Assembly: GCA_034530615.2 (NCBI GenBank)
Contig: JAVRCV020000059.1
Span: 64,001 to 128,000 of the forward strand
Length of the DNA: 64,000 bases
DNA from: Aulosira sp. ZfuVER01
GTDB taxonomy: Bacteria; Cyanobacteriota; Cyanobacteriia; Cyanobacteriales; Nostocaceae
Direction of reading: 5' to 3'
Shown: piece after piece, positions 1-64,000 of the stretch
How positions within the stretch are numbered: position 1 is the stretch's first letter
Layout of the letters: each line of letters begins with the position of its first letter
Notes under the pieces: generated by a model
Database searches by the model: none
Told to the model about the DNA's origin: nothing
Seen by the model: only the letters and a program-made list of their open reading frames with translations
Position numbers and translations under genes: made by a program

Positions 1-1
1 T

Positions 2-1840
2 CAGCCTTATGACTTAAAAGTGAGTGGTGACAAACGCACCTATGGCGATTTGCGAACTCCAGAAGGCTTGGCTGATGTTGCCAAATATGCTGATGGTATT
101 GGGCCTTGGAAACGGATGATTGTTAGCGTCAAAGGTACTGATGCGAATGGCGATGGCAAGGCAGATGATGTTAATGGGGATGGAACAGTCAATGATGCTG
201 ACAAGACATTATTGTCTCCCACTACCTTAGTTCAAGATGCTCACAAAGCAGGGTTACAAGTTCACCCCTACACCTTCCGTAAGGAAGACCAGTATCTAGC
301 AGCAGATTACAAAGGTAGTTTAAATGCTGAGATCCAGCAGTTCTATCAATTAGGCGTAGATGCGCTGTTTACAGACTTCCCAAATATCGGGGATCAAGTG
401 CGGGATCGATTAAGCGATCCTCAATACAATATAGTGAGATCGCCACAAAATCCCGATGTGCTTTCCGGAAATGCCTTTGCTAATTTAGGTGGTTCCAAAG
501 GTTTTGAAGGTGGCGCAATCAATGCCAGCAAAACCAAGCTCTATATGCTGTTAGAGGGAACAGTTCAGGGCGATCCGACTGGTGCTTTACGGATTAACGA
601 ATTTGACATTGCTAGCCGCAAGTACACTGACAATAAACTCTACTACAAACTGGATAATCCGGCAAATGCGATCGGGGATTTCACAGTTATTAATGATAAC
701 GAATACCTAGTCATTGAACGAGATAACAGTCAGGGAGATACTGCTAAATTCAAGCGGATTTATAAAGTAGACCTGTCTAAAACCGATGCTAATGGCTATG
801 TAGAAAAACGAGAAATTGCCGATTTGTTAAACATTCAAGACCCCAACGACCTGAATGGTGATGGCAAAACAACCTTTGACTTCCCATTCCAAACAATTGA
901 AGATGTGTTAGTTATTGACAAAAACACCATTTTGGTAGCCAACGACAACAACTATCCCTTCTCTACAGGTCGTCCAGGGAACGATCCGCAAAATCCCGTC
1001 ATCGATAACAATGAAATTCTGTTGCTGAAGCTAGAGAAGCCACTCAACCTCGCTCCTGGCGTCGGTCAGCCCGCAGCCCTAGATCTCAAATTTGGTTCTA
1101 CAGGTAGCGATGATGTCACTCTTAAGCCTGGACAAGTATTAACCACGGGTGATGGTGCAGATAATATAGAAGCTACCAATGGTAACTTAATTAACGCTGG
1201 TGCTGGTAATGACCTAGTACAGGTAGGAAGTAACTCTTCTGTTCTTGGTGGTGACGGTGACGATAATATCGTCGTTGGTCAAAACGGCCCTGCCAGTGGT
1301 ACTGGTGTCGATGGTGGCAATGGTAAAGATACCCTTGTTGTAGCTGAAGCTAATGGTCGTAACAATCTATTTGGCGGGGCTGGTGCTGACACTCTCGTAG
1401 TTATCGAGGGTTCAGGTCAATTACAATTTGGAGGTTCTGGCAACGACGTTATCACTAGTGGCGGTAGCAATAATCGTCTTTACGGTGGTTCCGGCTACGA
1501 CATACTCAACTCCAATACCAAAGACTCCCTCTTTGGTGGTGATGGTGATGATGTACTGTTTGCTGGTTCTGGAGGTGGTAATCGCCTGACTGGTGGTACT
1601 GGTGCAGACCAATTCTGGATTGCAAATGCTAGCCTCCCAATCAGCAAGAATATTGTCACCGACTTTACCCCAGGAATTGATGTGATTGGGATTGCTGGTA
1701 TTGGTGTTACTCAGTTCAGTGGCCTGGCGCTGTTGCAACAGGGTGATGACACTTTGGTGAAAATCGGCAATACAGAAGTAGCTTCCTTACTAGGAATTAC
1801 CGCAAATACGTTGGCTACTAATAATTTTGCTTTTGCATAG
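2..1840 (+). CDS. C-terminal part of a multidomain secreted phosphatase-type protein: glycerophosphodiester phosphodiesterase domain + esterase-like/phytase domain + RTX Ca-binding repeats (5' end outside window)
   Basis: Frame open from window edge; GDPD motifs ([31 protein letters not shown]), phytase-like motifs (GFEG, LVIERD, ANDNNYP), GGxGxD repeats at C-terminus. Confidence 0.85.
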
Positions 1841-1930
1841 TGCGGTGATTGTCACTACAACTATTTACAGCTTAAATTTAATTATCAAAATTAGTTAGAA
1901 TTTGTTTAGGCTGTACTAATTTTTCTCGAT

Positions 1931-1957
1931 GAGGGAGTTATACTCCCTCTCTTTTTT
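1931..1957 (+). terminator. Intrinsic terminator
   Basis: GAGGGAGT-tat-ACTCCCTC hairpin followed by T-rich run. Confidence 0.7.
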
Positions 1958-2528
1958 ATCTATTATTAACTAAATCTTAATCTAAAAATTTGGTGGGATT
2001 ATTGACATTACTTGTGGAGTAAACAACAAGGATCTGGAAACAGGAAATAAGGGATGTATAGGTGTAACTGTAGTTATAAAAGTCATGAAAATTAGTTATT
2101 TATCTATGATTGTTGGCGCTGTTACAGCCCATATAATTTAAAGCATCTAATATACATCAAGACCTTAACCAAACTACAGTAGTCTACCTAGCAATAAGTC
2201 TTTCGTTCTTGAGAGAGGCTTGTTTTCGTTTTATGCTGCAACATCATTATGTGATGTAGCTTACTACTCAAAAATTTTCAAATTTTCTCTGGAGTCGGAA
2301 TATAGAAAACAAAATTAAGTAAGTGGTCAGGAAAAAAGAGAACTATATTAGGAAACGTAAATATAATTGAAACCTTTACTAATGACAAAGGACAAATGAA
2401 AATGGCGAATTTCACTAATTAGTTTTATTTATGTCAACCCACTTAAAAGCTAGGTAATGATTCAAGGTATCAAAAAATTAGTTGTTTGCAAAACTCAGAT
2501 TTTCTGCGCCACCAGTAAGAGGTAATCT

Positions 2529-3728
2529 ATGGTGCAAAATTCAAAACTAGTGTACAGATTGTCCCCTAAGTCTATTCTGCGTCCATCCATTTTGATCGGT
2601 ATAATTGCATCTTTATTGGTTGGCGGCATCAGCTTTTATACAGTGAAACGTTGGCAATATTCTGGCAATTTAGAAGCACAAGCAGCAGCCAAAAAATTAC
2701 CAGAAATCAAAACGGTAACAGCTTTGGGAAGATTAGAGCCAAAGGGAGAGATTATTAAACTTTCTGCTACTGTCTCTACACAAGGTAGCCGAGTAGAGCA
2801 GTTGTTTGTGAAGGAAGGAGATACAGTTAAAAAAAATCAGGTAATTGCCATCTTAGATAGTCGCGATCGCCTGCAAGCAGCTTTAAAAGAAGTCGAAGAA
2901 CAAGTAAAAGTAGCTCAGGCGAATCTGTCTAAGACACAAGCAGGAGCCAAACGCGGTGAAATCCTCGCCCAAAAAGCCGCGATCGCTCGCCTTGCAGCAG
3001 AACGCAAAGGCAATATCGCAGCACAAATTGCCACAGTCGCCCGCTTGCAAGCCCAAGTGGAAAACGCCGCAGCCGAAGACAACCGCTATCAGCAGTTGTA
3101 TCAGCAAGGAGCAATTTCCGCTTCTCAAAAAGATAACAAACGCCTCACTTTAGAAAAAGAGCGCAAAAGTCTCCAAGAAGCTCAAGCACAGTTACAACAA
3201 ATTCAATCGGCTAGTCAACAACAACTTAAAGAAGCCACAGCCAATTTAGATCGAATTAGTGAAGTTCGCAGTGTAGATGTTGCAGCAGCTAAAGCAGAAG
3301 TAGATCGTGCCCAAGCCGCCATGAATTTAGCAAAAGTAAATTTACAACAAGCTTACGTGCGATCGCCTCAAGATGGACAAGTATTCGAGATCCACAGCCG
3401 TCCAGGAGAAATAGTCTCAGATGATGGGATCGCCAATATTGGGCAAACTAACCAGATGTATGCTGTAGCTGAGGTTTACGAAAGCGATATCAGCAAAGTA
3501 CATCCAGGTCAGCGAGTACGAGTAATTAATGAATTTCTCCCTCATGAATTGCAGGGAAAAGTCGATTGGATAGGCTTACAGGTGCGGCGACAAAATGTCA
3601 TCAATACAGACCCTTCTAGCAATATTGATGGCCGAATTATTGAAGTTCATGTGCGACTAGAGCCGACTTCCAGCCAAAAAGCTGCCAAATTTACCAATAT
3701 GCAAGTCAAAGTTGTCATTGAACTATGA
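2529..3728 (+). CDS. DevB-family ABC exporter membrane fusion protein
   Basis: N-terminal TM, VTALGRLEP motif, long coiled coil, VAEVYESDI; precedes DevC/DevA-like genes. Confidence 0.9.
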   Translation: MVQNSKLVYRLSPKSILRPSILIGIIASLLVGGISFYTVKRWQYSGNLEAQAAAKKLPEIKTVTALGRLEPKGEIIKLSATVSTQGSRVEQLFVKEGDTVKKNQVIAILDSRDRLQAALKEVEEQVKVAQANLSKTQAGAKRGEILAQKAAIARLAAERKGNIAAQIATVARLQAQVENAAAEDNRYQQLYQQGAISASQKDNKRLTLEKERKSLQEAQAQLQQIQSASQQQLKEATANLDRISEVRSVDVAAAKAEVDRAQAAMNLAKVNLQQAYVRSPQDGQVFEIHSRPGEIVSDDGIANIGQTNQMYAVAEVYESDISKVHPGQRVRVINEFLPHELQGKVDWIGLQVRRQNVINTDPSSNIDGRIIEVHVRLEPTSSQKAAKFTNMQVKVVIEL

Positions 3729-3774
3729 CATCAAATGAGGTGACAAAACACTCTTACATTTACTTAGCACTTCA

Positions 3775-4950
3775 ATGATGGGACTCATCGAACAACTGCG
3801 ACGGCGAACACCTCTAGGATGGCTACAACTGAGTCATGAAAAAAGTCGCCTGCTGGTAGCATTGTCAGGCATTGCTTTTGCTGATGTTCTAATGTTCATG
3901 CAATTTGGCTTTCAGAGTGCTTTGTATGACAGCAACACCAGACTACATCGCAGTTTGCTCTCAGATATCGTAGTTATCGGTTCCCAAACCCGTAACCTGC
4001 AAAGAATATCTACCTTTTCTCGCCGACGACTTTACCAAGCAATGGATATCCCAGGCGTGAAGTCAGCAGAGGGAATTTATATTGGCACAATGATTTGGAA
4101 AAATCCTCAAACACGACGTGACACAGAGATTCTCGTGATTGGGTTTAATCCAGACAAGCCAACATTTGACGTACCAGAAGTTAATCAGCAGTTGCAGGTA
4201 ATTAAACAACCATATACCGTCTTGTTCGACCGTGGTGCTAGAGGAGAATATCAAAAAACAATTGCCCAACTTGAACAAGGTAAACCTGTAAAGACCGAAA
4301 TCGAACGCCGGACGGTAACTATTAGTGGTTTATTTAAAGTCGGGGCTTCCTTTGGGGCTGATGGCACATTAATGACTAGCGATGAAAACTTTCTACGGCT
4401 ATTTCCCCAACAACTGGCTGGTAATGTCAGTGTCGGTTTGATTCGGTTGCAACCAAGTACTAACCACCAGCAGGTAGTAGCAGCATTAAAATCTCATCTG
4501 GGAAATGAGGTCAAAGTGCTGACTCATGAAGAATTCATTGAATTTGAGAATGATTTTTGGCGAAGAAACTCTCCCATCGGATTTATTTTTAACCTGGGTG
4601 TTTCGATGGGTTTTTCCGTAGGAGTGATTCTTGTGTATCAAGTTCTTTCTACAGATGTGAATGCCCATGTAAAAGAATATGCCACTTTTAAAGCAATGGG
4701 ATATCGCAATTTATACTTACTGACTGTAGTTTTTGAAGAAGCAGTAATTTTAGCTGTCTTAGGCTTTATACCCGGAACAGCAGTATCTTTAGGACTTTAT
4801 TATCTAACTTGCAATGCCACAAATTTACCAATGTACATGACTGCTACCAGAGCTTTATATGTGCTATTTATTACTTTTGTTATGTGTGGAATTTCTGGGG
4901 TGATCGCTACTCGTAAATTACAGTCTACAGACCCCGCTGATATGTTTTAA
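3775..4950 (+). CDS. DevC-family ABC exporter permease
   Basis: TPLGWLQL, GIAFADVLMFMQ, EYATFKAMGY, DPADMF. Confidence 0.9.
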   Translation: MMGLIEQLRRRTPLGWLQLSHEKSRLLVALSGIAFADVLMFMQFGFQSALYDSNTRLHRSLLSDIVVIGSQTRNLQRISTFSRRRLYQAMDIPGVKSAEGIYIGTMIWKNPQTRRDTEILVIGFNPDKPTFDVPEVNQQLQVIKQPYTVLFDRGARGEYQKTIAQLEQGKPVKTEIERRTVTISGLFKVGASFGADGTLMTSDENFLRLFPQQLAGNVSVGLIRLQPSTNHQQVVAALKSHLGNEVKVLTHEEFIEFENDFWRRNSPIGFIFNLGVSMGFSVGVILVYQVLSTDVNAHVKEYATFKAMGYRNLYLLTVVFEEAVILAVLGFIPGTAVSLGLYYLTCNATNLPMYMTATRALYVLFITFVMCGISGVIATRKLQSTDPADMF

Positions 4951-5020
4951 ATGTCATTTGTCCTCTTTGTCTTCCTTGTCTCCCTTGTTCTCCTCAACCC
5001 CCAATCTCTAGTCCCTACCT

Positions 5021-5719
5021 ATGGCTAGCAAACCAGCGATCTCGATTCACAATCTCGACCACTACTTTGGTCATGGTCAACTCCGCAAGCAAGTTTTATT
5101 TAATATCAATCTAGAGATTAACAGCGGTGAAATTATTATCATGACTGGGCCATCTGGTTCTGGTAAGACGACACTTCTCACCTTGGTAGGTGGGTTGCGT
5201 TCTCCCCAGTCTGGTAGTCTGCGGGTATTGGGACGAGAACTCTGTGGTGCTAGTACTCAGGAATTAGTAGAAGCTAGACGCCGTAACGGTTATATTTTCC
5301 AAGCGGATAATTTGCATGGTAGCTTGACGGCACTGCAAAACGTCAAAATGGGTTTGGAATTGCATCAGCATCTTGAATTAAGTGAAATGCGCATTCGCGC
5401 AGCCCAAATATTAGAGCAGGTAGGATTAGAAAATCGCCTGCATTACTACCCCGATCAGTTATCGGGAGGACAAAAACAACGAGTAGCGATCGCCCGTGCT
5501 TTAGTCAGTTATCCGCAAATTGTCTTAGCTGATGAACCTACCGCCGCTCTTGATAGCCAGTCAGGTCGTGATGTCGTCAACTTGATGCAAAAATTAGCTC
5601 AAGAACAAGGCTGTACTATCCTCATGGTTACTCATGACAACCGTATTCTCGATATTGCCGATCGCCTGGTGCATCTCGAAGACGGAAACTTAAAGTCAAA
5701 AGTTAAAATTGTCAACTAA
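5021..5719 (+). CDS. DevA-family ABC exporter ATP-binding protein
   Basis: Walker A GPSGSGKT, LSGGQ signature, LADEPTAALD. Confidence 0.92.
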   Translation: MASKPAISIHNLDHYFGHGQLRKQVLFNINLEINSGEIIIMTGPSGSGKTTLLTLVGGLRSPQSGSLRVLGRELCGASTQELVEARRRNGYIFQADNLHGSLTALQNVKMGLELHQHLELSEMRIRAAQILEQVGLENRLHYYPDQLSGGQKQRVAIARALVSYPQIVLADEPTAALDSQSGRDVVNLMQKLAQEQGCTILMVTHDNRILDIADRLVHLEDGNLKSKVKIVN

Positions 5720-5973
5720 AAATATAAAATTAATAATAATTCTTGATTTTTACTAATTACCCATTGTGGCAAGAAAATTTTTATAGCCACAGCAAAAGCT
5801 GCTGCATATTTCTAGACCTTAGCAGAATCCTAAAGTGTTTCCTAAGTAACAGTCAAACTTTCTTTGATAGAGTACTAAGGAGCCTCAACAATTTGGCAAT
5901 AGTTCAAGAACCTATGCGGTTTTGTGGGTAACAGCAATCTTTCTGACACCAAAACCAAGGTGCCAAATCTACG

Positions 5974-6960
5974 ATGATTGAAAACCTGTTCCATGCTTAT
6001 ACACCTCTGTTCACCTGGATTGGCTTAGGACTAGTACTGTCTCGGTTTATCCCTGAGAGTTTTCTCAAATTACTGGGGTATATGCTCTACTGGGTAGGAG
6101 TCCCCCTACAACTTTTCGTGCTAGCACGCCACACCGATTTATCTCATGGTGGACTAATACCTGCGATCGCAGTAGTCATATTATTGCTGAGTCTTGTCCT
6201 AGCATTGCTAATTTGGTGGGGGTTACAATCCTTAGCCAATCGAAAAGTGCCAGCAGAACCAATTGGTTTAGATTTGCCCGAAACTTCCTTATCTAGTGTT
6301 AACTCCTTAGCAAGGGCAAGTTTAGGCAGTTTTATCTTGGCGACAATTTTAGGCAATACAGGCTTTGTCGGTTTGACACTTGCACAGGTGCTGACTGGCC
6401 CAGCAAATATGGATTGGGCAGTATTATTCAGTGTCACCAACAATGTTGTGGGTACATACGGCATTGCTGTTTTAATCGCTAGCTATTTTGGTAAAAGAGA
6501 AACCAAAAACCATTGGTGGATTCAGTTGCGGGATTTGGTAACTGTCCCTAGCTTATGGGCATTCTTTATCGGCTTGAATAGTCAATTTATCAAATTGCCA
6601 ACAGTAGTTGAGTCAGGGCTAGAACAAGCTGTCTGGGTAGTAATCGCTTTTGCTTTATTGCTGGTTGGTTTGCGGATGAAAGCCATCAAGGGGTGGAAAA
6701 GCCTAAAAATGGCTTTAGTTGCCAGTATGTTAAAAGTTCTGATTGTGCCTATGCTGGTGGGCTTAAGTGCTACCTATTTAGGTGTGATTGGCGAAGCCCG
6801 TCTAGTACTGGTACTGATGTCTGGAACACCCACAGGGCTTTCTGTATTAATTCTGGCAGAAGTTTATGACTTAGATCGGAATTTATTAGCGAGCAGTATT
6901 GCCTTAACTTTTGTCGGATTACTTCTAGCACTTCCTCTATGGCTTGCCTGGTTTAGCTAA
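5974..6960 (+). CDS. AEC (auxin efflux carrier) family transporter
   Basis: ~10 TM segments, LGNTGFVG motif, AEVYDLD near C-terminus. Confidence 0.8.
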   Translation: MIENLFHAYTPLFTWIGLGLVLSRFIPESFLKLLGYMLYWVGVPLQLFVLARHTDLSHGGLIPAIAVVILLLSLVLALLIWWGLQSLANRKVPAEPIGLDLPETSLSSVNSLARASLGSFILATILGNTGFVGLTLAQVLTGPANMDWAVLFSVTNNVVGTYGIAVLIASYFGKRETKNHWWIQLRDLVTVPSLWAFFIGLNSQFIKLPTVVESGLEQAVWVVIAFALLLVGLRMKAIKGWKSLKMALVASMLKVLIVPMLVGLSATYLGVIGEARLVLVLMSGTPTGLSVLILAEVYDLDRNLLASSIALTFVGLLLALPLWLAWFS

Positions 6961-7242
6961 AATTTGTAACAGTATAAAAATAATTCCTGAGAGTGATAGA
7001 TTAAACTAAATAAACAGTTAAACTAAGCGTTGTTCCCGGGATAGCTTTGGCTTAGGCTATCTCATTTGCTAGTAAAGCTAGATTAATTATCGTTCCCGAT
7101 TCTTGACAACACAGCAATTAGAGTTTAGTCTCTGGACAATTTACCGAGATTTATCTTTTTACAGAACATTTACTTCCATGAGGAAACACGAGTAGTAGTA
7201 AGCTAGTCTGTTGTCCACAGAAGTAAAGTTTTTTGTGGCTCT

Positions 7243-8178
7243 ATGACTATCAAGAATCGCACTAATAAATTTCAAAAAAAGTTGCTTGGTTTTAATATCA
7301 CAGGTTTTACAGCCAATCGCTGTACAGCAAATTTGTTTATGGGAATGTTTGCCGCGTTCCCTATAGCCTTTGCATTGCCTGTAGATGCATTGCAGGTAAA
7401 GGTAAATCCTAATAATCCTCAGCTGGGAGATACTATCTCAGTAACGATTAATTTAGATAATCCTGAGAATGCTAAGAATCCCACAGTGGTTAGCGGCGAT
7501 AAGACATATCCTGCATTTGAAATTGCACCCAATCAATATCGGGCGTTGATTCCCACAACTCCCCTGGAAAAGGCTGGAACCAGAACACTCCGAATTTCAG
7601 AGGATGGTCAGGTACAAAACCTATCCGTGCAGGTACGAAATCGTAAATTTCCCGTACAACGAATTAATTTACCACCTGGAAAAGCTGGGTTAGAAGCCAC
7701 AGAGTTAGAACTCAAACGTGTGGCAGCTTTCAAAGCACTACAAACTCCCGAAAAGTATTGGGATGGCAAGTTTGTGCCACCAAATAGCGGGCGAGTGAGT
7801 ACAATTTATGGTGTACGCCGCTACTATAATGGTAAATTTGCCAATGACTATTACCATCGTGGTGTTGACTACGCTGGGGCTGCGGGTTCACCCGTGGTTG
7901 CTCCAGCGGCGGGAAAGGTTGCTTTAGTAGGCAAAGTATCTCAAGGATTCCGGGTTCACGGTAATGTAATTGGCATCGATCACGGTCAAGGAGTAACCAG
8001 TATTTTCATGCACCTAAGTCGCATTGATGTCAAAGAAGGCGATGTTGTCAAAGCTGGTCAGCTAATCGGCGCAGTAGGTTCAACAGGTGCTGCCACTGGG
8101 CCTCATTTACACTGGGGTCTGTATGTCAATGGACAATGTGTCGATCCAACACCTTGGCGCACTAAGGTTGTTGAGTAG
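7243..8178 (+). CDS. M23 family metallopeptidase
   Basis: HRGVD and HLHWG zinc motifs. Confidence 0.9.
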   Translation: MTIKNRTNKFQKKLLGFNITGFTANRCTANLFMGMFAAFPIAFALPVDALQVKVNPNNPQLGDTISVTINLDNPENAKNPTVVSGDKTYPAFEIAPNQYRALIPTTPLEKAGTRTLRISEDGQVQNLSVQVRNRKFPVQRINLPPGKAGLEATELELKRVAAFKALQTPEKYWDGKFVPPNSGRVSTIYGVRRYYNGKFANDYYHRGVDYAGAAGSPVVAPAAGKVALVGKVSQGFRVHGNVIGIDHGQGVTSIFMHLSRIDVKEGDVVKAGQLIGAVGSTGAATGPHLHWGLYVNGQCVDPTPWRTKVVE

Positions 8179-8299
8179 CAGAAATAAGATTGATCTCAAC
8201 TGTACATTATTTGTATATTATTTTGCCTATAATTAGGCAAAATAAACTAGATTGGTACCGTCCCTACCTTGCTGCGGTGGCTTAAAGATGATTAGTGTT

Positions 8300-8842
8300 A
8301 TGAGTATTGAAAAAATTGTAGAACAAGCTCTCCAAGATGGTTATCTGACACCAGCAATGGAAGCAGAAGTCGGGCGCATCTGTGATAACGCCTCGGAACT
8401 CTCAATAGAAGAGTATATGGCGCTGGATCGGCTAATGGGAGCGCTACTGACTGGCGAGGTTGTGGCGGTACCTCGCAAACAATTCATTAACGTCATGGAA
8501 GAGTTGGTACTAACAGAAGCGATCGCTCGTGTAGCAGAAATTGAAGCTACTAGCGAAAGCTCGTTAGACGTTGGGGATATTGCAGCTTACGCTCTCAACC
8601 GCCTTCCTCCGCTATATGCCACTACCGAAGAAGGTGCTAACTACCAGCGCCAAAGAGCCAAGGCAGAACTTCAAGAATTAATTTCTCACCAAATCGGTGA
8701 AGCGATTGGTCGTAACCTTGACCAACCCAATGACAACAGAACGCCAGTCTTGGGCAAAAGCACTGGTAACGAAGTTTTACGTCAAGTCAGTAACTTGCTC
8801 CAAGTTTATGCACCTGCTTTTGAGCAGAAATCTTCATCTTAA
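8300..8842 (+). CDS. cdgR: ComFB-family protein, c-di-GMP receptor CdgR-like
   Basis: INVMEELV...DIAAYALNRLPPLYATT ComFB motif; recalled Nostocales synteny M23-cdgR-LDT-sigG. Confidence 0.8.
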   Translation: MSIEKIVEQALQDGYLTPAMEAEVGRICDNASELSIEEYMALDRLMGALLTGEVVAVPRKQFINVMEELVLTEAIARVAEIEATSESSLDVGDIAAYALNRLPPLYATTEEGANYQRQRAKAELQELISHQIGEAIGRNLDQPNDNRTPVLGKSTGNEVLRQVSNLLQVYAPAFEQKSSS

Positions 8843-8895
8843 GAGTCAAGAGTCAAGAGTCCATAGTGAAATGACCCTTGACCCTTGACAATAAA

Positions 8896-9693
8896 TCATT
8901 CCCTGACTGTAACTGGTGTCCCCACGCTCACCTGCGTGTACAGCAATCGGACATCAGGATTGCGCATTCTTAGACAACCGTGAGAAATAGCAGTTCCCAT
9001 AACGTTAGTATCTGGCGTACCGTGAAAGCCAATTTCGTTGTGTCCATCTGACCAAAAACCAATCCATCGGTCTCCCAGAGGACTATCTTTACCTGCGGCA
9101 AATACTTTATCAGTGATGGGATGACGCCATACAGGGTCATGTTGCTTGTGCATGACTTGAAAGGAACCTGTAGGCGTTTCCCAACCTTTCTTACCCACAG
9201 CAATTGGGTAGCTGGCTATCACCACATCTGAACGGTAAACATAGGCACGGCGATCGCTTAAATCAACCACCACTTGCCTCTTAGCGTCTGTCAGCTTACT
9301 AGTATTTAATAATTTTTGTTGCGCCCAAGCTTGAGGTAACAAGGACTGCGGCAAAAACGACAGAGTTGGGTTCTGTTTTTGTTCTAGCGAGACGAATCTA
9401 GTCTTTTGCGACTCATCAGTTGCTAGAGCTACATTTTTGCTGGCTATTTCCGACTTAGTATTATGAAGCTTTATTGCTAAGGGCTTGGATGTAGCTATCC
9501 TTCGTTTGCCTTCACTGGGTGTTTGAGATGCTTCTCCTTTAGATGACTTCTGGCTTGTTTTCGTGGATGCTAGCTGCTCATACTGCTTTTCTGCTGTGAT
9601 CGCGCGCCAATGGACAAGCAAAGATAAGATTGCTGTTCCAAAACAGAGCCACATTATTATCCGCGTTACAGATTCATTTCTGACCATTGCCAT
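8896..9693 (-). CDS. L,D-transpeptidase (YkuD/ErfK family)
   Basis: VVVDLSDR, AVGKKGWETPTG, GFHGT...SHGCLRM catalytic motif. Confidence 0.9.
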   Translation of the reverse strand: MAMVRNESVTRIIMWLCFGTAILSLLVHWRAITAEKQYEQLASTKTSQKSSKGEASQTPSEGKRRIATSKPLAIKLHNTKSEIASKNVALATDESQKTRFVSLEQKQNPTLSFLPQSLLPQAWAQQKLLNTSKLTDAKRQVVVDLSDRRAYVYRSDVVIASYPIAVGKKGWETPTGSFQVMHKQHDPVWRHPITDKVFAAGKDSPLGDRWIGFWSDGHNEIGFHGTPDTNVMGTAISHGCLRMRNPDVRLLYTQVSVGTPVTVRE

Positions 9694-9924
9694 CACCTTT
9701 TGTTGATCCCTGACATATCCAGTTGGCTTATTCGATTTCTTCACCGTTAACTCATCAAAAATTTATCAATACTTCTTAGTTTCCTTATGAATCTACTAAT
9801 ACCTGTGGGCACACTAAGGCTATGCAGAAGTCCTAGCAAGAATAGCTCTAAATAAGAGACTTTATTACTTGGAACTCTTGAGGTGCAGCAATCAATCATT
9901 AATGGTGTGGGTGGGAGTAAGACC

Positions 9925-10077
9925 ATGTTTGAAAAACTATTGCTAGCAGTCACGATTACATTTTCCCTTAATTTCTTTTTGCAAGTTCGTGTACCCAATC
10001 AAGATAAGACTGGTGCTAATTATCAGCAGCACACAGAAACATCAGCAACAATTTTAGTCACAAGACCAGATAAATAA
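9925..10077 (+). CDS. Small secreted/membrane hypothetical protein (50 aa)
   Basis: GGGAG RBS before ATG; signal-like MFEKLLLAVTITFSLNFFL. Confidence 0.6.
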   Translation: MFEKLLLAVTITFSLNFFLQVRVPNQDKTGANYQQHTETSATILVTRPDK

Positions 10078-10444
10078 AAGTCCTAGCAGTTACAGCAACC
10101 TAAATTCCAGCAATTGCTGTCTTCTCGATAAAATGTTGCGTATCTGAAACTTGGTAGATTTTTCTAATTTGGGTAAAAATCCTAAATTTCTTTTTTTTGA
10201 TCCCAATAGTAAAATTTTCTTTATCTGCTCTATCTATTTTTGACTTTTATGTCAAGCGTATAGTGCCAGATGTCAGTGATAGCACAAATGTACGTAACAT
10301 TGCTGTAATTATAGCGTCTGCTAGATTATGGTTAAAAAGCTTGCTGTGCAATAGCTATAGTCAAAAAAAGAGTTCCTAAATTGCCAGAGTTTTACTCAAA
10401 CTTATATACCTCATTGTTCCACTAATAAATCCGTCCTCGATGTA

Positions 10445-10472
10445 GGAACTTCTTGCCGATTAGCAGGTCTAA
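10445..10472 (+). promoter_or_regulatory. ECF (RpoE/SigG-type) autoregulatory promoter
   Basis: GGAACT-N16-GTCTAA just upstream of the ECF sigma gene. Confidence 0.75.
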
Positions 10473-10504
10473 TAGTAAGGGATGATTTAAAGCCAGTGCG
10501 ATCT

Positions 10505-11161
10505 ATGAGTCAATCGATTACTGTATCCTGGTCAACGGTTGATGCGAGGTGTCCGGAAGCATCAGTGCAAGTTGACAAACTCTCTAATCACGATTTAATT
10601 CTGCGCTGTCAAGCTGGACTGCGTCCCGATCGTGCTGCGTTTGCAGAATTATTGCGCCGCTATCAGAGTCAGGTCGATAGGGTGTTATATCACCTAGCAC
10701 CAGATTGGGCTGACAGAGCCGATTTGGCACAAGAAGTTTGGATTCGAGTGTATCGGAATATTAACCGACTACAAGAGCCAGCTAAATTTCGGGGTTGGTT
10801 AAGCCGCATTGCTACAAACTTGTTCTATGACGAGTTGCGTAAACGCAAGCGGGTTGTTAGCCCTTTATCGCTGGATGCTCCCCGCTCGGTAGATGATGGT
10901 GAGATGGATTGGGAAATTGCTGGAGATACTCCTGGCCCAGAGGAAGAACTGACAACTAGAGAATTTTACGAGCAACTGCGAGAAGCGATCGCTGATTTAC
11001 CAGAGGTGTTCCGCACTACGATTGTTCTCAGAGAAATCGAAGGGATGGCATACGAAGAAATTGCCGAAATCACTGGAGTTTCCTTAGGAACTGTCAAGTC
11101 GAGAATCGCCAGAGCTAGATCTAGATTGCAAGCCCAGCTGCAAAATTATCTAGATTCATAA
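10505..11161 (+). CDS. sigG: ECF RNA polymerase sigma factor SigG
   Basis: DLAQEVWIRVY, FRGWLSRIATN, region 4 YEEIAEITGVSLGTVKSRIARAR. Confidence 0.9.
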   Translation: MSQSITVSWSTVDARCPEASVQVDKLSNHDLILRCQAGLRPDRAAFAELLRRYQSQVDRVLYHLAPDWADRADLAQEVWIRVYRNINRLQEPAKFRGWLSRIATNLFYDELRKRKRVVSPLSLDAPRSVDDGEMDWEIAGDTPGPEEELTTREFYEQLREAIADLPEVFRTTIVLREIEGMAYEEIAEITGVSLGTVKSRIARARSRLQAQLQNYLDS

Positions 11162-11328
11162 TCTAAAGTATCTTTCCTCTGCCAAAGGGGAGAATTTAAG
11201 CATTAATTAATAATAGTTAATCATTGTCTAAAAGGCTTAAATATAGCTCACGATAGGGAACAAAATTGATGAATTTCTCAAAAATATTCACTGTCTTTAC
11301 CCGTGTATGAATTGGTAATAATGTTAAG

Positions 11329-11949
11329 ATGACTACTGATTCTCAGTTTTACGACCGTTCTCGCTGGCAAATTCCTCAAGATTTAGCAGATGGAATGGAT
11401 AAGCATACCAATGAATCAACGGGTGCTATGGATGATATGGTGAAGCGCGATCGCTTCGAGTTATTAAGTGCTTACCTCGATGGAGAGGTAACAGCTGCCG
11501 AACGTAGACAAGTAGAAGAATGGCTGGCAAACGATGCCTCCGTTAAATGCTTGTATGCTCGATTGTTAAAGCTAAGGCAAGGCTTGCAAACTATGCCAGT
11601 GCCAGCCACCGAACAGCCTCTAGAAAAAACAGTCCAGCAGGTTATGGCACGTTTACATCGCCGTACCCAGTTAGCTTGGGCATTTGGAGGTGCTGCTGTT
11701 GCGGCTTGTGTTATTGGCTCATTAGCCGGGATCATTCCTGGTGGTGATACCAGAAACCTGCAACTAGCGCAAAATAGAATCGAGCCAACACAAACACTGC
11801 CAGAACCTGCTGCTGTTCCAGCATCACCGCTGATGGTTGCCTTAAATAATCCTGTAATCGAAATTCCTAAAGCAGCAGTGGTCTCTCCAACAAAAACAAG
11901 GCATCACCAACAGCCTAAACAGAGAGAGCTTGAACAGAATTTTAACTAA
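11329..11949 (+). CDS. sapG: Anti-sigma factor (SapG-like)
   Basis: ELLSAYLDGE anti-sigma motif, single TM, directly after sigG. Confidence 0.8.
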   Translation: MTTDSQFYDRSRWQIPQDLADGMDKHTNESTGAMDDMVKRDRFELLSAYLDGEVTAAERRQVEEWLANDASVKCLYARLLKLRQGLQTMPVPATEQPLEKTVQQVMARLHRRTQLAWAFGGAAVAACVIGSLAGIIPGGDTRNLQLAQNRIEPTQTLPEPAAVPASPLMVALNNPVIEIPKAAVVSPTKTRHHQQPKQRELEQNFN

Positions 11950-11954
11950 TGAGT

Positions 11955-12410
11955 TCATAAATCCCACTTTTTGCTTGCTTTTAAACCGCAGCCACTCCAC
12001 CAGCCATCAGCTTGAGGGATACCCCCTAGCTGGCTGACTCTTTCAAGCGACATGAAGTAAACCCAAGCAAAACCCAAGGATAGCCCTTGCAAATTGTAGA
12101 TCCCAATTTGCTGTCGATTGTAGAGATTTTCTGATAAATCTCGATGAGGCTGGTAATCTTCCAGTTGATCTAGCTGACTTAAAATATCTAAGTCAGCGAA
12201 TGAGAGTAAATATCCTTGGACTTGGCTATTTCCCAATGTCATGGCTGGATAACCCATCGGCAGGGCAAACAGTTTACCCAAAGCTATAGCTCTTTTGCTA
12301 TCCAGCACTTTACCAGCACAATATCTTTTATAATTAGCTTCACCTGGTTTGAGAGTGCCGTAGACAAAAATACGCACTTTACCAGAAACTTTTATTTTTA
12401 ATTCAGTCAT
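11955..12410 (-). CDS. Gamma-glutamylcyclotransferase family protein
   Basis: IFVYGTLK, LDQLED, AWVY. Confidence 0.88.
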   Translation of the reverse strand: MTELKIKVSGKVRIFVYGTLKPGEANYKRYCAGKVLDSKRAIALGKLFALPMGYPAMTLGNSQVQGYLLSFADLDILSQLDQLEDYQPHRDLSENLYNRQQIGIYNLQGLSLGFAWVYFMSLERVSQLGGIPQADGWWSGCGLKASKKWDL

Positions 12411-12496
12411 AGCTTATTTTAACCAACTGAATTTGTTTGCCTACCATCTACAATATGTAGGCAGACACAGACAAGATTGCAGTAGGAGCGTTTTTG

Positions 12497-15124
12497 GTGG
12501 ATTCCCGATATAACCCAGCAGCAATTGAGGAAAAATGGCAAAAAGCATGGGCAGAACTTGGTTTAGATAAAACACTGATAGATAGCGATAAGCCAAAATT
12601 CTACGCTTTGTCCATGTTCCCTTACCCATCGGGCAGCCTACACATGGGTCACGTTCGTAATTATACAATTACTGATGTGATAGCTCGTCTCAAGCGAATG
12701 CAAGGTTATCGGGTATTGCATCCAATGGGTTGGGATGCTTTTGGCTTGCCAGCAGAAAACGCTGCTATTGACCGTGGTGTACCACCAGCTAAGTGGACTT
12801 ATCAAAATATTGCCCAGATGCGACAGCAATTGCAGCGTCTTGGTTTGTCTATTGACTGGAATAGCGAATTAGCTACCTGTTCGCCAGACTATTACAAGTG
12901 GACACAATGGATTTTCTTGCAGTTTTTGCAAGCGGGTTTAGCTTACCAAAAAGAAGCAGCCGTTAATTGGGACCCCATCGATCAAACTGTATTGGCAAAC
13001 GAGCAAGTTGATAACGAAGGGCGTTCCTGGCGTAGTGGCGCAAAAGTTGAGCGTAAACTCTTACGGCAGTGGTTTTTCAAGATTACTGATTATGCTGAAG
13101 AATTACTCAATGACCTCGATAAATTGACAGGGTGGCCAGAACGTGTGAAGTTGATGCAGGCCAACTGGATTGGTAAATCAACAGGTGCGTACCTGGAATT
13201 TCCCATTGTTGGGTTGGATGAAAAAATTAGTGTTTACACTACACGTCCGGATACAGTTTATGGTGTGAGCTACTTGGTATTAGCACCAGAACATCCCTTA
13301 ACAAAGCGTGTTACTAAAAAAGAACAGCAAGCAGCCGTAGAAACTTTTGTGCAAGAAGTTGCCAATCAAAGTGAGTTGGAACGTACTGCTGAAGATAAAC
13401 CTAAGCGAGGCATTCCTACAGGTGGTAAAGCAATTAACCCATTTACAGGGGAAGAACTGCCTATCTGGATTGCTGATTATGTACTATATGAGTATGGTAC
13501 TGGGGCAGTTATGGGTGTACCTGCCCATGATGCGCGAGATTTCAAGTTTGCCAATAAATATAATTTGCCGATTGAGTTTGTGATTGTCGAACCAGAGGCA
13601 GTTGCAGATAAAGATTTAAGCGCCACAATATCTGATGAAGATGGTGAAGTCTTTAATATCATCCAGGTTGAATACAACGAGGCGTATACAGAACCGGGAA
13701 TTTTAATTAACTCTGGTCATTTTAGTGGCATGGCTTCCACAGATGCCAAGCAAGCGATAGTAGAATATGCCGAACAACAAGGTTTTGGTAAAGCGCGAGT
13801 GCAATACCGCTTGCGAGATTGGCTGATTTCACGACAACGGTATTGGGGTGCGCCCATACCAGTAATTCACTGTCCAAACTGTGGGATAGTACCAGTCCCA
13901 GATAAAGATTTACCCGTGGAGTTGCCAGAAGAAGTCGAATTTACTGGACGCGGCGGTTCACCTTTAACTCAGTTAGAAAGCTGGGTGAATGTGCCCTGTC
14001 CCACTTGTGGTACTCCAGCGAAGCGGGAAACTGACACGATGGATACCTTTATTGATTCCTCCTGGTATTTCTTGCGGTTTACGGATGCCAAGAACGAACA
14101 GCAGGTGTTTGATTCGAGTAAAACTAATGACTGGATGCCAGTAGATCAATATGTGGGTGGCATTGAACACGCGATTTTGCATTTGTTGTATTCGCGGTTC
14201 TTTACTAAAGTGCTGCGAGATAGAGGCTTGTTGAACTTTGATGAACCTTTTCAACGTTTGTTGACTCAAGGGATGGTGCAGGGTTTAACTTACATGAATC
14301 CCAACAAGGGGGGTAAAGATAAATGGATTCCTTCACATTTAGTAGACTCTGCTAACCCCCGCGACCCCCAAACAGGTGAACCGTTACAACGCCTGTATGC
14401 TACTATGTCCAAATCCAAAGGTAACGGTGTCGCACCAGAAGACGTAATTAGCAAATACGGTATAGACACAGCGCGAATGTTCATCTTGTTTAAAGCGCCA
14501 CCGGAAAAAGACTTGGAATGGGATGAAGCTGATGTAGAAGGACAATTCCGCTTTTTGAATCGGGTTTGGCGCTTAGTGACAGATTATATTGCTGCTGGGG
14601 TATCCCAAAAGCAAGCCGATATTTCAAACTTGACTAAAGCGGAAAAGGAATTGCGACGGGCAATTCACACTGCGATCCAAGCAGTTACAGAAGATGTGGA
14701 AGACGAATATCAATTCAACACGGCTATTTCTGAATTGATGAAGTTGAGTAACGCATTAACTGATGCTAGCTGCAAAGATTCACCAATTTATGCTGAAGGG
14801 ATTCAGACTTTAGTAGTCTTGCTAGCCCCCTTTGCACCACACATTGCTGACGAGTTGTGGCATTTATTGGGTAATAGCAATTCTGTACACACTCAAACTT
14901 GGCCGTCTTTTGACCCTGCTGCCTTAGTAGCTGATGAAATTACTTTAGTAATTCAAATTATGGGCAAAACTCGTGGTGCAATTCAAGTGCCATCGCAAGC
15001 CGATAAAGCTGCCTTAGAAAAATATGCCAGAGAATCTGAAGTTGCCCAACGTTACATAGAAGGAAAAGAAATTAAAAAAGTGATTGTGGTGCCTGGGAAG
15101 TTGGTAAATTTTGTTATCGGCTAA
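12497..15124 (+). CDS. leuS: Leucine--tRNA ligase
   Basis: [13 protein letters not shown] (HIGH), TMSKSKGN (KMSKS), CP1 editing domain. Confidence 0.98.
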
Positions 15125-15161
15125 GGGCAGTAAAAATACTCTAAGGATTTGCGAGAGATTC

Positions 15162-15194
15162 AGATTCTCGACTTTTCTACAAAGTCGGGAATCT
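15162..15194. terminator. Palindrome/terminator after leuS
   Basis: AGATTCTCGACTTT-tctac-AAAGTCGGGAATCT. Confidence 0.6.
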
Positions 15195-15266
15195 TACTAC
15201 CCAGCAAAGCACTAAAAATGTTGGGTTACTCTACCAGAAGCCTCCGCTCAACCCAACCTTGGATAT

Positions 15267-15508
15267 TGGGTAAAGCTACTTCAAACTGTCCGTCGTCTAA
15301 TTGAAACGGTAATTGGACAACTTAGCTTTACGTTTTAATATCGAAAAAGTCTAGGCCAGAGATATATGGCATTTGACGAGTCGTTTTAATCGCAAATCGC
15401 AAACTGTTGGCTCACACTGTTTGTGTCTGGTTAAATCGTTTGTTTGGTTTGGAACCATTATAGTTTGATGGTCTAGTGAGACAATACAATAAGTTGCACA
15501 TCGCATTA
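15267..15508 (+). mobile_element. IS982-family transposase remnant (3' end with terminal inverted repeat)
   Basis: Broken translation WVKLLQTVRRLIETVIGQL/FNIEKV*ARDIWHLTSRFNRK/LLAHTVCVWLN with stops and frameshifts; ends in AAGTTGCACATCGCATTA. Confidence 0.7.
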
Positions 15509-15645
15509 GATCTAGATCGCAGGAAATTACTGAATGCATTTTGTCTTTTACACCTGCGATCGGTCATAACATATCATCTTTAGGAATATTTGTACACTGC
15601 AAATAGAAAGATGATCTCTAAGAAGAGTATGTCTAAATTATGTAT

Positions 15646-15697
15646 ATATGGTAAACACCTGGTATATCTGGAGGCTTGGTCTTAGCCGAGCCTTTTT
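15646..15697 (+). ncRNA. Putative small RNA, array unit 1 (5' end inferred)
   Basis: Promoter-like GAGTAnGTCTAAATT (-10 TAAATT 15634-15639); terminator AGGCTTGG-tcttag-CCGAGCCT-TTTT. Confidence 0.55.
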
Positions 15698-15856
15698 CAT
15701 ATATTTAGTATACAAGTATGTAAGTATATGCTTATATGCTGACAATTTTTCAGATAGCTATGATCTTCAGCAAGTAGTTTCCTAGCAGTTTTTGGCATAT
15801 TTGGATACATCCCCTAGGATGATGCTCTGTGATGAGAGTAGGTCTAAATTAATTTA

Positions 15857-15911
15857 GTACGTTGTTAAGCACAGCAATGATCGAGGTTTGGCTCGCGACC
15901 AAACCTTTTTT
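15857..15911 (+). ncRNA. Putative small RNA, array unit 2 (5' end inferred)
   Basis: Same promoter motif (-10 15845-15850); terminator AGGTTTGG-ctcgcga-CCAAACCT-TTTTT. Confidence 0.55.
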
Positions 15912-16007
15912 CTTCAGCAATAAGATCACTTTTTATCAGTCTTGAGGCGATTTGCACACATCCTCTAGGATGATGAAGTCCAAGCCGAGTAAGTCTAAAT
16001 TAAGCTT

Positions 16008-16059
16008 GGTGTAGTAAATGCTTGGTATACATAGAGGCTTGGCCAAACCAAGCCTTTTT
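16008..16059 (+). ncRNA. Putative small RNA, array unit 3 (5' end inferred)
   Basis: Same promoter motif (-10 15996-16001); terminator AGGCTTGG-ccaaa-CCAAGCCT-TTTT. Confidence 0.55.
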
Positions 16060-16344
16060 CTTGTGTACTTGTGTCGAATAACTAATTATTTGTCGTCGTT
16101 AACAGATTGTTATCGTTATTAACGAATTTTGTGTCATTTTAACAAATTATGGACTTGACGACTGAGCAAGATCAATGAGATAAATTCAATGGTGTCGTTA
16201 AAAATTGCCCGGAATCAATTTGATGTCAGAGGGCTTTGAAAATAAATCTGCGGATATTCTAAAAAATTCTCATAATCAGCAAAAGTCAATAGAAGTGGTA
16301 GATATTGGCAATTCAACAGAGTCTAGTGGGGCAATTTGCTGAGA

Positions 16345-16548
16345 TTAAAGACAAACGCAGGCAATAGCAAAGTCAACAGCCTGTAATGCTAGATCATCTT
16401 TATTTTGTAAGTGATTGTAAATTTTTCCTTTCTGCAAACCAGTAACTCGCATAATGTCAGAAATTGATGAGCCAGCATAACCCTGTTGATTAAACAGTTC
16501 GGCTGCTTGTTGAAGAATTTTTGCTTTTGTTTCTTCGCTTTTAGACAT
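16345..16548 (-). pseudogene. Truncated TetR/AcrR regulator (HTH only)
   Basis: ILQQAAELFNQQGYAGSSISDIMRVTGLQKGKIYNH; stops at 67 aa, no ligand-binding domain. Confidence 0.8.
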
Positions 16549-16734
16549 TAAAACTTTTCCGACTGAGCGGTTTAAGACAGTCTAGTACGATGAATATTGG
16601 AGCATCAAGATGTATATATAAAATTAATTGCGTCTTGCCAATAATTCATTGTCAAGGCGCACAGCTTAATAATTGATTTCTACTTTGGGTTTGAGACTTT
16701 GGATTGTTGATTAAATATCCAATTAATCTAAAAT

Positions 16735-17085
16735 CTATCGCCCGTTCGAGGATCTGATAATTGGGTTTTCTACAGATTCTCTATACTGTTGAACTGCTTC
16801 GGTGTAGCCAATTGGCAGAACAGCTTCAACGTTTTCATGAGGTCTGGGGATAATTACCCATGATTCAAGAGTGCCACCATAAACATTTTCGGCAGCTTCC
16901 ACACCCGCCGCCATAGCGGTCTTGACTTCAGAAACATCACCACGAATATTCACTGTAAAACGAGCGCTACCCACTCTGATATAACCAACAAGGGTAACTC
17001 GACCTGCTTTTACCATTGCATCTGCTGCTGCTAGTACAGCAGGAAAACCCTTAGTCTCTAATGCTCCAACTGCCTGTAATGACAT
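16735..17085 (-). CDS. ccmK4: Carboxysome shell protein CcmK4
   Basis: BMC domain [38 protein letters not shown]. Confidence 0.9.
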
Positions 17086-17170
17086 TAAAAATCTCCTGTA
17101 TTAGTAAACTTAGGTGGCGCTACAACTTAATTGTACGAAGCTTCGCTACAAATTTTAATGGCGAATTTGC

Positions 17171-17482
17171 TTAGAAGATACGGAAAGATTCAGATTCTTC
17201 AGTGAAGTGAATGGGTAGAATGGTCTCCACATTTTCTGGGGGGTTAGGAACTATATAGTGGGTGATAACTGTACCAGTCTTGACTTGTTCTCCCGCAGCA
17301 ATTCCTGCTTCCACAGCTGTTCTAACTTCAGCAACTTGACCTCGAACGGCGACTAATAAGCGAGCGCTTTCCGCTTGACCATAATACACCAGTGTGACTG
17401 CGGCAGATTTTACCATTGCATCTGCCGCTGCCAACACCGAAGGAAAACCTAAAGTTTCAATTACGCCAACCGCCATTGGCAT
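17171..17482 (-). CDS. ccmK3: Carboxysome shell protein CcmK3
   Basis: BMC domain with YYGQAESA and VPNPPEN variants; tandem with ccmK4. Confidence 0.9.
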   Translation of the reverse strand: MPMAVGVIETLGFPSVLAAADAMVKSAAVTLVYYGQAESARLLVAVRGQVAEVRTAVEAGIAAGEQVKTGTVITHYIVPNPPENVETILPIHFTEESESFRIF

Positions 17483-17679
17483 AGCTTAACTCTCCTGAGT
17501 AAAGGATAAGTGATATTAATTGTACGAGGCTTTAGTACCAATTGTTAAATTTTGCTCAATTTTCTTGGATGCTATTCAATAGGCAATAGTCATTTGTCAA
17601 GAGTCAACAGTTATTAGTTATTTCTCCCTCATCCCCCTTGCCCTCCCTATTGTCCAGACAATACGGTAAACTAAGGTTT

Positions 17680-18582
17680 ATGTTTCCGAATTTTTTACCT
17701 ACAGCAGTTGGGCAACTGAGAGAACCCGCTGCGATCGCACTAGCTCAGAGCATACAATCTCAAGCGATCGCTACTCCTCTAACTAATCAACCAATCGCTA
17801 CAACCTATGTACAGCAAGGTAGTGGTGGTACACCAATTTTATTAATTCATGGCTTTGATAGTTCTGTCTTGGAATTTCGGCGTCTTCTACCACTGTTGGC
17901 AGGAGATAATGAAACTTGGGCAGTGGATTTATTAGGTTTTGGTTTTACAGATAGATCTGCCGACATTGACTATAGCCCCACCGCAATTAAAACCCATCTT
18001 TATTATTTCTGGAAAACTCTAATTAACCAACCTGTAATTTTGGTAGGTGCTTCGATGGGGGGTGCAGCAGCGATTGATTTTACACTCACCTATCCAGAAG
18101 TGGTGAAAAAACTAGTGTTAATGGATAGTGCGGGTTTAAAGGGAGGTTCACCCTTAAGTAGATTGATGTTTCCGCCTTTGGATTATTTAGCCACAGAGTT
18201 TTTGCGCAGTCCCAAAGTCCGCGATCGCGTTTCCCGTGCTGCTTATAAAAGTCAACAACTTGTCTCTAGCGATGCTGTAGATTGTGGAGCCTTACATCTG
18301 CAAATGCCAAGCTGGGGTAAGGCTGTGATTGCTTTCACTAAAAGTGGTGGTTATAAAGCTTTTAGATTTAAAAAGTTAGCACAAATTGTCCAACCAACGC
18401 TGATTTTGTGGGGTGATGCCGATAAGATTTTAGGTACTAAAGATGCTCCCAGATTTAAACGAGCAATTCCCCCCAGTAAACTTATCTGGATTAAAGATTG
18501 TGGTCATCTTCCACATTTAGAACAACCACAAATTACCGCCCAGCATATTTTAGAATTTTGCGGTGAACCAACAATAAATTGA
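17680..18582 (+). CDS. Alpha/beta fold hydrolase
   Basis: LLIHGFDSS, GASMGG, GHLPHLE. Confidence 0.9.
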   Translation: MFPNFLPTAVGQLREPAAIALAQSIQSQAIATPLTNQPIATTYVQQGSGGTPILLIHGFDSSVLEFRRLLPLLAGDNETWAVDLLGFGFTDRSADIDYSPTAIKTHLYYFWKTLINQPVILVGASMGGAAAIDFTLTYPEVVKKLVLMDSAGLKGGSPLSRLMFPPLDYLATEFLRSPKVRDRVSRAAYKSQQLVSSDAVDCGALHLQMPSWGKAVIAFTKSGGYKAFRFKKLAQIVQPTLILWGDADKILGTKDAPRFKRAIPPSKLIWIKDCGHLPHLEQPQITAQHILEFCGEPTIN

Positions 18583-18864
18583 GATATTGGCAGAACCACC
18601 AATTAAAAAGCCCACATTTGTGATTTGCCAAATTTGTAGATCACCGCGATCGCAATTTATTGAGTTTCTTAGCCTACGCAGGTGAGCTTCTATGCTGTCA
18701 GCGTTTCAAAATTAACTGCTCCGACTAAAAAACACCGCCGCAATCACAATTAAACCTAAAAGTACCAAAGGAACCCAGAGATTAGGTAGATCCGATAAAC
18801 TCATTACGCAGCCATTATCAGGGATAATTCCTTTTATACAGCAAGCAGCCTGCACGGAGAACCG

Positions 18865-21390
18865 ATGATGACATCTCCAGATACAGCAATTTGGCTACAA
18901 GAACGCACATCTTTAGGAATTCTCTCGCCTGCGGTGTTAGAGGCGATCGCTCAAGTGATGGAAATCCAAGTTGTATCGGAAGGTAGCACCCTAGTGAGCG
19001 AAGGTACTCAGCCAGAAGCACTTTACATTGTCCAAGATGGACACTTGGAAAGCGAAACTAGCAAAACCAACTCCGCTTTACCCCGTGGGTTCCTTCCTGG
19101 AGAAGTCATTAACCTCCAAGAATTACTGTTAGATGAGTTAACTCCATTTACAATTACTACTCTTAACGAATGTCATTTATGGGTGATACCTGCTGAAAAA
19201 TTTCGCGGTTTAGCTACTCAATACTCCGAAATTAATCAGGCTTTTTCTCGGCTGTTGGCGCAAGAATTGGCTGAGGTGACATCTGCTTTAAGCTACCAAC
19301 AAGAACGTACTTTAGCTTTACGTCCATATTTAGTTACTAAGGCGCAACGGGGAATTGTTGGTACAAGTCGCTATGCGGTGCGTCTGCGGGAGCAAATTCG
19401 CGAAGCCGCAAGCGATCGCTTGTCGGTAGAAATTTTTGGCGAACCAGGTTTAGAAAAAGATAATATCGCGGCTCTCATTCACTTTAGTTCCCCCAAGCGG
19501 CGAGAACCAATTATTAAAATAAATTGCGGGATTCTCCAAACCAGTGGTGCAGATTTATTTGGTCGGGCTGGCGGGAAACCCGGACTTTTAGAATGGTTAG
19601 GGGAAGGCACTTTAGTTCTGAATAATATCCAAGAATTGCCCCCAGAGTTATTACCAGCAGTAGCGCAGTTAGTTCAAAAAGATACATATACTCCTGTAAC
19701 TCGTGCTGGAGAACCAAAAGCTGAACCTCGTACTAGTAGAGCCAGGATTTTAATTGTCTCCGAAAGAACTCAGTCAACGATCGAACGCTGCGTTGGTCAT
19801 GTAATTAAAGTGCCACCACTACGGGTACGCAAAGCTGATATTAAAGCTCAGGTAGAATATTACACCAGTCTCTACAGCCGTGCGCGCGGTCTTGCTAAAC
19901 CGCATATTACCCCCGAAGCCTTGCGTCGTTTGCAAGCTTATGATTTCCCTGGCAATCTCAAAGAATTGAAGAATTTGGTAGAAAGAGCGATTGTTCAGGC
20001 GGGAAATGGGAAAGAACTCACAGAAGAAATCTTTTGGTCAGCCGAACCGAAGAAAAAGCAATTTCGCGTTAATTTATTAAATGCCTATCCTCGGTTGCGG
20101 CGGTTTTTGCGTAGTGACTGGTGGCCCGATCGCATTAATTATGGTTTTACCTTTGCAGCCTTTGCTTTTTTGGTAGGTGTGTTGTTTATTGGCCCGCAAA
20201 CACGCGATCGCAATTTTGCTTTAAATCTATTTTGGGCTTGGTGGTGGCCGTTCTTCCTGTTTCTCTTTCCCTTTTTAGGGCGTATCTGGTGTTCAGTCTG
20301 CCCCTTCATGATTTACGGTGAAATTACGCAGAAGTTATCTCTGTGGTTGTTTCCTCGGCAACTCAAGCGCTGGCCGAGGGAGAAAGCTGAGAAATGGGGC
20401 GGCTGGTTTTTATTTGGGCTATTTACCCTAATTTTCTTATGGGAAGAATTGTGGCACTTAGAAAATACAGCTTACCTCTCCGCTTGCTTGCTTTTATTAA
20501 TCACCGCCGGAGCAATGATTTTCTCTGCGATTTTTGAACGGCGGTTTTGGTGTCGTTATCTCTGTCCCATCGGCGGGATGAATGGTTTATTTGCCAAACT
20601 CTCAATGACTGAACTGCGGGCGCAGCAGGGTATCTGTTCTGCAAGTTGCACAACTTATCAATGCTATAAAGGCGGGCCGCAAAAAGGCGAAGGGATGGAA
20701 ACTAACGGCTGTCCTTTATACTCACACCCTGCACAGTTAGAAGATAACAGAGATTGTGTTTTGTGTATGACTTGCCTCAAAGCCTGTCCCCATCGTTCCG
20801 TCGAATTTAACTTGCGTCCCCCAGGAATTGAACTTTGGACAACTCATGTACCCCGCAGCTACGAAGTTGCACTGTTATTTTTAATGTTGGGTGGTGTATA
20901 TCTGCATCGTTTACCAGAATTGCAAGCTTGGTTAGGGCTAAACCTAGATTTAAATATTTTTTGGCAGCACTTAGGATTATCGCTGCTGGCTTTGCTGATT
21001 CCCGTAGCCATTCCCTTTGCTGCATACACGTTAATGCAACTATTGAATTTTGGACGTAAACCCAAAAGATTTATTGAACTTGCTTACGGCTACCTACCAT
21101 TGGTGTTAGGAGCTAACTTAGCCCACTATCTGCGTTTAGGGTTAGGCGAAGGAGGGCGCATTTTACCTGTGGCTTTTGCTACCTTTGGGTTGCATAGCGA
21201 GCAGTTACCTGTATTAGTAGCGCATCCCGCCGTAATTGCCTTTTTGCAAGGTAGTACCCTCATCTTTTCCGTACTTCTTACAATAGTGTTAACTCAAAAA
21301 ATTGCGCGACAACCATTTAAGGTGATGCTTTGGCAACATCTAGCAGCGATCGCTTTAGCTGTTAGTATGTGGGCAATTATTGTGTTGTAA
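18865..21390 (+). CDS. cNMP-binding / sigma54-interaction-like AAA / 4Fe-4S membrane protein
   Basis: N-terminal cNMP domain, FGEPGLEKD degenerate Walker A, WCSVCP, WCRYLCP, CVLCMTCLKACP, many TMs. Confidence 0.85.
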   Translation: MMTSPDTAIWLQERTSLGILSPAVLEAIAQVMEIQVVSEGSTLVSEGTQPEALYIVQDGHLESETSKTNSALPRGFLPGEVINLQELLLDELTPFTITTLNECHLWVIPAEKFRGLATQYSEINQAFSRLLAQELAEVTSALSYQQERTLALRPYLVTKAQRGIVGTSRYAVRLREQIREAASDRLSVEIFGEPGLEKDNIAALIHFSSPKRREPIIKINCGILQTSGADLFGRAGGKPGLLEWLGEGTLVLNNIQELPPELLPAVAQLVQKDTYTPVTRAGEPKAEPRTSRARILIVSERTQSTIERCVGHVIKVPPLRVRKADIKAQVEYYTSLYSRARGLAKPHITPEALRRLQAYDFPGNLKELKNLVERAIVQAGNGKELTEEIFWSAEPKKKQFRVNLLNAYPRLRRFLRSDWWPDRINYGFTFAAFAFLVGVLFIGPQTRDRNFALNLFWAWWWPFFLFLFPFLGRIWCSVCPFMIYGEITQKLSLWLFPRQLKRWPREKAEKWGGWFLFGLFTLIFLWEELWHLENTAYLSACLLLLITAGAMIFSAIFERRFWCRYLCPIGGMNGLFAKLSMTELRAQQGICSASCTTYQCYKGGPQKGEGMETNGCPLYSHPAQLEDNRDCVLCMTCLKACPHRSVEFNLRPPGIELWTTHVPRSYEVALLFLMLGGVYLHRLPELQAWLGLNLDLNIFWQHLGLSLLALLIPVAIPFAAYTLMQLLNFGRKPKRFIELAYGYLPLVLGANLAHYLRLGLGEGGRILPVAFATFGLHSEQLPVLVAHPAVIAFLQGSTLIFSVLLTIVLTQKIARQPFKVMLWQHLAAIALAVSMWAIIVL

Positions 21391-22225
21391 ACCAGGTTTC
21401 TAAATCCGCGATCGCCTGAAAATCTAATAATGCTTCACCTAGATTTTCTAATTGTTCTAAGGTGAGAGATTCAACGCGCGATCGCACGTCTTGGGGTAAT
21501 TCTCCCACACGACGAATAAGTTGACGGAGAACGAGCAATTGTCCTTCTGCTTTTCGTCCTTCTTCCCTTCCGCGTTGTTCTCCGCGTTGTTCGCCTTCAG
21601 CGAGGATTTCTTGATAAATTACTGACTCGCGCATCATACCCTCCCGAAATAATTGTTTAATCAAGCCCCGATCGTATTTTAACCCGGCTAAGATTTGGGT
21701 ATAAGCCGAAATTTCTGGTCTTTGTCTCGGTTCCAGTTGATTAACTTTGGCTATAACTTGTTGCAATAAGGCTTGGGGTTGTGTTGTTGCTGCCAGTGGT
21801 GCTAATGGTAACAAAGCTTCGTCATTGAGAAATAGTTCGGGATTTTCTTCCCACATGGAAATCACTCGATATTCATGACGAGTATTTTCGACTATAAAGG
21901 CAGTTTCAATCACCGTTCCTGGTGCGGGGGGAAGCAATAAGACAACAACTTGCGTGATTGGGAGGCGATACAAACGATACAAGCGTACCCAATAATCAAG
22001 CATTCGCAGGGGTAAGGGTGGTGTAGCTTGGAGTTTGGTTTGAAATTCCAGGTGGAGAATGCGTCCTTCTAGCTGTAAGAATGTGACATAATCAGCGCGA
22101 ATCGGTTCAATGCTCAATTCAGTTTTCAGGACTGTGGCAGAATTTTGTCGTGTACCCAAAACCCAACTGGCAAAACGTTCTGGATATTTTTCGGACAGTA
22201 GTTTGCACAGGTTATCAAAGGACAT
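21377..22225 (-). CDS. Rpn-family PD-(D/E)xK nuclease / putative transposase with DUF4351 tail
   Basis: IRAD...LHLEFQT, RMLDYW, MRESVIYQE, LEQLENLGEALLDF. Confidence 0.85.
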   Translation of the reverse strand: MSFDNLCKLLSEKYPERFASWVLGTRQNSATVLKTELSIEPIRADYVTFLQLEGRILHLEFQTKLQATPPLPLRMLDYWVRLYRLYRLPITQVVVLLLPPAPGTVIETAFIVENTRHEYRVISMWEENPELFLNDEALLPLAPLAATTQPQALLQQVIAKVNQLEPRQRPEISAYTQILAGLKYDRGLIKQLFREGMMRESVIYQEILAEGEQRGEQRGREEGRKAEGQLLVLRQLIRRVGELPQDVRSRVESLTLEQLENLGEALLDFQAIADLETWFTTQ

Positions 22226-22410
22226 TGACAATCAGCAACCATTGAAAGAGACATTGTTATTATCTCGTGCAGTGTTTTGAGTAGGCATGATTAGTTGGAT
22301 AGCTTGGTATCATATCTCTCAGCGTATATTTTTAAATTCTTGTAGATTTTTGTAGTATGTTATGCCAGAGCCTAACGCACCAATCATATATAGTGTAAGG
22401 ATTAAAAATA

Positions 22411-22749
22411 ATGCAAGTTCTCAAAAGATCCATTAAACCAGCAATCTATATATCCTTCCTCCACATTTACCAAACTACTTGGGGGACTGCTGGTGATATT
22501 TGTTTAATCCGTGAATCTGTAGCTAAGGAAAGTAGATCGAAATTTGTCGGGCGCAAAATCCGGCTAGCACTGCCAAAAGGATTGGAACGCGATCGCTTGG
22601 CAAACTGTCCGATAATTAAAGTTGCAGGTAATGTAGGTGACGGACATCCTAAAGAACACCCGTTGGAATGGGAGGCTTATGAAGGTATAGATAAAGAACT
22701 AGCAGCAGCAGTTCTTAAACCTTGGGGCTTTAAGTTAATTGAACTGTAA
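22411..22749 (+). CDS. Conserved cyanobacterial hypothetical protein
   Basis: Clean 112-aa ORF with AAGGA RBS. Confidence 0.7.
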   Translation: MQVLKRSIKPAIYISFLHIYQTTWGTAGDICLIRESVAKESRSKFVGRKIRLALPKGLERDRLANCPIIKVAGNVGDGHPKEHPLEWEAYEGIDKELAAAVLKPWGFKLIEL

Positions 22750-22989
22750 GTAGTCATGCAAAATTAAATAATACTTGTTGTTTAAGGGGGAAAGGGGAAG
22801 AAAAAACTTTTTTTCCTCCTTCCTTTTGCTTTTTTGTACTACCGCCATTATGCAAAATTTCGCTATGATCGCGTTCTTGAGCGAATTGACAGGAAAATGG
22901 GGGAACCCACTGGCACGCAGATGTATTTATGATCTTTAATTGAGCGATCGCTTTCACCTGAAGGCTTAATGTTCAAGCTGTAAGGCTTA

Positions 22990-24609
22990 TTAGACTTTAC
23001 AAGTCTCAAGGCGAGAGAAGAGATACCCGACTGCCTTCCCACCCAGAATCCGATACGATATCTCATAGGAGGGACTGACGCGCGACGGGAGGTGTCCACG
23101 AGGGGCTGAAGTATTATAAGTTTCAACTACAATCCAGTTGCTTTCGACTCTCCATCCTACGCGATCGCCAAATTTCTTCCAGGCTTGTTCATCATACTTA
23201 CCACCTGGCTTACCACCAACGCTCAAGTAAATTTCTTTTTGAACGCTAAAGCCAAAGCGTCCATTGCTATATTTGACCCAGAGGCGGTCAATGGTGCGGA
23301 GGTCGGTACAGGGAAAGTTTAATAGTTCTTCATCTCTAATCCAGTCATTTTCCTTACGCCCTACCACTTGAAGCATTAGCACATAAGTTTCATAATCAGC
23401 ATCTTTCCACTTACCTGCTGCTAGTAGGTCGCGTAGTTTTGTATAGTCTACGCCTTTTTCTGAACTGAGGTCATTTTCCTTTGTAGCCGATTTAGAGGTA
23501 ATGTTTTTTGCTACCTTGTGCGCCCATTCTCGCTTGCTTTGAGAGGTAAATCGCGCCTCAATGTTTGCAATATCCTCATCTCTAAGTTGCAAAAGCTGCT
23601 GTAATCTCTTCAATTCTGCTTGTGTATGCTGGTTCAGAATCTCTTCATCCTGTATCGCCTCAACCAACGCTTCTTCGTATTCCCTGAGATTCTCTTGATA
23701 CTTGCGGTAAGGTTCCAAAACTTCGTTTTCAATTTGGGTTGCTATCTCAACTGACAAACCCAATTCACTTTGCCGACGTTTGAGAATGCGGCGACCTGTA
23801 ACAGAGACTTTACCATCTCTAACCCATCGTTCTACTTCTTTACGGTAATCTAATTGATGATCGCCTAAAGGAGCTTTCGCTAACTTAATTTTAAAGCCTT
23901 CTTTAATAGCATAAAGTTCTGGCTTCATTGCCGGGGCTGCTTCCTGCACTTTTTTACAGGCATATTCATGCAGTTCATCTACAGAAATCATGCCATCATT
24001 ATCAGTGTCAGCTGCGCCTTTCTCAATCCCTTCGACAATGTAGCGGGTGTAAACCGATAACTCTTCCCCTTCTTGTTCAAAAGAATACTGAGTAGATGTG
24101 GAAGAAGTTAGTACCGCCCTTCCTTCTCCTCCCAGTTGATTCTTGATGTCTAGGCTGTTATCACTTTTCGCTTTCATTCCTTCAGCAAAAGCACCGCTAA
24201 AGCAACAGTCAAGAATAATTACCTGTCGCCGGGAACGGCTATTTTCCATCATCTCATGTATGACTTTGGCAGCAATGGCGGTAGCTTTAATGAGTTCGCC
24301 CTTAGGATTCTTACGAGTTTGGCTAGTTGCTAAATATAATCTGCCAGTTTCATCTTTAATCCCATGTCCAGAGAAATACAACAGTAGTAGGTCATCTTTG
24401 TGACGACCAGAGAACAAGGTTTCAATTGCTTCTTCCATTATCTGGCGTGGGGGATTTTCCAACACTGTAATATCAGTATCAGCAAAATCACCCATTTCTG
24501 GGTGCTGTAACACTCGCTGCATTGCTTTTATATCTTGCACAGCGCTGGGTAAAGCATTTAACCCAGGTTGGTACTCACTAATTCCAATTAGCAATGCTAG
24601 CTTTGCCAT
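22990..24609 (-). CDS. Caspase-like peptidase (C14, EACC1-associated type) with C-terminal GUN4-like domain
   Basis: KLALLIGISEY, YFSGHG (His), ILDCCFSG (Cys); C-terminal LRDLLAAGKWKDADYET...LWVKYSNGRFGFSVQK...PRGHLP. Confidence 0.88.
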   Translation of the reverse strand: MAKLALLIGISEYQPGLNALPSAVQDIKAMQRVLQHPEMGDFADTDITVLENPPRQIMEEAIETLFSGRHKDDLLLLYFSGHGIKDETGRLYLATSQTRKNPKGELIKATAIAAKVIHEMMENSRSRRQVIILDCCFSGAFAEGMKAKSDNSLDIKNQLGGEGRAVLTSSTSTQYSFEQEGEELSVYTRYIVEGIEKGAADTDNDGMISVDELHEYACKKVQEAAPAMKPELYAIKEGFKIKLAKAPLGDHQLDYRKEVERWVRDGKVSVTGRRILKRRQSELGLSVEIATQIENEVLEPYRKYQENLREYEEALVEAIQDEEILNQHTQAELKRLQQLLQLRDEDIANIEARFTSQSKREWAHKVAKNITSKSATKENDLSSEKGVDYTKLRDLLAAGKWKDADYETYVLMLQVVGRKENDWIRDEELLNFPCTDLRTIDRLWVKYSNGRFGFSVQKEIYLSVGGKPGGKYDEQAWKKFGDRVGWRVESNWIVVETYNTSAPRGHLPSRVSPSYEISYRILGGKAVGYLFSRLETCKV

Positions 24610-24617
24610 GTACCTAT

Positions 24618-25010
24618 CTACACTTTTGTAATCTCTTGTATTGCATTTACTGCGGCTTCTAATTCTTGGCGACTGCTGGCTTTGACCTTAACTTTCTTGC
24701 TTTCACCACTTTCTTTGGTTAATTCTAGTTCTATTTCAATGGGTTTGTTACCTAAACGGTCAGTGAGAAAACCCCAAACTTGCTTGACACTATCTGATTT
24801 CACCAAAGCAATCACTTGACCGACAACATAGCCTGTGATTGACTTGCTTCCCACTGGTGCGTTGAGTTCAGCTACTCGGTTAACTTCTTCTACCTCATTG
24901 AGTTCTTTCATTTGATTCAGAAGTCTTTCGGCTTCTTCGTCTTTTTCCTCTTCATCCAAGTCTTGGTCAATAAAGGTGATTGTCAGTTTCAGGTCTGATG
25001 TGTCTGCCAT
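24618..25010 (-). CDS. EACC1-like effector-associated constant component
   Basis: 130 aa, acidic N-terminus, APVGSKS motif, ends 8 nt before caspase start. Confidence 0.7.
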   Translation of the reverse strand: MADTSDLKLTITFIDQDLDEEEKDEEAERLLNQMKELNEVEEVNRVAELNAPVGSKSITGYVVGQVIALVKSDSVKQVWGFLTDRLGNKPIEIELELTKESGESKKVKVKASSRQELEAAVNAIQEITKV

Positions 25011-25260
25011 ACTGAGAATTGGGTGCTTAAAAATACAAGAAATTAAGATAGTGTATTACTGAGACTTAAGCTCAGTCTACTTTAAATACATCAAGATTAA
25101 GGTTGATAATTATGCAAATTTGCGAGTTTTTATGGATAATTTAGCCTTGAAGACTAGAAGAGGCTAAAGCATCCTGAATTGCTGATGATGCTGAAATTTT
25201 ATAGTTGTGATCGCCTTTGGTTATCTTGTCATCATGCCGTAAATAAGCTTGAGTTTCTGC

Positions 25261-25361
25261 GCGTAGACGCCTTAGCGGCTTGGCTTACCCCTACGGGGAA
25301 GCAAGCTACACGTAGCGTCTCGTTCGACGAAGTAGTTCCCTCAGGGTAAAGAAGGCATCGC
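25261..25361. repeat. Cluster of nested small dispersed hairpin repeats (SDR-like) splitting a HIP1 site
   Basis: GCG...ATCGC ends enclosing GC-rich mini-hairpins (CCCCtacGGGG, TCGTTCGACGA, CCCtcAGGG). Confidence 0.55.
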
Positions 25362-25640
25362 TTTAATGTTAAGGCTTATTTCGTCTTGTGAAGTACAAAA
25401 GTTTGTTGGTAAGTGCAATTATCGCTGTATAGGACAAGCTTTACTTAGGCGATCACATTTTTTATAGATGCGTCAGTATGATGTTTCTGGCGATACACGG
25501 GCTGCGTAGGCGATCACGTACTTATTCAAGAAATGAATTTTATACTATTATGGATTTTGCATGGTATGTAGGTTTACAGCGTGTATAGTAAATTCAGCGT
25601 AATTAAGCGGAAACCAAGGTATTAATTAGTTGATTTTGCT

Positions 25641-26138
25641 ATGCCAAATGAGCTGTTACAAATTCTAGTGCCTGCATTTATTGGTGCCGCTTCTGGATAT
25701 CTAATTAATCAATTGCCGCCACTGAGAACGTTTCGAGGTAGCAAGTTACTGGTAATTGCTATAGCGATTGAACTTGCGGTTTTGGGAGGAATTTGGGCAT
25801 GGTTAGCTGGAGATGTTGCTAAAACCTCGAATATCAGGGGACTAGTAGAAAAGCTTGGTTTTGCATTATTAGGAGCTTTTGTAGTTAATTTTATGCAACT
25901 TATATTTGGGATCAGTTGGGGTAGACAATCTGCACAACCAACTTTCCCGCAGCCAGGCACAAATGCTGGAACTGTGGTGAGAGGTACAAAGATGACCGGA
26001 AAGGGCAATAAAGCCACAGTTAGCAAAGGAGATGTGTGGGTAGAAAATACTGAAATAGATGGTGAAAACCAGGAATTTTCTGTAACAGATGATTTCAATC
26101 GGCCTTCTTCGCAACAAAATAATACTCCGAATCCATGA
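25641..26138 (+). CDS. Small membrane protein (about 3 TM) with C-terminal 2 x 21-aa pseudo-repeat
   Basis: Three hydrophobic segments, Pro/Gln linker, repeats GTVVRGTKMTGKGNKATVSKG / DVWVENTEIDGENQEFSVTDD; ATGA overlap with next gene. Confidence 0.8.
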   Translation: MPNELLQILVPAFIGAASGYLINQLPPLRTFRGSKLLVIAIAIELAVLGGIWAWLAGDVAKTSNIRGLVEKLGFALLGAFVVNFMQLIFGISWGRQSAQPTFPQPGTNAGTVVRGTKMTGKGNKATVSKGDVWVENTEIDGENQEFSVTDDFNRPSSQQNNTPNP

Positions 26139-26917
26139 TTATCGCCAATCACATGATCGCTAATCGCACGCAGGAAGTTTTACTTTTTGAGCAGATGGTA
26201 GCGGGAAGCTTTACCAAACGAGTGCTACTGATTGAAGGTAAATCTGGTTTTGGTAAGACTTGGTTACTGGCTCGGTTGAAACAAACTCTGCCTCTAAAGA
26301 CGTTATGTGTACAAGTAGATTTCAAATTACCACAACCAGGCATTCCTGATATTTTTTTTTATATACGCAGGCGTTTGGGAAAGGAAAATTTTCCTCAGTT
26401 AAATGCTGCTTCTGAGCGATATTTGAGTTCGGGGATACAAATCTGTGACACTACAATGATTGGAAAAGATAACCAATTTAGTGTAGTTTTGAGCAATTTA
26501 GATGAGAGTACACGAAATTTTCGCTTGACTCTATTAAGAGAAGCATTTTTTGAGGACTTGCGTAAAATTCCCCAAAAACTAGTTTTTTTGTTTGATTCTT
26601 ACGAAAAAGCCCCTACTGAACTGGCAAATTGGTTAGAGGGTGAATTCTTAGCAGAAGTTGTCTATACACCCAAATTAATTGTAGTAATTGCCGGACAGCA
26701 GATTCCTCAAGCAACAATCGAATGGATAGATTTACATCATTGTTGTTCTTTGGAAGCCATTTTGGAATTAAAAGCATGGTGTGAATACGCCCAAAATGAA
26801 AGATTATCCCTGAATCACTATGAAGTGAATGCAGCGATGGTTCTGTGTAAAGGGCAACCTGCTGAAATTGCGGCAGCCTTAAAGACGCTAGAGGCGGAAG
26901 CGAGGAAAAGGCAATGA
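26135..26917 (+). CDS. Stand-alone STAND/AAA_16-like P-loop NTPase
   Basis: Walker A LLIEGKSGFGKT, Walker B LVFLFDSYE; ATGA overlaps at both ends. Confidence 0.85.
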   Translation: MIIANHMIANRTQEVLLFEQMVAGSFTKRVLLIEGKSGFGKTWLLARLKQTLPLKTLCVQVDFKLPQPGIPDIFFYIRRRLGKENFPQLNAASERYLSSGIQICDTTMIGKDNQFSVVLSNLDESTRNFRLTLLREAFFEDLRKIPQKLVFLFDSYEKAPTELANWLEGEFLAEVVYTPKLIVVIAGQQIPQATIEWIDLHHCCSLEAILELKAWCEYAQNERLSLNHYEVNAAMVLCKGQPAEIAAALKTLEAEARKRQ

Positions 26918-29523
26918 ATAATCCTTTATTAGAGAAGCTAGCAAAGGCACAAACAGACGAAGAACGTTTTTGGATTGTAACTGAGAGTTTACTTTCGACG
27001 CTTTCACCTGATTTAGCAGCAGTAGCGTGGGCTGCGGCAATTCCTCACTGGTTTAATGCAGATATCTTGGCGGCACTGCGTCCAGAATTGCAAGCACAAG
27101 CATCTCAGCTTTATATTGAATTGCAAGGCTTACCTTTCGTAGAAGAGTTTCCACGTCAAGGGCATAATATTCACGATTTAACACGACGGCAAATGTTAAA
27201 TCACTTGTGGCATGAGCATCGAAATGAATTTATGACGATGTCACAACGAGCAGCAGAGTATTTTTTCAGCAGCTATGAGCGTCAAGAAAAGATAAATGAC
27301 CAGCCAGAAACTCAAATTGAATGGCTGTATCACTTAGTGGTAATTGACCCAGAATGGAAAGGTAGTGAGCTTAGGGATTTAGCAAAAAACTGGGTGAATA
27401 ATTTTCGCACTGCTGAACTAGAATATCTGATTGGAGCATTACTAGAACAGATTACAGCAGAGCGAGTGGCAACACTTGCTAAAGCAGAAACTTACTTTTG
27501 GGCAGGTAGAGCGAAATTTCAATTTTCTAAGACAACAGAAGCTTTAGAGAGCTACAAAGCAGCATTAGAATTCTACCGCCAGATGGGTAATCATTTGGGG
27601 GAAGCTAATACCTTAAAAGCAATCGGTGATGTCTTGCACTTCCAAAAACAAACTACTGAAGCCTTAGAAAGCTATGAAGCGGCATTGGCATTCTACCGTG
27701 ACATGGTCGTTAGCGAAGTTCCTCCTTTGGAGGCTCGCTTGGGGGAAGCTAATACCTTAAAAGCAATCGGCGATGTCTTGCAGTTGCTTGACCGATGCAG
27801 CGAAGCCTTAGAAAGCTACGAAGCAGCATTGATATCCTACCGTGACATTGTCGTTAGCGAAGTTTCTCCTTTGGAGGCTCGCTTGGAGAAAGCTAATATC
27901 CTAAAAGCAATCGGTGATGTCTTGCAGTTCCTTGACCGACGCAGCAAAGCCTTAGAAAGCTACCAAGAAGCATTGGTATCCTACAGCCAGATTAGTGCTC
28001 GTTTGGGGGAAGCCAATACATTAAAAGCAATCGGCGATGTTTTACAGTTCCAAAAAGACAGTAGTGGAGCCTTAAAAAACTACAAAATGGCATTGAGACT
28101 CTACCGCCAAATTAATGCTCACCTGGGGGAAGCTAATACTTTAAGAGCAATGGGTGATGTCTTGCAGTTCCAAAAAGACAGTAGTGGAGCCTTAAAAAAC
28201 TACAAAGCAGCATTGACATTGTACCGCCAGATTGGCGATCGCTTAGGGGAAGCCAATACCTTAAAAGCAATCGGCGATGTTTTGAAGTTCCAAAAAGACA
28301 GTATTAAAGCTTTAAATAAATACGAAACCGCATTGGAATTATACCGCCAGATTAGCGCTCGCTTGGGGGAAGCCAATACTTTAAGAGCAGTCGGCGATGT
28401 TTTGCAGTTCCAAAAAGACAGTACTAGAGCCTTAGAATGCTATGAAGCAGCATTGGAATTATACCACCAGATTGGCGATCGCTTGGGGGAAGCCAATACT
28501 TTAAGAGTAATCGGCGATGTTTTGCAGTTCCAAAAAGACAGTACTCAAGCCTTAACTAAATACGAAGCGGCACTGCGCTTATACCACGACGTAGGCGATC
28601 GATTGGGAGAAGCTAATACTTTAAGAGCAATCGGTGATGTCTTGCAGTTCCTTGACCGAAAAACCGAAGCCTTAGAACGCTACCAAGAAGCATTAGCATC
28701 CTACCAACAGATTGAAGCTCGCTTGGGAGAAGCTAATACTTTAAAAGCGATCGGCGATGTTTTGCAGTCTCAAAGAAGTAGTACTGAAGCCTTACAAAAC
28801 TACGAAGCAGCATTTGCGTTATACCGCGACATTGTTGATCTTTTAGGAGAAGCTAACACCTTAAAAGCAATTGGCGATGTTTTGCAGTCCCAAGGAAGCA
28901 GTACTGAAGCCTTAGAACGCTACGCAGCGTCATTGGAATTATACCGTCGGATTGGTGCTCGTCTTGGAGAAGCTAATACTTTACAGGCAATCGGTGATGT
29001 TTTGCAATCTCGGGAAAATAGTGACGAAGCCTTAGAACGCTACGAAGCAGCATTGGAATTATACCGTCAGATTGGCGCTTGCTTAGGAGAAGCTAATACT
29101 TTACAGGCAATGGGTGATGTCTTACGCTTCCTTAAGCGACACACCAAAGCTTTAGAGCGCTACGAAGAAGCATTGACATTATGTCGTCAAATCAGATATC
29201 GCTTGGGAGAAGCTAATACTTTACAAGCTATAGGAATCTTACAAGAAAATTTAACTTCGGGTTTAACGTATTGTCAGGAAGCATTAAAATTGTATAACCA
29301 AATGAGTGATAAGTATAGCCAAAGTCGGAATTTAATATACTTTACATCTGAAATTCTCTTAAAACTAGGACGACAACAAGAAGCATTAGATACCCTCCAT
29401 CAAGCTATTGATCTTGCTAGTGAAATTCCCTATCAAAAATTGGTAAACGTTGCCTCAGAAAAAATTAGCGAAATCCACAGATCAGCACGGGATAATGCAA
29501 AGAGTGAGAGACGCGGAGATTAA
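26914..29523 (+). CDS. Winged-helix (STAND-associated) + TPR-repeat protein
   Basis: N-terminal AAAIPHWF...LPFVE...NIHDLTR (MHD-like), then ~14-15 40-aa repeats LGEANTLKAIGDVLQF. Confidence 0.88.
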   Translation: MNNPLLEKLAKAQTDEERFWIVTESLLSTLSPDLAAVAWAAAIPHWFNADILAALRPELQAQASQLYIELQGLPFVEEFPRQGHNIHDLTRRQMLNHLWHEHRNEFMTMSQRAAEYFFSSYERQEKINDQPETQIEWLYHLVVIDPEWKGSELRDLAKNWVNNFRTAELEYLIGALLEQITAERVATLAKAETYFWAGRAKFQFSKTTEALESYKAALEFYRQMGNHLGEANTLKAIGDVLHFQKQTTEALESYEAALAFYRDMVVSEVPPLEARLGEANTLKAIGDVLQLLDRCSEALESYEAALISYRDIVVSEVSPLEARLEKANILKAIGDVLQFLDRRSKALESYQEALVSYSQISARLGEANTLKAIGDVLQFQKDSSGALKNYKMALRLYRQINAHLGEANTLRAMGDVLQFQKDSSGALKNYKAALTLYRQIGDRLGEANTLKAIGDVLKFQKDSIKALNKYETALELYRQISARLGEANTLRAVGDVLQFQKDSTRALECYEAALELYHQIGDRLGEANTLRVIGDVLQFQKDSTQALTKYEAALRLYHDVGDRLGEANTLRAIGDVLQFLDRKTEALERYQEALASYQQIEARLGEANTLKAIGDVLQSQRSSTEALQNYEAAFALYRDIVDLLGEANTLKAIGDVLQSQGSSTEALERYAASLELYRRIGARLGEANTLQAIGDVLQSRENSDEALERYEAALELYRQIGACLGEANTLQAMGDVLRFLKRHTKALERYEEALTLCRQIRYRLGEANTLQAIGILQENLTSGLTYCQEALKLYNQMSDKYSQSRNLIYFTSEILLKLGRQQEALDTLHQAIDLASEIPYQKLVNVASEKISEIHRSARDNAKSERRGD

Positions 29524-29615
29524 TGTTTAACCAAATTTTAGAGAAATAGTATAAGAACATGAATGATTTAGAATTGCATTAACCGTAATTACAATCATGC
29601 AATGTGTTTGTTGAT

Positions 29616-30476
29616 TTACTTTTCTACCATTTCTTTCTTCTTCTGCGGTGTAAATATCCCGTGTCGAGGACTAAATAATAATGCCAATACAAATAATCCC
29701 GATACTACTAAAACGATCGCGGGGCCGGAGGGTAAGTTATAAAAGTAGCTGAGGTACATTCCACTAATACTAGAAATTACGCCGATAACTGCACCCAAAA
29801 TCATGACTTGGTTTAAGCGTTTAACTAATAAATAGGCGGTAGCACCTGGGGTAATTAATAGTGAAAGTACAAGAATCACACCTACAGCTTTCATGCTGGC
29901 GACAATTGTTAACGCAATTAGCAGCATTAATCCAAAGTTCAGCCGATTTACTGGTAAACCTGCGGCTTGTGCGCCTAAGGGGTCAAAAGTGTAAAATAAA
30001 AGTTCTTTATATAACAAAACTACAACTAATAAAACAATCGCGGCAATGATGGCAGTGTCTCTGACTTCATCAATAGTAACGCCAAGAATATTACCGAAAA
30101 GAAAGTGATTGAGGTCGATTTTGTTATCTTTTTGAATGACGGTAATTAGAGTAATACCAAGGGCAAAAAATGCCGAGAAAACTATGCCCATTGCGGCATC
30201 TTCTTTAATTGGCGATCGCGTTCTAATTACTGCGATCGCCATTGTACTAAGAACGCCGGCAATAAATGCGCCAACAAATATATTCCCTCCCACCATAAAA
30301 GCGATCGCTAGTCCTGGCAAAACTGAGTGACTGATGGCATCACCAAGTAATGCCAATCGCTGTACCATTAAGTAGCTGCCAACAACTGCACACAATAAGC
30401 CGACTAAAATCGCAATCACTAGCGATCGCTGCATAAAGCCATATTGTAATGGCTCGATTAATGCTTGAAATGTCAT
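29616..30476 (-). CDS. mntB: Mn ABC transporter permease
   Basis: LLGDAISHSVLPG, ABC-3 family TMs. Confidence 0.85.
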   Translation of the reverse strand: MTFQALIEPLQYGFMQRSLVIAILVGLLCAVVGSYLMVQRLALLGDAISHSVLPGLAIAFMVGGNIFVGAFIAGVLSTMAIAVIRTRSPIKEDAAMGIVFSAFFALGITLITVIQKDNKIDLNHFLFGNILGVTIDEVRDTAIIAAIVLLVVVLLYKELLFYTFDPLGAQAAGLPVNRLNFGLMLLIALTIVASMKAVGVILVLSLLITPGATAYLLVKRLNQVMILGAVIGVISSISGMYLSYFYNLPSGPAIVLVVSGLFVLALLFSPRHGIFTPQKKKEMVEK

Positions 30477-30535
30477 TTGTTATTTGTCATTTGTAATTTG
30501 TCAGGCACAGGAATTTCCTTTTTCCTTTTCCCTTT

Positions 30536-31363
30536 TTATGCTGCATCAGAAAAGTACATTACTTTACCACCATAAGCACTGTGTAAGTTTTCTTCGGTGA
30601 GTACTTGCTGCCGTGAACCTGTGGCTATTAATTCCCGGTTTAATAATATTAAATCATCAAAGTGGGCTATCGATTCCCCTAAGTCGTGGTTGACTACTAA
30701 GACAATTTTGCCTGCGGTTGCAAGTTCATGAAAGACTTCAAATACTACTGTCTGAGTCTTCTGATCGATACCTACTAATGGTTCATCAAAGCAGAAAATT
30801 TCTGCTTGCTGGGTTAAAGCACGGGCTAAAAATACTCGTTGCTGCTGTCCTCCAGAAAGTTCTCCAATGGGGCGATCGCGAAATTGGTTCATCCCCACTC
30901 TTTCTAAAGCATTATTTGCTACTTGGCGGCTAACTGCGGAAAAGCTACGCAACCATCCTGTTTTTTTGACCCTTCCCATCATTACTACATCCCAGACTGT
31001 AGCAGGGTAAGTCCAATCTATTTGGCTGCGCTGTGGTACATAAGCAACTTTCTCTAGTTGCTGCATTAACGGTTTACCTTGGTATAAGACATTACCACTA
31101 ATTGGAGTAACTAAGCCTAACATGGCTTTCATTAAAGTACTTTTACCAGCACCATTGGGGCCAAAAATACCTGTAAGTCTACCAGGTTCAATAAAACAGT
31201 TGACATCTCTCAAAGCTTCTTGTGTGCGGTAGTGTACCCCAAGATGGGTGATGCTAATTCCTTGTGTAGATTTCATTTCATGAGTTTTGATTGCTTGTGT
31301 AGATATTTCCCTAGTTTGCCTCGGTGCTAGGCTCATCTTTTTGTAAAAAGAGATACTCTTCAT
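30536..31363 (-). CDS. mntA: Mn ABC transporter ATP-binding protein
   Basis: GPNGAGKS, AYVPQ, LSGGQQQR; true start may be the downstream Met. Confidence 0.85.
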   Translation of the reverse strand: MKSISFYKKMSLAPRQTREISTQAIKTHEMKSTQGISITHLGVHYRTQEALRDVNCFIEPGRLTGIFGPNGAGKSTLMKAMLGLVTPISGNVLYQGKPLMQQLEKVAYVPQRSQIDWTYPATVWDVVMMGRVKKTGWLRSFSAVSRQVANNALERVGMNQFRDRPIGELSGGQQQRVFLARALTQQAEIFCFDEPLVGIDQKTQTVVFEVFHELATAGKIVLVVNHDLGESIAHFDDLILLNRELIATGSRQQVLTEENLHSAYGGKVMYFSDAA

Positions 31364-31403
31364 AATATTGTTTTAATATTTCATTCTTTGAGCTTACTAT
31401 AAA

Positions 31404-31422
31404 AATGAGAAAAATATGAAAA
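31404..31422 (+). promoter_or_regulatory. ManR-type binding site (direct repeat)
   Basis: AATGAGAA-aaa-TATGAAAA fits the (T/A)ATGA(G/A)A(A/G) direct repeat recalled for Anabaena ManR; lies between divergent mntA and mntC. Confidence 0.65.
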
Positions 31423-31453
31423 AATCTATAGTGAGAAGTAATATTACAGATAA

Positions 31454-32467
31454 ATGAAACTAATGCTTGGGATAGACATGAGTAGTTGGAGTAAAGCGAA
31501 GGTAAATAAAATCAACAAGAATATTGTTTCGCAGATATGCCTGGGAATGCTTCTACCTTTGGCTTTATTTGGTTGTAGCCAACCGACTGAAGGTAACAAT
31601 CCTCAGGGAAATGGTAAACCGAAGGTTGTTGCAACCAGCACAATCATTGCTGATTTAACACAAGAAATTGCGGGAGAGGAAATTCAGCTAACTGGAATTC
31701 TCAAACCAGGTACAGATCCCCATGTTTACGAACCAGTACCAGCAGACAGCCGGGTTTTAGAAGAAGCTAAATTGATTTTGTATAACGGCTACAACCTGGA
31801 ACCGGGATTGATTAAGTTAATGAATGCTGCTGGTGGAAGAGTAAAGCGGTTAGCAGTGGGAGAAGTTGTCAAACCTTTGGAGTTAGATAAAGGGAAAGGC
31901 GAAATAGTCCCAGATCCTCATGTTTGGGGTAGTGCAGAAAATGCGATCGCAATGGTAACTGTAATTCGTGATGGTTTAATTGAGCTATTACCAGAAGATA
32001 AAGCGAAATTTACGCAGAATGCAGCGCAACTCACCAATGAATTAAAGCAGTTGCATAGCTGGATTAATCAACAAATCCAAACTATCCCAGCAGATAAACG
32101 CAAACTTGTGACAACGCACGATGCCTTTCAATATTATGGACGTGCTTATCAAATAGCGATCGCGGGTACATTAATCGGTATCAGCACCGAAGAACAACCA
32201 AGCGCCCAAACAGTACAGCGATTGGTAGAGTCAATTAAAAAAATCGGTGTTAGTTCAATTTTTGCTGAAACCACAATCAATCCCGCTTTAATCAAGACTG
32301 TAGCCCAAGAAGCCGGAGTGAAACTAGCACCACATCAACTCTACTCTGACTCAATTGGCGCAAAAGGTAGTGAAGGCGATACTTATATTAAAATGATGGA
32401 GGCGAATACCCGCACCATTGTTGAAGCGCTAGGGGGCAAATATACGCCTTTTAAAGCAAATAAGTGA
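31454..32467 (+). CDS. mntC: Mn ABC transporter substrate-binding lipoprotein
   Basis: Lipobox LFGC; DPHVYEP, DPHVW, STEEQPS, LYSDS (His/His/Glu/Asp ligand set typical of Mn binders). Confidence 0.85.
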   Translation: MKLMLGIDMSSWSKAKVNKINKNIVSQICLGMLLPLALFGCSQPTEGNNPQGNGKPKVVATSTIIADLTQEIAGEEIQLTGILKPGTDPHVYEPVPADSRVLEEAKLILYNGYNLEPGLIKLMNAAGGRVKRLAVGEVVKPLELDKGKGEIVPDPHVWGSAENAIAMVTVIRDGLIELLPEDKAKFTQNAAQLTNELKQLHSWINQQIQTIPADKRKLVTTHDAFQYYGRAYQIAIAGTLIGISTEEQPSAQTVQRLVESIKKIGVSSIFAETTINPALIKTVAQEAGVKLAPHQLYSDSIGAKGSEGDTYIKMMEANTRTIVEALGGKYTPFKANK

Positions 32468-32746
32468 ATCTATCTTTGAGGATAGCAAAAGAGCGATCGC
32501 GGCAATTTAAACTTATCAAAATAGTTTTAGGCTTGAGTTTGGTTAAAACAGAATATTTGAGAAAAAATAAATATTAACTATTCCTCAAGCAAGAAGTTTT
32601 TGCAAAAACTGATAGCCAATATATAACCTCAGATATGCGCCTATTTGTTGAAAGTTATAAACTCCCTCTAGAGAAAGAATTATTCAGGCATTTTATTTTC
32701 TAAATTGAGGTTAGTAAATGCAAAGTTTAAAACCCCCACAATAGCT

Positions 32747-33076
32747 ATGACTAACGAACCTAAAGAGCAAATTCATCAACCAGTAAGCAAAGATTGGCAC
32801 TCTGACGACGAACCAAACGTAAAAGAAAGAAACTTAACTGCCAATCCCGGAGATAGAATTGCTGACGAACCCCAGTCAGTGGAAGAGAAGGCTAAACAAG
32901 TGGCTGTAGATTCACCGGATATTACAGGCGATCAGATTACAGTTCCTACCTACTTTGTTGTTGATGAACCAAATGGTGAAAAGAAAGCACTCCACCATGT
33001 GAAAGACGCTGAAGAGATTTCTGATGTAATTAGACAAGCACGAGTTGACGAAAACGGCAATCGGATTTGGTGGTAA
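32747..33076 (+). CDS. Hydrophilic hypothetical protein
   Basis: Clean ORF, VAVDSPDITGD...LHHVKDAEEISDVIRQAR. Confidence 0.7.
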   Translation: MTNEPKEQIHQPVSKDWHSDDEPNVKERNLTANPGDRIADEPQSVEEKAKQVAVDSPDITGDQITVPTYFVVDEPNGEKKALHHVKDAEEISDVIRQARVDENGNRIWW

Positions 33077-33135
33077 TTTAACTTCCTAGGGTGGGCATTG
33101 CCCACCTTTTAAAATATTAATTTTTTCCCATTTAT

Positions 33136-33606
33136 TTACGATGCATCTGCTATCTTGCGTTTGAAGTCGTAAGATACTTGCAATAATCCAGAGTCATAGG
33201 TTTTCACATCTTTCAACTCAAGTATTGTTTCTATATTGGGATCTTTCAAAATCAGGGGAATACCATCTTCTAAAATAATCGGGTGGATCGAGAGAATCAA
33301 TTCATCAATTAAGCTGTGAATCATAAAATCATGAATTATCTGTCCTCCCCCAACAAATTCTACATTGTTATCTGTTTTACCTTGTAGAGTATTGGAGAAA
33401 ACAAAACCTTTCTTACCTTTGTATGGGTATTCTCCAAATCCCAGCAATTGATGATATGTTTTGCTACCTATAAGTACTGTGTCAACTTATGCAAAAAACT
33501 CAGTGTAACCGTAGTCTTGGTCTGTAAATAACCAATCAACCTCTCCTGATTTTCTCGCAATATATCCGTCCAAGCTAGAGGCAATAAACAACTGTATTTT
33601 GCGCAT
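33136..33606 (-). pseudogene. Dihydrofolate reductase / RibD C-terminal family pseudogene
   Basis: MRKIQLFIASSLDGYIA... interrupted by in-frame TAA at codon 40 (33487-33489), continues in frame to GGGQII...LIDELILSIHP; segment before GGG appears deleted. Confidence 0.8.
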
Positions 33607-33649
33607 AATCTTCTCTGCATATCTGTGCTTCTATATCCGTTCAATTAAC

Positions 33650-33716
33650 TGTCATTGCGACCGTAGGGAAGCAATCCCAAAAACTCTATGATTGCGTCGT
33701 TTTACTCGCAATGACA
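33650..33716. repeat. REP-like palindromic element
   Basis: TGTCATTGCGA...GCAATC...GATTGC...TCGCAATGACA. Confidence 0.65.
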
Positions 33717-33790
33717 TCATCATGATTTATTGTTCGGCTAATCCTGCGTCAGTTATTAATAACGGGACTTAAACATTAGCCAAAGCCTTA

Positions 33791-35302
33791 CTAAAAAATT
33801 AAACGATTCCCTTTCTTACGGCGTTTAATTTCAGCCTGAATAGCATTAACCACAGTTTCAATCACCTTGACTCTGGCATAGTATTTATCATTGGCAGCAA
33901 CGATTGTCCAAGGAGCAGTTGGGGTAGTGGTACGTTGAATTGCTTGATTAACTGCTACTTCGTAGTAAGGCCACTTTTCCCGATTACGCCAGTCTTCATC
34001 GGTGAGTTTGTACTGTTTAAAGGGATCATTTTGGCGCTCAGTAAAGCGCTGGAGTTGTTCCTCTTGGCTAATGTGCAGCCAGAACTTCACTAAAACGTAG
34101 CCAGCAGTTGTTAACTGGGCTTCAAATTCATTAATTTCTTGGTAAGCTCTGCGCCACTCTGTTTCCACAGCCAATCCTTCGACTCGCTCAACTAACACTC
34201 GCCCATACCAAGAACGGTCAAAAATTCCAATGGTGCCAGTGGTGGGTAGCCGCCGCCAAAATCGCCAAAGATAATGATAAGCTTTTTCTTCATCTGTGGG
34301 CGCAGCAAAGGGATGAACGTAGTAACTACGGGGGTCAAGGATATCTGTAAGACGTTTAATTGCTCCGCCTTTACCAGCTGCATCCCAACCTTCAAACATT
34401 ACCAACACAGGAATTTGATGCTTGTGGATACTTAACTGTAACTGACGCAGTTGTATCTGTTCTCTCGCTAATTGCTCATCGTAGTCTACTTCTGAAAGAC
34501 TTTGACTCAAATCAATCTGTGCTAATAAGTCTGGCTCTGTGGGTTCTAAATGAGACTGTGCAGGTAGACTAGGGGCAGGAAGCTGGATTTGCAGTCGATC
34601 TAAAGCAACAGTTAAAGTGGCTGCTAGATGGGTTAGCACCTTTACCCGTGCCCAGCGTTGTGAGTCACCTTCTACTAAAGTCCAGGGAGAACTGCCAGTA
34701 CTGGTTTGTACCAGCATCTCTTCAGCCAAAGTTGTATAGCGGCTGTAGTGTTTTTCTTGTTGCCAGTCTTCTTTGCGCACCCGCCAAGCCGTTAGGGGAT
34801 CTTTGGCATATTCTTTCAAGCGACTTTTTAATTCTTTACGGCTGAGATGCAACCAAAATTTGGCGATCGCTACCCCATTATCAACCATCTGTCGCTCAAA
34901 GGAGTTGATTTGCGCCATTAATGTTGGAACTTGGGCGGGTGCTACTCGCTCAAATAGCCGATCTTCTAGGACATGGGTATACCAACTGTGATAAAAAATG
35001 CTAATTGCGCCTTGGGCTGGTAGTTTGTCCCAGAATCTCCACAGAAATGGGTATTGTCGTTCCTCTGGAGTCGCAGCCCAGATCGGATGGACTTTAAACC
35101 CACGCGGATCGATGTAGGAAACCATCTGCTTCACCAGCCCACCTTTGCCAGAAGCCGCCCACCCTTCTAAGACAACAATCACAGGTAGTTTTTTTTCCCA
35201 ACAGGCATTTTGCAGCGTCCGGAGTTGATGCATGAGCCTATCAATCTCAGATTTATAGGTTGCTTTTTCCAAAGTTAGGCTCAAATCTAATGTATCCAGC
35301 AT
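33791..35302 (-). CDS. pap: Polyphosphate:AMP phosphotransferase (two-domain PPK2)
   Basis: Two PPK2 domains (EGWAASGKGG; FEGWDAAGKGG, FDRSWYGR). Confidence 0.92.
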   Translation of the reverse strand: MLDTLDLSLTLEKATYKSEIDRLMHQLRTLQNACWEKKLPVIVVLEGWAASGKGGLVKQMVSYIDPRGFKVHPIWAATPEERQYPFLWRFWDKLPAQGAISIFYHSWYTHVLEDRLFERVAPAQVPTLMAQINSFERQMVDNGVAIAKFWLHLSRKELKSRLKEYAKDPLTAWRVRKEDWQQEKHYSRYTTLAEEMLVQTSTGSSPWTLVEGDSQRWARVKVLTHLAATLTVALDRLQIQLPAPSLPAQSHLEPTEPDLLAQIDLSQSLSEVDYDEQLAREQIQLRQLQLSIHKHQIPVLVMFEGWDAAGKGGAIKRLTDILDPRSYYVHPFAAPTDEEKAYHYLWRFWRRLPTTGTIGIFDRSWYGRVLVERVEGLAVETEWRRAYQEINEFEAQLTTAGYVLVKFWLHISQEEQLQRFTERQNDPFKQYKLTDEDWRNREKWPYYEVAVNQAIQRTTTPTAPWTIVAANDKYYARVKVIETVVNAIQAEIKRRKKGNRLIF

Positions 35303-35542
35303 AAAAAATTTCACATATAAGCATTGCTGAACTATAGATAATATGCGGAAAACCCTGGAAATGCTGATAAACAGATGATGAAATATAAACTTGTTAACAG
35401 TTATTAGGAATTTCGCTTCAGGCTCGTGACACTATAATTAGCAGCTGTCTTTCTGCTAAAAACCGGAAAAAAGTAGTAGTGGGATTCACTCAACTACAAA
35501 TGGCTATCAGAGCAAAGTATTCTCTATAAAAGTGGTAAGCAC

Positions 35543-36772
35543 ATGACTGAAACACCAATTAATGTGAGGTTTCCTCAAGGGCGCACAGCTTTTTTACTGA
35601 TCCACGGTATCGGACAACAAGATCCTTATGAAACTGTAGACTATTTTGCTCAGAACTTGCTCAAATATTTAGAAGAGCAGAAATTACCAATAGATCTAGA
35701 ACACTACATTGCTAGGCGGAAACTTTCAAATGGTAGTGGATGGACGGAAAGCTTTGTGAGATTAAGCCCAACGGACAATGAACAACAGGGGTTCATTGAT
35801 GTTCACGAATATTATTGGGCACCTGATACAGAAAAGAAAATCACTGTGCCCGAAATTTTGCAATGGGCAGAGCAAACACTTGAGGGCACAATCGAGTTTT
35901 ACAACCGCCCACAGAACAAAGATTTGTTAGAGCAGCTTTTGGAAAACCAAAATCGCACAGGCTTCTTTAAATTTCGCTGGCGATCGCTCACTATATTCCT
36001 GCGTATATTTAACTTTATCTACCCTGTATTGCGACTGGCAATGTTATTGGTTCTGTGGTTAGCAGGCCCATTTCTCAAAGGACATTATCTTCAATCAGCG
36101 TGGAAACTTAGTAAAAAGCTCATAACTCCACCTTTAATTGATTTTGTCGGAGATATTGCTATCTACACTAAAACCGATCTCAAATCGCCTTACCAAAAAA
36201 TTCGCCAACAGGTGATTTCAGATTGCTCAACATTAGTTCAAGAACTATTGCAAGATCAGCAAGCTGATTACGACCAAGTCATCATCGCTGGACACTCACT
36301 AGGTAGCTGTATTGCCTACGATACATTAAATCTTCTGTGTATTGAGTCTAGTCTTGCTCCAGACTTGGGTAAAAGTATGCGTATCGATAAGCTCAAAGGA
36401 CTAATTACCTTTGGTTCCCCATTAGATAAAATCGCCTTTTTCTTCCGAAATGTGGCACAGGAACAGCAGTACATTCGACGGCGGATTATCGAACATCTTA
36501 ACTCTTTTCGCGTGAAACCAGAATTGATTCGCAAAAGCCAATACTTATGCAAAAACCCGGTGGTTTGCCAACTTGAGCATATTTCTTGGATCAATTATTA
36601 CCACTTAAAAGATCCAATTAGCGGTAATTTAGATTACTACGCAAACCTCAAAAATGAGGAAATGAAAACTCAAACACGTTGGGGAACTGATGGACATCTC
36701 TGTTACTGGACTGATATGAAGTTCTATGAAAGCATTGCCAATCACTTCCTTTATATTTCCAATGACAAATAG
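35543..36772 (+). CDS. Hypothetical alpha/beta-hydrolase-like protein
   Basis: LLIHGIGQQ, IAGHSLGS, TFGSPLD, DPISG, late His; internal hydrophobic segment. Confidence 0.65.
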   Translation: MTETPINVRFPQGRTAFLLIHGIGQQDPYETVDYFAQNLLKYLEEQKLPIDLEHYIARRKLSNGSGWTESFVRLSPTDNEQQGFIDVHEYYWAPDTEKKITVPEILQWAEQTLEGTIEFYNRPQNKDLLEQLLENQNRTGFFKFRWRSLTIFLRIFNFIYPVLRLAMLLVLWLAGPFLKGHYLQSAWKLSKKLITPPLIDFVGDIAIYTKTDLKSPYQKIRQQVISDCSTLVQELLQDQQADYDQVIIAGHSLGSCIAYDTLNLLCIESSLAPDLGKSMRIDKLKGLITFGSPLDKIAFFFRNVAQEQQYIRRRIIEHLNSFRVKPELIRKSQYLCKNPVVCQLEHISWINYYHLKDPISGNLDYYANLKNEEMKTQTRWGTDGHLCYWTDMKFYESIANHFLYISNDK

Positions 36773-36889
36773 TTAAATTAAATTCTGCTGGAGCGAATCT
36801 GTTGTGGCACAGATTCGCTACATTGCTAAACTAACCATTGTCACTTTTAATTAGTTATTACTAGAAAGGTATTTTGGGAGGTAGCAATA

Positions 36890-37939
36890 ATGACTCAGTA
36901 TAAAAAGATTTTTGATTCAAAACAGACTACAGAAGAATCATTGAGTCCAGAAGAAGCAGTAGCAGCGATCGCAGTTATCACCGCGATCGCTGATTCTTCT
37001 ATAGAAGAGGTAGATGCAGAAGCTTTAGCCACGATTCTCTGGGATTTTGAGGTGTTTGAGGAATATTCAGAAGAAGAAATCACAGATATAGTTCAAAGAC
37101 TTTTAGAGATTGCCCAAGAAGATGGACTCGGTGCTTTGTTTAATACCGCTAGTGCAGCCCTTTCCGATGACATCGTGCTAGATGCTTACGCGGCGGGTGC
37201 GATCGTACTGATCGATGAAGAATTGGTTATTCCCAAACAAAAACAAACTTATCTCAAAGAGTTACAACAAGCCCTAGATTTAGAAGATGAAGAAGCAGAA
37301 GAAATTATCCAAGAAGTAATTGCTGCTTTTGAAGAAGGAGAAAATCTAGAATTCCTTGATGACGAAGTTGAAATTAGCTTAGTGGAAGACTATGGCGATG
37401 AGGTATATGAATCGCCTTTAGAAAATTTTACAGTTCCAATTCCTGTTAAAGCAGAGCAAGGGGGCAAAATTCAAAGCCAAGAAGGTGTAGTGGGGTTTTC
37501 TGATGACATTGGCACTTTACTGAGAATAGATTATTATCCGATTCCTCCAGAACATGAAGAAGAAATGGAATCTGTAGGACAAGAAGAATATCTGCAAACA
37601 ATTTTAGTAGACAGGTATGTACCTCAGGCAATTTTTGCCAATGTACCCAATGCTCAAATCAAGTATGCTGAATATTTGGAAGATACACTCGCTGGGGCTT
37701 ACTATGTGTTAGTTGATATGCCACAGGGGTCAACAATTTCCAAGCAAGAAAATAATGGGGCTGCTACCAGATTAGATGCGTACCGAGGGTTACTGACTTT
37801 TATTAAGGCTGACTTTTTATATATAGTTAGCAATCAACACAGCTTTTTTCACGGCGAAACTCCTGGTACGCTAGAAGAAGAAGCTAAAAGTATCAAAGAC
37901 AAGATTTTAGATTTTGTTGGCAGTATACAGTTCATTTAA
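36890..37939 (+). CDS. TerB-like domain protein, very acidic
   Basis: LSPEEAVAAIAVITAIAD...LQQALDL TerB-like N-terminus plus unknown C-terminal domain. Confidence 0.65.
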   Translation: MTQYKKIFDSKQTTEESLSPEEAVAAIAVITAIADSSIEEVDAEALATILWDFEVFEEYSEEEITDIVQRLLEIAQEDGLGALFNTASAALSDDIVLDAYAAGAIVLIDEELVIPKQKQTYLKELQQALDLEDEEAEEIIQEVIAAFEEGENLEFLDDEVEISLVEDYGDEVYESPLENFTVPIPVKAEQGGKIQSQEGVVGFSDDIGTLLRIDYYPIPPEHEEEMESVGQEEYLQTILVDRYVPQAIFANVPNAQIKYAEYLEDTLAGAYYVLVDMPQGSTISKQENNGAATRLDAYRGLLTFIKADFLYIVSNQHSFFHGETPGTLEEEAKSIKDKILDFVGSIQFI

Positions 37940-38029
37940 CCAAATCGCGGTAGTTAGCCATTTGTCGTTTGTACACAAATGGAGTTAGTGAGAGCTTGAG
38001 AGAATGAGAAATAGCCTAACACACCATCA

Positions 38030-38302
38030 AATGCGGTGCGTTAGGCTAAAGCCATAACGCACCATACTGGCTGAGACTTCCATTCCTACAAGGGTTGGCA
38101 ACGAAGCGGGGAGATCAAAGGTGGGTAACGATCGGGCAGTCCTTCACGCCAGGTTTTGGCATCACCAAGTCTAAAAACCAATTTCCCTTGCGCAATCGCT
38201 CAAGTCGAGCCAGCCGCTTGCGGGGGTTCCCCCCGTTGTGCGGACTGGCGTGGGAAACCCGCCCACACGACTGGCTCCCCCATGCCCCATGCCCCATGCC
38301 CC
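38030..38302. repeat. Composite of dispersed palindromic repeats and CCCCATG heptamers
   Basis: GGTGCGTTAGGC-taaa-GCCATAACGCACC (related copy ~57100), TCACGCCAG...GCTCAAGTCG (related copy ~52072), GGGGGTTCCCCC, (CCCCATG)3. Confidence 0.55.
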
Positions 38303-38712
38303 TATTTCAAGTTAGTTTAATTAGCAAATCGCTTTAGAAAAAATCTTTCGACATAATCCGTAATAGAGGAAGATGCTTTTGTAGTTGCCTATACCGTGAC
38401 GAAAGATATAGGACAAAAGTCAGATGTTTGTGGATAAATGTCAAGATTTATTCAATTTAAAAAATAAAAATAATTTTGTATCCTTACCGCTTACATCACC
38501 CGATTGGGTGACTCTGTAGGGTGAAGCAGCAGATAGCTTTAGGGCGATATTGTAAGACTGCGATCGCAAACTATATAAAAATTTTCAGTTTTGGGAATTT
38601 TTTTTACCGGACAATATAAATCAAACCAATGAGGGAGCCTTGCATTACAACTACTTAGTTAAGTTTATGTAAGTGCTGAGAGAGTAGTTAGTTTTTTAAC
38701 AGGAGAAGTCGG

Positions 38713-39522
38713 GTGCTTAACAACATTTATAAGTTCTGTTCGTCTCGTCAGGTGACAATTCCCGCTGTTGCTGTCATGATTACCCTTGGTGTGTTGGGTG
38801 AACATACTAAACCAGTACTGAGTAATCAAATCAAAACAGATTCTCAAAATAGTTCTGCAACTCATCTCTTATCACAGCTAAGAGAAGTTAGAGCGCAAAG
38901 AAATGTAACTTTCACGGCTTCCGAAACTCACAAAAATGTAGAGAATTTGCAGCACAGACAAGTTGCTAAATCGGCTACTATCCCTAACATTGAACTGTCA
39001 TCTACCGAACCTTTTCTGCAACCATCTTCTAAAAGTTCAGCGAAAGATTTAAAAACAACACCCGCAACTACAGCAATGATGAGCAGAACTAAAAAGTCTG
39101 CCGCAGAAGCAGCAAATGTGCCTGTAAGTAATCTGCCTCAAAAAGATGGAGTTTATTTATATGGTCAATCATCAACACCTAACCAGATAGGGCAAGGGTA
39201 CATCATTTTTGAAAAGAGCCAAGCTCAGGTAAAGGGTGCAATGTATATGCCCAATTCTGAATTTAGTTGTTTTCAGGGCACAGTTGACCGTTCAGGAGAG
39301 TTGGCAATGACGGTTAATGCTTCCCCAGATGAAACTAGCTCAAATGATGTCGCTACAACGAATAGCATACCTCAGGTGAATGATGATGAGTTAAGTACCT
39401 ATGCTTACTCAGTCGCACTGCAAGATTACCATCAGCTAAAGTCTATAAGTACTAATGACAAGCGCATTTTGCAGATGTGTAATCAACCTACTGCCAGCGA
39501 ATACCGCAAACTAGTTAAATAA
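38713..39522 (+). CDS. Secreted hypothetical protein
   Basis: AGGAG RBS + GTG; N-terminal hydrophobic stretch; DGVYLYGQS...GAMYMPNSEFSCFQG domain. Confidence 0.75.
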   Translation: MLNNIYKFCSSRQVTIPAVAVMITLGVLGEHTKPVLSNQIKTDSQNSSATHLLSQLREVRAQRNVTFTASETHKNVENLQHRQVAKSATIPNIELSSTEPFLQPSSKSSAKDLKTTPATTAMMSRTKKSAAEAANVPVSNLPQKDGVYLYGQSSTPNQIGQGYIIFEKSQAQVKGAMYMPNSEFSCFQGTVDRSGELAMTVNASPDETSSNDVATTNSIPQVNDDELSTYAYSVALQDYHQLKSISTNDKRILQMCNQPTASEYRKLVK

Positions 39523-39775
39523 TGAATGATAAATTACAAATTATAAATTAGAAATTATGAAAAACGTAATTTCTAATTTATGGTTTCAACGTTTGTGGTA
39601 CTGCTGTTTATAGCAATTCAAATAATGTTTACAACATATAAATTATTCATAAGGGCACAACAATGTTGTGCCCTTAACTATCTGTAGTGTTATTTTGTTA
39701 TGGGTATTAGTTGCAAAATTTTACTGCCGAAATACTTTCGCTAAAATCAGGCTACGTCTAGTCCCAACAAGACCT

Positions 39776-39985
39776 ATGACTTATACCCCGCCCAAAGTAC
39801 TTACCTTTGAGGAATTTATCGCCCAATATGGTGACAACACACGTTATGAACTAATTGACGGAGAACTAAGAGACATGGAACCTACAGGTCTTCACGAAGC
39901 TGTTGCAGGTAGCATAGCTGGTAGAATCTATGTCGAAATTTTTAGTTCTAATTTCAATTGGCTTGGTAATTTTAAATTGGTATAG
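39776..39985 (+). pseudogene. Truncated Uma2 (DUF820) family endonuclease
   Basis: LTFEEF...RYELIDGEL...PTGLHE N-terminus only, stops at 69 aa. Confidence 0.75.
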
Positions 39986-40046
39986 CATTACTAAAATTCA
40001 GATATGGTGGGCATTGCCCACCATACAATAATTAATAACGCATTTT

Positions 40047-40724
40047 TCAATACTCAATTCCTGGTTGAGCTTTCACACCTTGATCGCGGAAAGGATGCTT
40101 AACTAAAGTCATTTCTGTTACTAGATCGGCTCGCTCGATTAAGGCGGCGGGTGCGCCTCTACCTGTAAGAATAACGTGAGTCTCAGCAGGTTTTGTGGCT
40201 AAACCCGCTAAAACTTGGTCAACTTGTAAGTAAGCCATTTTCAGGGCAATATTAATTTCATCTAATAAGACTAATCTAAATTCTGGGTTACGGATATATT
40301 CTAATGATTTTTCCCAGGCGGCTTGAGCTTTATCTAAATCGCGATCGCGGTCTTGAGTTTCCCAAGTAAAGCCTTCACCCATAGCATGAAATTCTAACTG
40401 GTCTTGCCAATTACTGAACACCCTTTTTTCTGATGGTTCCCAAGCTCCTTTGATGAACTGGACGATCGCCACTTTATATCCGTGACCAAGCGATCGCAAT
40501 ACCATCCCCAACGCCGCAGTCGTTTTACCTTTACCGTTACCAGTATTAACAATAATTAATCCTTTTTCCGGTACAGCTTGCGCTATGCGCTTTTCTTGTA
40601 CTTCTTTGCGTCGCTGCATCTTTTGGCGATACTGTTCATTGCTTAAAGATGAGGACATTACCTCGTCAATTACACGTGCAATCTCTTGGTCTGAATCTAA
40701 TTGTTGTGGTGTGTCGTCTTTCAT
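40047..40724 (-). CDS. cobO: Cob(I)yrinic acid a,c-diamide adenosyltransferase
   Basis: TGNGKGKTTAALG, VQFIKG, LLDEIN, ILTGRGAP, HPF. Confidence 0.95.
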   Translation of the reverse strand: MKDDTPQQLDSDQEIARVIDEVMSSSLSNEQYRQKMQRRKEVQEKRIAQAVPEKGLIIVNTGNGKGKTTAALGMVLRSLGHGYKVAIVQFIKGAWEPSEKRVFSNWQDQLEFHAMGEGFTWETQDRDRDLDKAQAAWEKSLEYIRNPEFRLVLLDEINIALKMAYLQVDQVLAGLATKPAETHVILTGRGAPAALIERADLVTEMTLVKHPFRDQGVKAQPGIEY

Positions 40725-40873
40725 CAATCTTAATCTGAATAATACTTAGTAAAGGCAGAGGGCAGGATTAAATTTTATTTAATTCATCTTGATTTACGCA
40801 ATTTCAGGATGGTTACTGAGAATCAAGTAAAATTTTGTTCTCAATCCTATTTTACTTAGCTTGGATTTTCTAG

Positions 40874-41821
40874 ATGTTCAGCACAATTACGCTACAAAAT
40901 ATTGAAAATATATTAGCTTTTACAACCTTATTTGCGGATAAGGAAGCAAAGTTATATGAGATACAAACTAAACCTTTGACTTTAGATCCCTATTGCTATT
41001 CTAAAGAATTTAACAGATTCATCACATCTGTTTACCAAGAAAATTTTGTCATTGACTTTGATTGGCCAGCTTGGCAGAATGAAGCTCATCGTTTTGTTAC
41101 AGAACCAGAATTATTAACTTTAGCAGACATTGCTACATTGCAGAAATTGTTCACTACTCACGTTCGTCAAGAGCGCTTTTGTAGCGTTCATTTAGCGGGA
41201 ATGATTGAAAATGGACACTTTCTGGCAATATTCAACAGATTGCAAGCAATCTATGCAACTTTGCTGTTAGAAAACGCTCACAAAAATGGCACATCAAAGA
41301 TGATCAAGCAAACATCAGTTTTTCAAGGTGATATAACTCAGCTACCAGTAGATGCAATTGTCAATGCTGCTAAAAATTCTCTACTGGGTGGTAGTGGTGT
41401 GGATGGCGCAATTCATCGCGCTGCTGGGCCAGAACTTTTGGCAGAATGTCGCCAATTAAATGGTTGTGCCACTGGGGAAGCTAAAATCACTAAAGGTTAC
41501 AAACTCCCAGCAAAATGGGTAATTCACACAGTCGGGCCAGTTTGGCATGGTGGCAATCAAGGTGAAGATGAAATGTTAGCTCGATGTTATCGCCACAGCT
41601 TGACTTTGGCTGAAAAATACCAAATTAAAACTATTGCTTTCCCTGCAATTAGCACAGGTGTGTATGGTTTTCCATTTGAACGTGCTACCAGAATTGCGAT
41701 CGCAGAAGTTAATAAGTTTTTACACAGCCATAAGTCCCCAGAACAAGTAATTTTTGTTTGTTTTGGGCAAAGTGCCTACGATTGTTACATGAAAGTTGTA
41801 CAAGAATTAGCAGAAAGCTAG
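40874..41821 (+). CDS. DUF6508-like domain fused to macro domain (O-acetyl-ADP-ribose deacetylase/YmdB-like)
   Basis: FDWPAW...RQERF...ENG N-domain; [33 protein letters not shown] macro motifs. Confidence 0.82.
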
Positions 41822-41863
41822 ATAACATTAGATTCGGCGCGTTTACTTTTCGGGATTCTCAAA

Positions 41864-43039
41864 ATGTCAAAACAGCTGGGTCAAAAAATAGCACCTACAC
41901 CAATGTCAGCAGATATTGGCGTTGTTGATTTGATTGATAATTACTTCACCGCTTACAACTCAGCGCGGTTGCGGGAAATTTGCCAACTACTGAGTCGCGA
42001 TGTGCTGACGGACGGTGTAACGGTAGGTGTTAGCCTTTCCGGCGCAATGACACCAGCCGGGTTTGGGGTTTCCGCCCTTGCACCTTTGATTCGCAACGGC
42101 TTTATTGACTGGATGATTAGCACGGGTGCAAATCTTTACCATGATATGCACTACGGTTTGGGTTTTGAATTATTTGCGGGTAATCCATTTTTGGATGATG
42201 TGAAGCTACGCCAAGAAGGAACTATCCGAATTTATGACATTATTTTCGGCTACGATGTGCTGCTGGAAACCGATGCGTTTATCCGCAAGATTCTGCAAGC
42301 TGAAGCTTTCCAAAAGCGGATGGGAACTGCTGAGTTTCACCATTTGTTAGGAAAGTATGTTTGGGAAATTGAAAAGCAATTGGGAGTAAAAAATTCCTGC
42401 TTGTTGGCGACAGCTTACGAGTATGGCGTACCTATATATACGTCTTCACCTGGGGATAGTTCAATTGGGATGAACGTCGCGGCTTTGGCGTTAGAAGGTT
42501 CGCAGTTAGTTTTAGATCCCTCAATTGATGTCAACGAGACAGCTGCGATCGCCTACAATGCACGGGAAGGTGAAGGTAGAAGCGCAGCAGTAATTATTGG
42601 TGGTGGCAGTCCGAAAAACTTTTTGCTACAAACCCAACCGCAAATTCACGAGGTACTAGGGCTAGAGGAACGGGGACACGATTACTTTGTCCAGTTTACC
42701 GATGCGCGTCCTGATACAGGTGGTTTGTCAGGGGCGACACCTTCAGAAGCTGTCAGTTGGGGTAAAATTGACCCGGAAGAATTACCCAGTACAATTGTTT
42801 GTTACACCGATAGCACAATAGCGCTACCACTGGTAACAGCATACGTCCTCAAGCAGTGTCAGCCACGCCCATTAAAGCGGCTGTATGACAGAAGAGAAGC
42901 AATTCTTGAGACATTGCGTCAAGACTATTTAGCTGCTAAAGCACAACCATCAGATCAAATCCCTGCGGCTGTAGCAGAGAGTGCATCTCAGCAAGCAGCT
43001 ACTTATCCCTGTGGTAGGTTAATTCCTAATACTCCTTAG
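41864..43039 (+). CDS. speY: Deoxyhypusine-synthase-like homospermidine synthase
   Basis: [43 protein letters not shown]. Confidence 0.85.
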
Positions 43040-43145
43040 GATTTTCAATTCAAAACATAACCAAATGCTAGGGGCACTGCACCGACAATCTTTTGGGATA
43101 TCAAATTATCTTACTGATGCCGTGCCCCTACTCATCTGTCTCTAT

Positions 43146-43339
43146 CATCGCCCTGTAATTGCATTGCATCGGTCTGCAATTGAATTGTATCGACATGCAA
43201 TCGAATTGCATCGACCTGCAATTGAATTGCATCAACATGCAATTGAGTTGCATCGACATGCAATTGAATTGTATCGACTTGCAATTGAGTTGCATCGACT
43301 TGCAATCGAATTGTATCGCCCTGCAATCGAATTGCATCG
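43146..43339. repeat. 21-bp tandem repeat (~9 copies), consensus CATCGACCTGCAATTGAATTG
   Basis: Directly visible; ORFs in all frames here are low-complexity; short copy at 53553-53586. Confidence 0.9.
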
Positions 43340-43502
43340 TAGTTAAGTCATATCCCCATCGTCATAGGTGTAAGTTTTTCATAAAAGAGTGAGTTAGGAC
43401 TCTTTTATAAACGCAGGAATAAGCTCTTTTTTCCTTGTCCCTCCGAAGTTCTGAGCGGAGAAAGCCTCCGCTCAGACTTCTTTCCTTGTCTCATTTCCCG
43501 CA

Positions 43503-45401
43503 TTACTCCGTTGGCACCCAATTAGCTTGTTTGACAAGCGATCGCACTGCCTCGACAATGGCATCAGCATCAATCTTGGCGGCATGAAGAAGTTCTTCAG
43601 GAGTACCCGATCCTGGCATATCTTGTACTGCTAGCTTCACAAGGTTTAGTGGCAATTCACCATAGCTAGGAGCAGCACCCTTACCGACAAAAGCATCAAC
43701 AACAGCAGCGCTTAGTCCGCCTTCACTCCAGTGGTCTTCGACTACAACGAGTGTACCATCTGTGTCACGGGCGGCTTGGTGCAAAGTTGCAGCATCAATT
43801 GGCTTAACTGAGTAAGCATCAACGATCCGCACTGCAATGTCTTCTTGTTTGAGGCGATCGTATGCTTTGAGTGCTTCATGTACTGTAATCCCGGCTGCAA
43901 TCACTGCTACTCGATCGCGATCGGAACTGCGAACAACTTTGCTACCACCAATGGGAAAATCTTCATCAGCTGGATAGAGAACAGTTGTGCTTTCACGAGT
44001 TGTCCGCAGATAAACAATGCCATCAAGATCTACCATTTCCGCTACAAGTTTGGCGGTTTGATTGGCATCACAGGGATACAGTACAGTACTACTCCAAACT
44101 GCTTGCAAACAAGCCAAGTCTTCTAATGCCATTTGGGAAGGGCCATCTTGACCGATTGAAACTCCCGCATGGGAACCAACAAGTTTGATGTTAGCGCGAG
44201 AGATAGCAGCCATGCGGATAAAATCGTAAGCCCGAGTGAGAAATGCTGCAAAGGTGGAAGCAAAAGGTTTGTACCGACGCACTTGCAATCCTACTGCTGC
44301 GGCTACCATTTGCTGCTCGGCAATGTACATTTCAAAATAGCGATCTGGGTAAGCTTTGGCAAATTCTTCAGCATAAGTAGAGTTGCTCACTTCCCCATCT
44401 AAAGCAACTACATCCTGTCGAGATGCTCCTAAAGCTTTTAAAGCATCGCCGTAAGCTTTACGAGTAGCTACTGAATCGCCTTCTTGGTACGCAGGAAGCT
44501 GGAGAGCTTGAGACTGGCTAGTTGTGGCTGTTTGAGTTTGCGAGATTGGCTTTTCAACTTGAATAACGATCTGACGTTCTCCTCCCAATTCCGCGATCGC
44601 ATTTTTGGCATCATCAGGTTTTAATGCCTTACCATGCCAACCGCCAATATCTTCTAAACTGGCTACACCTTTGCCTTTCTTTGTCTTAGCTACGATAAGT
44701 GTAGGAAAATCGAGATTTTCAACTGCTTCTGTGTAGGCTTGGTCAATTTCTGCTAAATTGTGACCGTCAATTTCAATTGCCTTCCAGCCGAAAGATCGAG
44801 CGCGATCGCAGTAAACTTGAGTATTCCAACCTAACATTGTTTCGCCGCGTTGCCCCAAGCGGTTGACATCAAGGATGGCGATTAAATTTGCCAGTTTGTA
44901 GTGAGTAGCGTGTTCAAAAGCTTCCCAAATCGAACCTTCTGCCATTTCACTATCCCCAAGCAAAACCCAAGTATGATATGGGAGCTTGTCTAAATATTCG
45001 CCAGCCAAAGCCACACCCACAGCAATTGGCAATCCTTGCCCTAGCGAACCAGTTGCCACATCTACCCAAGGTATTACAGGGGTGGGATGCCCTTCTAAGC
45101 GACTGCCATATTTACGCAGCGACATCAATTCGCGATCGTCAATTACCCCCGCCGCCCGATACATGGCATACAATAGCGGTGCGGCGTGTCCTTTGGAGAA
45201 AATCAAGTGGTCGTTATTGCGATCGCGTGGATTGCTGAAGTCGTAGTGGAAATACTTGGCAAGCAGCACAGCCATCAAATCAGCACCAGACATAGAGGAG
45301 GTGGGATGACCCGAACCCGCAGCCGTGGTGGCACGAATACTATCAACCCGCAGTTGTTGTGCCAACTCATGCCATGCTTGCAACTGTTCAACGGTAGCCA
45401 T
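43503..45401 (-). CDS. tkt: Transketolase (short, ~630-aa type)
   Basis: SGHPTSSMS, SKGHAAP, GSLGQG, GDSEMAEG ThDP motif, IAEQQMV, GQDGPSQ. Confidence 0.92.
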   Translation of the reverse strand: MATVEQLQAWHELAQQLRVDSIRATTAAGSGHPTSSMSGADLMAVLLAKYFHYDFSNPRDRNNDHLIFSKGHAAPLLYAMYRAAGVIDDRELMSLRKYGSRLEGHPTPVIPWVDVATGSLGQGLPIAVGVALAGEYLDKLPYHTWVLLGDSEMAEGSIWEAFEHATHYKLANLIAILDVNRLGQRGETMLGWNTQVYCDRARSFGWKAIEIDGHNLAEIDQAYTEAVENLDFPTLIVAKTKKGKGVASLEDIGGWHGKALKPDDAKNAIAELGGERQIVIQVEKPISQTQTATTSQSQALQLPAYQEGDSVATRKAYGDALKALGASRQDVVALDGEVSNSTYAEEFAKAYPDRYFEMYIAEQQMVAAAVGLQVRRYKPFASTFAAFLTRAYDFIRMAAISRANIKLVGSHAGVSIGQDGPSQMALEDLACLQAVWSSTVLYPCDANQTAKLVAEMVDLDGIVYLRTTRESTTVLYPADEDFPIGGSKVVRSSDRDRVAVIAAGITVHEALKAYDRLKQEDIAVRIVDAYSVKPIDAATLHQAARDTDGTLVVVEDHWSEGGLSAAVVDAFVGKGAAPSYGELPLNLVKLAVQDMPGSGTPEELLHAAKIDADAIVEAVRSLVKQANWVPTE

Positions 45402-46041
45402 TATTACTCTCCTGCCAAAATAAAGGCTAGGTTATGAGAAATCTTTGCACTCAGATAAGTCCTAAAAGCCAGATTTAATACGCCTCAGAAGGGGCGCAGT
45501 GATTTCAGTATTTACTTTTTTGAGCCTGTGTTAATTAATTTATGTGTTGTACATTTAGCCTTTAACAACACAATTGCTACTTCAAAATTTTTAGTTTCTG
45601 ACTTATCCTAGAAAAATTGTAGTTAACAGATACGATTGTTTCCTCTAACAAATGATAGAGTAACCAGGTATAAATTCTCTTGTTACCCAAATGCCTATCA
45701 AATGCAGTTCCAGTTGCGGAAGCATCCTAATTGTTTGCGAATTTCTGTCTGTAACTAACTATTTATATGGCAATACAGATTATTGTTTTTAATCAACACA
45801 ATTTGACTGCTTAATAAATTTTGTCATAAAAATAAATATCTCTTCTGATAGCTATAGTATTTTCCAGTGGCATGAGGTACAAATTTATCTGTGTACTCTT
45901 TTGGAAAACTCTTCGCATCATCATCTGTGGCTGACTTTTGCAGAATTGATATAAGTACAGAAATTAAATAAAAGTACGAGTAGAAATAGTAAGCTCATTC
46001 TTAATTTAATAATATTCAGATGGAATGAGCTATAAGGCTAA

Positions 46042-46206
46042 TTACCACAGAATCATCGGTAATCCAGCAATTACAGAAGCAATACCTGTCCAAATAGAAA
46101 AGCGCCCAATATCTGCTTCATCTAATGCCAAGCTCATTTGCGCCATTGCTGCCAGCAATGCTGCCAACATAACTATAAACAAACTGGCATATCCCAAGTT
46201 AATCAT
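46042..46206 (-). CDS. Small 54-aa two-TM membrane protein (not in ORF track)
   Basis: GAGGA RBS; MINLGYASLFIVMLAALLAAMAQMSLALDEADIGRFSIWTGIASVIAGLPMILW*. Confidence 0.6.
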   Translation of the reverse strand: MINLGYASLFIVMLAALLAAMAQMSLALDEADIGRFSIWTGIASVIAGLPMILW

Positions 46207-46435
46207 GATTTATCCTCATTATTTCATCACATTCCTTGGTTGTCAGAGTATTTGCATTTCAAATAATCAATACCCCTACCTAATAAAATAATGGCGATGA
46301 TTTTCTTTAACTTCTGTTATACGGATGGCAAATTCTTTATTTCTTTCTATTTAAAGAAGGAGATTAATGTTAAGTTAAGTTAGTGATGAGCAGCACAAAA
46401 TTTTAGAAACTGGCGTTAAAAATTAGGTATCAAGG

Positions 46436-47362
46436 ATGGCACATAATCACAGTCATAGCCATAATCATCATCATGAACATGGCACTAATAACTACAGCCG
46501 CGCTTTCATGATTGGTACTATCCTTAATATAGGATTTGTAATTATTGAAGCAGTTTATGGTTATTTAGCTCACTCTTTAGCTTTGCTTGCTGATGCTGGT
46601 CACAATTTGAGTGATGTGTTAGGACTGCTATTGGCTTGGGGAGCAAGTTTTCTGGGTAGTCGTCCCCCAAGTCTACGCTATACATACGGACTACGACGTT
46701 CTTCAATCTTAGCGGCTTTAGTAAATGCGATCGCGCTTTTGTTAGTCATGGGTGGGATTGCATGGGAAGCCCTGCAACGCTTTCACGCCCCTGCATCTGT
46801 GGGAGGAAATACAGTCATTGCCGTTGCTATGGTAGGAATTGTCATCAACACAATCACTGCTCTCATGTTTATGTCAGGCCGCAAACATGACTTAAACATT
46901 CGCGGCGCATTCTTACACATGGCAGCTGATGCTGGAGTCTCTTTAGGAGTTGTATTAGCTGGTATTGGCATTGTTTTTACAGGCTGGCTGTGGTTTGACC
47001 CTGTTGTGAGCTTGATTATCGTTGCCGTGGTAGTATTTGGAACTTGGCAGTTGTTAAAAGATTCGGTGAATTTAGCATTAGATGGTGTCCCAGAGGGAAT
47101 TGAGCCACTAGCAGTTCAAACTTATCTGGCTGAACTTCCTGGTGTTAACCAAATCCACGATTTACATATTTGGGCAATGAGTACAACGGAAACAGCCCTG
47201 ACTGCTCACTTAGTTATGTCCTCTGGTCATCCTGGTGATGATTTTTTAGTCCAGACTTGTAAAGAACTGCACGACCATTTCGGCATTGAACATTCTACTT
47301 TACAAATAGAAGTTGGCGATTCCAATCAAACCTGTGCTTTAGCTTCCAACCACAGAGTTTGA
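46436..47362 (+). CDS. Cation diffusion facilitator (CzcD/ZitB-like)
   Basis: His-rich N-terminus, LLADAGHNLSD, AFLHMAAD, HDLHIW. Confidence 0.92.
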   Translation: MAHNHSHSHNHHHEHGTNNYSRAFMIGTILNIGFVIIEAVYGYLAHSLALLADAGHNLSDVLGLLLAWGASFLGSRPPSLRYTYGLRRSSILAALVNAIALLLVMGGIAWEALQRFHAPASVGGNTVIAVAMVGIVINTITALMFMSGRKHDLNIRGAFLHMAADAGVSLGVVLAGIGIVFTGWLWFDPVVSLIIVAVVVFGTWQLLKDSVNLALDGVPEGIEPLAVQTYLAELPGVNQIHDLHIWAMSTTETALTAHLVMSSGHPGDDFLVQTCKELHDHFGIEHSTLQIEVGDSNQTCALASNHRV

Positions 47363-47775
47363 CTTTAAGATTGGGCGTTAGTTGCAGATAGAAGTGGTTT
47401 AGGTTTTTTACATTTTTGCGATAGTCAAAATCTTGCACTGACGATTATCCCAGCTAAAACTGAAGTTCAAAGGCTTATAGCCTCAGTCCACTCCAACGGA
47501 CTGAAATCTTCAGCTGAGTCTACTGAAGTAGACTTGAGCTATTTATTAGCCTGAGAATTAATGCCAAGGCAAGATAAAAACGAAGCCAGATGTTACAAAA
47601 GCAGAGTCATCATGGAATATGAGGGAAATGTAAATTTAGAATAAGAATAATTATTACAATAGCAACTTCGTAAACTGATTAATAAGTTAAATAAGTATGA
47701 ATAGTCAAGGATTGTAGAGATCCTGTCTTTTCCAACTTAAATTTTAAGTAAATTTTTTGAGCTTAGTAAATTTTT

Positions 47776-49730
47776 ATGACAGAATTGTTACATAATTTTT
47801 TTTTAAGAGTCCATTTATCCCACATGGGCATTGTTACCTTTGGCAGCCACAATTGGTCTGGTTGCATATCATCTCAGATTCGCTAATTGCACTAGCTTAT
47901 TATTCAATTCCAGTGATGCTGGTTTATTTTGTCCGCAAACGAAGAGATGTGCCTTTCGATTGGATTTTTCTATTGTTTGGCACATTCATCGTTGCTTGTG
48001 GCACAACCCATGTAATGGAAGTATGGACGCTTTGGCATCCTACTTATTGGCTATCAGGACTGATTAAAGCTATCACTGCTATTGTATCTGTATATACAGC
48101 TATAGAACTGGTATCCTTAATCCCTCAAGCACTTGTTCTGCCCAGCCCTACGGAACTAGAGACAGTCAACCGTCAACTAGCAAAGGAAATTGTTGAACGT
48201 AAACGAACTGAGGAGGAATTGAGAGAAAGTGAACAACGTTGGCAATTAGCTTTACGCGGTAATAATGACGGTATTTGGGACTGGAACGTTAAAACTAATG
48301 AAGTTTTCTTCTCGGCCCGTTGGAAGGAAATGCTTGGTTATCAAGAGCAGGAGATTTCTCACCATTTTGATGAAATGATTAAAAGAGTGCATCCCAACGA
48401 TATTGAAGGTGTAAAACAAGCAGTAAAAGAACACTTTGCTAAAAGAACACCTTTCTACACTCAAGAGTATCGAATTTTATGTAAAGATGGCACCTATAAA
48501 TGGATTTTGGATCGAGGTCAAGCTTTGTGGGATGGAGATAGTAACGTAGTGCGTATGGTAGGCTCCCATACTGATATTACTGAGCGTAAGCAAGCAGAAG
48601 AGAATCTCAGCCAAATACTCGATCAACTAGAAAGCAAAGTTGAAGAACGGACGGTAGAATTAAGACAAATTAACGCATCGCTACAGGCAGAAATTGCTGA
48701 ACGTCAGCGAATAGAAAAGGCCTTGCGCGAAAGCGAACAGCGATTTCGCGCTACATTCGATCAAGCGGCGGTTGGTATTGCTCATGTGGGAATAGATGGA
48801 CGATGGTTATTAGTTAACCAAAGGCTTTGCGATATTGTTGGTTATACATCCCAAGAACTAGAGTTACGAACTTTCCAAGATATTACCTATCCAGGTGATA
48901 TGGAAGCCAGCCTGAAATATGTTGAGCAGGTATTAGTAGGGGATATTCCTACGTTCTCTTTGGAAAAACGTTATTTATGCAAAGACGATTCTATTGTCTG
49001 GATTAATGTAACCGTATCTTTAGTTCACGAACCTTCTGGTAATCCCAAGTATTTTATTGCTGTAATCGAAGATATTAGCGATCGCAAACAATCAGAGGCA
49101 CAAATTCAAGCCTCACTCCGCGAAAAAGAGGTGCTTTTAAAAGAAATTTACCATCGTGTCAAAAACAATTTACAGGTAATTTCTAGCCTGCTGAACTTGC
49201 AATCTGAATATATTCAAGACAAACAGGATTTGGCGATATTCCAACAAAGTCAAATGCGGATCGCATCAATGGCTTTGGTTCACGAAAAAATGTATCAATC
49301 AAAAGATTTATCAAGAATTAATTTTGGTGAATATGTTCAAGATCTGGTAGCCAGCTTATTGACTTCATACGAAGTTTCTGCCGAGACGATCGCTCTCAAT
49401 ATCAATATTGATGAGCAGATTTTACTAGGTTTAGATACAGCAATTCCTTGCGGCTTAATTATTCATGAACTTGTTTCTAATTCCTTAAAATATGCATTTC
49501 CCTTAGGGGGAAGTGGTGAAATTATTATTGCTATTAGGAAAATCCTAGAAAATAGAATTTTACTGACTGTTCGTGATAATGGTATTGGCTTACCTGTAAA
49601 CTTTAATTTTACAAATACAGCATCATTGGGTTGGCAGTTGGTAGATGCTTTAGCCAGTCAGTTAACCGGAGATATCAACATTCGCAGTGATAGCGGAGTA
49701 GATTTCCAGATATCATTTCCCATAGGATAA
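47776..49730 (+). CDS. Sensor histidine kinase with ethylene-binding-like TM domain, 2 PAS, HisKA_2; frameshifted in a T9 tract near the start
   Basis: SDSLIALAYYSIP and FIVACGTTH (ETR1-like D/Y/I/P/C/H), two PAS, EIYHRVKNNLQ; ATG 47776 out of frame with the main ORF (first in-frame start TTG 47853). Confidence 0.8.
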
Positions 49731-49747
49731 TCATATAGGAATACCAG

Positions 49748-51280
49748 ATGACAAACGCCAAGATTTTGGTTGTAGAAGATGAAGCGATTGTGGCGAAGGA
49801 TTTACGAAATCGACTGACAAGATTTGGTTATATGGTTCCTGCAATTGCTTCTTCAGGACAAGAAGCAATTAATAAAGCACTAGAATTTTATCCAGATTTA
49901 GTGCTGATGGATATTAGATTAAAAGGTGAAATGGATGGTGTAGAAGCTGCTCAAGAAATTCATAGGCATTTAGATATACCTGTAATTTATTTAACTGCTT
50001 ATGCGGATGATTCTACTTTAGAGCGGGCAAAAGTTACAGAGCCATTTGGGTATCTACTCAAACCCTTTAAAGAAAGAGAATTACAAACTAATATTGAAAT
50101 AGCACTAACTAAACATAGATTAGAAAAAGAATTAAAAGCTAACCAAAAATGGCTCTCTACATTACTGAATAGTATAGGAGATGGAGTAATTGCTAGCGAT
50201 ATTCAAGAGTCAGTGAATTTTATGAATCCTGTAGCTGAAAATCTAACAGGATGGGAGCAAGAAGAAGCTTTAGGAAAAAATTCAAAAGAAATATTTAATA
50301 TCGCCAATGCAACAACTCGTAACCCTATTGAAAGTCCGATAAAAAAAGTTCTGCAAGATGGTAATGTAGTCGAAATATCAGAAGAAACTATTCTAATTGC
50401 CAAAAATGGTCAGGAAGTCCCAATTGATGATAGTGCTGCACCAATTAAAGATGACAAAGATAATATTATAGGTGCAGTTTTGATATTTCGGGATATTACC
50501 GAGCGCAAAAAGGCTAGTGAGGCGCGAAAAAGGGAACTTGAACAAATGCAACTTGTAACGCAATTAGAAGAACTCAATCAACTGAAAAATGATTTTTTAA
50601 ATTTAGTTTCCCATGAATTGCGATCGCCTCTCAACAATATGAAGGTGATGATTCAAGTAATGCAAGTGTCTCCCAATGCTCAGGAATTTCAACGTTATCT
50701 GGATTTGATGAAAGTTGAGTGCGATCGCGAGCTAGATCTAATCAACGATCTGTTAGACTTACAACGACTGGAAACTTCTAGCTATTTCCCCGTTGCTCCT
50801 GATGCACTGCTATTACAAGATTTGTTACCCTTATTGATCGAGCCGTTTCAAGCTCGTGTTGCAGAATATCAGCAAACTCTACAGCTAAATCTCCCCGATC
50901 AGCTTCCACCATTGATATCAGACCGCACCAGCTTAGAACGAATATTAACAGAATTACTCAATAACGCCTGCAAATATACTCCTGCTGGCGGTGAAATCAT
51001 CTTAAATGTACATCACAACTCTTCAGTAGCACCCGCAGAAACTATAATTACTGTCAGTAATTCAACAGAAATTCCCACAACAGGGTTAGCACGAATTTTT
51101 GAGAAATTCTATCGCATTCCTCATGCAGACCGCGGCAAACAAGGCGGTACGGGGTTAGGATTAGCCATAGTACAGAAGATGGTCGAACAACTCCAAGGAA
51201 GCATTCAAGTAGAAAGCAGCGAGGGATGGACAACTTTCACTCTGACATTAACTGATTTAGTTGTTCCGCTTCATGAGTAG
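49748..51280 (+). CDS. Hybrid REC-PAS-histidine kinase
   Basis: ILVVEDE, DLVLMDI, PAS, SHELRSPL, NNACKY, GGTGLGL. Confidence 0.92.
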   Translation: MTNAKILVVEDEAIVAKDLRNRLTRFGYMVPAIASSGQEAINKALEFYPDLVLMDIRLKGEMDGVEAAQEIHRHLDIPVIYLTAYADDSTLERAKVTEPFGYLLKPFKERELQTNIEIALTKHRLEKELKANQKWLSTLLNSIGDGVIASDIQESVNFMNPVAENLTGWEQEEALGKNSKEIFNIANATTRNPIESPIKKVLQDGNVVEISEETILIAKNGQEVPIDDSAAPIKDDKDNIIGAVLIFRDITERKKASEARKRELEQMQLVTQLEELNQLKNDFLNLVSHELRSPLNNMKVMIQVMQVSPNAQEFQRYLDLMKVECDRELDLINDLLDLQRLETSSYFPVAPDALLLQDLLPLLIEPFQARVAEYQQTLQLNLPDQLPPLISDRTSLERILTELLNNACKYTPAGGEIILNVHHNSSVAPAETIITVSNSTEIPTTGLARIFEKFYRIPHADRGKQGGTGLGLAIVQKMVEQLQGSIQVESSEGWTTFTLTLTDLVVPLHE

Positions 51281-52457
51281 TTTGCTACGCAAATATTGAG
51301 TGTTGGAAGCGAACGAGCGCACTTTACTAGAGAATTTCAGTAAATCGCAAAGTTTTCCCCAAGAGCGATCAAATATTAAATAAGCATTTACCCAGGTTGC
51401 CAAATTGCTCAGGCAAGTATCAATTAAGACCTATCAAAATTCTCTGAGGCTTCACCAAACTGTATTAGGAGTTACAATTTACTCCTACAGCATCCTCTGC
51501 GATCGCCTGGGATTTAAAAAAATTTTATAATTCTCACACCAGAGGATAATTTTTTATTTATACACGAAAAAGCGCTTGAGATATTTGCTCGCTCAAGCGC
51601 TTCCCCGTATAACTTTATACCAATTCACTTGTTTGATGCAACATCTGAAATCCGCAATCACCCCTGAAGAAGAGCACTGCGAGGATAACTTGTAACAAAC
51701 ATGCAGTGAAGTGGTATCACTCCTTGCACTAATTAAGAATATCTCTTCTGCAATCATACTGGGAATCTAATGAGTGACAGTTTATCAACTGACACTAGTT
51801 ACAATCGACTGACGATGGATGGTGTTGATCAAGACCAAGCATGACCGTAGACGACTTGCGTATATAGTATAAAGCAAGACGGTAAATATGCGATCGCTCA
51901 CAAGCCATCATCAATATGGCAGTAGCGCAAGATGCCCAAGCTGCTAGCATCGATTTTTCATTTGAGATCAGCAAATGCACCAAAAACTATCAGCATAGTT
52001 CAGTTACACTGCTGCTGTCGTGAAAATGGAACATGGGGCATTGGGCAAGCAGTGACGGGTACGCAGGGGTCTCACGCCAGTTCGCTCAAGTCGGCAGAAC
52101 CGCCCAAAAGTTGCTTTATCAGTTCATGAAGTGCCAACAGAAACTGAAGTCTTCGATTGGAAAGTTCTTAAAGAATGGAATATTAAGGATACTTATATTA
52201 AAAACTGGCAAGTTGAAAAAACTGTGGTTCTTCCGTATTGATTACGTCAAATTATTAGTTAAATATCAAAACTTGGTTAAAAAATATAGTTCAATAAATC
52301 AAACCTATTTCCAATACCTAAAATCTTATTAAACAATACACATTTCTATCGTGTGGCAATGGTTCATGATTATTGCAAATGAGATTTAGCATAATATGCA
52401 ATGAGCAAATTTTCCTCATTTAATTTAGGATGATGCGCTCAAATCAATAACTCAATA

Positions 52458-53477
52458 TCAACTGACAGATGGTTCCAACATTTGTATTATCCCAGTATTT
52501 GCATTGATTTCTACTTGTACACCTACTGGTAAGGTAAATTTATCTTTAATATGACCGATCGCAGAACCATACCAGGAGGGAATGTTTAAGGGAAGTATAT
52601 GATCTTGCAATACTTGCGTTAAGGTAAAATTCGGTTCATCGCCCAGACTGCAATTGGTGCATTGCCCAAAAATCAAGCCAGCAATTCGATTCAGTATGCC
52701 TGCATTTTTCAACTGGGTCAGCATCCGGTCTACACGATACACATCTTCGCCTATTTCTTCCAAAAACAGGATGTTTTGGTTCCATACAGGCAAGTAAGGT
52801 GAACCTACCATTGCTGCTAGTACTGATAAATTCCCACCCACAAGTTTACCTTTAGCTTTTCCCGGTACAACGGTCGAGAATTGCACTTCTTTAGTAGTTG
52901 GATTTTCCATTGTCACCGCTTCTCCTGCAAACAGGATGCGCTTAACGTAATCCACCGTAAACTGATTCCAAGTAGAAGTGGCAACTGGACCATGAAAAGT
53001 AATTAATCGGCTACGGGCGTTAATAGCTAACAATAGAGAAGTAATATCGCTGTACCCCATCAAGATTTTAGGATGAGAGCGAATATTAGCATAGTTGAGT
53101 AAAGGTAAGATGCGATTACAGCCCCAGCCACCGCGCATGGCAATAATTGCTTTCACAGATTTATCGGCAAACATCGCATTTAAATCAGCAGCGCGATCGC
53201 GATCTTTTCCTGCTAAATAGCCATACCGATTTAAAATATGTTTCCCTAGTTTAACTTTGAGACCTAAATCTGCAATGTTGCGTTGTGCTGCTTCTACATC
53301 TTCGAGGTCAACGATACCCGCAGGGGAAATTAATCCTACAGTGTCACCTATTTGTAAACGAGGCGGCTTCAGGATAGTCTGAGGAGATAATTGACCTTGG
53401 GCAGTCAATGGTTGTAGCTGAGTAGCTATGGTAGCTAGCCCCATGTTAGTCAGAAATTGCCGACGATTGATGGTCAT
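52458..53477 (-). CDS. LD-carboxypeptidase (peptidase S66) with Tat signal
   Basis: NRRQFL Tat motif, RGGWG, GYSDIT, GGNLSV, FLEE, GH. Confidence 0.9.
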   Translation of the reverse strand: MTINRRQFLTNMGLATIATQLQPLTAQGQLSPQTILKPPRLQIGDTVGLISPAGIVDLEDVEAAQRNIADLGLKVKLGKHILNRYGYLAGKDRDRAADLNAMFADKSVKAIIAMRGGWGCNRILPLLNYANIRSHPKILMGYSDITSLLLAINARSRLITFHGPVATSTWNQFTVDYVKRILFAGEAVTMENPTTKEVQFSTVVPGKAKGKLVGGNLSVLAAMVGSPYLPVWNQNILFLEEIGEDVYRVDRMLTQLKNAGILNRIAGLIFGQCTNCSLGDEPNFTLTQVLQDHILPLNIPSWYGSAIGHIKDKFTLPVGVQVEINANTGIIQMLEPSVS

Positions 53478-53520
53478 TTGTCATTTGTCATTTGTCATTG
53501 GTCAATGGTCAATCATCAAT
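53474..53520. repeat. Heptamer tandem repeat (STRR-like, TCATTTG)
   Basis: (TCATTTG)3 TCATTGG TCAATGG. Confidence 0.7.
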
Positions 53521-53638
53521 GCTCAAGGGTCAATAGTCATTGAAAGCGATCGCATCGACCTGCAATTGAATTGCATCGACCTGCAACAATAATCGAAAGG
53601 GAACAAATAACAAACATACAAAATTGCGGGAGGTTGCT

Positions 53639-54004
53639 GTGGCGTTAAAACGCTTGATTATCGAGATGGGGATGGGAATCGATCAGCATGGACAAGAACC
53701 GACAGTAGCAGCAGCAAGGGCAGTACGTAATGCGATCGCGCATAATGCTTTACCTGGTGTTTGGGAAGTAGCTGGTTTAAGTGACCCCAATGAAATGATT
53801 GTAGAAGTTCAGGTAGCAGTACCATACCCAGAACAAGTACGGCAAGAGGAAGTATTAGCAGTACTGCCTTTTGGTCGCAAAAGCCTCAAAGTCGAGTCTG
53901 GGGGGATGGTAGTTCAAGGACGAGCAATTGCCTCTCTCAACGATAAAAATGACGAAATGTTGATAGCGGTTGCTGCCGTTACTGTTTTGGTTGAAACTGA
54001 ATAA
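53639..54004 (+). CDS. Lin0512 family protein
   Basis: IIEMGMGIDQHGQ...AAARAVRNAI...LPFG. Confidence 0.85.
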   Translation: MALKRLIIEMGMGIDQHGQEPTVAAARAVRNAIAHNALPGVWEVAGLSDPNEMIVEVQVAVPYPEQVRQEEVLAVLPFGRKSLKVESGGMVVQGRAIASLNDKNDEMLIAVAAVTVLVETE

Positions 54005-54121
54005 CTGTGGCAGTTGTTGGAAGATTTAGTCAATAAAATAACGCATCTACAACAACATTGGGAAAGATTATTTCTAATCTTACTCCGTTGCAAAAAAGCC
54101 AAATTTTAAAATTTACATATC

Positions 54122-54910
54122 ATGAATGCACAAGAGCAAAACTGGTCAAATTTATTTGGTCATCTTACTTCTGAAGGTATGAGTTGGTATGGAACATGGA
54201 CTTTTTATTCTCCAGAGCTAGAGGTTATTAAGTCTTATCAAGGTGTAAGAAGTTTCCGTGTTAACAAAGATAAAACAGTTATTTACCAAACCAATAATTA
54301 CACTTATACCGATGGTAGTACCGAAGAAAAAAACTGGCAACTTGAGAAGCAAATTTGTAACCAAGCTGATGGCATAATCCATACAGCCGTACCTTCTATG
54401 AGGGCACTATCAATTACTCCTGCTGTATATGCTTGGTTAAGTAAAACATTTGAATCAGGTAAATACTTTGGACTAGAGTTATTCTTCAGAAATGAAGATT
54501 GGCGAACTAGTGTAGCAGTTATTTATAGAGAAAATAACGTTATTGAAAGAATTACTCATATTCGCGAACATTTAGGTAGTTTTCCCACCCAGTCTCCTGG
54601 TGCAGAGGTAAAAAATATTGATGGTAAATGGATAGGGGAAAAACAGCACTTAACCCCTGATTTAAAAGTTTCAAATCCTGAACCTGTTCAAAATCTGGTG
54701 TTAGTTCCGTTAGAAGATAAAAATCAAACCTTTTTTTTACCTGATGGTATAGTTATCAGTGCTCCTACAACTTTGAGGATTGGTCAAGAATTTAACATTA
54801 TAGCTGGTAGGTTGGTATCCCTAAATCAATTTAAGAGGCTGACAGCACAATATGACACTTTAGGAAATTTTCACCTATTGATTTCAGAAATATTTCATCA
54901 ACAGGTTTAG
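54122..54910 (+). CDS. DUF3598-like protein
   Basis: QNW...WYGTWTFY two-barrel pattern, FFLPDGI. Confidence 0.65.
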   Translation: MNAQEQNWSNLFGHLTSEGMSWYGTWTFYSPELEVIKSYQGVRSFRVNKDKTVIYQTNNYTYTDGSTEEKNWQLEKQICNQADGIIHTAVPSMRALSITPAVYAWLSKTFESGKYFGLELFFRNEDWRTSVAVIYRENNVIERITHIREHLGSFPTQSPGAEVKNIDGKWIGEKQHLTPDLKVSNPEPVQNLVLVPLEDKNQTFFLPDGIVISAPTTLRIGQEFNIIAGRLVSLNQFKRLTAQYDTLGNFHLLISEIFHQQV

Positions 54911-54972
54911 ATAGAAACCTGTTTTTTGTAGTAGGTAATTTGTAACTATATATATTAAAGGAAACTGAGGTT

Positions 54973-55137
54973 ATGTCAACTACACCAATTAACAAGGACA
55001 ATACGCAGGATCAGCAAAACTGGTAAGTCAGTAACCTTTGAAGGTATTACGATTTTTGAGATTAACGAAACAGGTAAGATTCACTCTAGTGCTTACTGGA
55101 ATCCTGCTGCAATGGTGGCTCAACTGCGCTCTTATAA
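54973..55137 (+). pseudogene. SnoaL/NTF2-like gene remnant
   Basis: RBS+ATG, then out-of-frame KTGKSVTFEGITIFEINETGKI...AYWNPAAMVAQL; middle deleted. Confidence 0.55.
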
Positions 55138-55229
55138 TAATCGCTTTTGTACGATAGACTAGAGGCATTGGGATAAAAATCTCTGGCAGTAAGTTCGACC
55201 AACGACCAATCTTCACCACTCCAGCGACA

Positions 55230-55568
55230 ATGTCTCAACAGCATAATGAATCACCCCAAATTCAGCAAATAATCGGACTGAAAGCAAATCACTTTGCTGA
55301 TTTAATCAGAGCTGCACAATTGATTTTTGACCCCGCAGCAGGACTTTCTGGCAGACACGTCAAAGTTGACTGGCGAGAGTTCGGCATTCCTCTTGATGTG
55401 GCGGAAAATCTCAAATATCTTGGTGAGCAGTATCGATATGCGTCTCCCCATATTCCTGTAGAAAATATTTGGAGTCAATTGACACCAGAAACTCGGATTT
55501 GGTTTATGGAACATAAAGATGAGTTGTGGCAATTAGAGGAAGCTTTCCCGGCTCTTGATGAAGACTAA
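55230..55568 (+). CDS. Hypothetical protein
   Basis: Clean 112-aa ORF. Confidence 0.7.
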   Translation: MSQQHNESPQIQQIIGLKANHFADLIRAAQLIFDPAAGLSGRHVKVDWREFGIPLDVAENLKYLGEQYRYASPHIPVENIWSQLTPETRIWFMEHKDELWQLEEAFPALDED

Positions 55569-55860
55569 TTGGATACAGATGCCAAGATAGCTGAAACACT
55601 CAACAACTAGACTCTGGAAAAAAATACAGTTTGTACGTAGGGACACAACATAAGTTGTGTCCTTGCTGTAATGTCGTTTATCAAAACGATCCGGGGTTGG
55701 GTGTCATAAACTGTCGTCAAGGGCGAGGAAACCTCACCCCTAGAAAATACAAATTTTATGCCAATTGGTGAGAATATTTGAATTTAAACATTATCTGGTG
55801 TATTGTGCGCTCGCATTAGCTTCTGTGCAAAGTTAAACTAATGAAAAACGCGCCTTATCA

Positions 55861-57048
55861 ATGAATCATAGTTTTAGCATTGCTCCCATTGTGGAGGAAT
55901 CCACTGCTGAAAATCCTGCTGTTGCTCCACAACATCTATTTGTCAAGCAACTAGCTGTGCTAGTTTTAGAAATGCTGTTAGCATTGCCTTTAGGTTTAAG
56001 TTTAGCAAGGTTCCAGATTGGGGGAATTGCTTGGATCTTTGGGGGTATTGTTGCTGGTACTGTAGTTTTGCAAGGATGCCGCATTTTCTATCAATATTGC
56101 CCCAAACCTAACCGGAATGCCAGAAAGGTGGGCATGGCATTGGTAGGATTAACAGTTGGAGCCTCAAGTATTCACAGTGATTTAACTAGTGTAGCTTCTA
56201 GGATTCCGATTTTTGTTTTACTAACATTTTTTCTTCTACTCAGTGGTGGCTTTATTGGCTACATTTATTCCCGTCTGAGTAAAACTAACTTGTTAACAGC
56301 AATGCTAGCTACATCTCCCGGCGGTGTGGGAATTATGGCATCTATTGCTGCTGATTATGGCAGAAATGTTACCCTTGTTGCACTAGTTCAGGCTTTGCGC
56401 GTCACATCTGTAGTTTTTCTGATTCCTTTAATTGCTAGAAGCACAGTTAATAACTCTTTAAATTCACAAATTATCCCGATTCAAAGTAATGTTTTGAGTT
56501 TTGATCCATCTCAACTAGGATTACTATTTTTAGCACTTGGAGTAACTGGATTAGTTGTTTATGTATTGATATTATTTAAGATTCCCGCAGGGGATTTTTT
56601 TGGAGCTTTGTTAATTGGCATGGCATTCAATCCCGTACTAAATTTGCTGCCTTTTGTACACGATATTCAATTTACTCCACCGTTACCGATCAAAATAATG
56701 GGGCAAATGCTATTAGGAATTACCATCGGTGAGTATTGGGGAGATAAACCCAGCTTTGGGAAACGGACTGTAGCCTATGCTGTGATGTCTGTAGCCATGA
56801 CTTTAATTGCAGGTGCGATCGCTGCTATGCTGGCTATGCAATTAACTTCTTGGGATTGGTTAACTTGTTTGTTGGTTACAGCACCAGGCGGTTCAGCAGA
56901 AATAATTCTAGTTTCCTTGGTATTGAATCATAATGTTGAAGTTGTGACAACTGGTCATTTAGTCAGAATAATTGCAATTAATAGTTCCCTACCCATTTGG
57001 ATATTTCTGTTTCGTCGTCTTGATGGAAAATTTTCAGAAATTGCTTAA
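55861..57048 (+). CDS. AbrB-family membrane protein (duplicated membrane domain)
   Basis: Two halves with ATSPGG / TAPGG motifs, many TMs. Confidence 0.8.
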   Translation: MNHSFSIAPIVEESTAENPAVAPQHLFVKQLAVLVLEMLLALPLGLSLARFQIGGIAWIFGGIVAGTVVLQGCRIFYQYCPKPNRNARKVGMALVGLTVGASSIHSDLTSVASRIPIFVLLTFFLLLSGGFIGYIYSRLSKTNLLTAMLATSPGGVGIMASIAADYGRNVTLVALVQALRVTSVVFLIPLIARSTVNNSLNSQIIPIQSNVLSFDPSQLGLLFLALGVTGLVVYVLILFKIPAGDFFGALLIGMAFNPVLNLLPFVHDIQFTPPLPIKIMGQMLLGITIGEYWGDKPSFGKRTVAYAVMSVAMTLIAGAIAAMLAMQLTSWDWLTCLLVTAPGGSAEIILVSLVLNHNVEVVTTGHLVRIIAINSSLPIWIFLFRRLDGKFSEIA

Positions 57049-57151
57049 GTAAGTTTGTAGCATTGTCGCGCAACGCACCGAACACCATCAAAAATTTAAG
57101 GTGCGTTAGCCTACGGCATAACACACCCTACGGACGAATTACAAATTGGTA

Positions 57152-58471
57152 TTATCTGTAGTCCTGGCGTTGAATATCCCGTAAACGTGCTGCATCACGC
57201 ATATTGTAATCAGCACGAGTAAAGCGACTTAACTGCGCTTCAAAAAATTCTCGATTTGCTTGTAAATGCTTGGGATTGGGATCGTCTAAAGGATATAAAA
57301 GTGCAGTGCGTAATGCTTGAATTACTGCCGAAGTAACATTGTACATTGAACGTTGGAAACTAATTCCTAACTGAATCAACATATCTTCTTCGCCACGACA
57401 ATATTGTTTGTAATAATCAACAAGATATTGAGGTAAGAAGTGCAACATATCTTGCATCAATAGTGTGGGTGGAATACCAGCTGTACCTACAGGAAACACA
57501 TCAGCGTAGAGAATGCCATAGTGGAAATCTTTTTGATCGTCAGGTACTTGGCCTGCTTGAGCATTATAAGATTTTGTGCCCCTAAAAGGTGCAGTGCGGT
57601 AGAAAACGGCTTCTACATAAGGTAATGCAGCTTCGTATAGCCAAGTAAAACCCTTGGATTTGGGGATAATTTCATAGCATTCGCCATCTATATATACATG
57701 ATGGTAAATCGGACGGCCTGCGATCGCAAAAATGCCGTTAACCAAAAAATTCATTGCATCGGGGACACCTTTAAACCCGCCTTCGTCGTAGATATCCGAC
57801 ATTTCAAAAAATACAGGTGCCATGACTTCCCAGAATAAACCCAAGTTAGAGTAGTAAGACATCTGGCGACACTGTTCTATGAACATATCAGGGAACAGCT
57901 TGTGCAGTGTCAACATCACTGGGTTGCCTTTGAAATAAGCTTTTATTGCCCTATCGGCGTTAGCTTTGTATTCTTCCGAGTCAAGGTAAGCGTCAAACTG
58001 GTTCACTGGCGCATACATTTGACGATGCCAAAGCATAGCCCGCATACAAGCTTCAGCAAACTCCATGTTAATGCGATCGTGGAATAAATGGTGAAATAAT
58101 CTTGGCATTTTGCCAGTTTCACCTTTTTCGATAAATGCTAATAATTCTGGATGGGCTGTTGCTTGCCCGCGCCAAATTCGTAAATCGGCATCATCACCTG
58201 CATAATGATTATGCAGGTCTAAATACTCTTTAGGCAAAAAGTATTTAAAGAAGGACAAGGGATTTAAAAATTCCCGTTCCGCAATATAAAGTAAATCCCG
58301 CCAGTAAAAATCCATCGGCACAGCATAAGCTTTATACAAACCGATGATTTGCATTAGATTTTCTGGCGTATCGGGCAGCATAGAACCACCAGCTTCTAAA
58401 CGATGAATTACTTCCGCAAACTCATGGCGAGAAGGAGGTAATTTAGTTGTTGTCTTAACAGTAGTTGTCAT
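57152..58471 (-). CDS. cupA: CO2 hydration protein CupA (ChpY)
   Basis: RLEAGGSMLPDTPENL, HDRINMEFAE; 439 aa; with ndhF3/ndhD3. Confidence 0.92.
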   Translation of the reverse strand: MTTTVKTTTKLPPSRHEFAEVIHRLEAGGSMLPDTPENLMQIIGLYKAYAVPMDFYWRDLLYIAEREFLNPLSFFKYFLPKEYLDLHNHYAGDDADLRIWRGQATAHPELLAFIEKGETGKMPRLFHHLFHDRINMEFAEACMRAMLWHRQMYAPVNQFDAYLDSEEYKANADRAIKAYFKGNPVMLTLHKLFPDMFIEQCRQMSYYSNLGLFWEVMAPVFFEMSDIYDEGGFKGVPDAMNFLVNGIFAIAGRPIYHHVYIDGECYEIIPKSKGFTWLYEAALPYVEAVFYRTAPFRGTKSYNAQAGQVPDDQKDFHYGILYADVFPVGTAGIPPTLLMQDMLHFLPQYLVDYYKQYCRGEEDMLIQLGISFQRSMYNVTSAVIQALRTALLYPLDDPNPKHLQANREFFEAQLSRFTRADYNMRDAARLRDIQRQDYR

Positions 58472-58561
58472 TTGGCAATCCTGTTTGAGTTGTAAGATTT
58501 TTTGTAAACGCTGTCATTTTGCTTGTAGGGTTTTAGCAATGCTAAACCCTGACAAAGTTGT

Positions 58562-59155
58562 CTATTTACCAGAAAATTCCTGTAATAATTCTTCCCTGAT
58601 TTTCAGGGCATGAAAAATACTCAAAACATCATGTGTCCATACTGGCAGAATGACTGTCATGGCAATTTCTTCAATACTGTAGACTAAGCCAGCAATAGAG
58701 GTTAGCCATAAAGCGATTCCTGCGTAGTTAAAGCCAAACAAAGAAATAATCGCAATGCAAAGTGTTATTCCCCAAAATTTAGCTGAGTAAGTGTGATAGC
58801 TAGCAGGTTTACCATATTTAACTAAATTCACTATCCACCACACCAACTGAGCAAAAACAACTGTAAGTAAAGGCAAACGATATGCAATTAAAAGATCTTG
58901 ATGTACCAGCCAAGCACTCACAAATATGCAACTAAAAAGGCAAACATCAGCCCAACTATCAGCTTGTCTTAATTCAGCAGTACTCACACCAAGTCGTCGG
59001 GCAATAATGCCATCAAAAATATCAGAGAGGAAGGCAGCAACAAAACCAACAATGAACCAAACACTAGTTTTCCCATCAAGGGCATCCCAGAGGAGGAAGG
59101 GAGAAATTGAAAAGCGAAATAGTACTAAAGCGTTGGGAATTAACTTTAAATTCAT
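58562..59155 (-). CDS. CDP-alcohol phosphatidyltransferase family protein
   Basis: IPNAL...R, SDIFDGIIARR...DSWAD motif; GGAGG RBS. Confidence 0.85.
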   Translation of the reverse strand: MNLKLIPNALVLFRFSISPFLLWDALDGKTSVWFIVGFVAAFLSDIFDGIIARRLGVSTAELRQADSWADVCLFSCIFVSAWLVHQDLLIAYRLPLLTVVFAQLVWWIVNLVKYGKPASYHTYSAKFWGITLCIAIISLFGFNYAGIALWLTSIAGLVYSIEEIAMTVILPVWTHDVLSIFHALKIREELLQEFSGK

Positions 59156-59265
59156 CCTTCCTCCTGATATTAGTGCGTTACTCTCTTTATTTTCTCTGTG
59201 TCTCTGTGGTTCATTTTTTAAATAAATCTCACGCAAAGCCGCAAAGGCGCAAAGAAGATGAGAAT

Positions 59266-60765
59266 TTAGGGTTTCAACGCGATTTCCGAGTTGACGGTTT
59301 TTTCCAACGCTGGAATTGCAGCCACCATTGCAGTAGTTGTTGGTTCACTCCAACGCACTAACCAAGTAGGTTGAACTCCCAAGAAGATGATTAAAGCTGC
59401 CAAAATTAAAGCTGGTGTTTTCTCAAACCATTGAACTTTGGGATAGTATGCTAAATTGTCGAGTCTACCAAAACAGGTACGGTTGAGAAGGATGACAAAA
59501 TAAACGGCAGTTAAACCACTAGCAACAACACACAAGATTGTCGGGATAGGAAACGCCGAGAAACTGCCTTGAAAAACGATAAATTCCGCTACAAATCCTG
59601 TTAAACCGGGAATACCAGCACTCGCCATTCCACTTAATACCAGCAAAGCACTAATTAAAGGTAAACCTCGAATTGGACTCATTAAACCATTGAGTTTATC
59701 CAACTCGCGAGTTCCAACTTTAGTTTCCACGACTCCCACCAAATGGAACAAGATACCGAGAATCAAGCCGTGGCTAAACATTTGGGCGACAGCACCAACC
59801 ATCGCTAGGGAAGTACTAGCAGCACCAGCTAGCAAGATATAACCCATGTGACCGATGGAACTGTATGCTACCATGCGCTTGATATCTTTTTGCGCGATCG
59901 CCACTACTGCCCCATAAATTGCACTGACTGCACCCCAAGTTGCCAATGTTGGCGCAATGGTACTCCAAGCATGGGGAAACATCCCCATGCCAAATCTTAA
60001 CAGTCCGTAGGTTCCTAGCTTTGCTAATACTCCACCCAAAAGAATCGCAATTGGTGCAGAAGCTTCCACGTAAGCATCGGGTAGCCATGTATGGAAAGGA
60101 ACCAAGGGAATTTTAATCCCAAAACCTAATACTATCCCTGCTAAAAGAATGATTTGCATTCCGGCGGATAAGGTTTGGGTAGAGATTGCATCAAAGGCGA
60201 AACTGGTAGAACCAGTCAACCACACTGTACCCAAGAAAGTTGCTAAAATTAACGCTCCGGAAACAGCCGTGTAAATCAGGAATTTGATACCTGCATAACC
60301 ACGTTTTTCCCCTCCCCAAATTGAAATTAATAAATAGAAGGGAATTAATTCTAGTTCGTAGAATAGGAAGAATAGCAGTAAATTCTCAGCTAAAAATGCA
60401 CCGGCTACCCCACCACTAACTAATAAAATTAGCGAGTAGAAAAGCCGAGGACGTTGAGTCTCTTTGCTGCTGCTGTAGATAGCAATCCAAGTAAGCAGGC
60501 TATTTAAAACCAACATCAATATAGAAAGCCCATCAACTCCTAATTGATAGCTCAAACCTAGAGTTTCATTCCAAGGGATATTCTCTTGAAATTGCATCCC
60601 CGGATTGCTGATATCAAATTTGAACAGAATAAAGATATTCCAGAGCAAAACTATAGCAGCGAAGTATAATGCGCTTAGCCGCACAGTATTTGCAGGTAGG
60701 TTTTTAGGTATGACTGCTATAATCGCGGCTGCGAATATCGGGAGCCAAATCAAAACACTTAACAT
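59266..60765 (-). CDS. ndhD3: NDH-1 subunit NdhD3
   Basis: LGVDGLS, FYELELIP, KIPLVPFHTWLPDAY; context. Confidence 0.9.
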   Translation of the reverse strand: MLSVLIWLPIFAAAIIAVIPKNLPANTVRLSALYFAAIVLLWNIFILFKFDISNPGMQFQENIPWNETLGLSYQLGVDGLSILMLVLNSLLTWIAIYSSSKETQRPRLFYSLILLVSGGVAGAFLAENLLLFFLFYELELIPFYLLISIWGGEKRGYAGIKFLIYTAVSGALILATFLGTVWLTGSTSFAFDAISTQTLSAGMQIILLAGIVLGFGIKIPLVPFHTWLPDAYVEASAPIAILLGGVLAKLGTYGLLRFGMGMFPHAWSTIAPTLATWGAVSAIYGAVVAIAQKDIKRMVAYSSIGHMGYILLAGAASTSLAMVGAVAQMFSHGLILGILFHLVGVVETKVGTRELDKLNGLMSPIRGLPLISALLVLSGMASAGIPGLTGFVAEFIVFQGSFSAFPIPTILCVVASGLTAVYFVILLNRTCFGRLDNLAYYPKVQWFEKTPALILAALIIFLGVQPTWLVRWSEPTTTAMVAAIPALEKTVNSEIALKP

Positions 60766-60859
60766 GGCAATTTGGGGAGATTGGTAAAAAGTAGATATTT
60801 TTAAAAGAGTCAAAGGTCAAAAGTCAAGGGAGAAATAACAAATGACCAATGATCAAAAC

Positions 60860-61579
60860 TTAACTAACTAAGCTAATTTTGCCAGTATCCAAATCGTAAT
60901 AACCACCAATGATTTTGAGTTTGCCAGCATTGATTAACTCAGAGAGAACTGGGGATGCTTTCAACTTGTCAACTTGTGCTAAAATGTTAGCTTTACAAGC
61001 ATTTTCTAATTTATCGCCTGGCTGTCCTTGAGATTTCTCTACACTAGGTTTAATTGCAGCTATTAAACTACCAATTTGTCCTGGCACTGAGGCACCTTTG
61101 ATGGTTGCAGCTACAGCACCACATCTTTCATGACCGACTACCATAATGACTTTAGCACCTAGCACTAAGCTGCCAAATTCTAGGCTACCAATTTCCTCTG
61201 GCGTGGCAATATTACCAGCTACACGACAGACAAATAAATCGCCAAGTCCCTGGTCGAAAATAATCTCTGAAGGTACTCGTGAATCTGCACAACTTAGAAT
61301 CGATGCAAATGGATTTTGACCTTTTGCAACTTCGCGTAACCGTGATTGGCTTTGGTGAGGATTGAGTCTTTTTGCTTTGACAAACCTATCATTTCCATCC
61401 AATAATGCTTTGAGTGCTTCATCGGGTGTGAAATCTTTTGATTTTGCTGCTGAGGCTTTTTCAGGGGAAAGCAAATGACTCCCAACTCCAGCTGTTAAAA
61501 CTCCTGCACTAATTGCACCTGCACTTAGCTTGAGTAAATTTCTGCGAGAAACATTGGCTTGGCGATATTGTTTTTTCAT
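60860..61579 (-). CDS. ecaB: Beta-carbonic anhydrase with Tat signal (EcaB-like)
   Basis: SRRNLLK Tat motif; CADSR, RVAGN, GHERCGAV zinc ligands. Confidence 0.85.
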   Translation of the reverse strand: MKKQYRQANVSRRNLLKLSAGAISAGVLTAGVGSHLLSPEKASAAKSKDFTPDEALKALLDGNDRFVKAKRLNPHQSQSRLREVAKGQNPFASILSCADSRVPSEIIFDQGLGDLFVCRVAGNIATPEEIGSLEFGSLVLGAKVIMVVGHERCGAVAATIKGASVPGQIGSLIAAIKPSVEKSQGQPGDKLENACKANILAQVDKLKASPVLSELINAGKLKIIGGYYDLDTGKISLVS

Positions 61580-61702
61580 TGTCTTATCCTCACACATTAA
61601 AACTTTTTTCTTCTTTGTACGGGCAGTTTGATAAAACTTACTTCAATGGGGGGAACGCACCCCCGTAACTGCCCTCGTCTTTGTGTCTCTGTGGTGAAAA
61701 CA

Positions 61703-63562
61703 CTAAAACATCAAATCTAAAAACTGTACTCCCCAGTATGGCCAAGTTACCCACATTCCAAATACGCCAACTCCTAAAAGCACAGTGAAGGCATAAAATT
61801 GTGTTTGTCCAGAGGTACTGTATTTAAGACCTTCGCCACCTAATAGCGAGAACAAACCAACCAAATTTACAATGCCATCCACTACAAAACGGTCAAGCAT
61901 ATCAGCAAATTTGGAAAGTTGAGCGACGCTGAAAATAATCGTCATCCGATAGATTTTTGGGGTGTAAAAATCGTATGCCAGCAAGTCTTGTAAAGGCTGC
62001 CAAGGTAGACGAATTGGTTTAGGAATATTACCCAAATAAATTACGCCAGTGATGCCACAACCAAAAATACTTGACCAAATTAACAACAATGCAACATCTT
62101 TATTGAGAGTTACCCAATTAGGTAATAGTGATAAGCTTTGTAACACTAAAGGAAGATGTAAGACAAAGCCAAATAAAATCACCATTGGTAATACCATTGG
62201 CCAATGTACTTCAGGCGATCGCTCACTCATCTGTTTAGGTTTACCCGCAAAAATTAAACCGAATTCTCTGGTTAAACTCACTGCGGTTAAAGCATTCACA
62301 GCGATAACCACACCAACCAACCAAGGTTGATTTCCCCAAAGTTCATCTGTTAATTCCATCAACGCCCAGAAGCCTCCTAGGGGTGGAAACCCAATTAACC
62401 CCAAAGTCCCAACGATAAAGGCTAATGCAGATATCGGACGGCGTGACCATAGTCCACCCAATTGAGTAACATTTTGGGTGATGCTGTTCCAAATAATTCC
62501 GCCAGTACTCATGACCAACAATGCAGCTGATACAGCATGAGTCAGTACTAATAACAGTGCTGCTTCATCTTGTTTCGTCCCGACTGCGATAAACATCAAC
62601 CCCATATAAGCGCTGACAGAATAGGATTGACAGCGTTTAATATCAACTTGGGCGATCGCAATTAAGGAAGCACCAACTGCTGTAACTGCACCAATTGCTA
62701 CAATTGCTGAGGAAACTATTGGTGATAAAGTTAACACAGGTTGCAGTTTAATCAGCACCCACGCACCACTCGCAACTACCACCGAGTTCCGCAAAATTGT
62801 ACTGGGAACCGGGCCTTCCATCGCCTCATCCAACCACAAATGCAGAGGGAATTGGGCGCATTTACCCATTGGTCCTGCAATTAAGGCTAAACCTACCAGT
62901 GTAATGATTGTTGGGTTAACATTTGCAGTTGTAGCCCATTGAGCTAGTTCTGTATAATTCCAAGTTCCAGCTAAAGGCCATAGTCCCAGGACACCTATCA
63001 GCAGAAATAAGTCTCCTACCCGTTTGGTAAGGAAAGCATCTCTAGCACCAGTGACTACCAAGGGCTGACTGAACCATAAGCCAACTAGCAAATAGGTTCC
63101 TAAAGTCAGAACTTCCAGAATTACATAACTAAAGAACAAGTTATTACACAAAGCCAGGGCACACAATCCCGCTTCAAATAATCCTAATAAAGAATAGAAG
63201 CGTCCCCAACCCCAATCCATTTCCATGTAACCAATGGCGTAAATTTGTGCTAAGAAATTTAAGCCTGTGATTACAATTAACGCCCCTACACTAATCGAAG
63301 AAATTTCTAAAGCGATGGTAAGATTTAAACCAGCCGTAGATAGCCAAGGAATAAATACTTCGATTGGCGGCTGATTCCAGGTCAAGAAAAATGCGATCGC
63401 ACTATGCAGCAGCGCTAAAAATGTCATTACTAAATTGACATAACCCGCCGGCCTCGGGCCAGTACGACGAATGATCCCCGGCGACCAAGGAACGGCTAAA
63501 AGCCCACCTATCAATGCATAGCATGGAACTAGCCAAACAGTCTCCAGCAGAAACTGAGCCAT
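61703..63562 (-). CDS. ndhF3: NDH-1 subunit NdhF3
   Basis: RTGPRPAGY, GKCAQFPLHLWLDEAMEGP, YSTSGQ. Confidence 0.92.
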   Translation of the reverse strand: MAQFLLETVWLVPCYALIGGLLAVPWSPGIIRRTGPRPAGYVNLVMTFLALLHSAIAFFLTWNQPPIEVFIPWLSTAGLNLTIALEISSISVGALIVITGLNFLAQIYAIGYMEMDWGWGRFYSLLGLFEAGLCALALCNNLFFSYVILEVLTLGTYLLVGLWFSQPLVVTGARDAFLTKRVGDLFLLIGVLGLWPLAGTWNYTELAQWATTANVNPTIITLVGLALIAGPMGKCAQFPLHLWLDEAMEGPVPSTILRNSVVVASGAWVLIKLQPVLTLSPIVSSAIVAIGAVTAVGASLIAIAQVDIKRCQSYSVSAYMGLMFIAVGTKQDEAALLLVLTHAVSAALLVMSTGGIIWNSITQNVTQLGGLWSRRPISALAFIVGTLGLIGFPPLGGFWALMELTDELWGNQPWLVGVVIAVNALTAVSLTREFGLIFAGKPKQMSERSPEVHWPMVLPMVILFGFVLHLPLVLQSLSLLPNWVTLNKDVALLLIWSSIFGCGITGVIYLGNIPKPIRLPWQPLQDLLAYDFYTPKIYRMTIIFSVAQLSKFADMLDRFVVDGIVNLVGLFSLLGGEGLKYSTSGQTQFYAFTVLLGVGVFGMWVTWPYWGVQFLDLMF

Positions 63563-64000
63563 GAACTTACCTCTATAACTTCCAGCACAACTCTGGGGTT
63601 AAGAATCAAAAACCTTTGATTGCCACTAACCCAGCCATTTCAGATAATTCAATTTTATGTTTGCTTAATTTTGTTAAAAATAAGCTTACCTTTATCTATG
63701 CCAAAAAGGAAATACTTCAAATAAATAAATGAACGATAGTTACTCTAATTAATTCTTATATATTGCAGGATTTAAATAATAAATACTAACTATCAATTTC
63801 TATCTATGAATGAGATTTGTTAGGAATAAATACTTAACATCGGTTTTTTATTGACATAAATGACAAGAGACGCGATCGACTGCGCCTCTCTAAATCTGCT
63901 AAATTAGGGTTGACATTTGCGTAACTTTATAATCAAAACTACAAGCAACAATTGCGTTTGGCTGGTTAACTTGGCTGATGGGGGCGGGTTTCATGTCCCG

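Follow-up and report, generated by a model that had tools for sequence, protein, structure and literature searches.

Sibling small-RNA genes with fixed, type-specific 5′ ends behind a shared upstream element in one branch of the Nostocaceae

Sibling small RNAs (sRNAs) under one transcription factor site are known from streptococci, where the csRNAs depend on CiaR, and from Listeria, where LhrC1-5 depend on LisR; within each of these sets the siblings have largely the same pairing motif, and their effects add up. Function is known for few of the sRNAs of cyanobacteria, and the sibling set studied best, NsiR1, is made up of nearly identical copies. The NsiR1 siblings are encoded in tandem upstream of hetF, and divergent copies are described as having different targets (PMC9045159); NsrR1 is a different RNA (PMC6166021). 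Closest to the locus presented here are three sRNAs of Nostoc sp. PCC 7120 in Table S3 of Brenes-Alvarez et al. 2016 (PMC4734099): 5335648r (row 261), which was Northern-validated (blot not shown), 5335498r (row 260; 46 nt, start site from dRNA-seq, 32 reads, 8/4/9/11), and 4547237r, which was verified by primer extension and Northern and is higher in dense and in long nitrogen-starved cultures. The consensus of the Rfam family RF02596 (cyano_het_sRNA) equals the sequence of 4547237r.

The window (the whole stretch of DNA analyzed, 64,000 nt of a contig of Aulosira sp. ZfuVER01) contains the motif GATG-N11-GAGTAnGTCTAAATT at 15610, 15821, and 15972, each time with 0 mismatches; 0 of 100 shuffles gave any match, even when up to two mismatches were allowed. 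The units follow each other with periods of 211 and 151 nt, TAAATT and GAGG lie 31, 32, and 32 nt apart in units 1, 2, and 3, and every unit carries a terminator hairpin of 9–11 bp followed by a U run (folding z = −2.4, −2.5, and −3.0). Motif scan, shuffles, and folding thus confirmed the three-unit array with near-constant spacing described in a first-pass annotation of this DNA. Its features are the following:

15572..15614, forward strand: upstream promoter element of unit 1 (type A), −74 to −32; profile score 46.5 bits
15634..15639, forward strand: −10 hexamer TAAATT of unit 1
15646..15697, forward strand: predicted sRNA of unit 1, type A; 5′ end ATATGGTAAACACCTGGTATAT, then the terminator; based on 41 type-A units in relatives and on folding
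15783..15825, forward strand: upstream promoter element of unit 2 (type B); 54.8 bits; CATC-N9-GATG centred at about −41
15845..15850, forward strand: −10 hexamer TAAATT of unit 2
15858..15911, forward strand: sRNA of unit 2, type B; ortholog of PCC 7120 5335648r
15934..15976, forward strand: upstream promoter element of unit 3 (type C); 54.1 bits; CATC-N9-GATG
15996..16001, forward strand: −10 hexamer TAAATT of unit 3
16009..16059, forward strand: sRNA of unit 3, type C; ortholog of PCC 7120 5335498r

The genes have a common anatomy, that is, the −74 to −32 element, a spacer of 19–20 nt, TAAATT, a 5′ region of ∼22 nt, and an intrinsic terminator. The element of unit 1 consists of a distal TATC-N9-NATA box and a proximal box that ends in GATG and is degenerate in its left half. 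The first 21 nt of unit 2 are identical to 5335648r and the first 25 nt of unit 3 to 5335498r; the start sites of the two transcripts lie 150 nt apart in PCC 7120 (the period here is 151), in the same order. Judged by sequence, units 2 and 3 are orthologs of these RNAs, and this orthology places their starts at 15858 and 16009, 7 nt after TAAATT, whereas the first-pass annotation had put both 1 nt early (15857 and 16008). The start of unit 1 at 15646 is predicted by analogy. Four RNA runs, which matched only 7% of the words, consist of assembled contigs from a related organism; these span the whole array, a kind of sequence that cannot show RNA ends.

With the orthologs of units 2 and 3 catalogued in Table S3, one of them Northern-validated (PMC4734099), and a paralog present in Rfam as RF02596, individual RNAs of the array are partly known already, and the novelty implied at first is not supported. 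The type A seed of unit 1 is absent from Table S3 of that paper. Against the RF02596 model, the gathering cut-off of which is 35.7 bits, the window units reach 17.0 (unit 1), 24.4 (unit 2), and 20.5 (unit 3) bits; the true RF02596 member of this genome, on contig C32, reaches 74.6 bits. The match to described sRNAs is partial: it holds for the Table S3 entries (PMC4734099) and for the RF02596 paralog, but the units themselves stay below the Rfam cut-off. In a full-text literature search, only PMC4734099 mentioned any member, and the family-level picture developed below (nine or more fixed seeds in a conserved order with a single promoter element, confined to one clade) was not found in print; later Nostoc transcriptome studies, available by subscription, may name these RNAs.

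A DNA search of 60 relatives (36 genomes of the same taxonomic family and 24 others) matched 24 of the 36 and 0 of the 24. The exact promoter pattern was found at 50 loci among 185,579 genomes; the genus-named ones all belong to heterocystous genera, and four loci lie in unclassified bins. From 66 loci, 188 units were extracted and typed by 5′ end, which gave 41 units of type A (unit 1), 24 of A2, 44 of B (unit 2), 27 of C, 6 of D, 21 of E, 7 of F, 4 of G (which is RF02596), 1 of H, and 13 without type. A further type, J, with the 5′ end ATATTTTACCCTGAGTGAAGTC, occurs in three genomes (L276:4415-4534, forward; L277:3879-4002, reverse; L286:1501-1620, reverse). Type J sits at a separate locus and is the sole clear member found in genome G035. 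The family comprises at least nine 5′ types, about ten siblings. In the genome studied here, three siblings are dispersed: D (C79:44457-44587, forward) beside an intact TetR gene, G (C32:203135-203264, reverse), and H (C82:30305-30430, forward) after murD, the latter seen once among the classified units.

A covariance model of promoter plus RNA was built from 52 units, all from carriers. The scan with such a model that the first-pass annotation had proposed detected 6 copies in the genome studied here. Of the other genomes of the order, 6 of 7 from the same family were positive, as against 0 of 133 from other families; across the taxonomic family, 81 of 149 other genomes were matched. Among the 82 positive genomes, 77 hold 4–11 copies, including genomes of only 3.2–3.9 Mb, and five hold 1–2 (with weak hits in two of the five). 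Presence is nearly all-or-none by genus. The family is thereby shown to be restricted to one part of its taxonomic family, with the proviso that a model made from carriers and the stricter filters of the large searches may miss distant forms. The order E-F-A2-A-B-C-D is kept in every multi-unit locus of the 66-locus set except in one genome, where E is inverted (L084/L085), and it stays the same while the flanking genes vary between genomes; in the smallest carrier genome the units are scattered. Two local peculiarities were observed. At L042:7678-7790 (forward), type C is immediately followed by one more promoter element, which precedes sequence unlike any member, possibly a captured unrelated RNA. 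At L275:5243-11396, an exact tandem duplication of ∼5.3 kb doubles the E-A-C array together with a neighboring transporter-like gene in one genome.

The surroundings of the array in the window include the following features:

15276..15487, forward strand: remnant of an IS982 transposase, flanking and outside the RNA genes; contig C54 carries a similar, intact IS982 transposase
16345..16548, reverse strand: N-terminal TetR remnant (Pfam), flanking
47853..51280, forward strand: histidine kinase with ETR1_N (ethylene-receptor-like) and PAS domains, then a receiver-PAS-kinase; 32 kb from the array in this genome

The cluster lies downstream of leuS and the IS982 remnant and upstream of the TetR remnant and two BMC-domain genes; the two remnants had been named in the first-pass annotation and were corroborated by the C54 transposase and by Pfam, respectively. 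The TetR remnant is 89% identical to the intact TetR gene on contig C79, beside which type D and an NAD(P)-binding gene sit in this genome, and close relatives (L049, L054) have the contiguous order ETR1 pair-A-B-C-D-NAD(P)-binding gene. We therefore infer that the three-unit array is a rearranged fragment of a longer one, and the TetR remnant is probably the scar of the rearrangement that split it. The ETR1_N kinase pair adjoins the array, in either orientation, in 8 of 33 fetched loci of at least 9 kb, not all of which are array loci; neither the histidine kinase nor the receiver-kinase has a DNA-binding domain. Three other elements of the window were noted. An ECF sigma factor gene (Pfam) and a zf-HC2 anti-sigma gene, which we take to be a sigG/sapG-like pair, occupy 10496-11949 (forward), 4.5 kb upstream of the array, with no link found. 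An 841-aa protein with cNMP-binding, sigma54-activator-like AAA+, and 4Fe-4S membrane domains is encoded at 18865-21390 (forward), in a lineage that is not known to have sigma54. Behind the unit 3 terminator, in the region 16071-16146, positions 16071-16083 hold a 13-mer identical to the type E seed (GTGTCGAATAACT). Comparable sequence is found after type C in PCC 7120 and in a few relatives; instead of being the rest of a fourth unit, the 13-mer may represent a small repeat.

Identity between orthologs was determined for types A, A2, B, C, and E (21–41 units each) and amounted to 0.91–1.00 for the first 20 nt, 0.67–0.78 for the −74 to −32 element, and 0.45–0.65 for the promoter spacer. Because the 5′ ends are this similar while the spacer drifts, the seeds are fixed and not, as first proposed, diversifying: each set of paralogs has different ones, but orthologs from different genera have nearly identical ones, so that the diversification of the seeds is old and purifying selection acts on them now. 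The 9-bp terminator stem is 95.7% paired over 52 members and shows two-sided changes at 6 of its 9 pairs; its covariation score was reached by 0 of 500 shuffles, a control that is inflated by the relatedness of the sequences. By these measures, what is fixed is the sequence of the 5′ ends, the structure of the terminator, and a patterned motif in the promoter.

That the units are instead a repeat, a MITE, a CRISPR-like guide array, an antitoxin array, or micropeptide genes is highly improbable. The position between IS982 and TetR remnants and the neighbors that vary from genome to genome would suit a mobile repeat, but the copy number is low and fixed (6 here), the order is orthologous, no terminal inverted repeat was found, and the two seeds searched among A–J, A and B, gave 0 hits in viral contigs, and plasmids yielded no real match either. 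No cas or toxin-like gene adjoins the arrays. Type A does begin with ATG, and A, A2, and C can be read as M/V-V-N-T/S/A-W-Y; however, the frame varies after the sixth codon (72 variants in 86 units, with a stop in 36), third positions are constant among units of one type, and no conserved reading frame was found in the family. The 6 copies, the orthologous invariant 5′ ends, and the lack of terminal repeats speak against a MITE or a CRISPR array. The description as paralogous, separately promoted sRNA genes of ∼52 nt on a shared scaffold, which are no CRISPR array, MITE, NsiR1, or Yfr1, is supported.

The reading we prefer, with a probability of about 0.6, is that these are sibling sRNAs of ∼52 nt, separately transcribed, each type of which uses its own 5′ end to pair with different mRNAs, and that one predicted activator switches them on. 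An ancient tandem duplication would have given rise to the array E-F-A2-A-B-C-D and to the dispersed G (RF02596), H, and J, with promoter and terminator being kept and each copy gaining a seed of its own. One activator binding the shared upstream element would then switch the siblings on together, and by base pairing of their 5′ ends with different mRNAs, a single signal would silence several sets of mRNAs. In types A and A2, a stretch resembling an anti-Shine-Dalgarno sequence (CACCU/CUCUU + GGUAUAU) would block ribosome loading. Induction might be expected in dense or long nitrogen-starved cultures, going by one member, 4547237r.

The promoter consensus of the family is TAtCA-N11-ATTTG.AcACAtCC..TAGgaAGATGA-N19-TAAATT. 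A profile trained on the promoters of A, B, and C only scored 48.5 bits at the RF02596 locus, which marks this locus as a paralog, 43.6 bits at D, and 29.0 bits at H; the best other site in 8 Mb scored 14.6 bits, and genome-wide only six sRNA loci matched. In the promoter scan of this genome, no protein gene lay under the element above 17.6 bits. At the resolution of the profile, the element therefore precedes sRNA genes only, a specificity that stems partly from common descent; a shorter true site could occur elsewhere. The shared promoter element of the first-pass annotation is indeed conserved, but it had been drawn too short (the true start is −74, that is, 15572, 15783, and 15934) and centred on weakly conserved bases: GAGTAnGTC, taken as part of the motif, belongs to a weakly conserved spacer, and the upstream homology CTTCAGCAA lies outside the family motif.

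The RNAs could be base-pairing siblings of common origin that have lost co-regulation, their upstream similarity being an inherited core promoter (GATGA as −35, TAAATT as −10) that a sigma factor reads with no dedicated activator. Consistent with this, GATGA at −35 comprises the best-conserved upstream bases, the smallest genome keeps mainly these, no clade-specific LysR protein was found, and the dRNA-seq read counts differ among the three PCC 7120 members (121/9/12/5, 8/4/9/11, and 4/1/1/2; PMC4734099). Positions −74 to −70 and −58 to −45, however, are 80–95% conserved across all types beside a spacer that has drifted, which would be hard to explain other than by a DNA-binding protein; we regard this reading as quite unlikely.

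As to the putative activator, the dyad CATC-N9-GATG is centred at about −41, and a second, half-matching dyad lies 25 bp upstream, centred at −66. Class II activators bind at such a position, for example NtcA at −41.5 (bioRxiv 10.1101/2022.10.10.511513). By its layout, we infer the element to be the site of a class II activator, ahead of a −10 box of the sigma70 type; GATGA may double as the −35 region. With its two ATC-N9-GAT-like boxes, the element resembles a site for a LysR-type regulator, an assignment that is possible but doubtful. A LysR-type promoter would have T-N11-A dyads near −65 and overlapping −35; the dyads here are centred at −66 and −41 with a period of 25 bp, but their T positions are only ∼50% conserved. 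The NtcB box, ATGC-N7-GCAT with a period of 22 bp (bioRxiv 10.1101/2022.10.10.511513), differs in both box and period. No two-box match occurs upstream of the nine LysR genes of this genome, and no LysR protein tracks the family: three small carrier genomes hold only 3 of them, which non-carriers also have. The distal box is eroded in the smallest carrier genome. An ECF/SigG promoter with GTCTAA as −10 was rejected, as GTC is 66–75% conserved and too far from the mapped starts.

Targets of the 5′ ends were sought by ranking duplexes over ∼7,000 crudely called ORFs of this genome, which yields noisy lists; seven candidates from the ranking were checked in relatives, of which two became weak leads and five had no conserved site. 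Among the latter, mscS pairs with B over 18 bp, but 3 of 15 orthologs have kept the site, and a search for the B seed found none in the genome of one of these three; the predicted sites of sucD, a receiver protein, an agmatinase, and a SAM hydrolase are lost in relatives. Pairing of type A with the ribosome-binding site of sucC averaged −13.9 kcal/mol in 21 carriers, a value reached by 14 of 300 anti-Shine-Dalgarno-preserving shuffles, compared with −10.5 kcal/mol in nine non-carriers (157 of 300); type B scores similarly on sucC (12 of 300). A DUF2231 gene pairs with the same segment of type A, and does so equally in genomes with and without the RNAs (2 of 300 shuffles in 20 carriers, 0 of 300 in seven non-carriers). 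Since the two genes were chosen once the ranking was known and related carriers are not independent, sucC and DUF2231 are best treated as weak leads among predicted type A targets. In the relatives, types A, B, and C have no conserved complement of 13–16 nt that could be found, a result that speaks against their acting as cis-antisense RNAs or antitoxins, and seed complements showed no clear enrichment near start codons. Separately, a strongly conserved motif, ∼CATAACAYA...TTTGTAGC.GTTG.TACAGAAA, was observed upstream of the SAM hydroxide adenosyltransferase gene (L397-L422) in carriers and non-carriers alike; with its GTA-N8-TAC core, it looks like an NtcA-like transcription factor site.

The same 5′ ends might serve as sites of protein recognition instead of mRNA seeds, with the RNAs acting mainly as protein ligands or decoys, or as sponges for other RNAs. 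We deem this unlikely, even though the invariant stretch of ∼22 nt is longer than a usual seed, yet no long complement is kept, and B, C, and A2 have small 5′ hairpins whose pairing the rare B variants still fit. There is also precedent, as Nostoc has the sRNA-binding protein PatR, and Yfr2 traps Yfr1 (PMC11797042). Nine different sequences, however, would require several proteins or an unspecific one, types A and E have no stable 5′ fold, and the RNAs pair only weakly with Yfr1 or with each other (best −13.9 and −12.9 kcal/mol, involving different types).

Sibling sRNAs that pair with different mRNAs hence remain our preferred reading. It could be carried further to a single transcription factor that, in one branch of the Nostocales, drives a regulon made of sRNAs only (∼10 paralogs, each with a fixed seed of its own, and not a single protein gene). 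As a post-transcriptional switchboard, this regulon would govern how cells enter the stationary or resting state, with type A throttling sucC and others at the ribosome-binding site; in this full form we find the reading rather doubtful. At the level of the family, three anonymous table entries and one Rfam model are joined into a clade-wide panel that even genomes of 3–4 Mb keep, and a clean natural case is provided of sRNA evolution by duplication, with seeds diverging on a constant promoter and terminator.

Compared with the systems named at the outset, the family stands apart in several respects. The DIF1 motif of NsiR1 promoters, TCCGGA, is absent from the family promoter consensus, which has GATGA at −36 to −32; NsiR1 (RF02399) gave no Rfam hit at E up to 10 in the window, and the neighbors of the array are leuS and two BMC-domain genes, not hetF. 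NsiR1 likewise consists of tandem sRNA genes of ∼60 nt, each with its own promoter, in heterocystous cyanobacteria, but its copies, as described (PMC9045159), show little or no difference from each other, have the DIF1 motif, and are located at hetF, whereas the 5′ ends of the present family differ widely and its locus is not fixed. Table S3 of PMC4734099 lists 5335648r and 5335498r as separate unnamed entries without promoter analysis or function, and none of the three member rows in that table bears a family label. RF02596 and the window units have in common the AGGYUUGG/CCAARCCU terminator stem, a length of ∼52–56 nt, the promoter element, and the −10 box. The 5′ end of RF02596 resembles type B, although its 5′ region GGAUGUUGUUAUGCACUGGAUUUAUA is not matched: unit 2 shares only the GUUGUUA.GCAC core, and units 1 and 3 differ. 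Of the nine or more types, the Rfam model represents one, and it does not include the promoter. With the csRNAs and LhrC1-5 there is no sequence relation; the analogy is one of regulation only, and each type of the present family keeps a different invariant 5′ end.

Follow-up and report, generated by a model that had tools for sequence, protein, structure and literature searches.

The window, by which we mean the whole 64,000-nucleotide stretch of Aulosira sp. ZfuVER01 DNA that was analysed, contains three consecutive genes which, judging from their sequences, form a split NLR-like system composed of a membrane effector, an NTPase and a TPR sensor (Table 1). The effector carries a short motif twice in its C-terminal tail, and the NTPase carries it once in a loop of its nucleotide-binding domain. 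We regard the locus, with a probability of about 0.6, as a conflict system of the split NLR-like (STAND) kind whose membrane effector is encoded separately, and in which loop and tail are coupled through this motif by cross-beta assembly. By analogy, the motif most likely links the sensor to a cell-killing effector in the way that known amyloid signalling motifs do. An earlier note on this DNA had reported the repeated motif and had read it as amyloid-type signalling; its observation was confirmed, and its interpretation is partly supported.

Table 1 Positions of the features discussed, in coordinates of the window.
Feature	Position	Strand	Description
Effector gene	25641-26138	+	165-aa small membrane protein
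R1	25968..26030	+	21-aa basic repeat GTVVRGTKMTGKGNKATVSKG; AF2 strands 112-114, 117-119, 124-127
R2	26031..26093	+	21-aa acidic repeat DVWVENTEIDGENQEFSVTDD; AF2 strands 133-135, 138-140, 145-148
NTPase gene	26135-26917	+	260-aa AAA+/STAND-type P-loop NTPase
Receptor-side motif loop	26423..26497	+	Residues 97-121 LSSGIQICDTTMIGKDNQFSVVLSN; between helix 87-98 and helix 124-144
TPR gene	26914..29523	+	869-aa putative sensor half of split NLR; TPR_12 E = 7e-86

The three genes are tightly packed and translationally coupled. The stop codon of the effector gene overlaps the start of the NTPase gene by 4 nt (ATGA), that of the NTPase gene likewise overlaps the TPR start, and the TPR gene was the third gene of the operon in every related locus compared. 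The TPR protein has an N-terminal helical 'arm' of ~190 aa, after which come near-identical TPR units in tandem. Its gene holds 11.2 copies of a 120-bp DNA repeat (76% matches), and the number of TPR units varies among orthologues, whose proteins range from 331 to 869 aa. In the fused relatives P0113 and P0133, the region that immediately follows the NTPase module aligns with the N-terminal 290 aa of the TPR protein (320-586, E = 3e-7, and 299-560, E = 1e-9, respectively), and by this collinearity the NTPase and the TPR protein are the two parts of a split NLR. The order of parts expected of STAND proteins, first a NOD, then an arm, then superstructure-forming repeats, is found here, but it is distributed over two genes. 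When the first 200 aa of the TPR protein were compared with PDB sequences, 0 matches were obtained at E <= 1 and no winged-helix domain was found. An adjacent caspase-GUN4/EACC1 gene pair was also considered as part of the system, for example with the motif as a cleavage site, and was rejected, as no homologue of either of its proteins was present in the flanks of 21 related loci.

The NTPase consists of a nucleotide-binding domain and a helical lid, and its AF2 model has a pLDDT of 84.2 and a pTM of 0.80. Its Pfam matches were weak (NACHT, AAA_22 and AAA_16), and Foldseek matched the model to 2qen, ORC/Cdc6, MalT, Sr35, Avs4 and CED-4, and also to HslU and RuvBL chains, with E values of 4e-7 to 4e-5 for the STAND, ORC and AAA+ chains. 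Walker A is GKSGFGKT (residues 35-42) and Walker B is LVFLFD (residues 149-154), and their key residues are kept throughout the family (G40 in 160/160, K41 in 159/160 and D154 in 169/169 members). The AAA+-type P-loop fold, the GK[ST] of Walker A and the Asp of Walker B that mark STAND/NLR-like proteins are all present. The second acidic residue that is usual in Walker B is absent, which makes hydrolysis-driven cycling uncertain; 142 of the 169 members have T or S directly after the Asp, and 115 of the 169 have E at +3. Matches of the NTPase profile to Rab GTPases in the PDB (best E = 0.0014, residues 23-100) were set aside as generic P-loop similarity in view of the AAA+/STAND fold matches. 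The family comprises 1145 cluster representatives at E <= 1e-10. Among the defence-system models of PADLOC, none fits the effector or the NTPase, with the exception of mad8 at E = 0.005.

The receptor-side copy of the motif, GIQICDTTMIGKDNQFSV, occupies residues 100-117 of the NTPase (nt 26432-26485), between Walker A and Walker B, where the earlier note had located it. In the AF2 model, residues 100-121 form a 22-residue loop with pLDDT < 50 within a fold of mean pLDDT 84, and the segment is thus modelled as a disordered inserted loop and not as a normal core strand. The loop motif is kept in 20 cyanobacterial NTPase homologues, and 3 homologues from Chloroflexota have a longer variant; it is conserved in Nostocales and variable between lineages. 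Modules placed between Walker A and Walker B are known from the HslU I domain, from RuvBL domain II and from KAP NTPases with transmembrane inserts. These are similar by description, as an insertion inside the NTPase domain projects a functional module, but what they insert is a folded domain or a TM hairpin that serves another role. A complex prediction for the NTPase with effector residues 100-165 gave a score of 0.02, which is evidence neither for nor against an interaction.

According to Kyte-Doolittle hydropathy, the effector consists of an N-terminal hydrophobic helix, two TM segments at ~33-57 and 71-94, a disordered linker and the R1-R2 tail. AF2 places three long helices at residues 2-23, 35-56 and 66-94, two of which reach transmembrane hydropathy, and the N-terminal one bears an E at position 4. 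Since a basic loop (residues 24-34) precedes the first TM segment, the tail would be cytoplasmic by the positive-inside rule. The effector has no family in Pfam, NCBIfam or PADLOC, its model found no PDB match with Foldseek at E <= 0.001, and a look-up in the ESM Atlas returned no usable match. The motif is conserved across 25 aligned effector homologues, of which the named ones are all from Nostoc or Calothrix, and the repeats are broken or truncated in 3.

The effector tail carries the two tandem 21-aa repeats at the coordinates reported before. R1 begins with GTVVRGTKMTGKGNKATV at residue 110 (nt 25968) and R2 with DVWVENTEIDGENQEFSV at residue 131 (nt 26031), the two starts being exactly 21 residues apart; the repeats abut without a linker, and the AF2 strand pattern of R2 is that of R1 shifted by 21. 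Positions T2, T7, G11 and N14 of R1 are near-invariant (24-25 sequences), and T7, G11 and N/Q14 are conserved in the repeat units. R1 contains 4 K and 1 R, and the two repeats are charge-complementary at positions 5, 10, 12, 15 and 20, with charge swaps at repeat position 12 in P0013 (D/K) and P0024 (E/K). The number of opposite-charge R1/R2 pairs peaks at the parallel offset of 21 (mean 5.04, 23 sequences), compared with means of at most 3.09 at other parallel offsets and at most 3.57 for any antiparallel register, and an antiparallel hairpin was rejected because of this poorer pairing. The charge pattern therefore fits parallel stacking of the kind seen in a two-rung solenoid, which R1 and R2 may adopt, and it agrees with the HET-S-like arrangement that had been proposed for the tail.

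By sequence comparison, the similarity between loop and effector within the window itself is modest. Local alignment (Smith-Waterman) of the loop with the whole effector gave a score of 32, which was reached by 11 of 2000 loop shuffles. Using a profile of the effector repeats from 20 homologues, with the window protein left out, the NTPase loop was the best non-self match in the genome (E = 0.047, 15 bits), and the next genome match followed at E = 1.6. A loops-only profile reached the effector only at E = 6 in the genome search, the R1-only and R2-only profiles did not reach the NTPase loop at E <= 10, and no second carrier of the motif was found elsewhere in the genome (next match E = 1). 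When the 8.03-Mb genome was translated in six frames (70,412 segments), the 15-residue pattern given in the earlier note matched 3 times, in each case at this locus, which reflects uniqueness only, as the pattern was derived from these three copies. The in-window resemblance is thus weaker than had been implied, but effector and NTPase are genuinely linked by a co-evolving common motif, and the comparative evidence from relatives makes this link solid despite the modest score.

The main evidence for the link is the covariation between loci. Scores of cognate loop/effector pairs were 72, 76, 85 and 77 in the Chloroflexota loci L015, L016, L017 and L019, respectively, and 32-47 in Nostocales, compared with 16-31 for cross-type pairs. 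Over 8 representative loci the cognate effector ranked 1, 1, 2, 1, 7, 1, 1 and 1, and 1 of 40320 possible pairings scores as high as the true pairing; with the membrane-type loci alone (5), the cognate sum is reached by 1 of 120 pairings. The two genes show parallel changes of the motif over seven or more types from two phyla. For example, FSEND is common to the loop and R2 of L033, N.LTGE.S.I is found in loop and effector alike in L030, GDVAGRDI occurs in both partners of L015 and of L017, and ISGG..IIAGG.V occurs in both partners of L019. Since the motif differs between lineages yet matches within a locus, these comparisons indicate that the effector and NTPase motifs co-evolve. In addition, the layout of a two-repeat effector with a one-copy receptor, as described for the window, was recovered in the window type and in at least three further variants (L028, L030 and L033). 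Cyanobacterial loci have a membrane protein as effector, those of Chloroflexota a CHAT protease.

The covariation expected of homologous gene pairs was thus borne out by the pairing of representative loci, but it does not extend to every locus. Of 26 testable metagenome loci, 10 lie downstream of an effector that matches (0/1000 shuffles in 9 of them, 3/1000 in 1), and 16 have no matching upstream gene. The unmatched loci include a clade with 'PVNVSIGNENSLTSS' loops, several members of which lie downstream of one same unrelated gene, and a loop is retained even in family members that lack a matching effector. No adjacent effector was found in 4 of 9 Chloroflexota genome loci (L018, L020, L021 and L022), and L023, the fifth effectorless locus of this phylum, is a 5'-truncated contig fragment. 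Partners for these 'orphan' NTPases were found neither in the flanks of 8 metagenome loci nor in the genomes of L018 and L021. Candidates were found only in the genome of L020, in which a NACHT protein (Pfam NACHT 174-348) has a like motif at its N-terminus, the canonical position of amyloid motifs, as does a TCAD2 protein. The divergent locus L035 showed no significant loop/effector match (score reached by 602/2000 shuffles), the loop of L030 scored 41 against the effector of the window and 40 against its own, and the fine-scale covariation within Nostocales was inconsistent by eye.

The site of the loop is used for more than the short motif. Insert lengths in 160 family members are 25-35 aa (116 members), 36-70 aa (30) and at least 100 aa (8), and 6 of these 8 long inserts are Pfam EAD7, a domain class described as a homotypic effector-recruiting adaptor in the part of Kaur et al. 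2020 (PMC7159879) considered here. N-terminal extensions are present in 16 family members (CHAT, TIR_2, EAD1, EAD4, EAD7 or other). The short-loop profile reached at least 10 bits in 1 of these 16, compared with 101 of 108 stand-alone members, the latter figure being partly circular because 93 of the 108 were used to build the profile. The sequences thus indicate that the loop motif is mostly lost where an effector or adaptor has been fused at the N-terminus. EAD7 is also found on the effector side, as the CHAT protein of L016 has EAD7 (Pfam) after the motif, and the CHAT proteins of L050, L054, L057, L060 and L062 have it in the same position by the look of their C-terminal sequence.

Compared with known systems, the locus shares several features with BASS. 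In the part of the published account considered here, BASS pairs Bell-domain effectors with NLRs, Bell, CHAT, TIR and EAD7 are reported as partners of the motifs, and the motifs are ~20-25 aa long, predicted to be beta, with conserved G/N/Q, rich in Q, N, G, V and I and poor in K, P and L (Dyrka et al. 2020, bioRxiv 10.1101/2020.01.06.895854). Bell domains are helical bundles of ~120-140 aa that bear a hydrophobic helix at the N-terminus. To that extent, both have adjacent, collinear and often overlapping genes, and a beta-prone motif of ~20-25 aa is present both in the effector's C-terminal part and in the adjacent receptor. Effector pseudo-repeats occur in some BASS families, the effectors are small helical or membrane-targeting proteins, CHAT or TIR, NB-TPR receptors with highly similar repeats are included, and filamentous Cyanobacteria and Chloroflexota are among the hosts. 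The exchange of a membrane effector for a CHAT protease among our relatives is likewise in line with this literature. Set beside the described BASS motifs, which are K-poor, the repeats are 21-aa units with three short AF2 strands each and conserved T7, G11 and N/Q14, and R1 has 4 K and 1 R. In contrast to the described BASS receptors, in which the motif lies in an N-terminal extension of 10-150 aa, the receptor copy here is inside the nucleotide-binding domain; moreover, the NTPase and arm-TPR parts of the NLR are separate proteins, and the effector has real (predicted) transmembrane segments. The BASS screen, as described in that account, was confined to the stretch of 10-150 aa that lies upstream of a Pfam match to NACHT or NB-ARC and therefore could not find an internal motif. 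When compared by eye with part of the supplement of PMC8086366, only the Chloroflexota-type motifs resemble published clusters, namely the AGRD core of C01, 'VWAGRDITIG' of C06 and 'SISGG...VIQ' of C02, and no 5-mer of the window-type motif was present in the part of that data set compared.

HET-S/HET-s with NWD2 (HRAM) is similar in that, in the published material considered, two 21-residue pseudo-repeats are carried by a membrane-targeting effector and one by the NLR, and Gly and Asn/Gln are conserved as well. HET-s repeats have complementary charges (salt bridges) at equivalent positions, as R1 and R2 do. The two 21-residue repeats, the complementary charges and the preference for a parallel register are all present in the charge pattern of the tail, which would stack accordingly. 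However, HET-s repeats are joined by a flexible linker of 6-15 aa (Dyrka et al. 2020, in the part considered) and there is none between R1 and R2, the effector has no HeLo domain or other Pfam match, and the receptor copy is internal. The BASS11 system Bab/Agp, an antiphage system of E. coli, is similar in that its small effector has a hydrophobic helix at the N-terminus and, at the C-terminus, a motif that is shared with the TPR-containing sensor beside it, and motifs of this class are further connected with CHAT, EAD7 and NACHT (the part of Ibarlosa et al. 2024, bioRxiv 10.1101/2024.11.07.622273, considered here). In that account, the motif of Agp is N-terminal and the protein has no NTPase (TPR-GreA/B-C-PIN), whereas here an NTPase loop carries the motif; the formation of transmissible foci was demonstrated for BASS11 and the function of Bab/Agp is proven, whereas our system is known from sequence. 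EAD coupling (Kaur, Burroughs, Iyer and Aravind 2020, PMC7159879, in the part considered) also places the same small module on a core NTPase and a separate effector, with adjacent copies being the most similar, but EADs are globular and mostly helical, in contrast to a strand motif of ~20 residues, and the word 'amyloid' has 0 occurrences in that paper. The motif of the window is comparable to EAD coupling by analogy, and the 6 of 8 paralogues with EAD7 in the loop and the CHAT-motif-EAD7 protein of L016 are literal cases.

In the reading that we prefer, the TPR protein would be an arm-and-repeat sensor and the 260-aa protein a nucleotide-binding oligomerisation domain, whose flexible loop between Walker A and Walker B would display one strand-forming copy of the motif of ~20 residues. 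The cytoplasmic tail of the effector would display two copies, one basic and one acidic, which can be stacked in register. When the sensor is triggered, the NTPase would oligomerise and bring the loops together, and the gathered loops could nucleate a homotypic cross-beta, solenoid-like assembly. This assembly would recruit or template the effector tails, so that the membrane helices cluster and the membrane is damaged; in the Chloroflexota relatives, it would activate the CHAT protease by proximity instead. Loop and tail may thus bind each other physically in a cross-beta or amyloid structure, templating on a tail of the proposed topology may kill the cell through its membrane, and the system may have an immune or abortive-infection role.

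The covariation and the port evidence would be explained equally well by a finite, stoichiometric beta-sheet or mini-solenoid, a minimal EAD in which one loop copy is added to R1-R2 without open-ended polymerisation. Only two directly abutting rungs are available, R1 is K-rich and thus unlike typical BASS motifs, and a globular, non-amyloid adaptor, EAD7, fills the same site in paralogues. We nevertheless find such a finite sheet rather unlikely, since the Chloroflexota-type motifs resemble published BASS families by eye, a like motif is present at the NACHT N-terminus, where amyloid motifs are canonically placed, and two effector repeats with one receptor copy is the layout of HET-s/NWD2, BASS1 and BASS6 in the literature considered.

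TPR arrays commonly bind short extended peptides, and the TPR gene is always third in the operon. Loop and tail could accordingly be competing linear-peptide ligands of one site, for example a TPR groove, in a scheme of autoinhibition and release, which would also suit the members that have a loop but no matching effector. This arrangement seems improbable, as it explains neither the two repeats with their in-register charge complementarity and charge swaps nor the replacement of the loop by the homotypic adaptor EAD7, and near-identical TPR units of varying number would be an odd target for a conserved, lineage-specific ligand. The modest in-window statistics, the lack of a significant match in L035 and the many loci without a partner could even suggest that the resemblance in the window is due to chance or is a functionless relic of local duplication, with the loop being a mere variable surface loop. 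This is already disfavoured, and we give it very little credence, because both genes change in step (1/40320 pairings), 9 metagenome loci match at 0/1000 shuffles, and the loop motif is gone in 15 of the 16 N-terminally fused members.

In conclusion, we assign the system to NLR/amyloid-motif (BASS-type) signalling with an internal receptor-side motif, in which amyloid formation is a putative step. Fungi, filamentous bacteria and an E. coli antiphage system are known to use amyloid motifs for signalling between NLRs and death effectors, and in the published descriptions considered here the receptor motif is N-terminal. An internal receptor copy had been called unusual before, and it is so by comparison with these described receptors; the new feature is that the copy lies inside the ATP-binding domain, at a site where paralogues have a classical adaptor domain. 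Two separate literatures, on BASS motifs and on EAD adaptors, thus meet at one structural position, and the position of the loop suggests a route from oligomerisation to a templating surface. The family is large, unannotated and by design missed by motif screens, and several natural motif variants with matched partners exist for the comparison of templating specificity. We tentatively propose that the nucleotide-binding domain itself bears a prion-like nucleation element, so that ring assembly would directly build the amyloid template, and that the loop is a modular port filled by lineage-specific amyloid-type motifs or by EAD7 death-like adaptors. If this is true, a whole split-NLR family of 1145 cluster representatives would have internal motifs that are invisible to screens of the N-terminus only, and the membrane-anchored two-rung tails would represent a new effector class in which amyloid triggers a pore or lysis.

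The effector (the 165-aa membrane protein), the NTPase and a TPR protein are encoded in one operon joined by 4-nt ATGA overlaps (+ strand). The earlier note's positions for the tail repeats R1 and R2 and for the NTPase motif copy were exact on recheck, and this copy does lie between Walker A and Walker B, as claimed.

Positions of the operon and its motifs in the window
Feature	Nucleotides	Strand	Residues	Description
Effector	25641-26138	+		165 aa, first of three consecutive genes
NTPase	26135-26917	+		260-aa P-loop NTPase, second gene
TPR protein	26914-29523	+		869 aa, third gene
R1	from 25968	+	from 110 of effector	
R2	from 26031	+	from 131 of effector	starts 21 residues past R1 start
NTPase motif copy	26432-26485	+	100-117 of NTPase	
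Walker A			35-42 of NTPase	GKSGFGKT
Walker B			149-154 of NTPase	LVFLFD

Sequence comparison indicates that the operon is a split NLR. In two relatives, P0113 and P0133, this NTPase and the TPRs that follow it form one protein, and residues 1-290 of the window's TPR protein align collinearly immediately past the NTPase module (E = 3e-7 for P0113 and 1e-9 for P0133). Near-identical units make up the TPR array (120-bp DNA repeat, 11.2 copies, 76% matches, window 27595-29223; repeats also appear as 144-bp units at 87%), and orthologues differ greatly in length (331-869 aa), which points to repeats being gained and lost quickly. Dyrka et al. describe NLR sensor repeats of this kind as well.

The AlphaFold2 model of the NTPase (23-sequence alignment; mean pLDDT 84.2, pTM 0.80) matches AAA+/STAND chains, including the archaeal Walker ATPase 2qen, ORC/Cdc6, MalT, Sr35, Avs4 and CED-4, and also HslU and RuvBL. 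Residues 100-121 have pLDDT below 50 and are flanked by helices 87-98 and 124-144, so that the motif segment is predicted to be an insert and not a normal core strand, which the earlier note had named as a refutation. Since the family shows an invariant P-loop Gly-Lys and an invariant Walker B Asp, the latter followed by Thr or Ser in 142/169 and by Glu at +3 in 115/169, nucleotide binding is likely and hydrolysis uncertain. Profile searching across 1.84 billion representatives puts the family at 2717 members with E <= 0.001, of which 1145 reach <= 1e-10 and 159 reach <= 1e-30; the majority are 250-300 aa long. Among the 160 best-scoring members with the N-terminal half retained, the insert measured at most 24 aa in 6, 25-35 aa in 116, 36-70 aa in 30 and at least 100 aa in 8, and six of these eight long inserts are Pfam EAD7, an effector-coupling adaptor domain of a class described as homotypic and effector-recruiting by Kaur et al. 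(PMC7159879). The loop site therefore appears to be an adaptor port. Other members carry an N-terminal CHAT, TIR_2, EAD1, EAD4, EAD7 or winged-helix domain, and the loop reaches 10 bits on the short-loop profile in only 1 of 16 such extended members versus 101 of 108 stand-alone ones, a trend rather than a test because 93 of the 108 also served to build the profile and related members do not count as independent.

None of the Pfam, NCBIfam and PADLOC models matched the effector. Its hydropathy profile shows two clear transmembrane segments (~33-57 and ~71-94) preceded by a moderately hydrophobic N-terminal helix, and the basic loop ahead of the first would, by the positive-inside rule, leave the tail in the cytoplasm. 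In a modest AlphaFold2 model (pLDDT 63), R1 forms three short strands that recur in R2 shifted by 21. Both repeats keep T2, T7, G11 and N/Q14 almost without exception, and positions 5, 10, 12, 15 and 20 are basic in R1 and acidic in R2; position 12 is K/E in 13 sequences and swapped to D/K in one and E/K in one. Across 23 sequences, pairs of opposite charge are most frequent at a parallel offset of 21 (mean 5.04), versus at most 3.09 at other offsets and 3.57 in any antiparallel register. Decayed copies also occur, with R2 frameshifted in P0014 and the effector ORF shortened at its N-terminus in L004 and L010.

Chance is one rival explanation of the loop-effector resemblance, which on window data alone exceeds chance only moderately. 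The alignment score of 32 is reached by 11 of 2000 shuffles. A profile of the effector repeats from 20 homologues, excluding the window's own protein, returned the NTPase loop as the best non-self match in the 8.03-Mb genome, read as 70,412 six-frame segments (E = 0.047); the loop was missed by R1-only and R2-only profiles, and in reverse a loop-only profile matched the effector at just E = 6. This genome has no further copy of the motif. The relatives settle the question against chance. Nostoc and Calothrix homologues of both proteins retain the motif, and in 13 of 14 Nostocales loci on genome contigs the NTPase gene lies between the membrane gene, immediately upstream, and a downstream TPR gene. 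The exception, L014, is a truncated remnant, with only the C-terminal half of the NTPase (4929-5273) and no effector gene. The family was found in 8 of the 401 genomes of the phylum that were searched, which add cyanobacterial loci with the same three-gene layout and different motifs, each common to its locus: N.LTGE.S.I in L030, FSEND in L033 and L034, and a weaker match in L028. In distant Chloroflexota homologues the loop is longer and different, and in four of nine loci the upstream gene encodes a CHAT protease (by Pfam) whose C-terminal region has the variant of its own loop (SVSIGDVAGRDI vs EVAVGDVAGRDI in L015, GGDVSGGDMIKGN vs GGDVAGGHIIKDN in L016, DSTISIGDVAGRDL vs DSTVSMGDVAGRDI in L017, ISEISGGSIIIAGGSV vs ISNISGGEVIIAGGDV in L019); in L015 a gene for a 320-aa protein of unassigned family (L015:3983-4945) intervenes. 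For eight representative loci, only the true one of 40320 pairings reaches the observed score sum, with cognate effectors ranked 1,1,2,1,7,1,1,1, which supports a shared motif that covaries between the two genes. The covariation has exceptions: L035, the outlier, is not significant (602/2000 shuffles), and the L030 loop aligns with the window's effector as strongly as with the effector of its own locus. Among 29 metagenome loci (L036 and L058 duplicate L005 and L017), 3 lacked upstream DNA; 10 of the 26 testable ones have a matching upstream effector (nine at 0/1000 shuffles, one at 3/1000), but 16 do not. Several of the unmatched loci, with PVNVSIGNENSLTSS-type loops, are preceded by one and the same unrelated gene; eight loci examined further yielded no partner in the available flanks. 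CHAT proteins upstream of the NTPase bear the strand motif in L016, L050, L054, L057, L060 and L062; it is followed by a Pfam EAD7 domain in L016 and the C-terminal end looks EAD7-like in the other five, which places two different adaptors on one effector.

Coupling of loop and effector through the shared motif is well supported, and chance is an unlikely reading. As less likely readings too, the loop and the effector tail might both be competing ligands of the TPR protein, or the motif might form a finite mini-sheet adaptor without polymerisation. The charge pattern of R1 and R2 fits a two-rung parallel stack, and part of it is also to be expected of two repeats that share an in/out pattern and differ in the sign of their net charge. 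An amyloid or templating nature of the motif, killing at the membrane and an immune role are inferences.

The canonical place of amyloid signalling motifs is an N-terminal extension. In the Chloroflexota genome of L020, whose NTPase lacks an adjacent effector, a like motif occurs in two other proteins (E = 0.0115 and 6.2e-4): a NACHT protein (NACHT at 174-348) has it in its N-terminal extension, and a TCAD2 protein has it at the N-terminus, which suggests a genome-wide network of same-motif carriers. These TCAD2 and NACHT carriers (L077:1171-1623 (-) and L078:1-1656 (-)) show GG.N..GG...G.I.GRD and are encoded far from the loop-bearing NTPase. By eye and unscored, Chloroflexota-type motifs resemble, in part of the BASS (bacterial amyloid signalling sequences) data set (PMC8086366), the AGRD core of cluster C01, 'VWAGRDITIG' of C06 and 'SISGG...VIQ' of C02; the portion compared held no window-type motif 5-mer. 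The screen of Dyrka et al. 2020 covered just the stretch of 10-150 aa that precedes a Pfam NACHT or NB-ARC match; receptor-side motifs are likewise N-terminal in a 2025 detection paper, as is BASS11 in Agp. Kaur et al. 2020 does not mention amyloid (0 occurrences), and in Kaur et al. 2021 it appears once, in a reference title, with the 'insert' passages found there treating other matters. At title and abstract level, the literature search returned no account of an internal receptor-side motif.

An EACC1-type two-gene conflict system adjoins the operon (window 22990-25010, - strand): a 539-aa caspase-GUN4 protein (NCBIfam caspase_w_EACC1, E = 7.6e-55; Pfam Peptidase_C14 and GUN4; PADLOC PD-T4-6, E = 2.5e-48) and, in the EACC1 position, a 130-aa acidic protein without a match to any model. 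This pair is not kept beside the operon in 21 related loci. The small island is flanked by a DUF4351 protein (21377-22231, - strand), possibly recombination-nuclease or transposase-like, and by housekeeping genes on either side: leuS and a cNMP-binding sigma-54-type AAA+ protein with a Fer4_5 domain upstream, and directly downstream a zinc/manganese ABC uptake cluster (29616-32467; ABC-3 permease, ABC ATPase, ZnuA).

In conclusion, the operon is best explained as a split NLR-like system. A strand motif carried on a loop within the nucleotide-binding domain would couple the receptor, once oligomerised, to a membrane effector or to CHAT through homotypic cross-beta association. The receptor copy was rightly called unusual: in the parts of the literature examined, receptor-side motifs sit at NLR N-termini, and what is new here is a receptor-side motif inside the nucleotide-binding domain.

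Follow-up and report, generated by a model that had tools for sequence, protein, structure and literature searches.

A split STAND receptor and a motif shared by its NTPase and an adjacent predicted membrane protein in Aulosira sp. ZfuVER01

Among the systems that come closest to the locus reported here, the Bell/NLR pairs of families BASS1-10 carry motifs that were sought and found at the N-termini of the NLRs (10.1101/2020.01.06.895854), and EADs have been proposed as homotypic adaptors (PMC7159879). Split proteins are mentioned once, in the methods, in a survey of 589 STAND clades (10.64898/2026.01.04.697583), the tables of which may list the clade of the receptor discussed here; a description of a split STAND protein with an internal motif was not found in the literature searched, which covered few subscription journals. 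Since amyloid-motif screens covered receptor N-termini and one-chain NLRs, they would miss a family of this kind.

The locus lies in a 64,000-nucleotide stretch of the Aulosira sp. ZfuVER01 genome (contig JAVRCV020000059.1, positions 64,001 to 128,000; hereafter the window, from whose first base all coordinates are counted). Its receptor is encoded by two genes, and the tail of the upstream ORF1 product shares with a loop of the NTPase a motif that is likely the signalling link and a more unusual feature than the split itself. The matching tags suggest a form of prion-like (amyloid) alarm signalling with a new layout, through which infected cells may be killed.

A receptor encoded by two overlapping genes

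The operon and the features of its receptor are as follows.

25641-26138, + strand: ORF1, 165 aa, predicted membrane effector
26135-26917, + strand: ORF2, 260 aa, stand-alone STAND NTPase with NBD and helical domain 1, stopping before the winged helix
26237-26260, + strand: Walker A GKSGFGKT of ORF2 (sequence; conservation)
26588-26605, + strand: Walker B LFDSYE, within FLFDSYE, of ORF2 (sequence; conservation)
26902-26911, + strand: purine-rich stretch GAGGAAAAGG, possible ribosome-binding site of ORF3 (sequence)
26914-29523, + strand: ORF3, 869 aa, winged helix, arm and TPR sensor
26914-27570, + strand: N-terminal part of ORF3, winged helix and helical arm (AlphaFold2 pLDDT 94; fold matches)
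27166-27186, + strand: MHD-like NIHDLTR, ORF3 residues 85-91 (sequence; conservation)
27595-29322, + strand: sensor array of ORF3, 14 TPR-type repeats of 40 aa, two of them 48 aa (family search)

The ATGA stop/start overlaps joining the three ORFs, and the purine-rich stretch before 26914, had both been pointed out in an earlier note on this DNA and are confirmed in the sequence (overlaps at 26135-26138 and 26914-26917; GAGGAAAAGG 2 bases upstream of the ORF3 start). An ORF overlap on its own is weak evidence for a genuine split, and in the genome background such an overlap is possible in 104 of 1693 adjacent long-ORF pairs. Both junctions are covered without differences by one deep contig, from a run that is possibly the source of the window and so not independent. 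Promoter and terminator scans gave chance-level results only.

Overlap alone being insufficient, it is because of its conservation that the split, which the note had taken to be genuine and not a frameshift, can be regarded as virtually certain. The cut falls at the same point in 12/12 close loci and in 73 of the 80 metagenome loci, none of which is fused (0/80), the other 7 being cut off by contig ends; the 4-base overlap is kept in 77/110 split loci (redundant loci counted in). Fused full-length relatives (P0084, P0108, P0162, P0197 and L045) are found only at a distance, at about 30% identity (P0197, 30%), and never among close relatives. The HD1/WHD cut is old and conserved.

The ORF2 model (AlphaFold2, pLDDT 92) has its best fold match in MalT (8bob_D, residues 11-235; Z 16.3, rmsd 3.0, 214 aligned), resembles TnsC (7m99; Z 13.6, rmsd 3.8, 208 aligned) and MuB (8xvb; Z 13.3, rmsd 3.5, 201 aligned) as well, and matches the NACHT family at E 4.8e-6; a profile of the NTPase family run against PDB sequences found mostly Rab GTPases, via the P-loop, and did not place the insert described below. 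Walker A residues G40 and K41 and Walker B residue D154 are invariant in 86 sequences. The ATPase behaviour of the family is uncertain, since most members have Gln and not Arg at the sensor-1 position. The N-terminal part of ORF3 matches MalT residues 247-417 (8bob_D; Z 14.1, rmsd 5.0, 160 aligned) and Apaf-1 (1z6t, residues 337-571; Z 10.4, rmsd 6.5, 192 aligned) in a wide structural alignment, from which its fold was assigned instead of from Foldseek, where no match reached E 0.001 and the top row was still a STAND protein. Downstream of LPFVE (residues 73-77), the NIHDLTR motif has H87 conserved in at least 90% of sequences and R91 invariant. The repeats match TPR_12 at E 7.2e-86 and are highly alike (mean pairwise DNA identity 0.70, range 0.34-0.89), and the length of ORF3 varies from about 330 to 870 aa among close relatives.

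The two fold matches tile MalT without overlap, and because ORF2 covers MalT 11-235 and ORF3 starts as MalT 247-417, the cut coincides with the activation hinge between HD1 and WHD. The NTPase ORF thus ends after its P-loop and helical part, and ORF3 opens with a winged-helix, MHD-like segment followed by TPRs, both as proposed from the sequence in the earlier note. Of the parts of a STAND protein, ORF2 supplies the AAA+-type NBD, including Walker A and B, and then helical domain 1, and ORF3 the winged helix and its MHD-like motif, the arm and the repeat sensor; they do not form a single polypeptide, translation stopping and restarting at 26914-26917.

The family comprises 162 clusters at 50% identity (E up to 1e-30) and is patchily spread: a full-length match at E < 1e-40 occurs in 8/401 genomes of the phylum, the system is present in 1/14 same-genus genomes, and flanking genes change among close relatives. 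No match was found in viral contigs searched by pattern or in plasmids searched by tblastn, and conserved-stretch searches of related loci using diverse alignments found nothing. No defence-island context emerged for the locus. A link to a divergent EACC1-caspase pair was rejected, its genes being seen in the DNA around 0/23 other loci. PADLOC (2023 library) gave no match to ORF1, matches at E 0.005 or weaker to ORF2 and only repeat-driven TPR matches to ORF3, so that no catalogued defence type is recognised at the system level.

A motif shared by ORF1 and the NTPase

As a reading of a split STAND/NLR protein the earlier note stands for the receptor; it left ORF1 unexplained and missed the motif that ORF1 and ORF2 share. 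ORF1 has three hydrophobic segments (about residues 4-22, 37-55 and 73-91, with hydropathy peaks of 1.6, 2.2 and 2.0) followed by a Pro/Gln/Gly linker, two motif repeats and a disordered tail. Besides itself it has 24 homologues. It falls in no family of Pfam, NCBIfam or PADLOC, and family searches and profile comparison gave no match to a known pore-forming family. Kinship of the ORF1 family with EACC1 was rejected (profile-comparison probability 0.2%). Family searches matched no Bell (HeLo-like) domain in ORF1 and gave no telling hit in the 19 partners that carry neither CHAT nor NTPase domains; an Atlas search found no match with ORF1 and only unnamed clusters with a one-helix partner. Across loci the tag is kept, but the membrane part of the upstream partner has anything between one and three helices; many partners have a single hydrophobic helix and show no toxic fold that is known. 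Charge bias predicts a cytoplasmic tail in 27/30 one-helix partners.

The copies of the motif are located as follows.

25971-26021, + strand: ORF1 motif repeat 1, residues 111-127, TVVRGTKMTGKGNKATV (alignment; family consensus)
26034-26084, + strand: ORF1 motif repeat 2, residues 132-148, VWVENTEIDGENQEFSV (alignment)
26435-26485, + strand: internal motif copy of ORF2, residues 101-117, IQICDTTMIGKDNQFSV (profile match; co-variation)

The ORF1 repeats are V/G/N/I-rich and 17 residues each. The ORF2 copy sits within the NTPase fold, between helix 87-99 and the helix preceding Walker B, in a stretch of low confidence (AlphaFold2 pLDDT 59-67), and profile-profile comparison matches this insert to the ORF1-tail family at E 2.3e-5. 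The motif is rich in V, G, N, K and I (K 8.5%, P 0.1%). Two repeats are present in 28/39 upstream proteins and one, never more, in 28/39 NTPases. The ORF1-tail profile found one copy in its own genome and, in the PDB, nothing better than E 1.3.

At the level of sequence, the motif copies of the two families co-vary. Inserts score higher with their cognate upstream tails than with non-cognate ones in three sets (34.2 against 25.6, n=68; 33.3 against 24.9, n=39; 35.1 against 23.8, n=18; permutation p≤5e-5 in each), whereas in the same test p was 0.027-0.52 for two control segments of the NTPase. Sister-pair contrasts were positive in 15/19 cases at a 60% identity cut (sign p 0.0096); at 80%, 27 pairs gave 17 positive, 8 negative and 2 tied (sign p 0.054, Wilcoxon 0.014), and the sister pair of the window's own locus scored -4. 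The mis-called upstream frames of L118 and L141 were kept in the permutation and sister-pair tests, and the scripted partner of L036 is in the wrong frame. The cognate tail ranked first for only 5/39 inserts (median rank 6) and did not beat a shuffled tail in 11/39. Among loci of a Chloroflexota class, a credible scripted match to the adjacent partner was seen in 2/12, with a third by eye; the shuffle test was passed by one unrelated neighbour as well.

Comparison of family members shows the internal copy missing, or its place taken, where coupling to the effector is of some other kind. A repeat profile built from upstream proteins only reached the mark of 5 bits in 75/90 stand-alone NTPases of ordinary insert length, 15/90 falling below, and in 1/11 NTPases with an N-terminally fused domain (TIR, CHAT, EAD4, EAD7 or HTH among such fusions), being absent from 10/11. 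In a quick tree of 61 rows with many open forks, the motif-less fused NTPases fall at three places (a six-row clade, L014 and L115). EAD7 takes the motif site inside the NTPase in 7/9 long-insert proteins scanned. Further motif-bearing upstream partners contain an alpha/beta hydrolase, CHAT or EAD7, the latter alongside the motif in the partners of L117, L120 and L137. The motif very probably links ORF2 to ORF1 by homotypic interaction.

Proposed mechanism and alternatives

By analogy with described systems, we somewhat favour a three-part NLR-type defence module with an amyloid-type link from ORF2 to ORF1, ending in membrane damage. ORF3 would bind ORF2 and, by way of the MHD-like histidine, keep it inactive. 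The TPR array would bind a ligand that is probably a phage protein, and ORF2, freed or repositioned, would swap its nucleotide and oligomerise. Its motif loop is predicted, by topology and not by residue-level superposition, to correspond to the pore loop of Apaf-1. It would line the central pore of the STAND ring, and for this reason oligomerisation is proposed to crowd several copies into a beta-solenoid seed. The seed would template the two-repeat ORF1 tail and cluster the ORF1 membrane helices, which would damage the membrane so that the infected cell is killed or arrested. Against an amyloid link, AlphaFold2 gives part of the ORF2 motif (111-121) as a low-confidence helix, not a strand, and a loop tethered at both ends may hinder solenoid folding, the described tags being terminal; complex prediction for ORF2 with the ORF1 tail (score 0.02, mark 0.32) is no evidence either way.

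More generally, it is an even question whether the locus represents a widespread type of NLR made of two chains, whose sensor half comes away at the activation hinge and whose freed NTPase ring offers its central pore loop as a plug-in signalling socket. The chances are equally balanced that this socket would hold a beta-solenoid amyloid seed in most members, EAD7 in others and nothing where the effector is fused, and that the seed would make a death effector out of a minimal membrane protein.

Alternatively, the matched motifs could assemble into a beta-solenoid limited to three rungs, or into a beta-zipper, with no other role than docking of the NTPase; ORF1 would then be a membrane anchor or adaptor and no killer, and the output would come from effectors recruited in trans. 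The single-helix partners lacking a known toxic fold, the EAD7 accompanying the motif in L117, L120 and L137, which fits an adaptor role, and an internal motif held at both ends would agree with this. It is nonetheless unlikely: helix and repeats are the entire partner in many loci, the operons of which showed no other conserved gene, recognised effectors (hydrolase, CHAT) occupy the same position in other loci, and the tag is kept as the membrane part varies.

There is a smaller chance that the module works as a guard or toxin-antitoxin pair, with ORF2 constitutively active and ORF3 a labile, detachable inhibitor whose loss or sequestration, and not a ligand-induced rotation, is the trigger. 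Host shut-off could be such a trigger, which is improbable to the same degree, output through the motif to ORF1 being unchanged. The long, repetitive TPR array of varying length (about 330 to 870 aa) looks like that of a diversifying ligand sensor, and the winged helix of Apaf-1 belongs to the active ring, even though the cut takes away the domain locking the closed state, translational coupling is kept in 77/110 split loci, and AAA+ proteins of similar size made of an NBD and a helical domain form filaments (TnsC 7m99, MuB 8xvb).

A regulatory or developmental module of filamentous bacteria, a MalT-like STAND regulator outside defence, is highly improbable. Patchy presence, changing flanking genes, fusions and neighbours of the TIR, SEFIR, DUF4062, CHAT, EAD4, EAD7 and hydrolase types, and an operon in which a Pfam/NCBIfam-type family scan detected no DNA-binding domain are set against a regulator, MalT, as best fold match, an N-terminal HTH domain in one relative (P0155) and the lack of a PADLOC system match. 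Finally, decay or artefact, meaning one NLR gene broken by a frameshift and a low-complexity resemblance of ORF1 to ORF2 that arose by chance, is refuted because the split is conserved (close loci 12/12 and metagenome loci 73/80 split, 0/80 fused), fused relatives being distant (30% identity for P0197) and the motif match pair-specific and not seen in control segments, although fused full-length relatives exist and overlaps are common by chance.

If the favoured reading of an amyloid-linked defence module is true, the motor and the sensor of an NLR can function on different chains, and an NTPase can house a signalling tag within its fold. An amyloid nucleated at the ring axis, from within an enzyme fold, would give signalosomes a new geometry, and bacterial cell death would have a new executor in a minimal membrane effector of about 100 residues. 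Two standing questions become directly testable through the split: whether the active ring requires the winged helix or is merely locked by it, and whether the geometry of the oligomer is enough to nucleate a signalling amyloid. The many tag pairs found in nature, matched and mismatched, are a ready specificity series.

Comparison with known systems

As in BASS1-10, adjacent, often overlapping genes of multicellular bacteria encode an effector whose short N/G/V/I-rich C-terminal motif is matched in the NLR, and hydrolase, TIR and CHAT occur as alternative partners (10.1101/2020.01.06.895854). The matching motif lies here too in adjacent gene products and forms pseudo-repeats at the effector C-terminus; two repeats in the effector and one in the NLR are also found in some BASS families and HRAM (10.1101/2020.01.06.895854). 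Composition bias is close to that of BASS motifs as well, except that K is depleted in the latter and makes up 8.5% here, the comparison being made by text description and composition (10.1101/2020.01.06.895854). Unlike in BASS1-10, the motif copy is inside the NTPase fold (residues 101-117) of an ORF2 with the NBD at its very start, two proteins make up the receptor, and the effector is a membrane protein of one to three helices in which no Bell family was detected.

In the Bab/Agp system (BASS11) an amyloid tag connects a small effector that targets membranes with a sensor that carries TPRs, as is proposed here, and the motif also accompanies TIR, CHAT and EAD7; Agp, however, is a TPR-GreA/B-PIN protein with an N-terminal tag and no NTPase, and Bab has a helical Bell-related domain (10.1101/2024.11.07.622273). 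In NWD2/HET-S, NLR oligomerisation templates the two-repeat beta-solenoid tail of an adjacent membrane-damaging effector, as proposed here, but from a one-chain NLR with an N-terminal R0 motif and to a HeLo effector (PMC7889193, PMC9815663). The motif described here has no sequence match among solved structures in the PDB.

EAD-coupled conflict systems resemble the family in using homotypic adaptors instead of direct fusion of effector and core (PMC7159879, PMC8195603), and EAD7, EAD4, CHAT and TIR occur in it; the word "split" is absent from the main texts on these systems (PMC7159879, PMC8195603). In the present family the adaptor is inserted into the NTPase itself, where a short beta-motif can take its place. 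MalT, Apaf-1, PH0952 and Avs3/4 share with the receptor the NBD-HD1 and WHD-arm-repeat folds, the MHD-like motif and the TPR sensor; they are single chains, whereas the receptor of this locus is cut at the HD1/WHD hinge and carries no N-terminal effector.

The split receptor and its conservation

The operon encodes a STAND receptor in two pieces, a split that is conserved; the receptor carries an internal tag matched in a predicted membrane partner, and we regard this arrangement as real. The operon genes and their neighbours are:

21377-22231 (-): DUF4351-tailed protein (E 8.2e-23), adjoining the caspase gene
22990-25010 (-): divergent gene pair encoding an EACC1-like protein of 130 aa and a GUN4-fused EACC1-associated caspase (NF047832, E 7.6e-55)
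25641-26138 (+): ORF1, 165 aa, predicted membrane protein
26135-26917 (+): ORF2, 260 aa, NTPase with helical domain 1
26914-29523 (+): ORF3, 869 aa, winged helix, arm and TPR array

All three ORFs lie in the window sequence where the earlier note had placed them, as do the two ATGA overlaps, the purine-rich stretch and the motifs that it names. Its reading of ORF2 and ORF3 as one STAND protein in two pieces is borne out by fold matches to consecutive ranges of MalT and by conservation of the cut. Operon G+C (0.40-0.44) is similar to that of the remainder of the window, and the nearest named homologues come from Nostoc and Calothrix, relatives by which the genome is cyanobacterial. ORF2 begins with MIIANHMIANRT (window 26135-26170, +), relatives starting MIIANRT; a short tandem duplication there creates a second ATG at 26153. 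A 21-base tandem repeat with IDKITIF-like frames directly follows ORF3 in three homologous Nostocales loci:

L022:7234-7455
L024:6351-6587
L029:4722-4958

PADLOC, run as a check against catalogued defence, returned no system match for the operon; its PD-T4-6 match falls on the GUN4 part of the neighbouring caspase fusion. The EACC1-caspase pair is of an already known kind (PMC7159879, PMC12642450). It has a paralogous pair on contig C71 of the same genome, and 23 other loci showed no link between such a pair and the operon.

Profile matches of ORF2 are weak, with several AAA/STAND families and a NACHT match barely over threshold (26.9 against a cut-off of 26.7 bits); TPR_12 dominates in ORF3, and ORF1 matched no profile family. 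AlphaFold2 models of ORF2 (pLDDT 92) and of ORF3 residues 1-219 (pLDDT 94) were compared with 48,161 solved chains. MalT was the top match of both, over range 11-235 for ORF2 (Z 16.3, rmsd 3.0, 214 aligned) and 247-417 for ORF3 (Z 14.1, rmsd 5.0, 160 aligned), the latter followed by Apaf-1, PH0952 and CED-4 amid TPR-only matches. Since these MalT ranges are consecutive, the receptor is divided after helical domain 1 and ahead of the winged helix. This interface is the activation pivot of Apaf-1, whose closed state is held partly by a winged-helix histidine (PMC5050015). The TPR array of ORF3 comprises 14 repeats (mean DNA identity 0.70) and varies in length between close relatives, consistent with a diversifying sensor.

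The same three genes, split at the same point, occur in 12/12 close Nostocales loci (63-73% identity), and the cut position is the same in Chloroflexota. Metagenomes were scanned with a Walker B to sensor-1 core pattern, chosen blind to anything 3' of the NTPase so that selection should not favour split forms, and drawn from a set consisting mostly of stand-alone proteins. Eighty of the 84 stretches found were obtained as loci, none with NTPase and winged helix fused: 73 are split, their following gene matching an ORF3 N-terminus profile made from 17 other loci, six leave the contig end and one has no downstream room. Among 171 proteins collected, 126 were parsable; 122 stop no more than 40 residues past the NTPase model, one extends 55 residues beyond it and three more than 100, and looking for longer relatives yielded one match among 8000 candidates, at 30% identity. 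Fused forms (proteins P0084, P0108, P0162 and P0197, and locus L045) thus exist only as distant relatives. The L045 member (4192-11218, Candidatus Electrothrix, 1388 aa) is flanked by genes labelled by eye as NTPase-like and radical-SAM-like. Distant fused STAND-TPR paralogues also occur in the window's own genome, at L016:5753-8203 (contig C46) and L017:6628-10116 (contig C15), the latter in two frames, interrupted within the TPR region. At E up to 0.001 the NTPase family comprises 2745 clusters, and at 1e-30 it has 162; its distribution across genomes is patchy; two of the three presence surveys may contain misses because scoring covered six candidates per genome.

A matched motif in partner and NTPase

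Two repeats of a 17-residue motif end ORF1, and a third copy occupies ORF2 residues 101-117, in a low-confidence stretch of the model between helix 87-99 and the helix preceding Walker B. Two repeats were counted, partly in-sample, in 28/39 partners; the NTPase has one copy in 28/39 and none in 11/39. Variants match by eye between partner and NTPase in L080 (FSENDV, FSENDI) and L079 (NQLTGEGSSI, NRLTGEGSQI), and a profile-profile match of the tail and NTPase families lands on the ORF2 motif stretch (E 2.3e-5, probability 76%). Cognate insert/tail pairs score above non-cognate ones at each of three redundancy cuts (p<=5e-5 throughout), two control NTPase segments giving no or bare signal (p 0.027-0.52), and the cognate tail beats its shuffled version for 28/39 inserts. 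Non-overlapping sister pairs, a design that limits the effect of kinship, gave 15/19 positive contrasts (sign p 0.0096); at a looser cut (n=27) 17 were positive, 8 negative and 2 tied (sign p 0.054). Control segments were negative in this design. Against this, the cognate tail ranked first for only 5/39 inserts.

The internal site behaves like a socket for coupling. With a repeat profile made solely from upstream proteins, the motif is found in 75/90 stand-alone NTPases of ordinary insert length and in 1/11 with an N-terminal fusion (TIR, CHAT, EAD4, EAD7 and an HTH among the domains). Fused motif-less forms occupy three places on a quick tree, and in DUF4062- or SEFIR/TIR-fused NTPases (L099, L155, L158) the Walker A-B spacing is 74-78 residues, against about 110. 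EAD7 occupies the motif site in 7/9 long-insert proteins scanned, as in L043:2981-4078 (mid-NTPase, E 1.3e-21). A Chloroflexota class carries a distinct, longer glycine-rich insert, of which 2/17 score with the main-motif profile; it matches the upstream-protein tail in L035 and L038 (p 0.002) and, by eye, in L036. CHAT proteins are the partners in L036 and L038, and no adjacent partner was seen in most loci of this class. Main-motif partners are mostly of about 90-140 residues with a single N-terminal hydrophobic helix; some, including ORF1, have two or three, and occasional ones are alpha/beta hydrolases or EAD7.

Several loci depart from these layouts. The CHAT-NTPase fusion at L014:5129-9668 lacks the motif yet is cut before the winged helix, and follows a 134-aa gene that we take to be Trypco/Pepco-like. 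ORF3 homologues at L015:8081-11486 (two frames) and L081:5266-8685 (a single 1139-aa frame) carry TIR directly after winged helix and arm. In three other loci the ORF3 frame terminates in a domain from an unrelated protein (PipX, ribosomal L23 and sigma70 region 4, respectively); these endings could be neighbour read-through, captured decoys or assembly effects:

L012:6055-7380
L101:1243-2778
L077:3675-5330

Proposed mechanism and relation to known systems

The ISM helix and its successor precede Walker B. By topology, the ORF2 motif may occupy the equivalent of the loop joining these two helices, a loop that in Apaf-1 lines the central pore of the ring (PMC5050015). Ring formation would then crowd the motif copies together, these could seed a beta-solenoid, and the seed would template the ORF1 tails and cluster their membrane helices. 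We consider this route probable, if well short of assured. Finite docking of the NTPase to a membrane anchor seems rather unlikely; a trigger consisting of release from a labile inhibitor is less likely again, and a regulator outside defence distinctly improbable. That the pattern is an artefact is scarcely credible.

The comparison drew on parts of PMC7159879, PMC8195603, PMC9815663, PMC7889193, PMC13506858, PMC5050015, PMC12642450, 10.1101/2020.01.06.895854, 10.1101/2024.11.07.622273 and 10.64898/2026.01.04.697583. In literature searches and within these parts we found no description of a split STAND with an internal motif; the BASS tables and the STAND clade tables of 10.64898/2026.01.04.697583 may bear on its novelty. 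For BASS and fungal amyloid signalling, 10.1101/2020.01.06.895854 and 10.1101/2024.11.07.622273 report four hallmarks that the operon family shares: short motifs that match between neighbouring genes, effectors with two repeats where the receptor has one, a composition rich in N/G/V/I, and interchange with direct fusions. The receptor motif is N-terminal in those systems, according to the same two sources and to PMC7889193 and PMC13506858, whereas here it is internal to the NTPase. Two of the features tested, a one-chain receptor and an N-terminal motif, are absent here; by analogy, the operon would nevertheless work much like BASS or the NWD2/HET-S signalosome.
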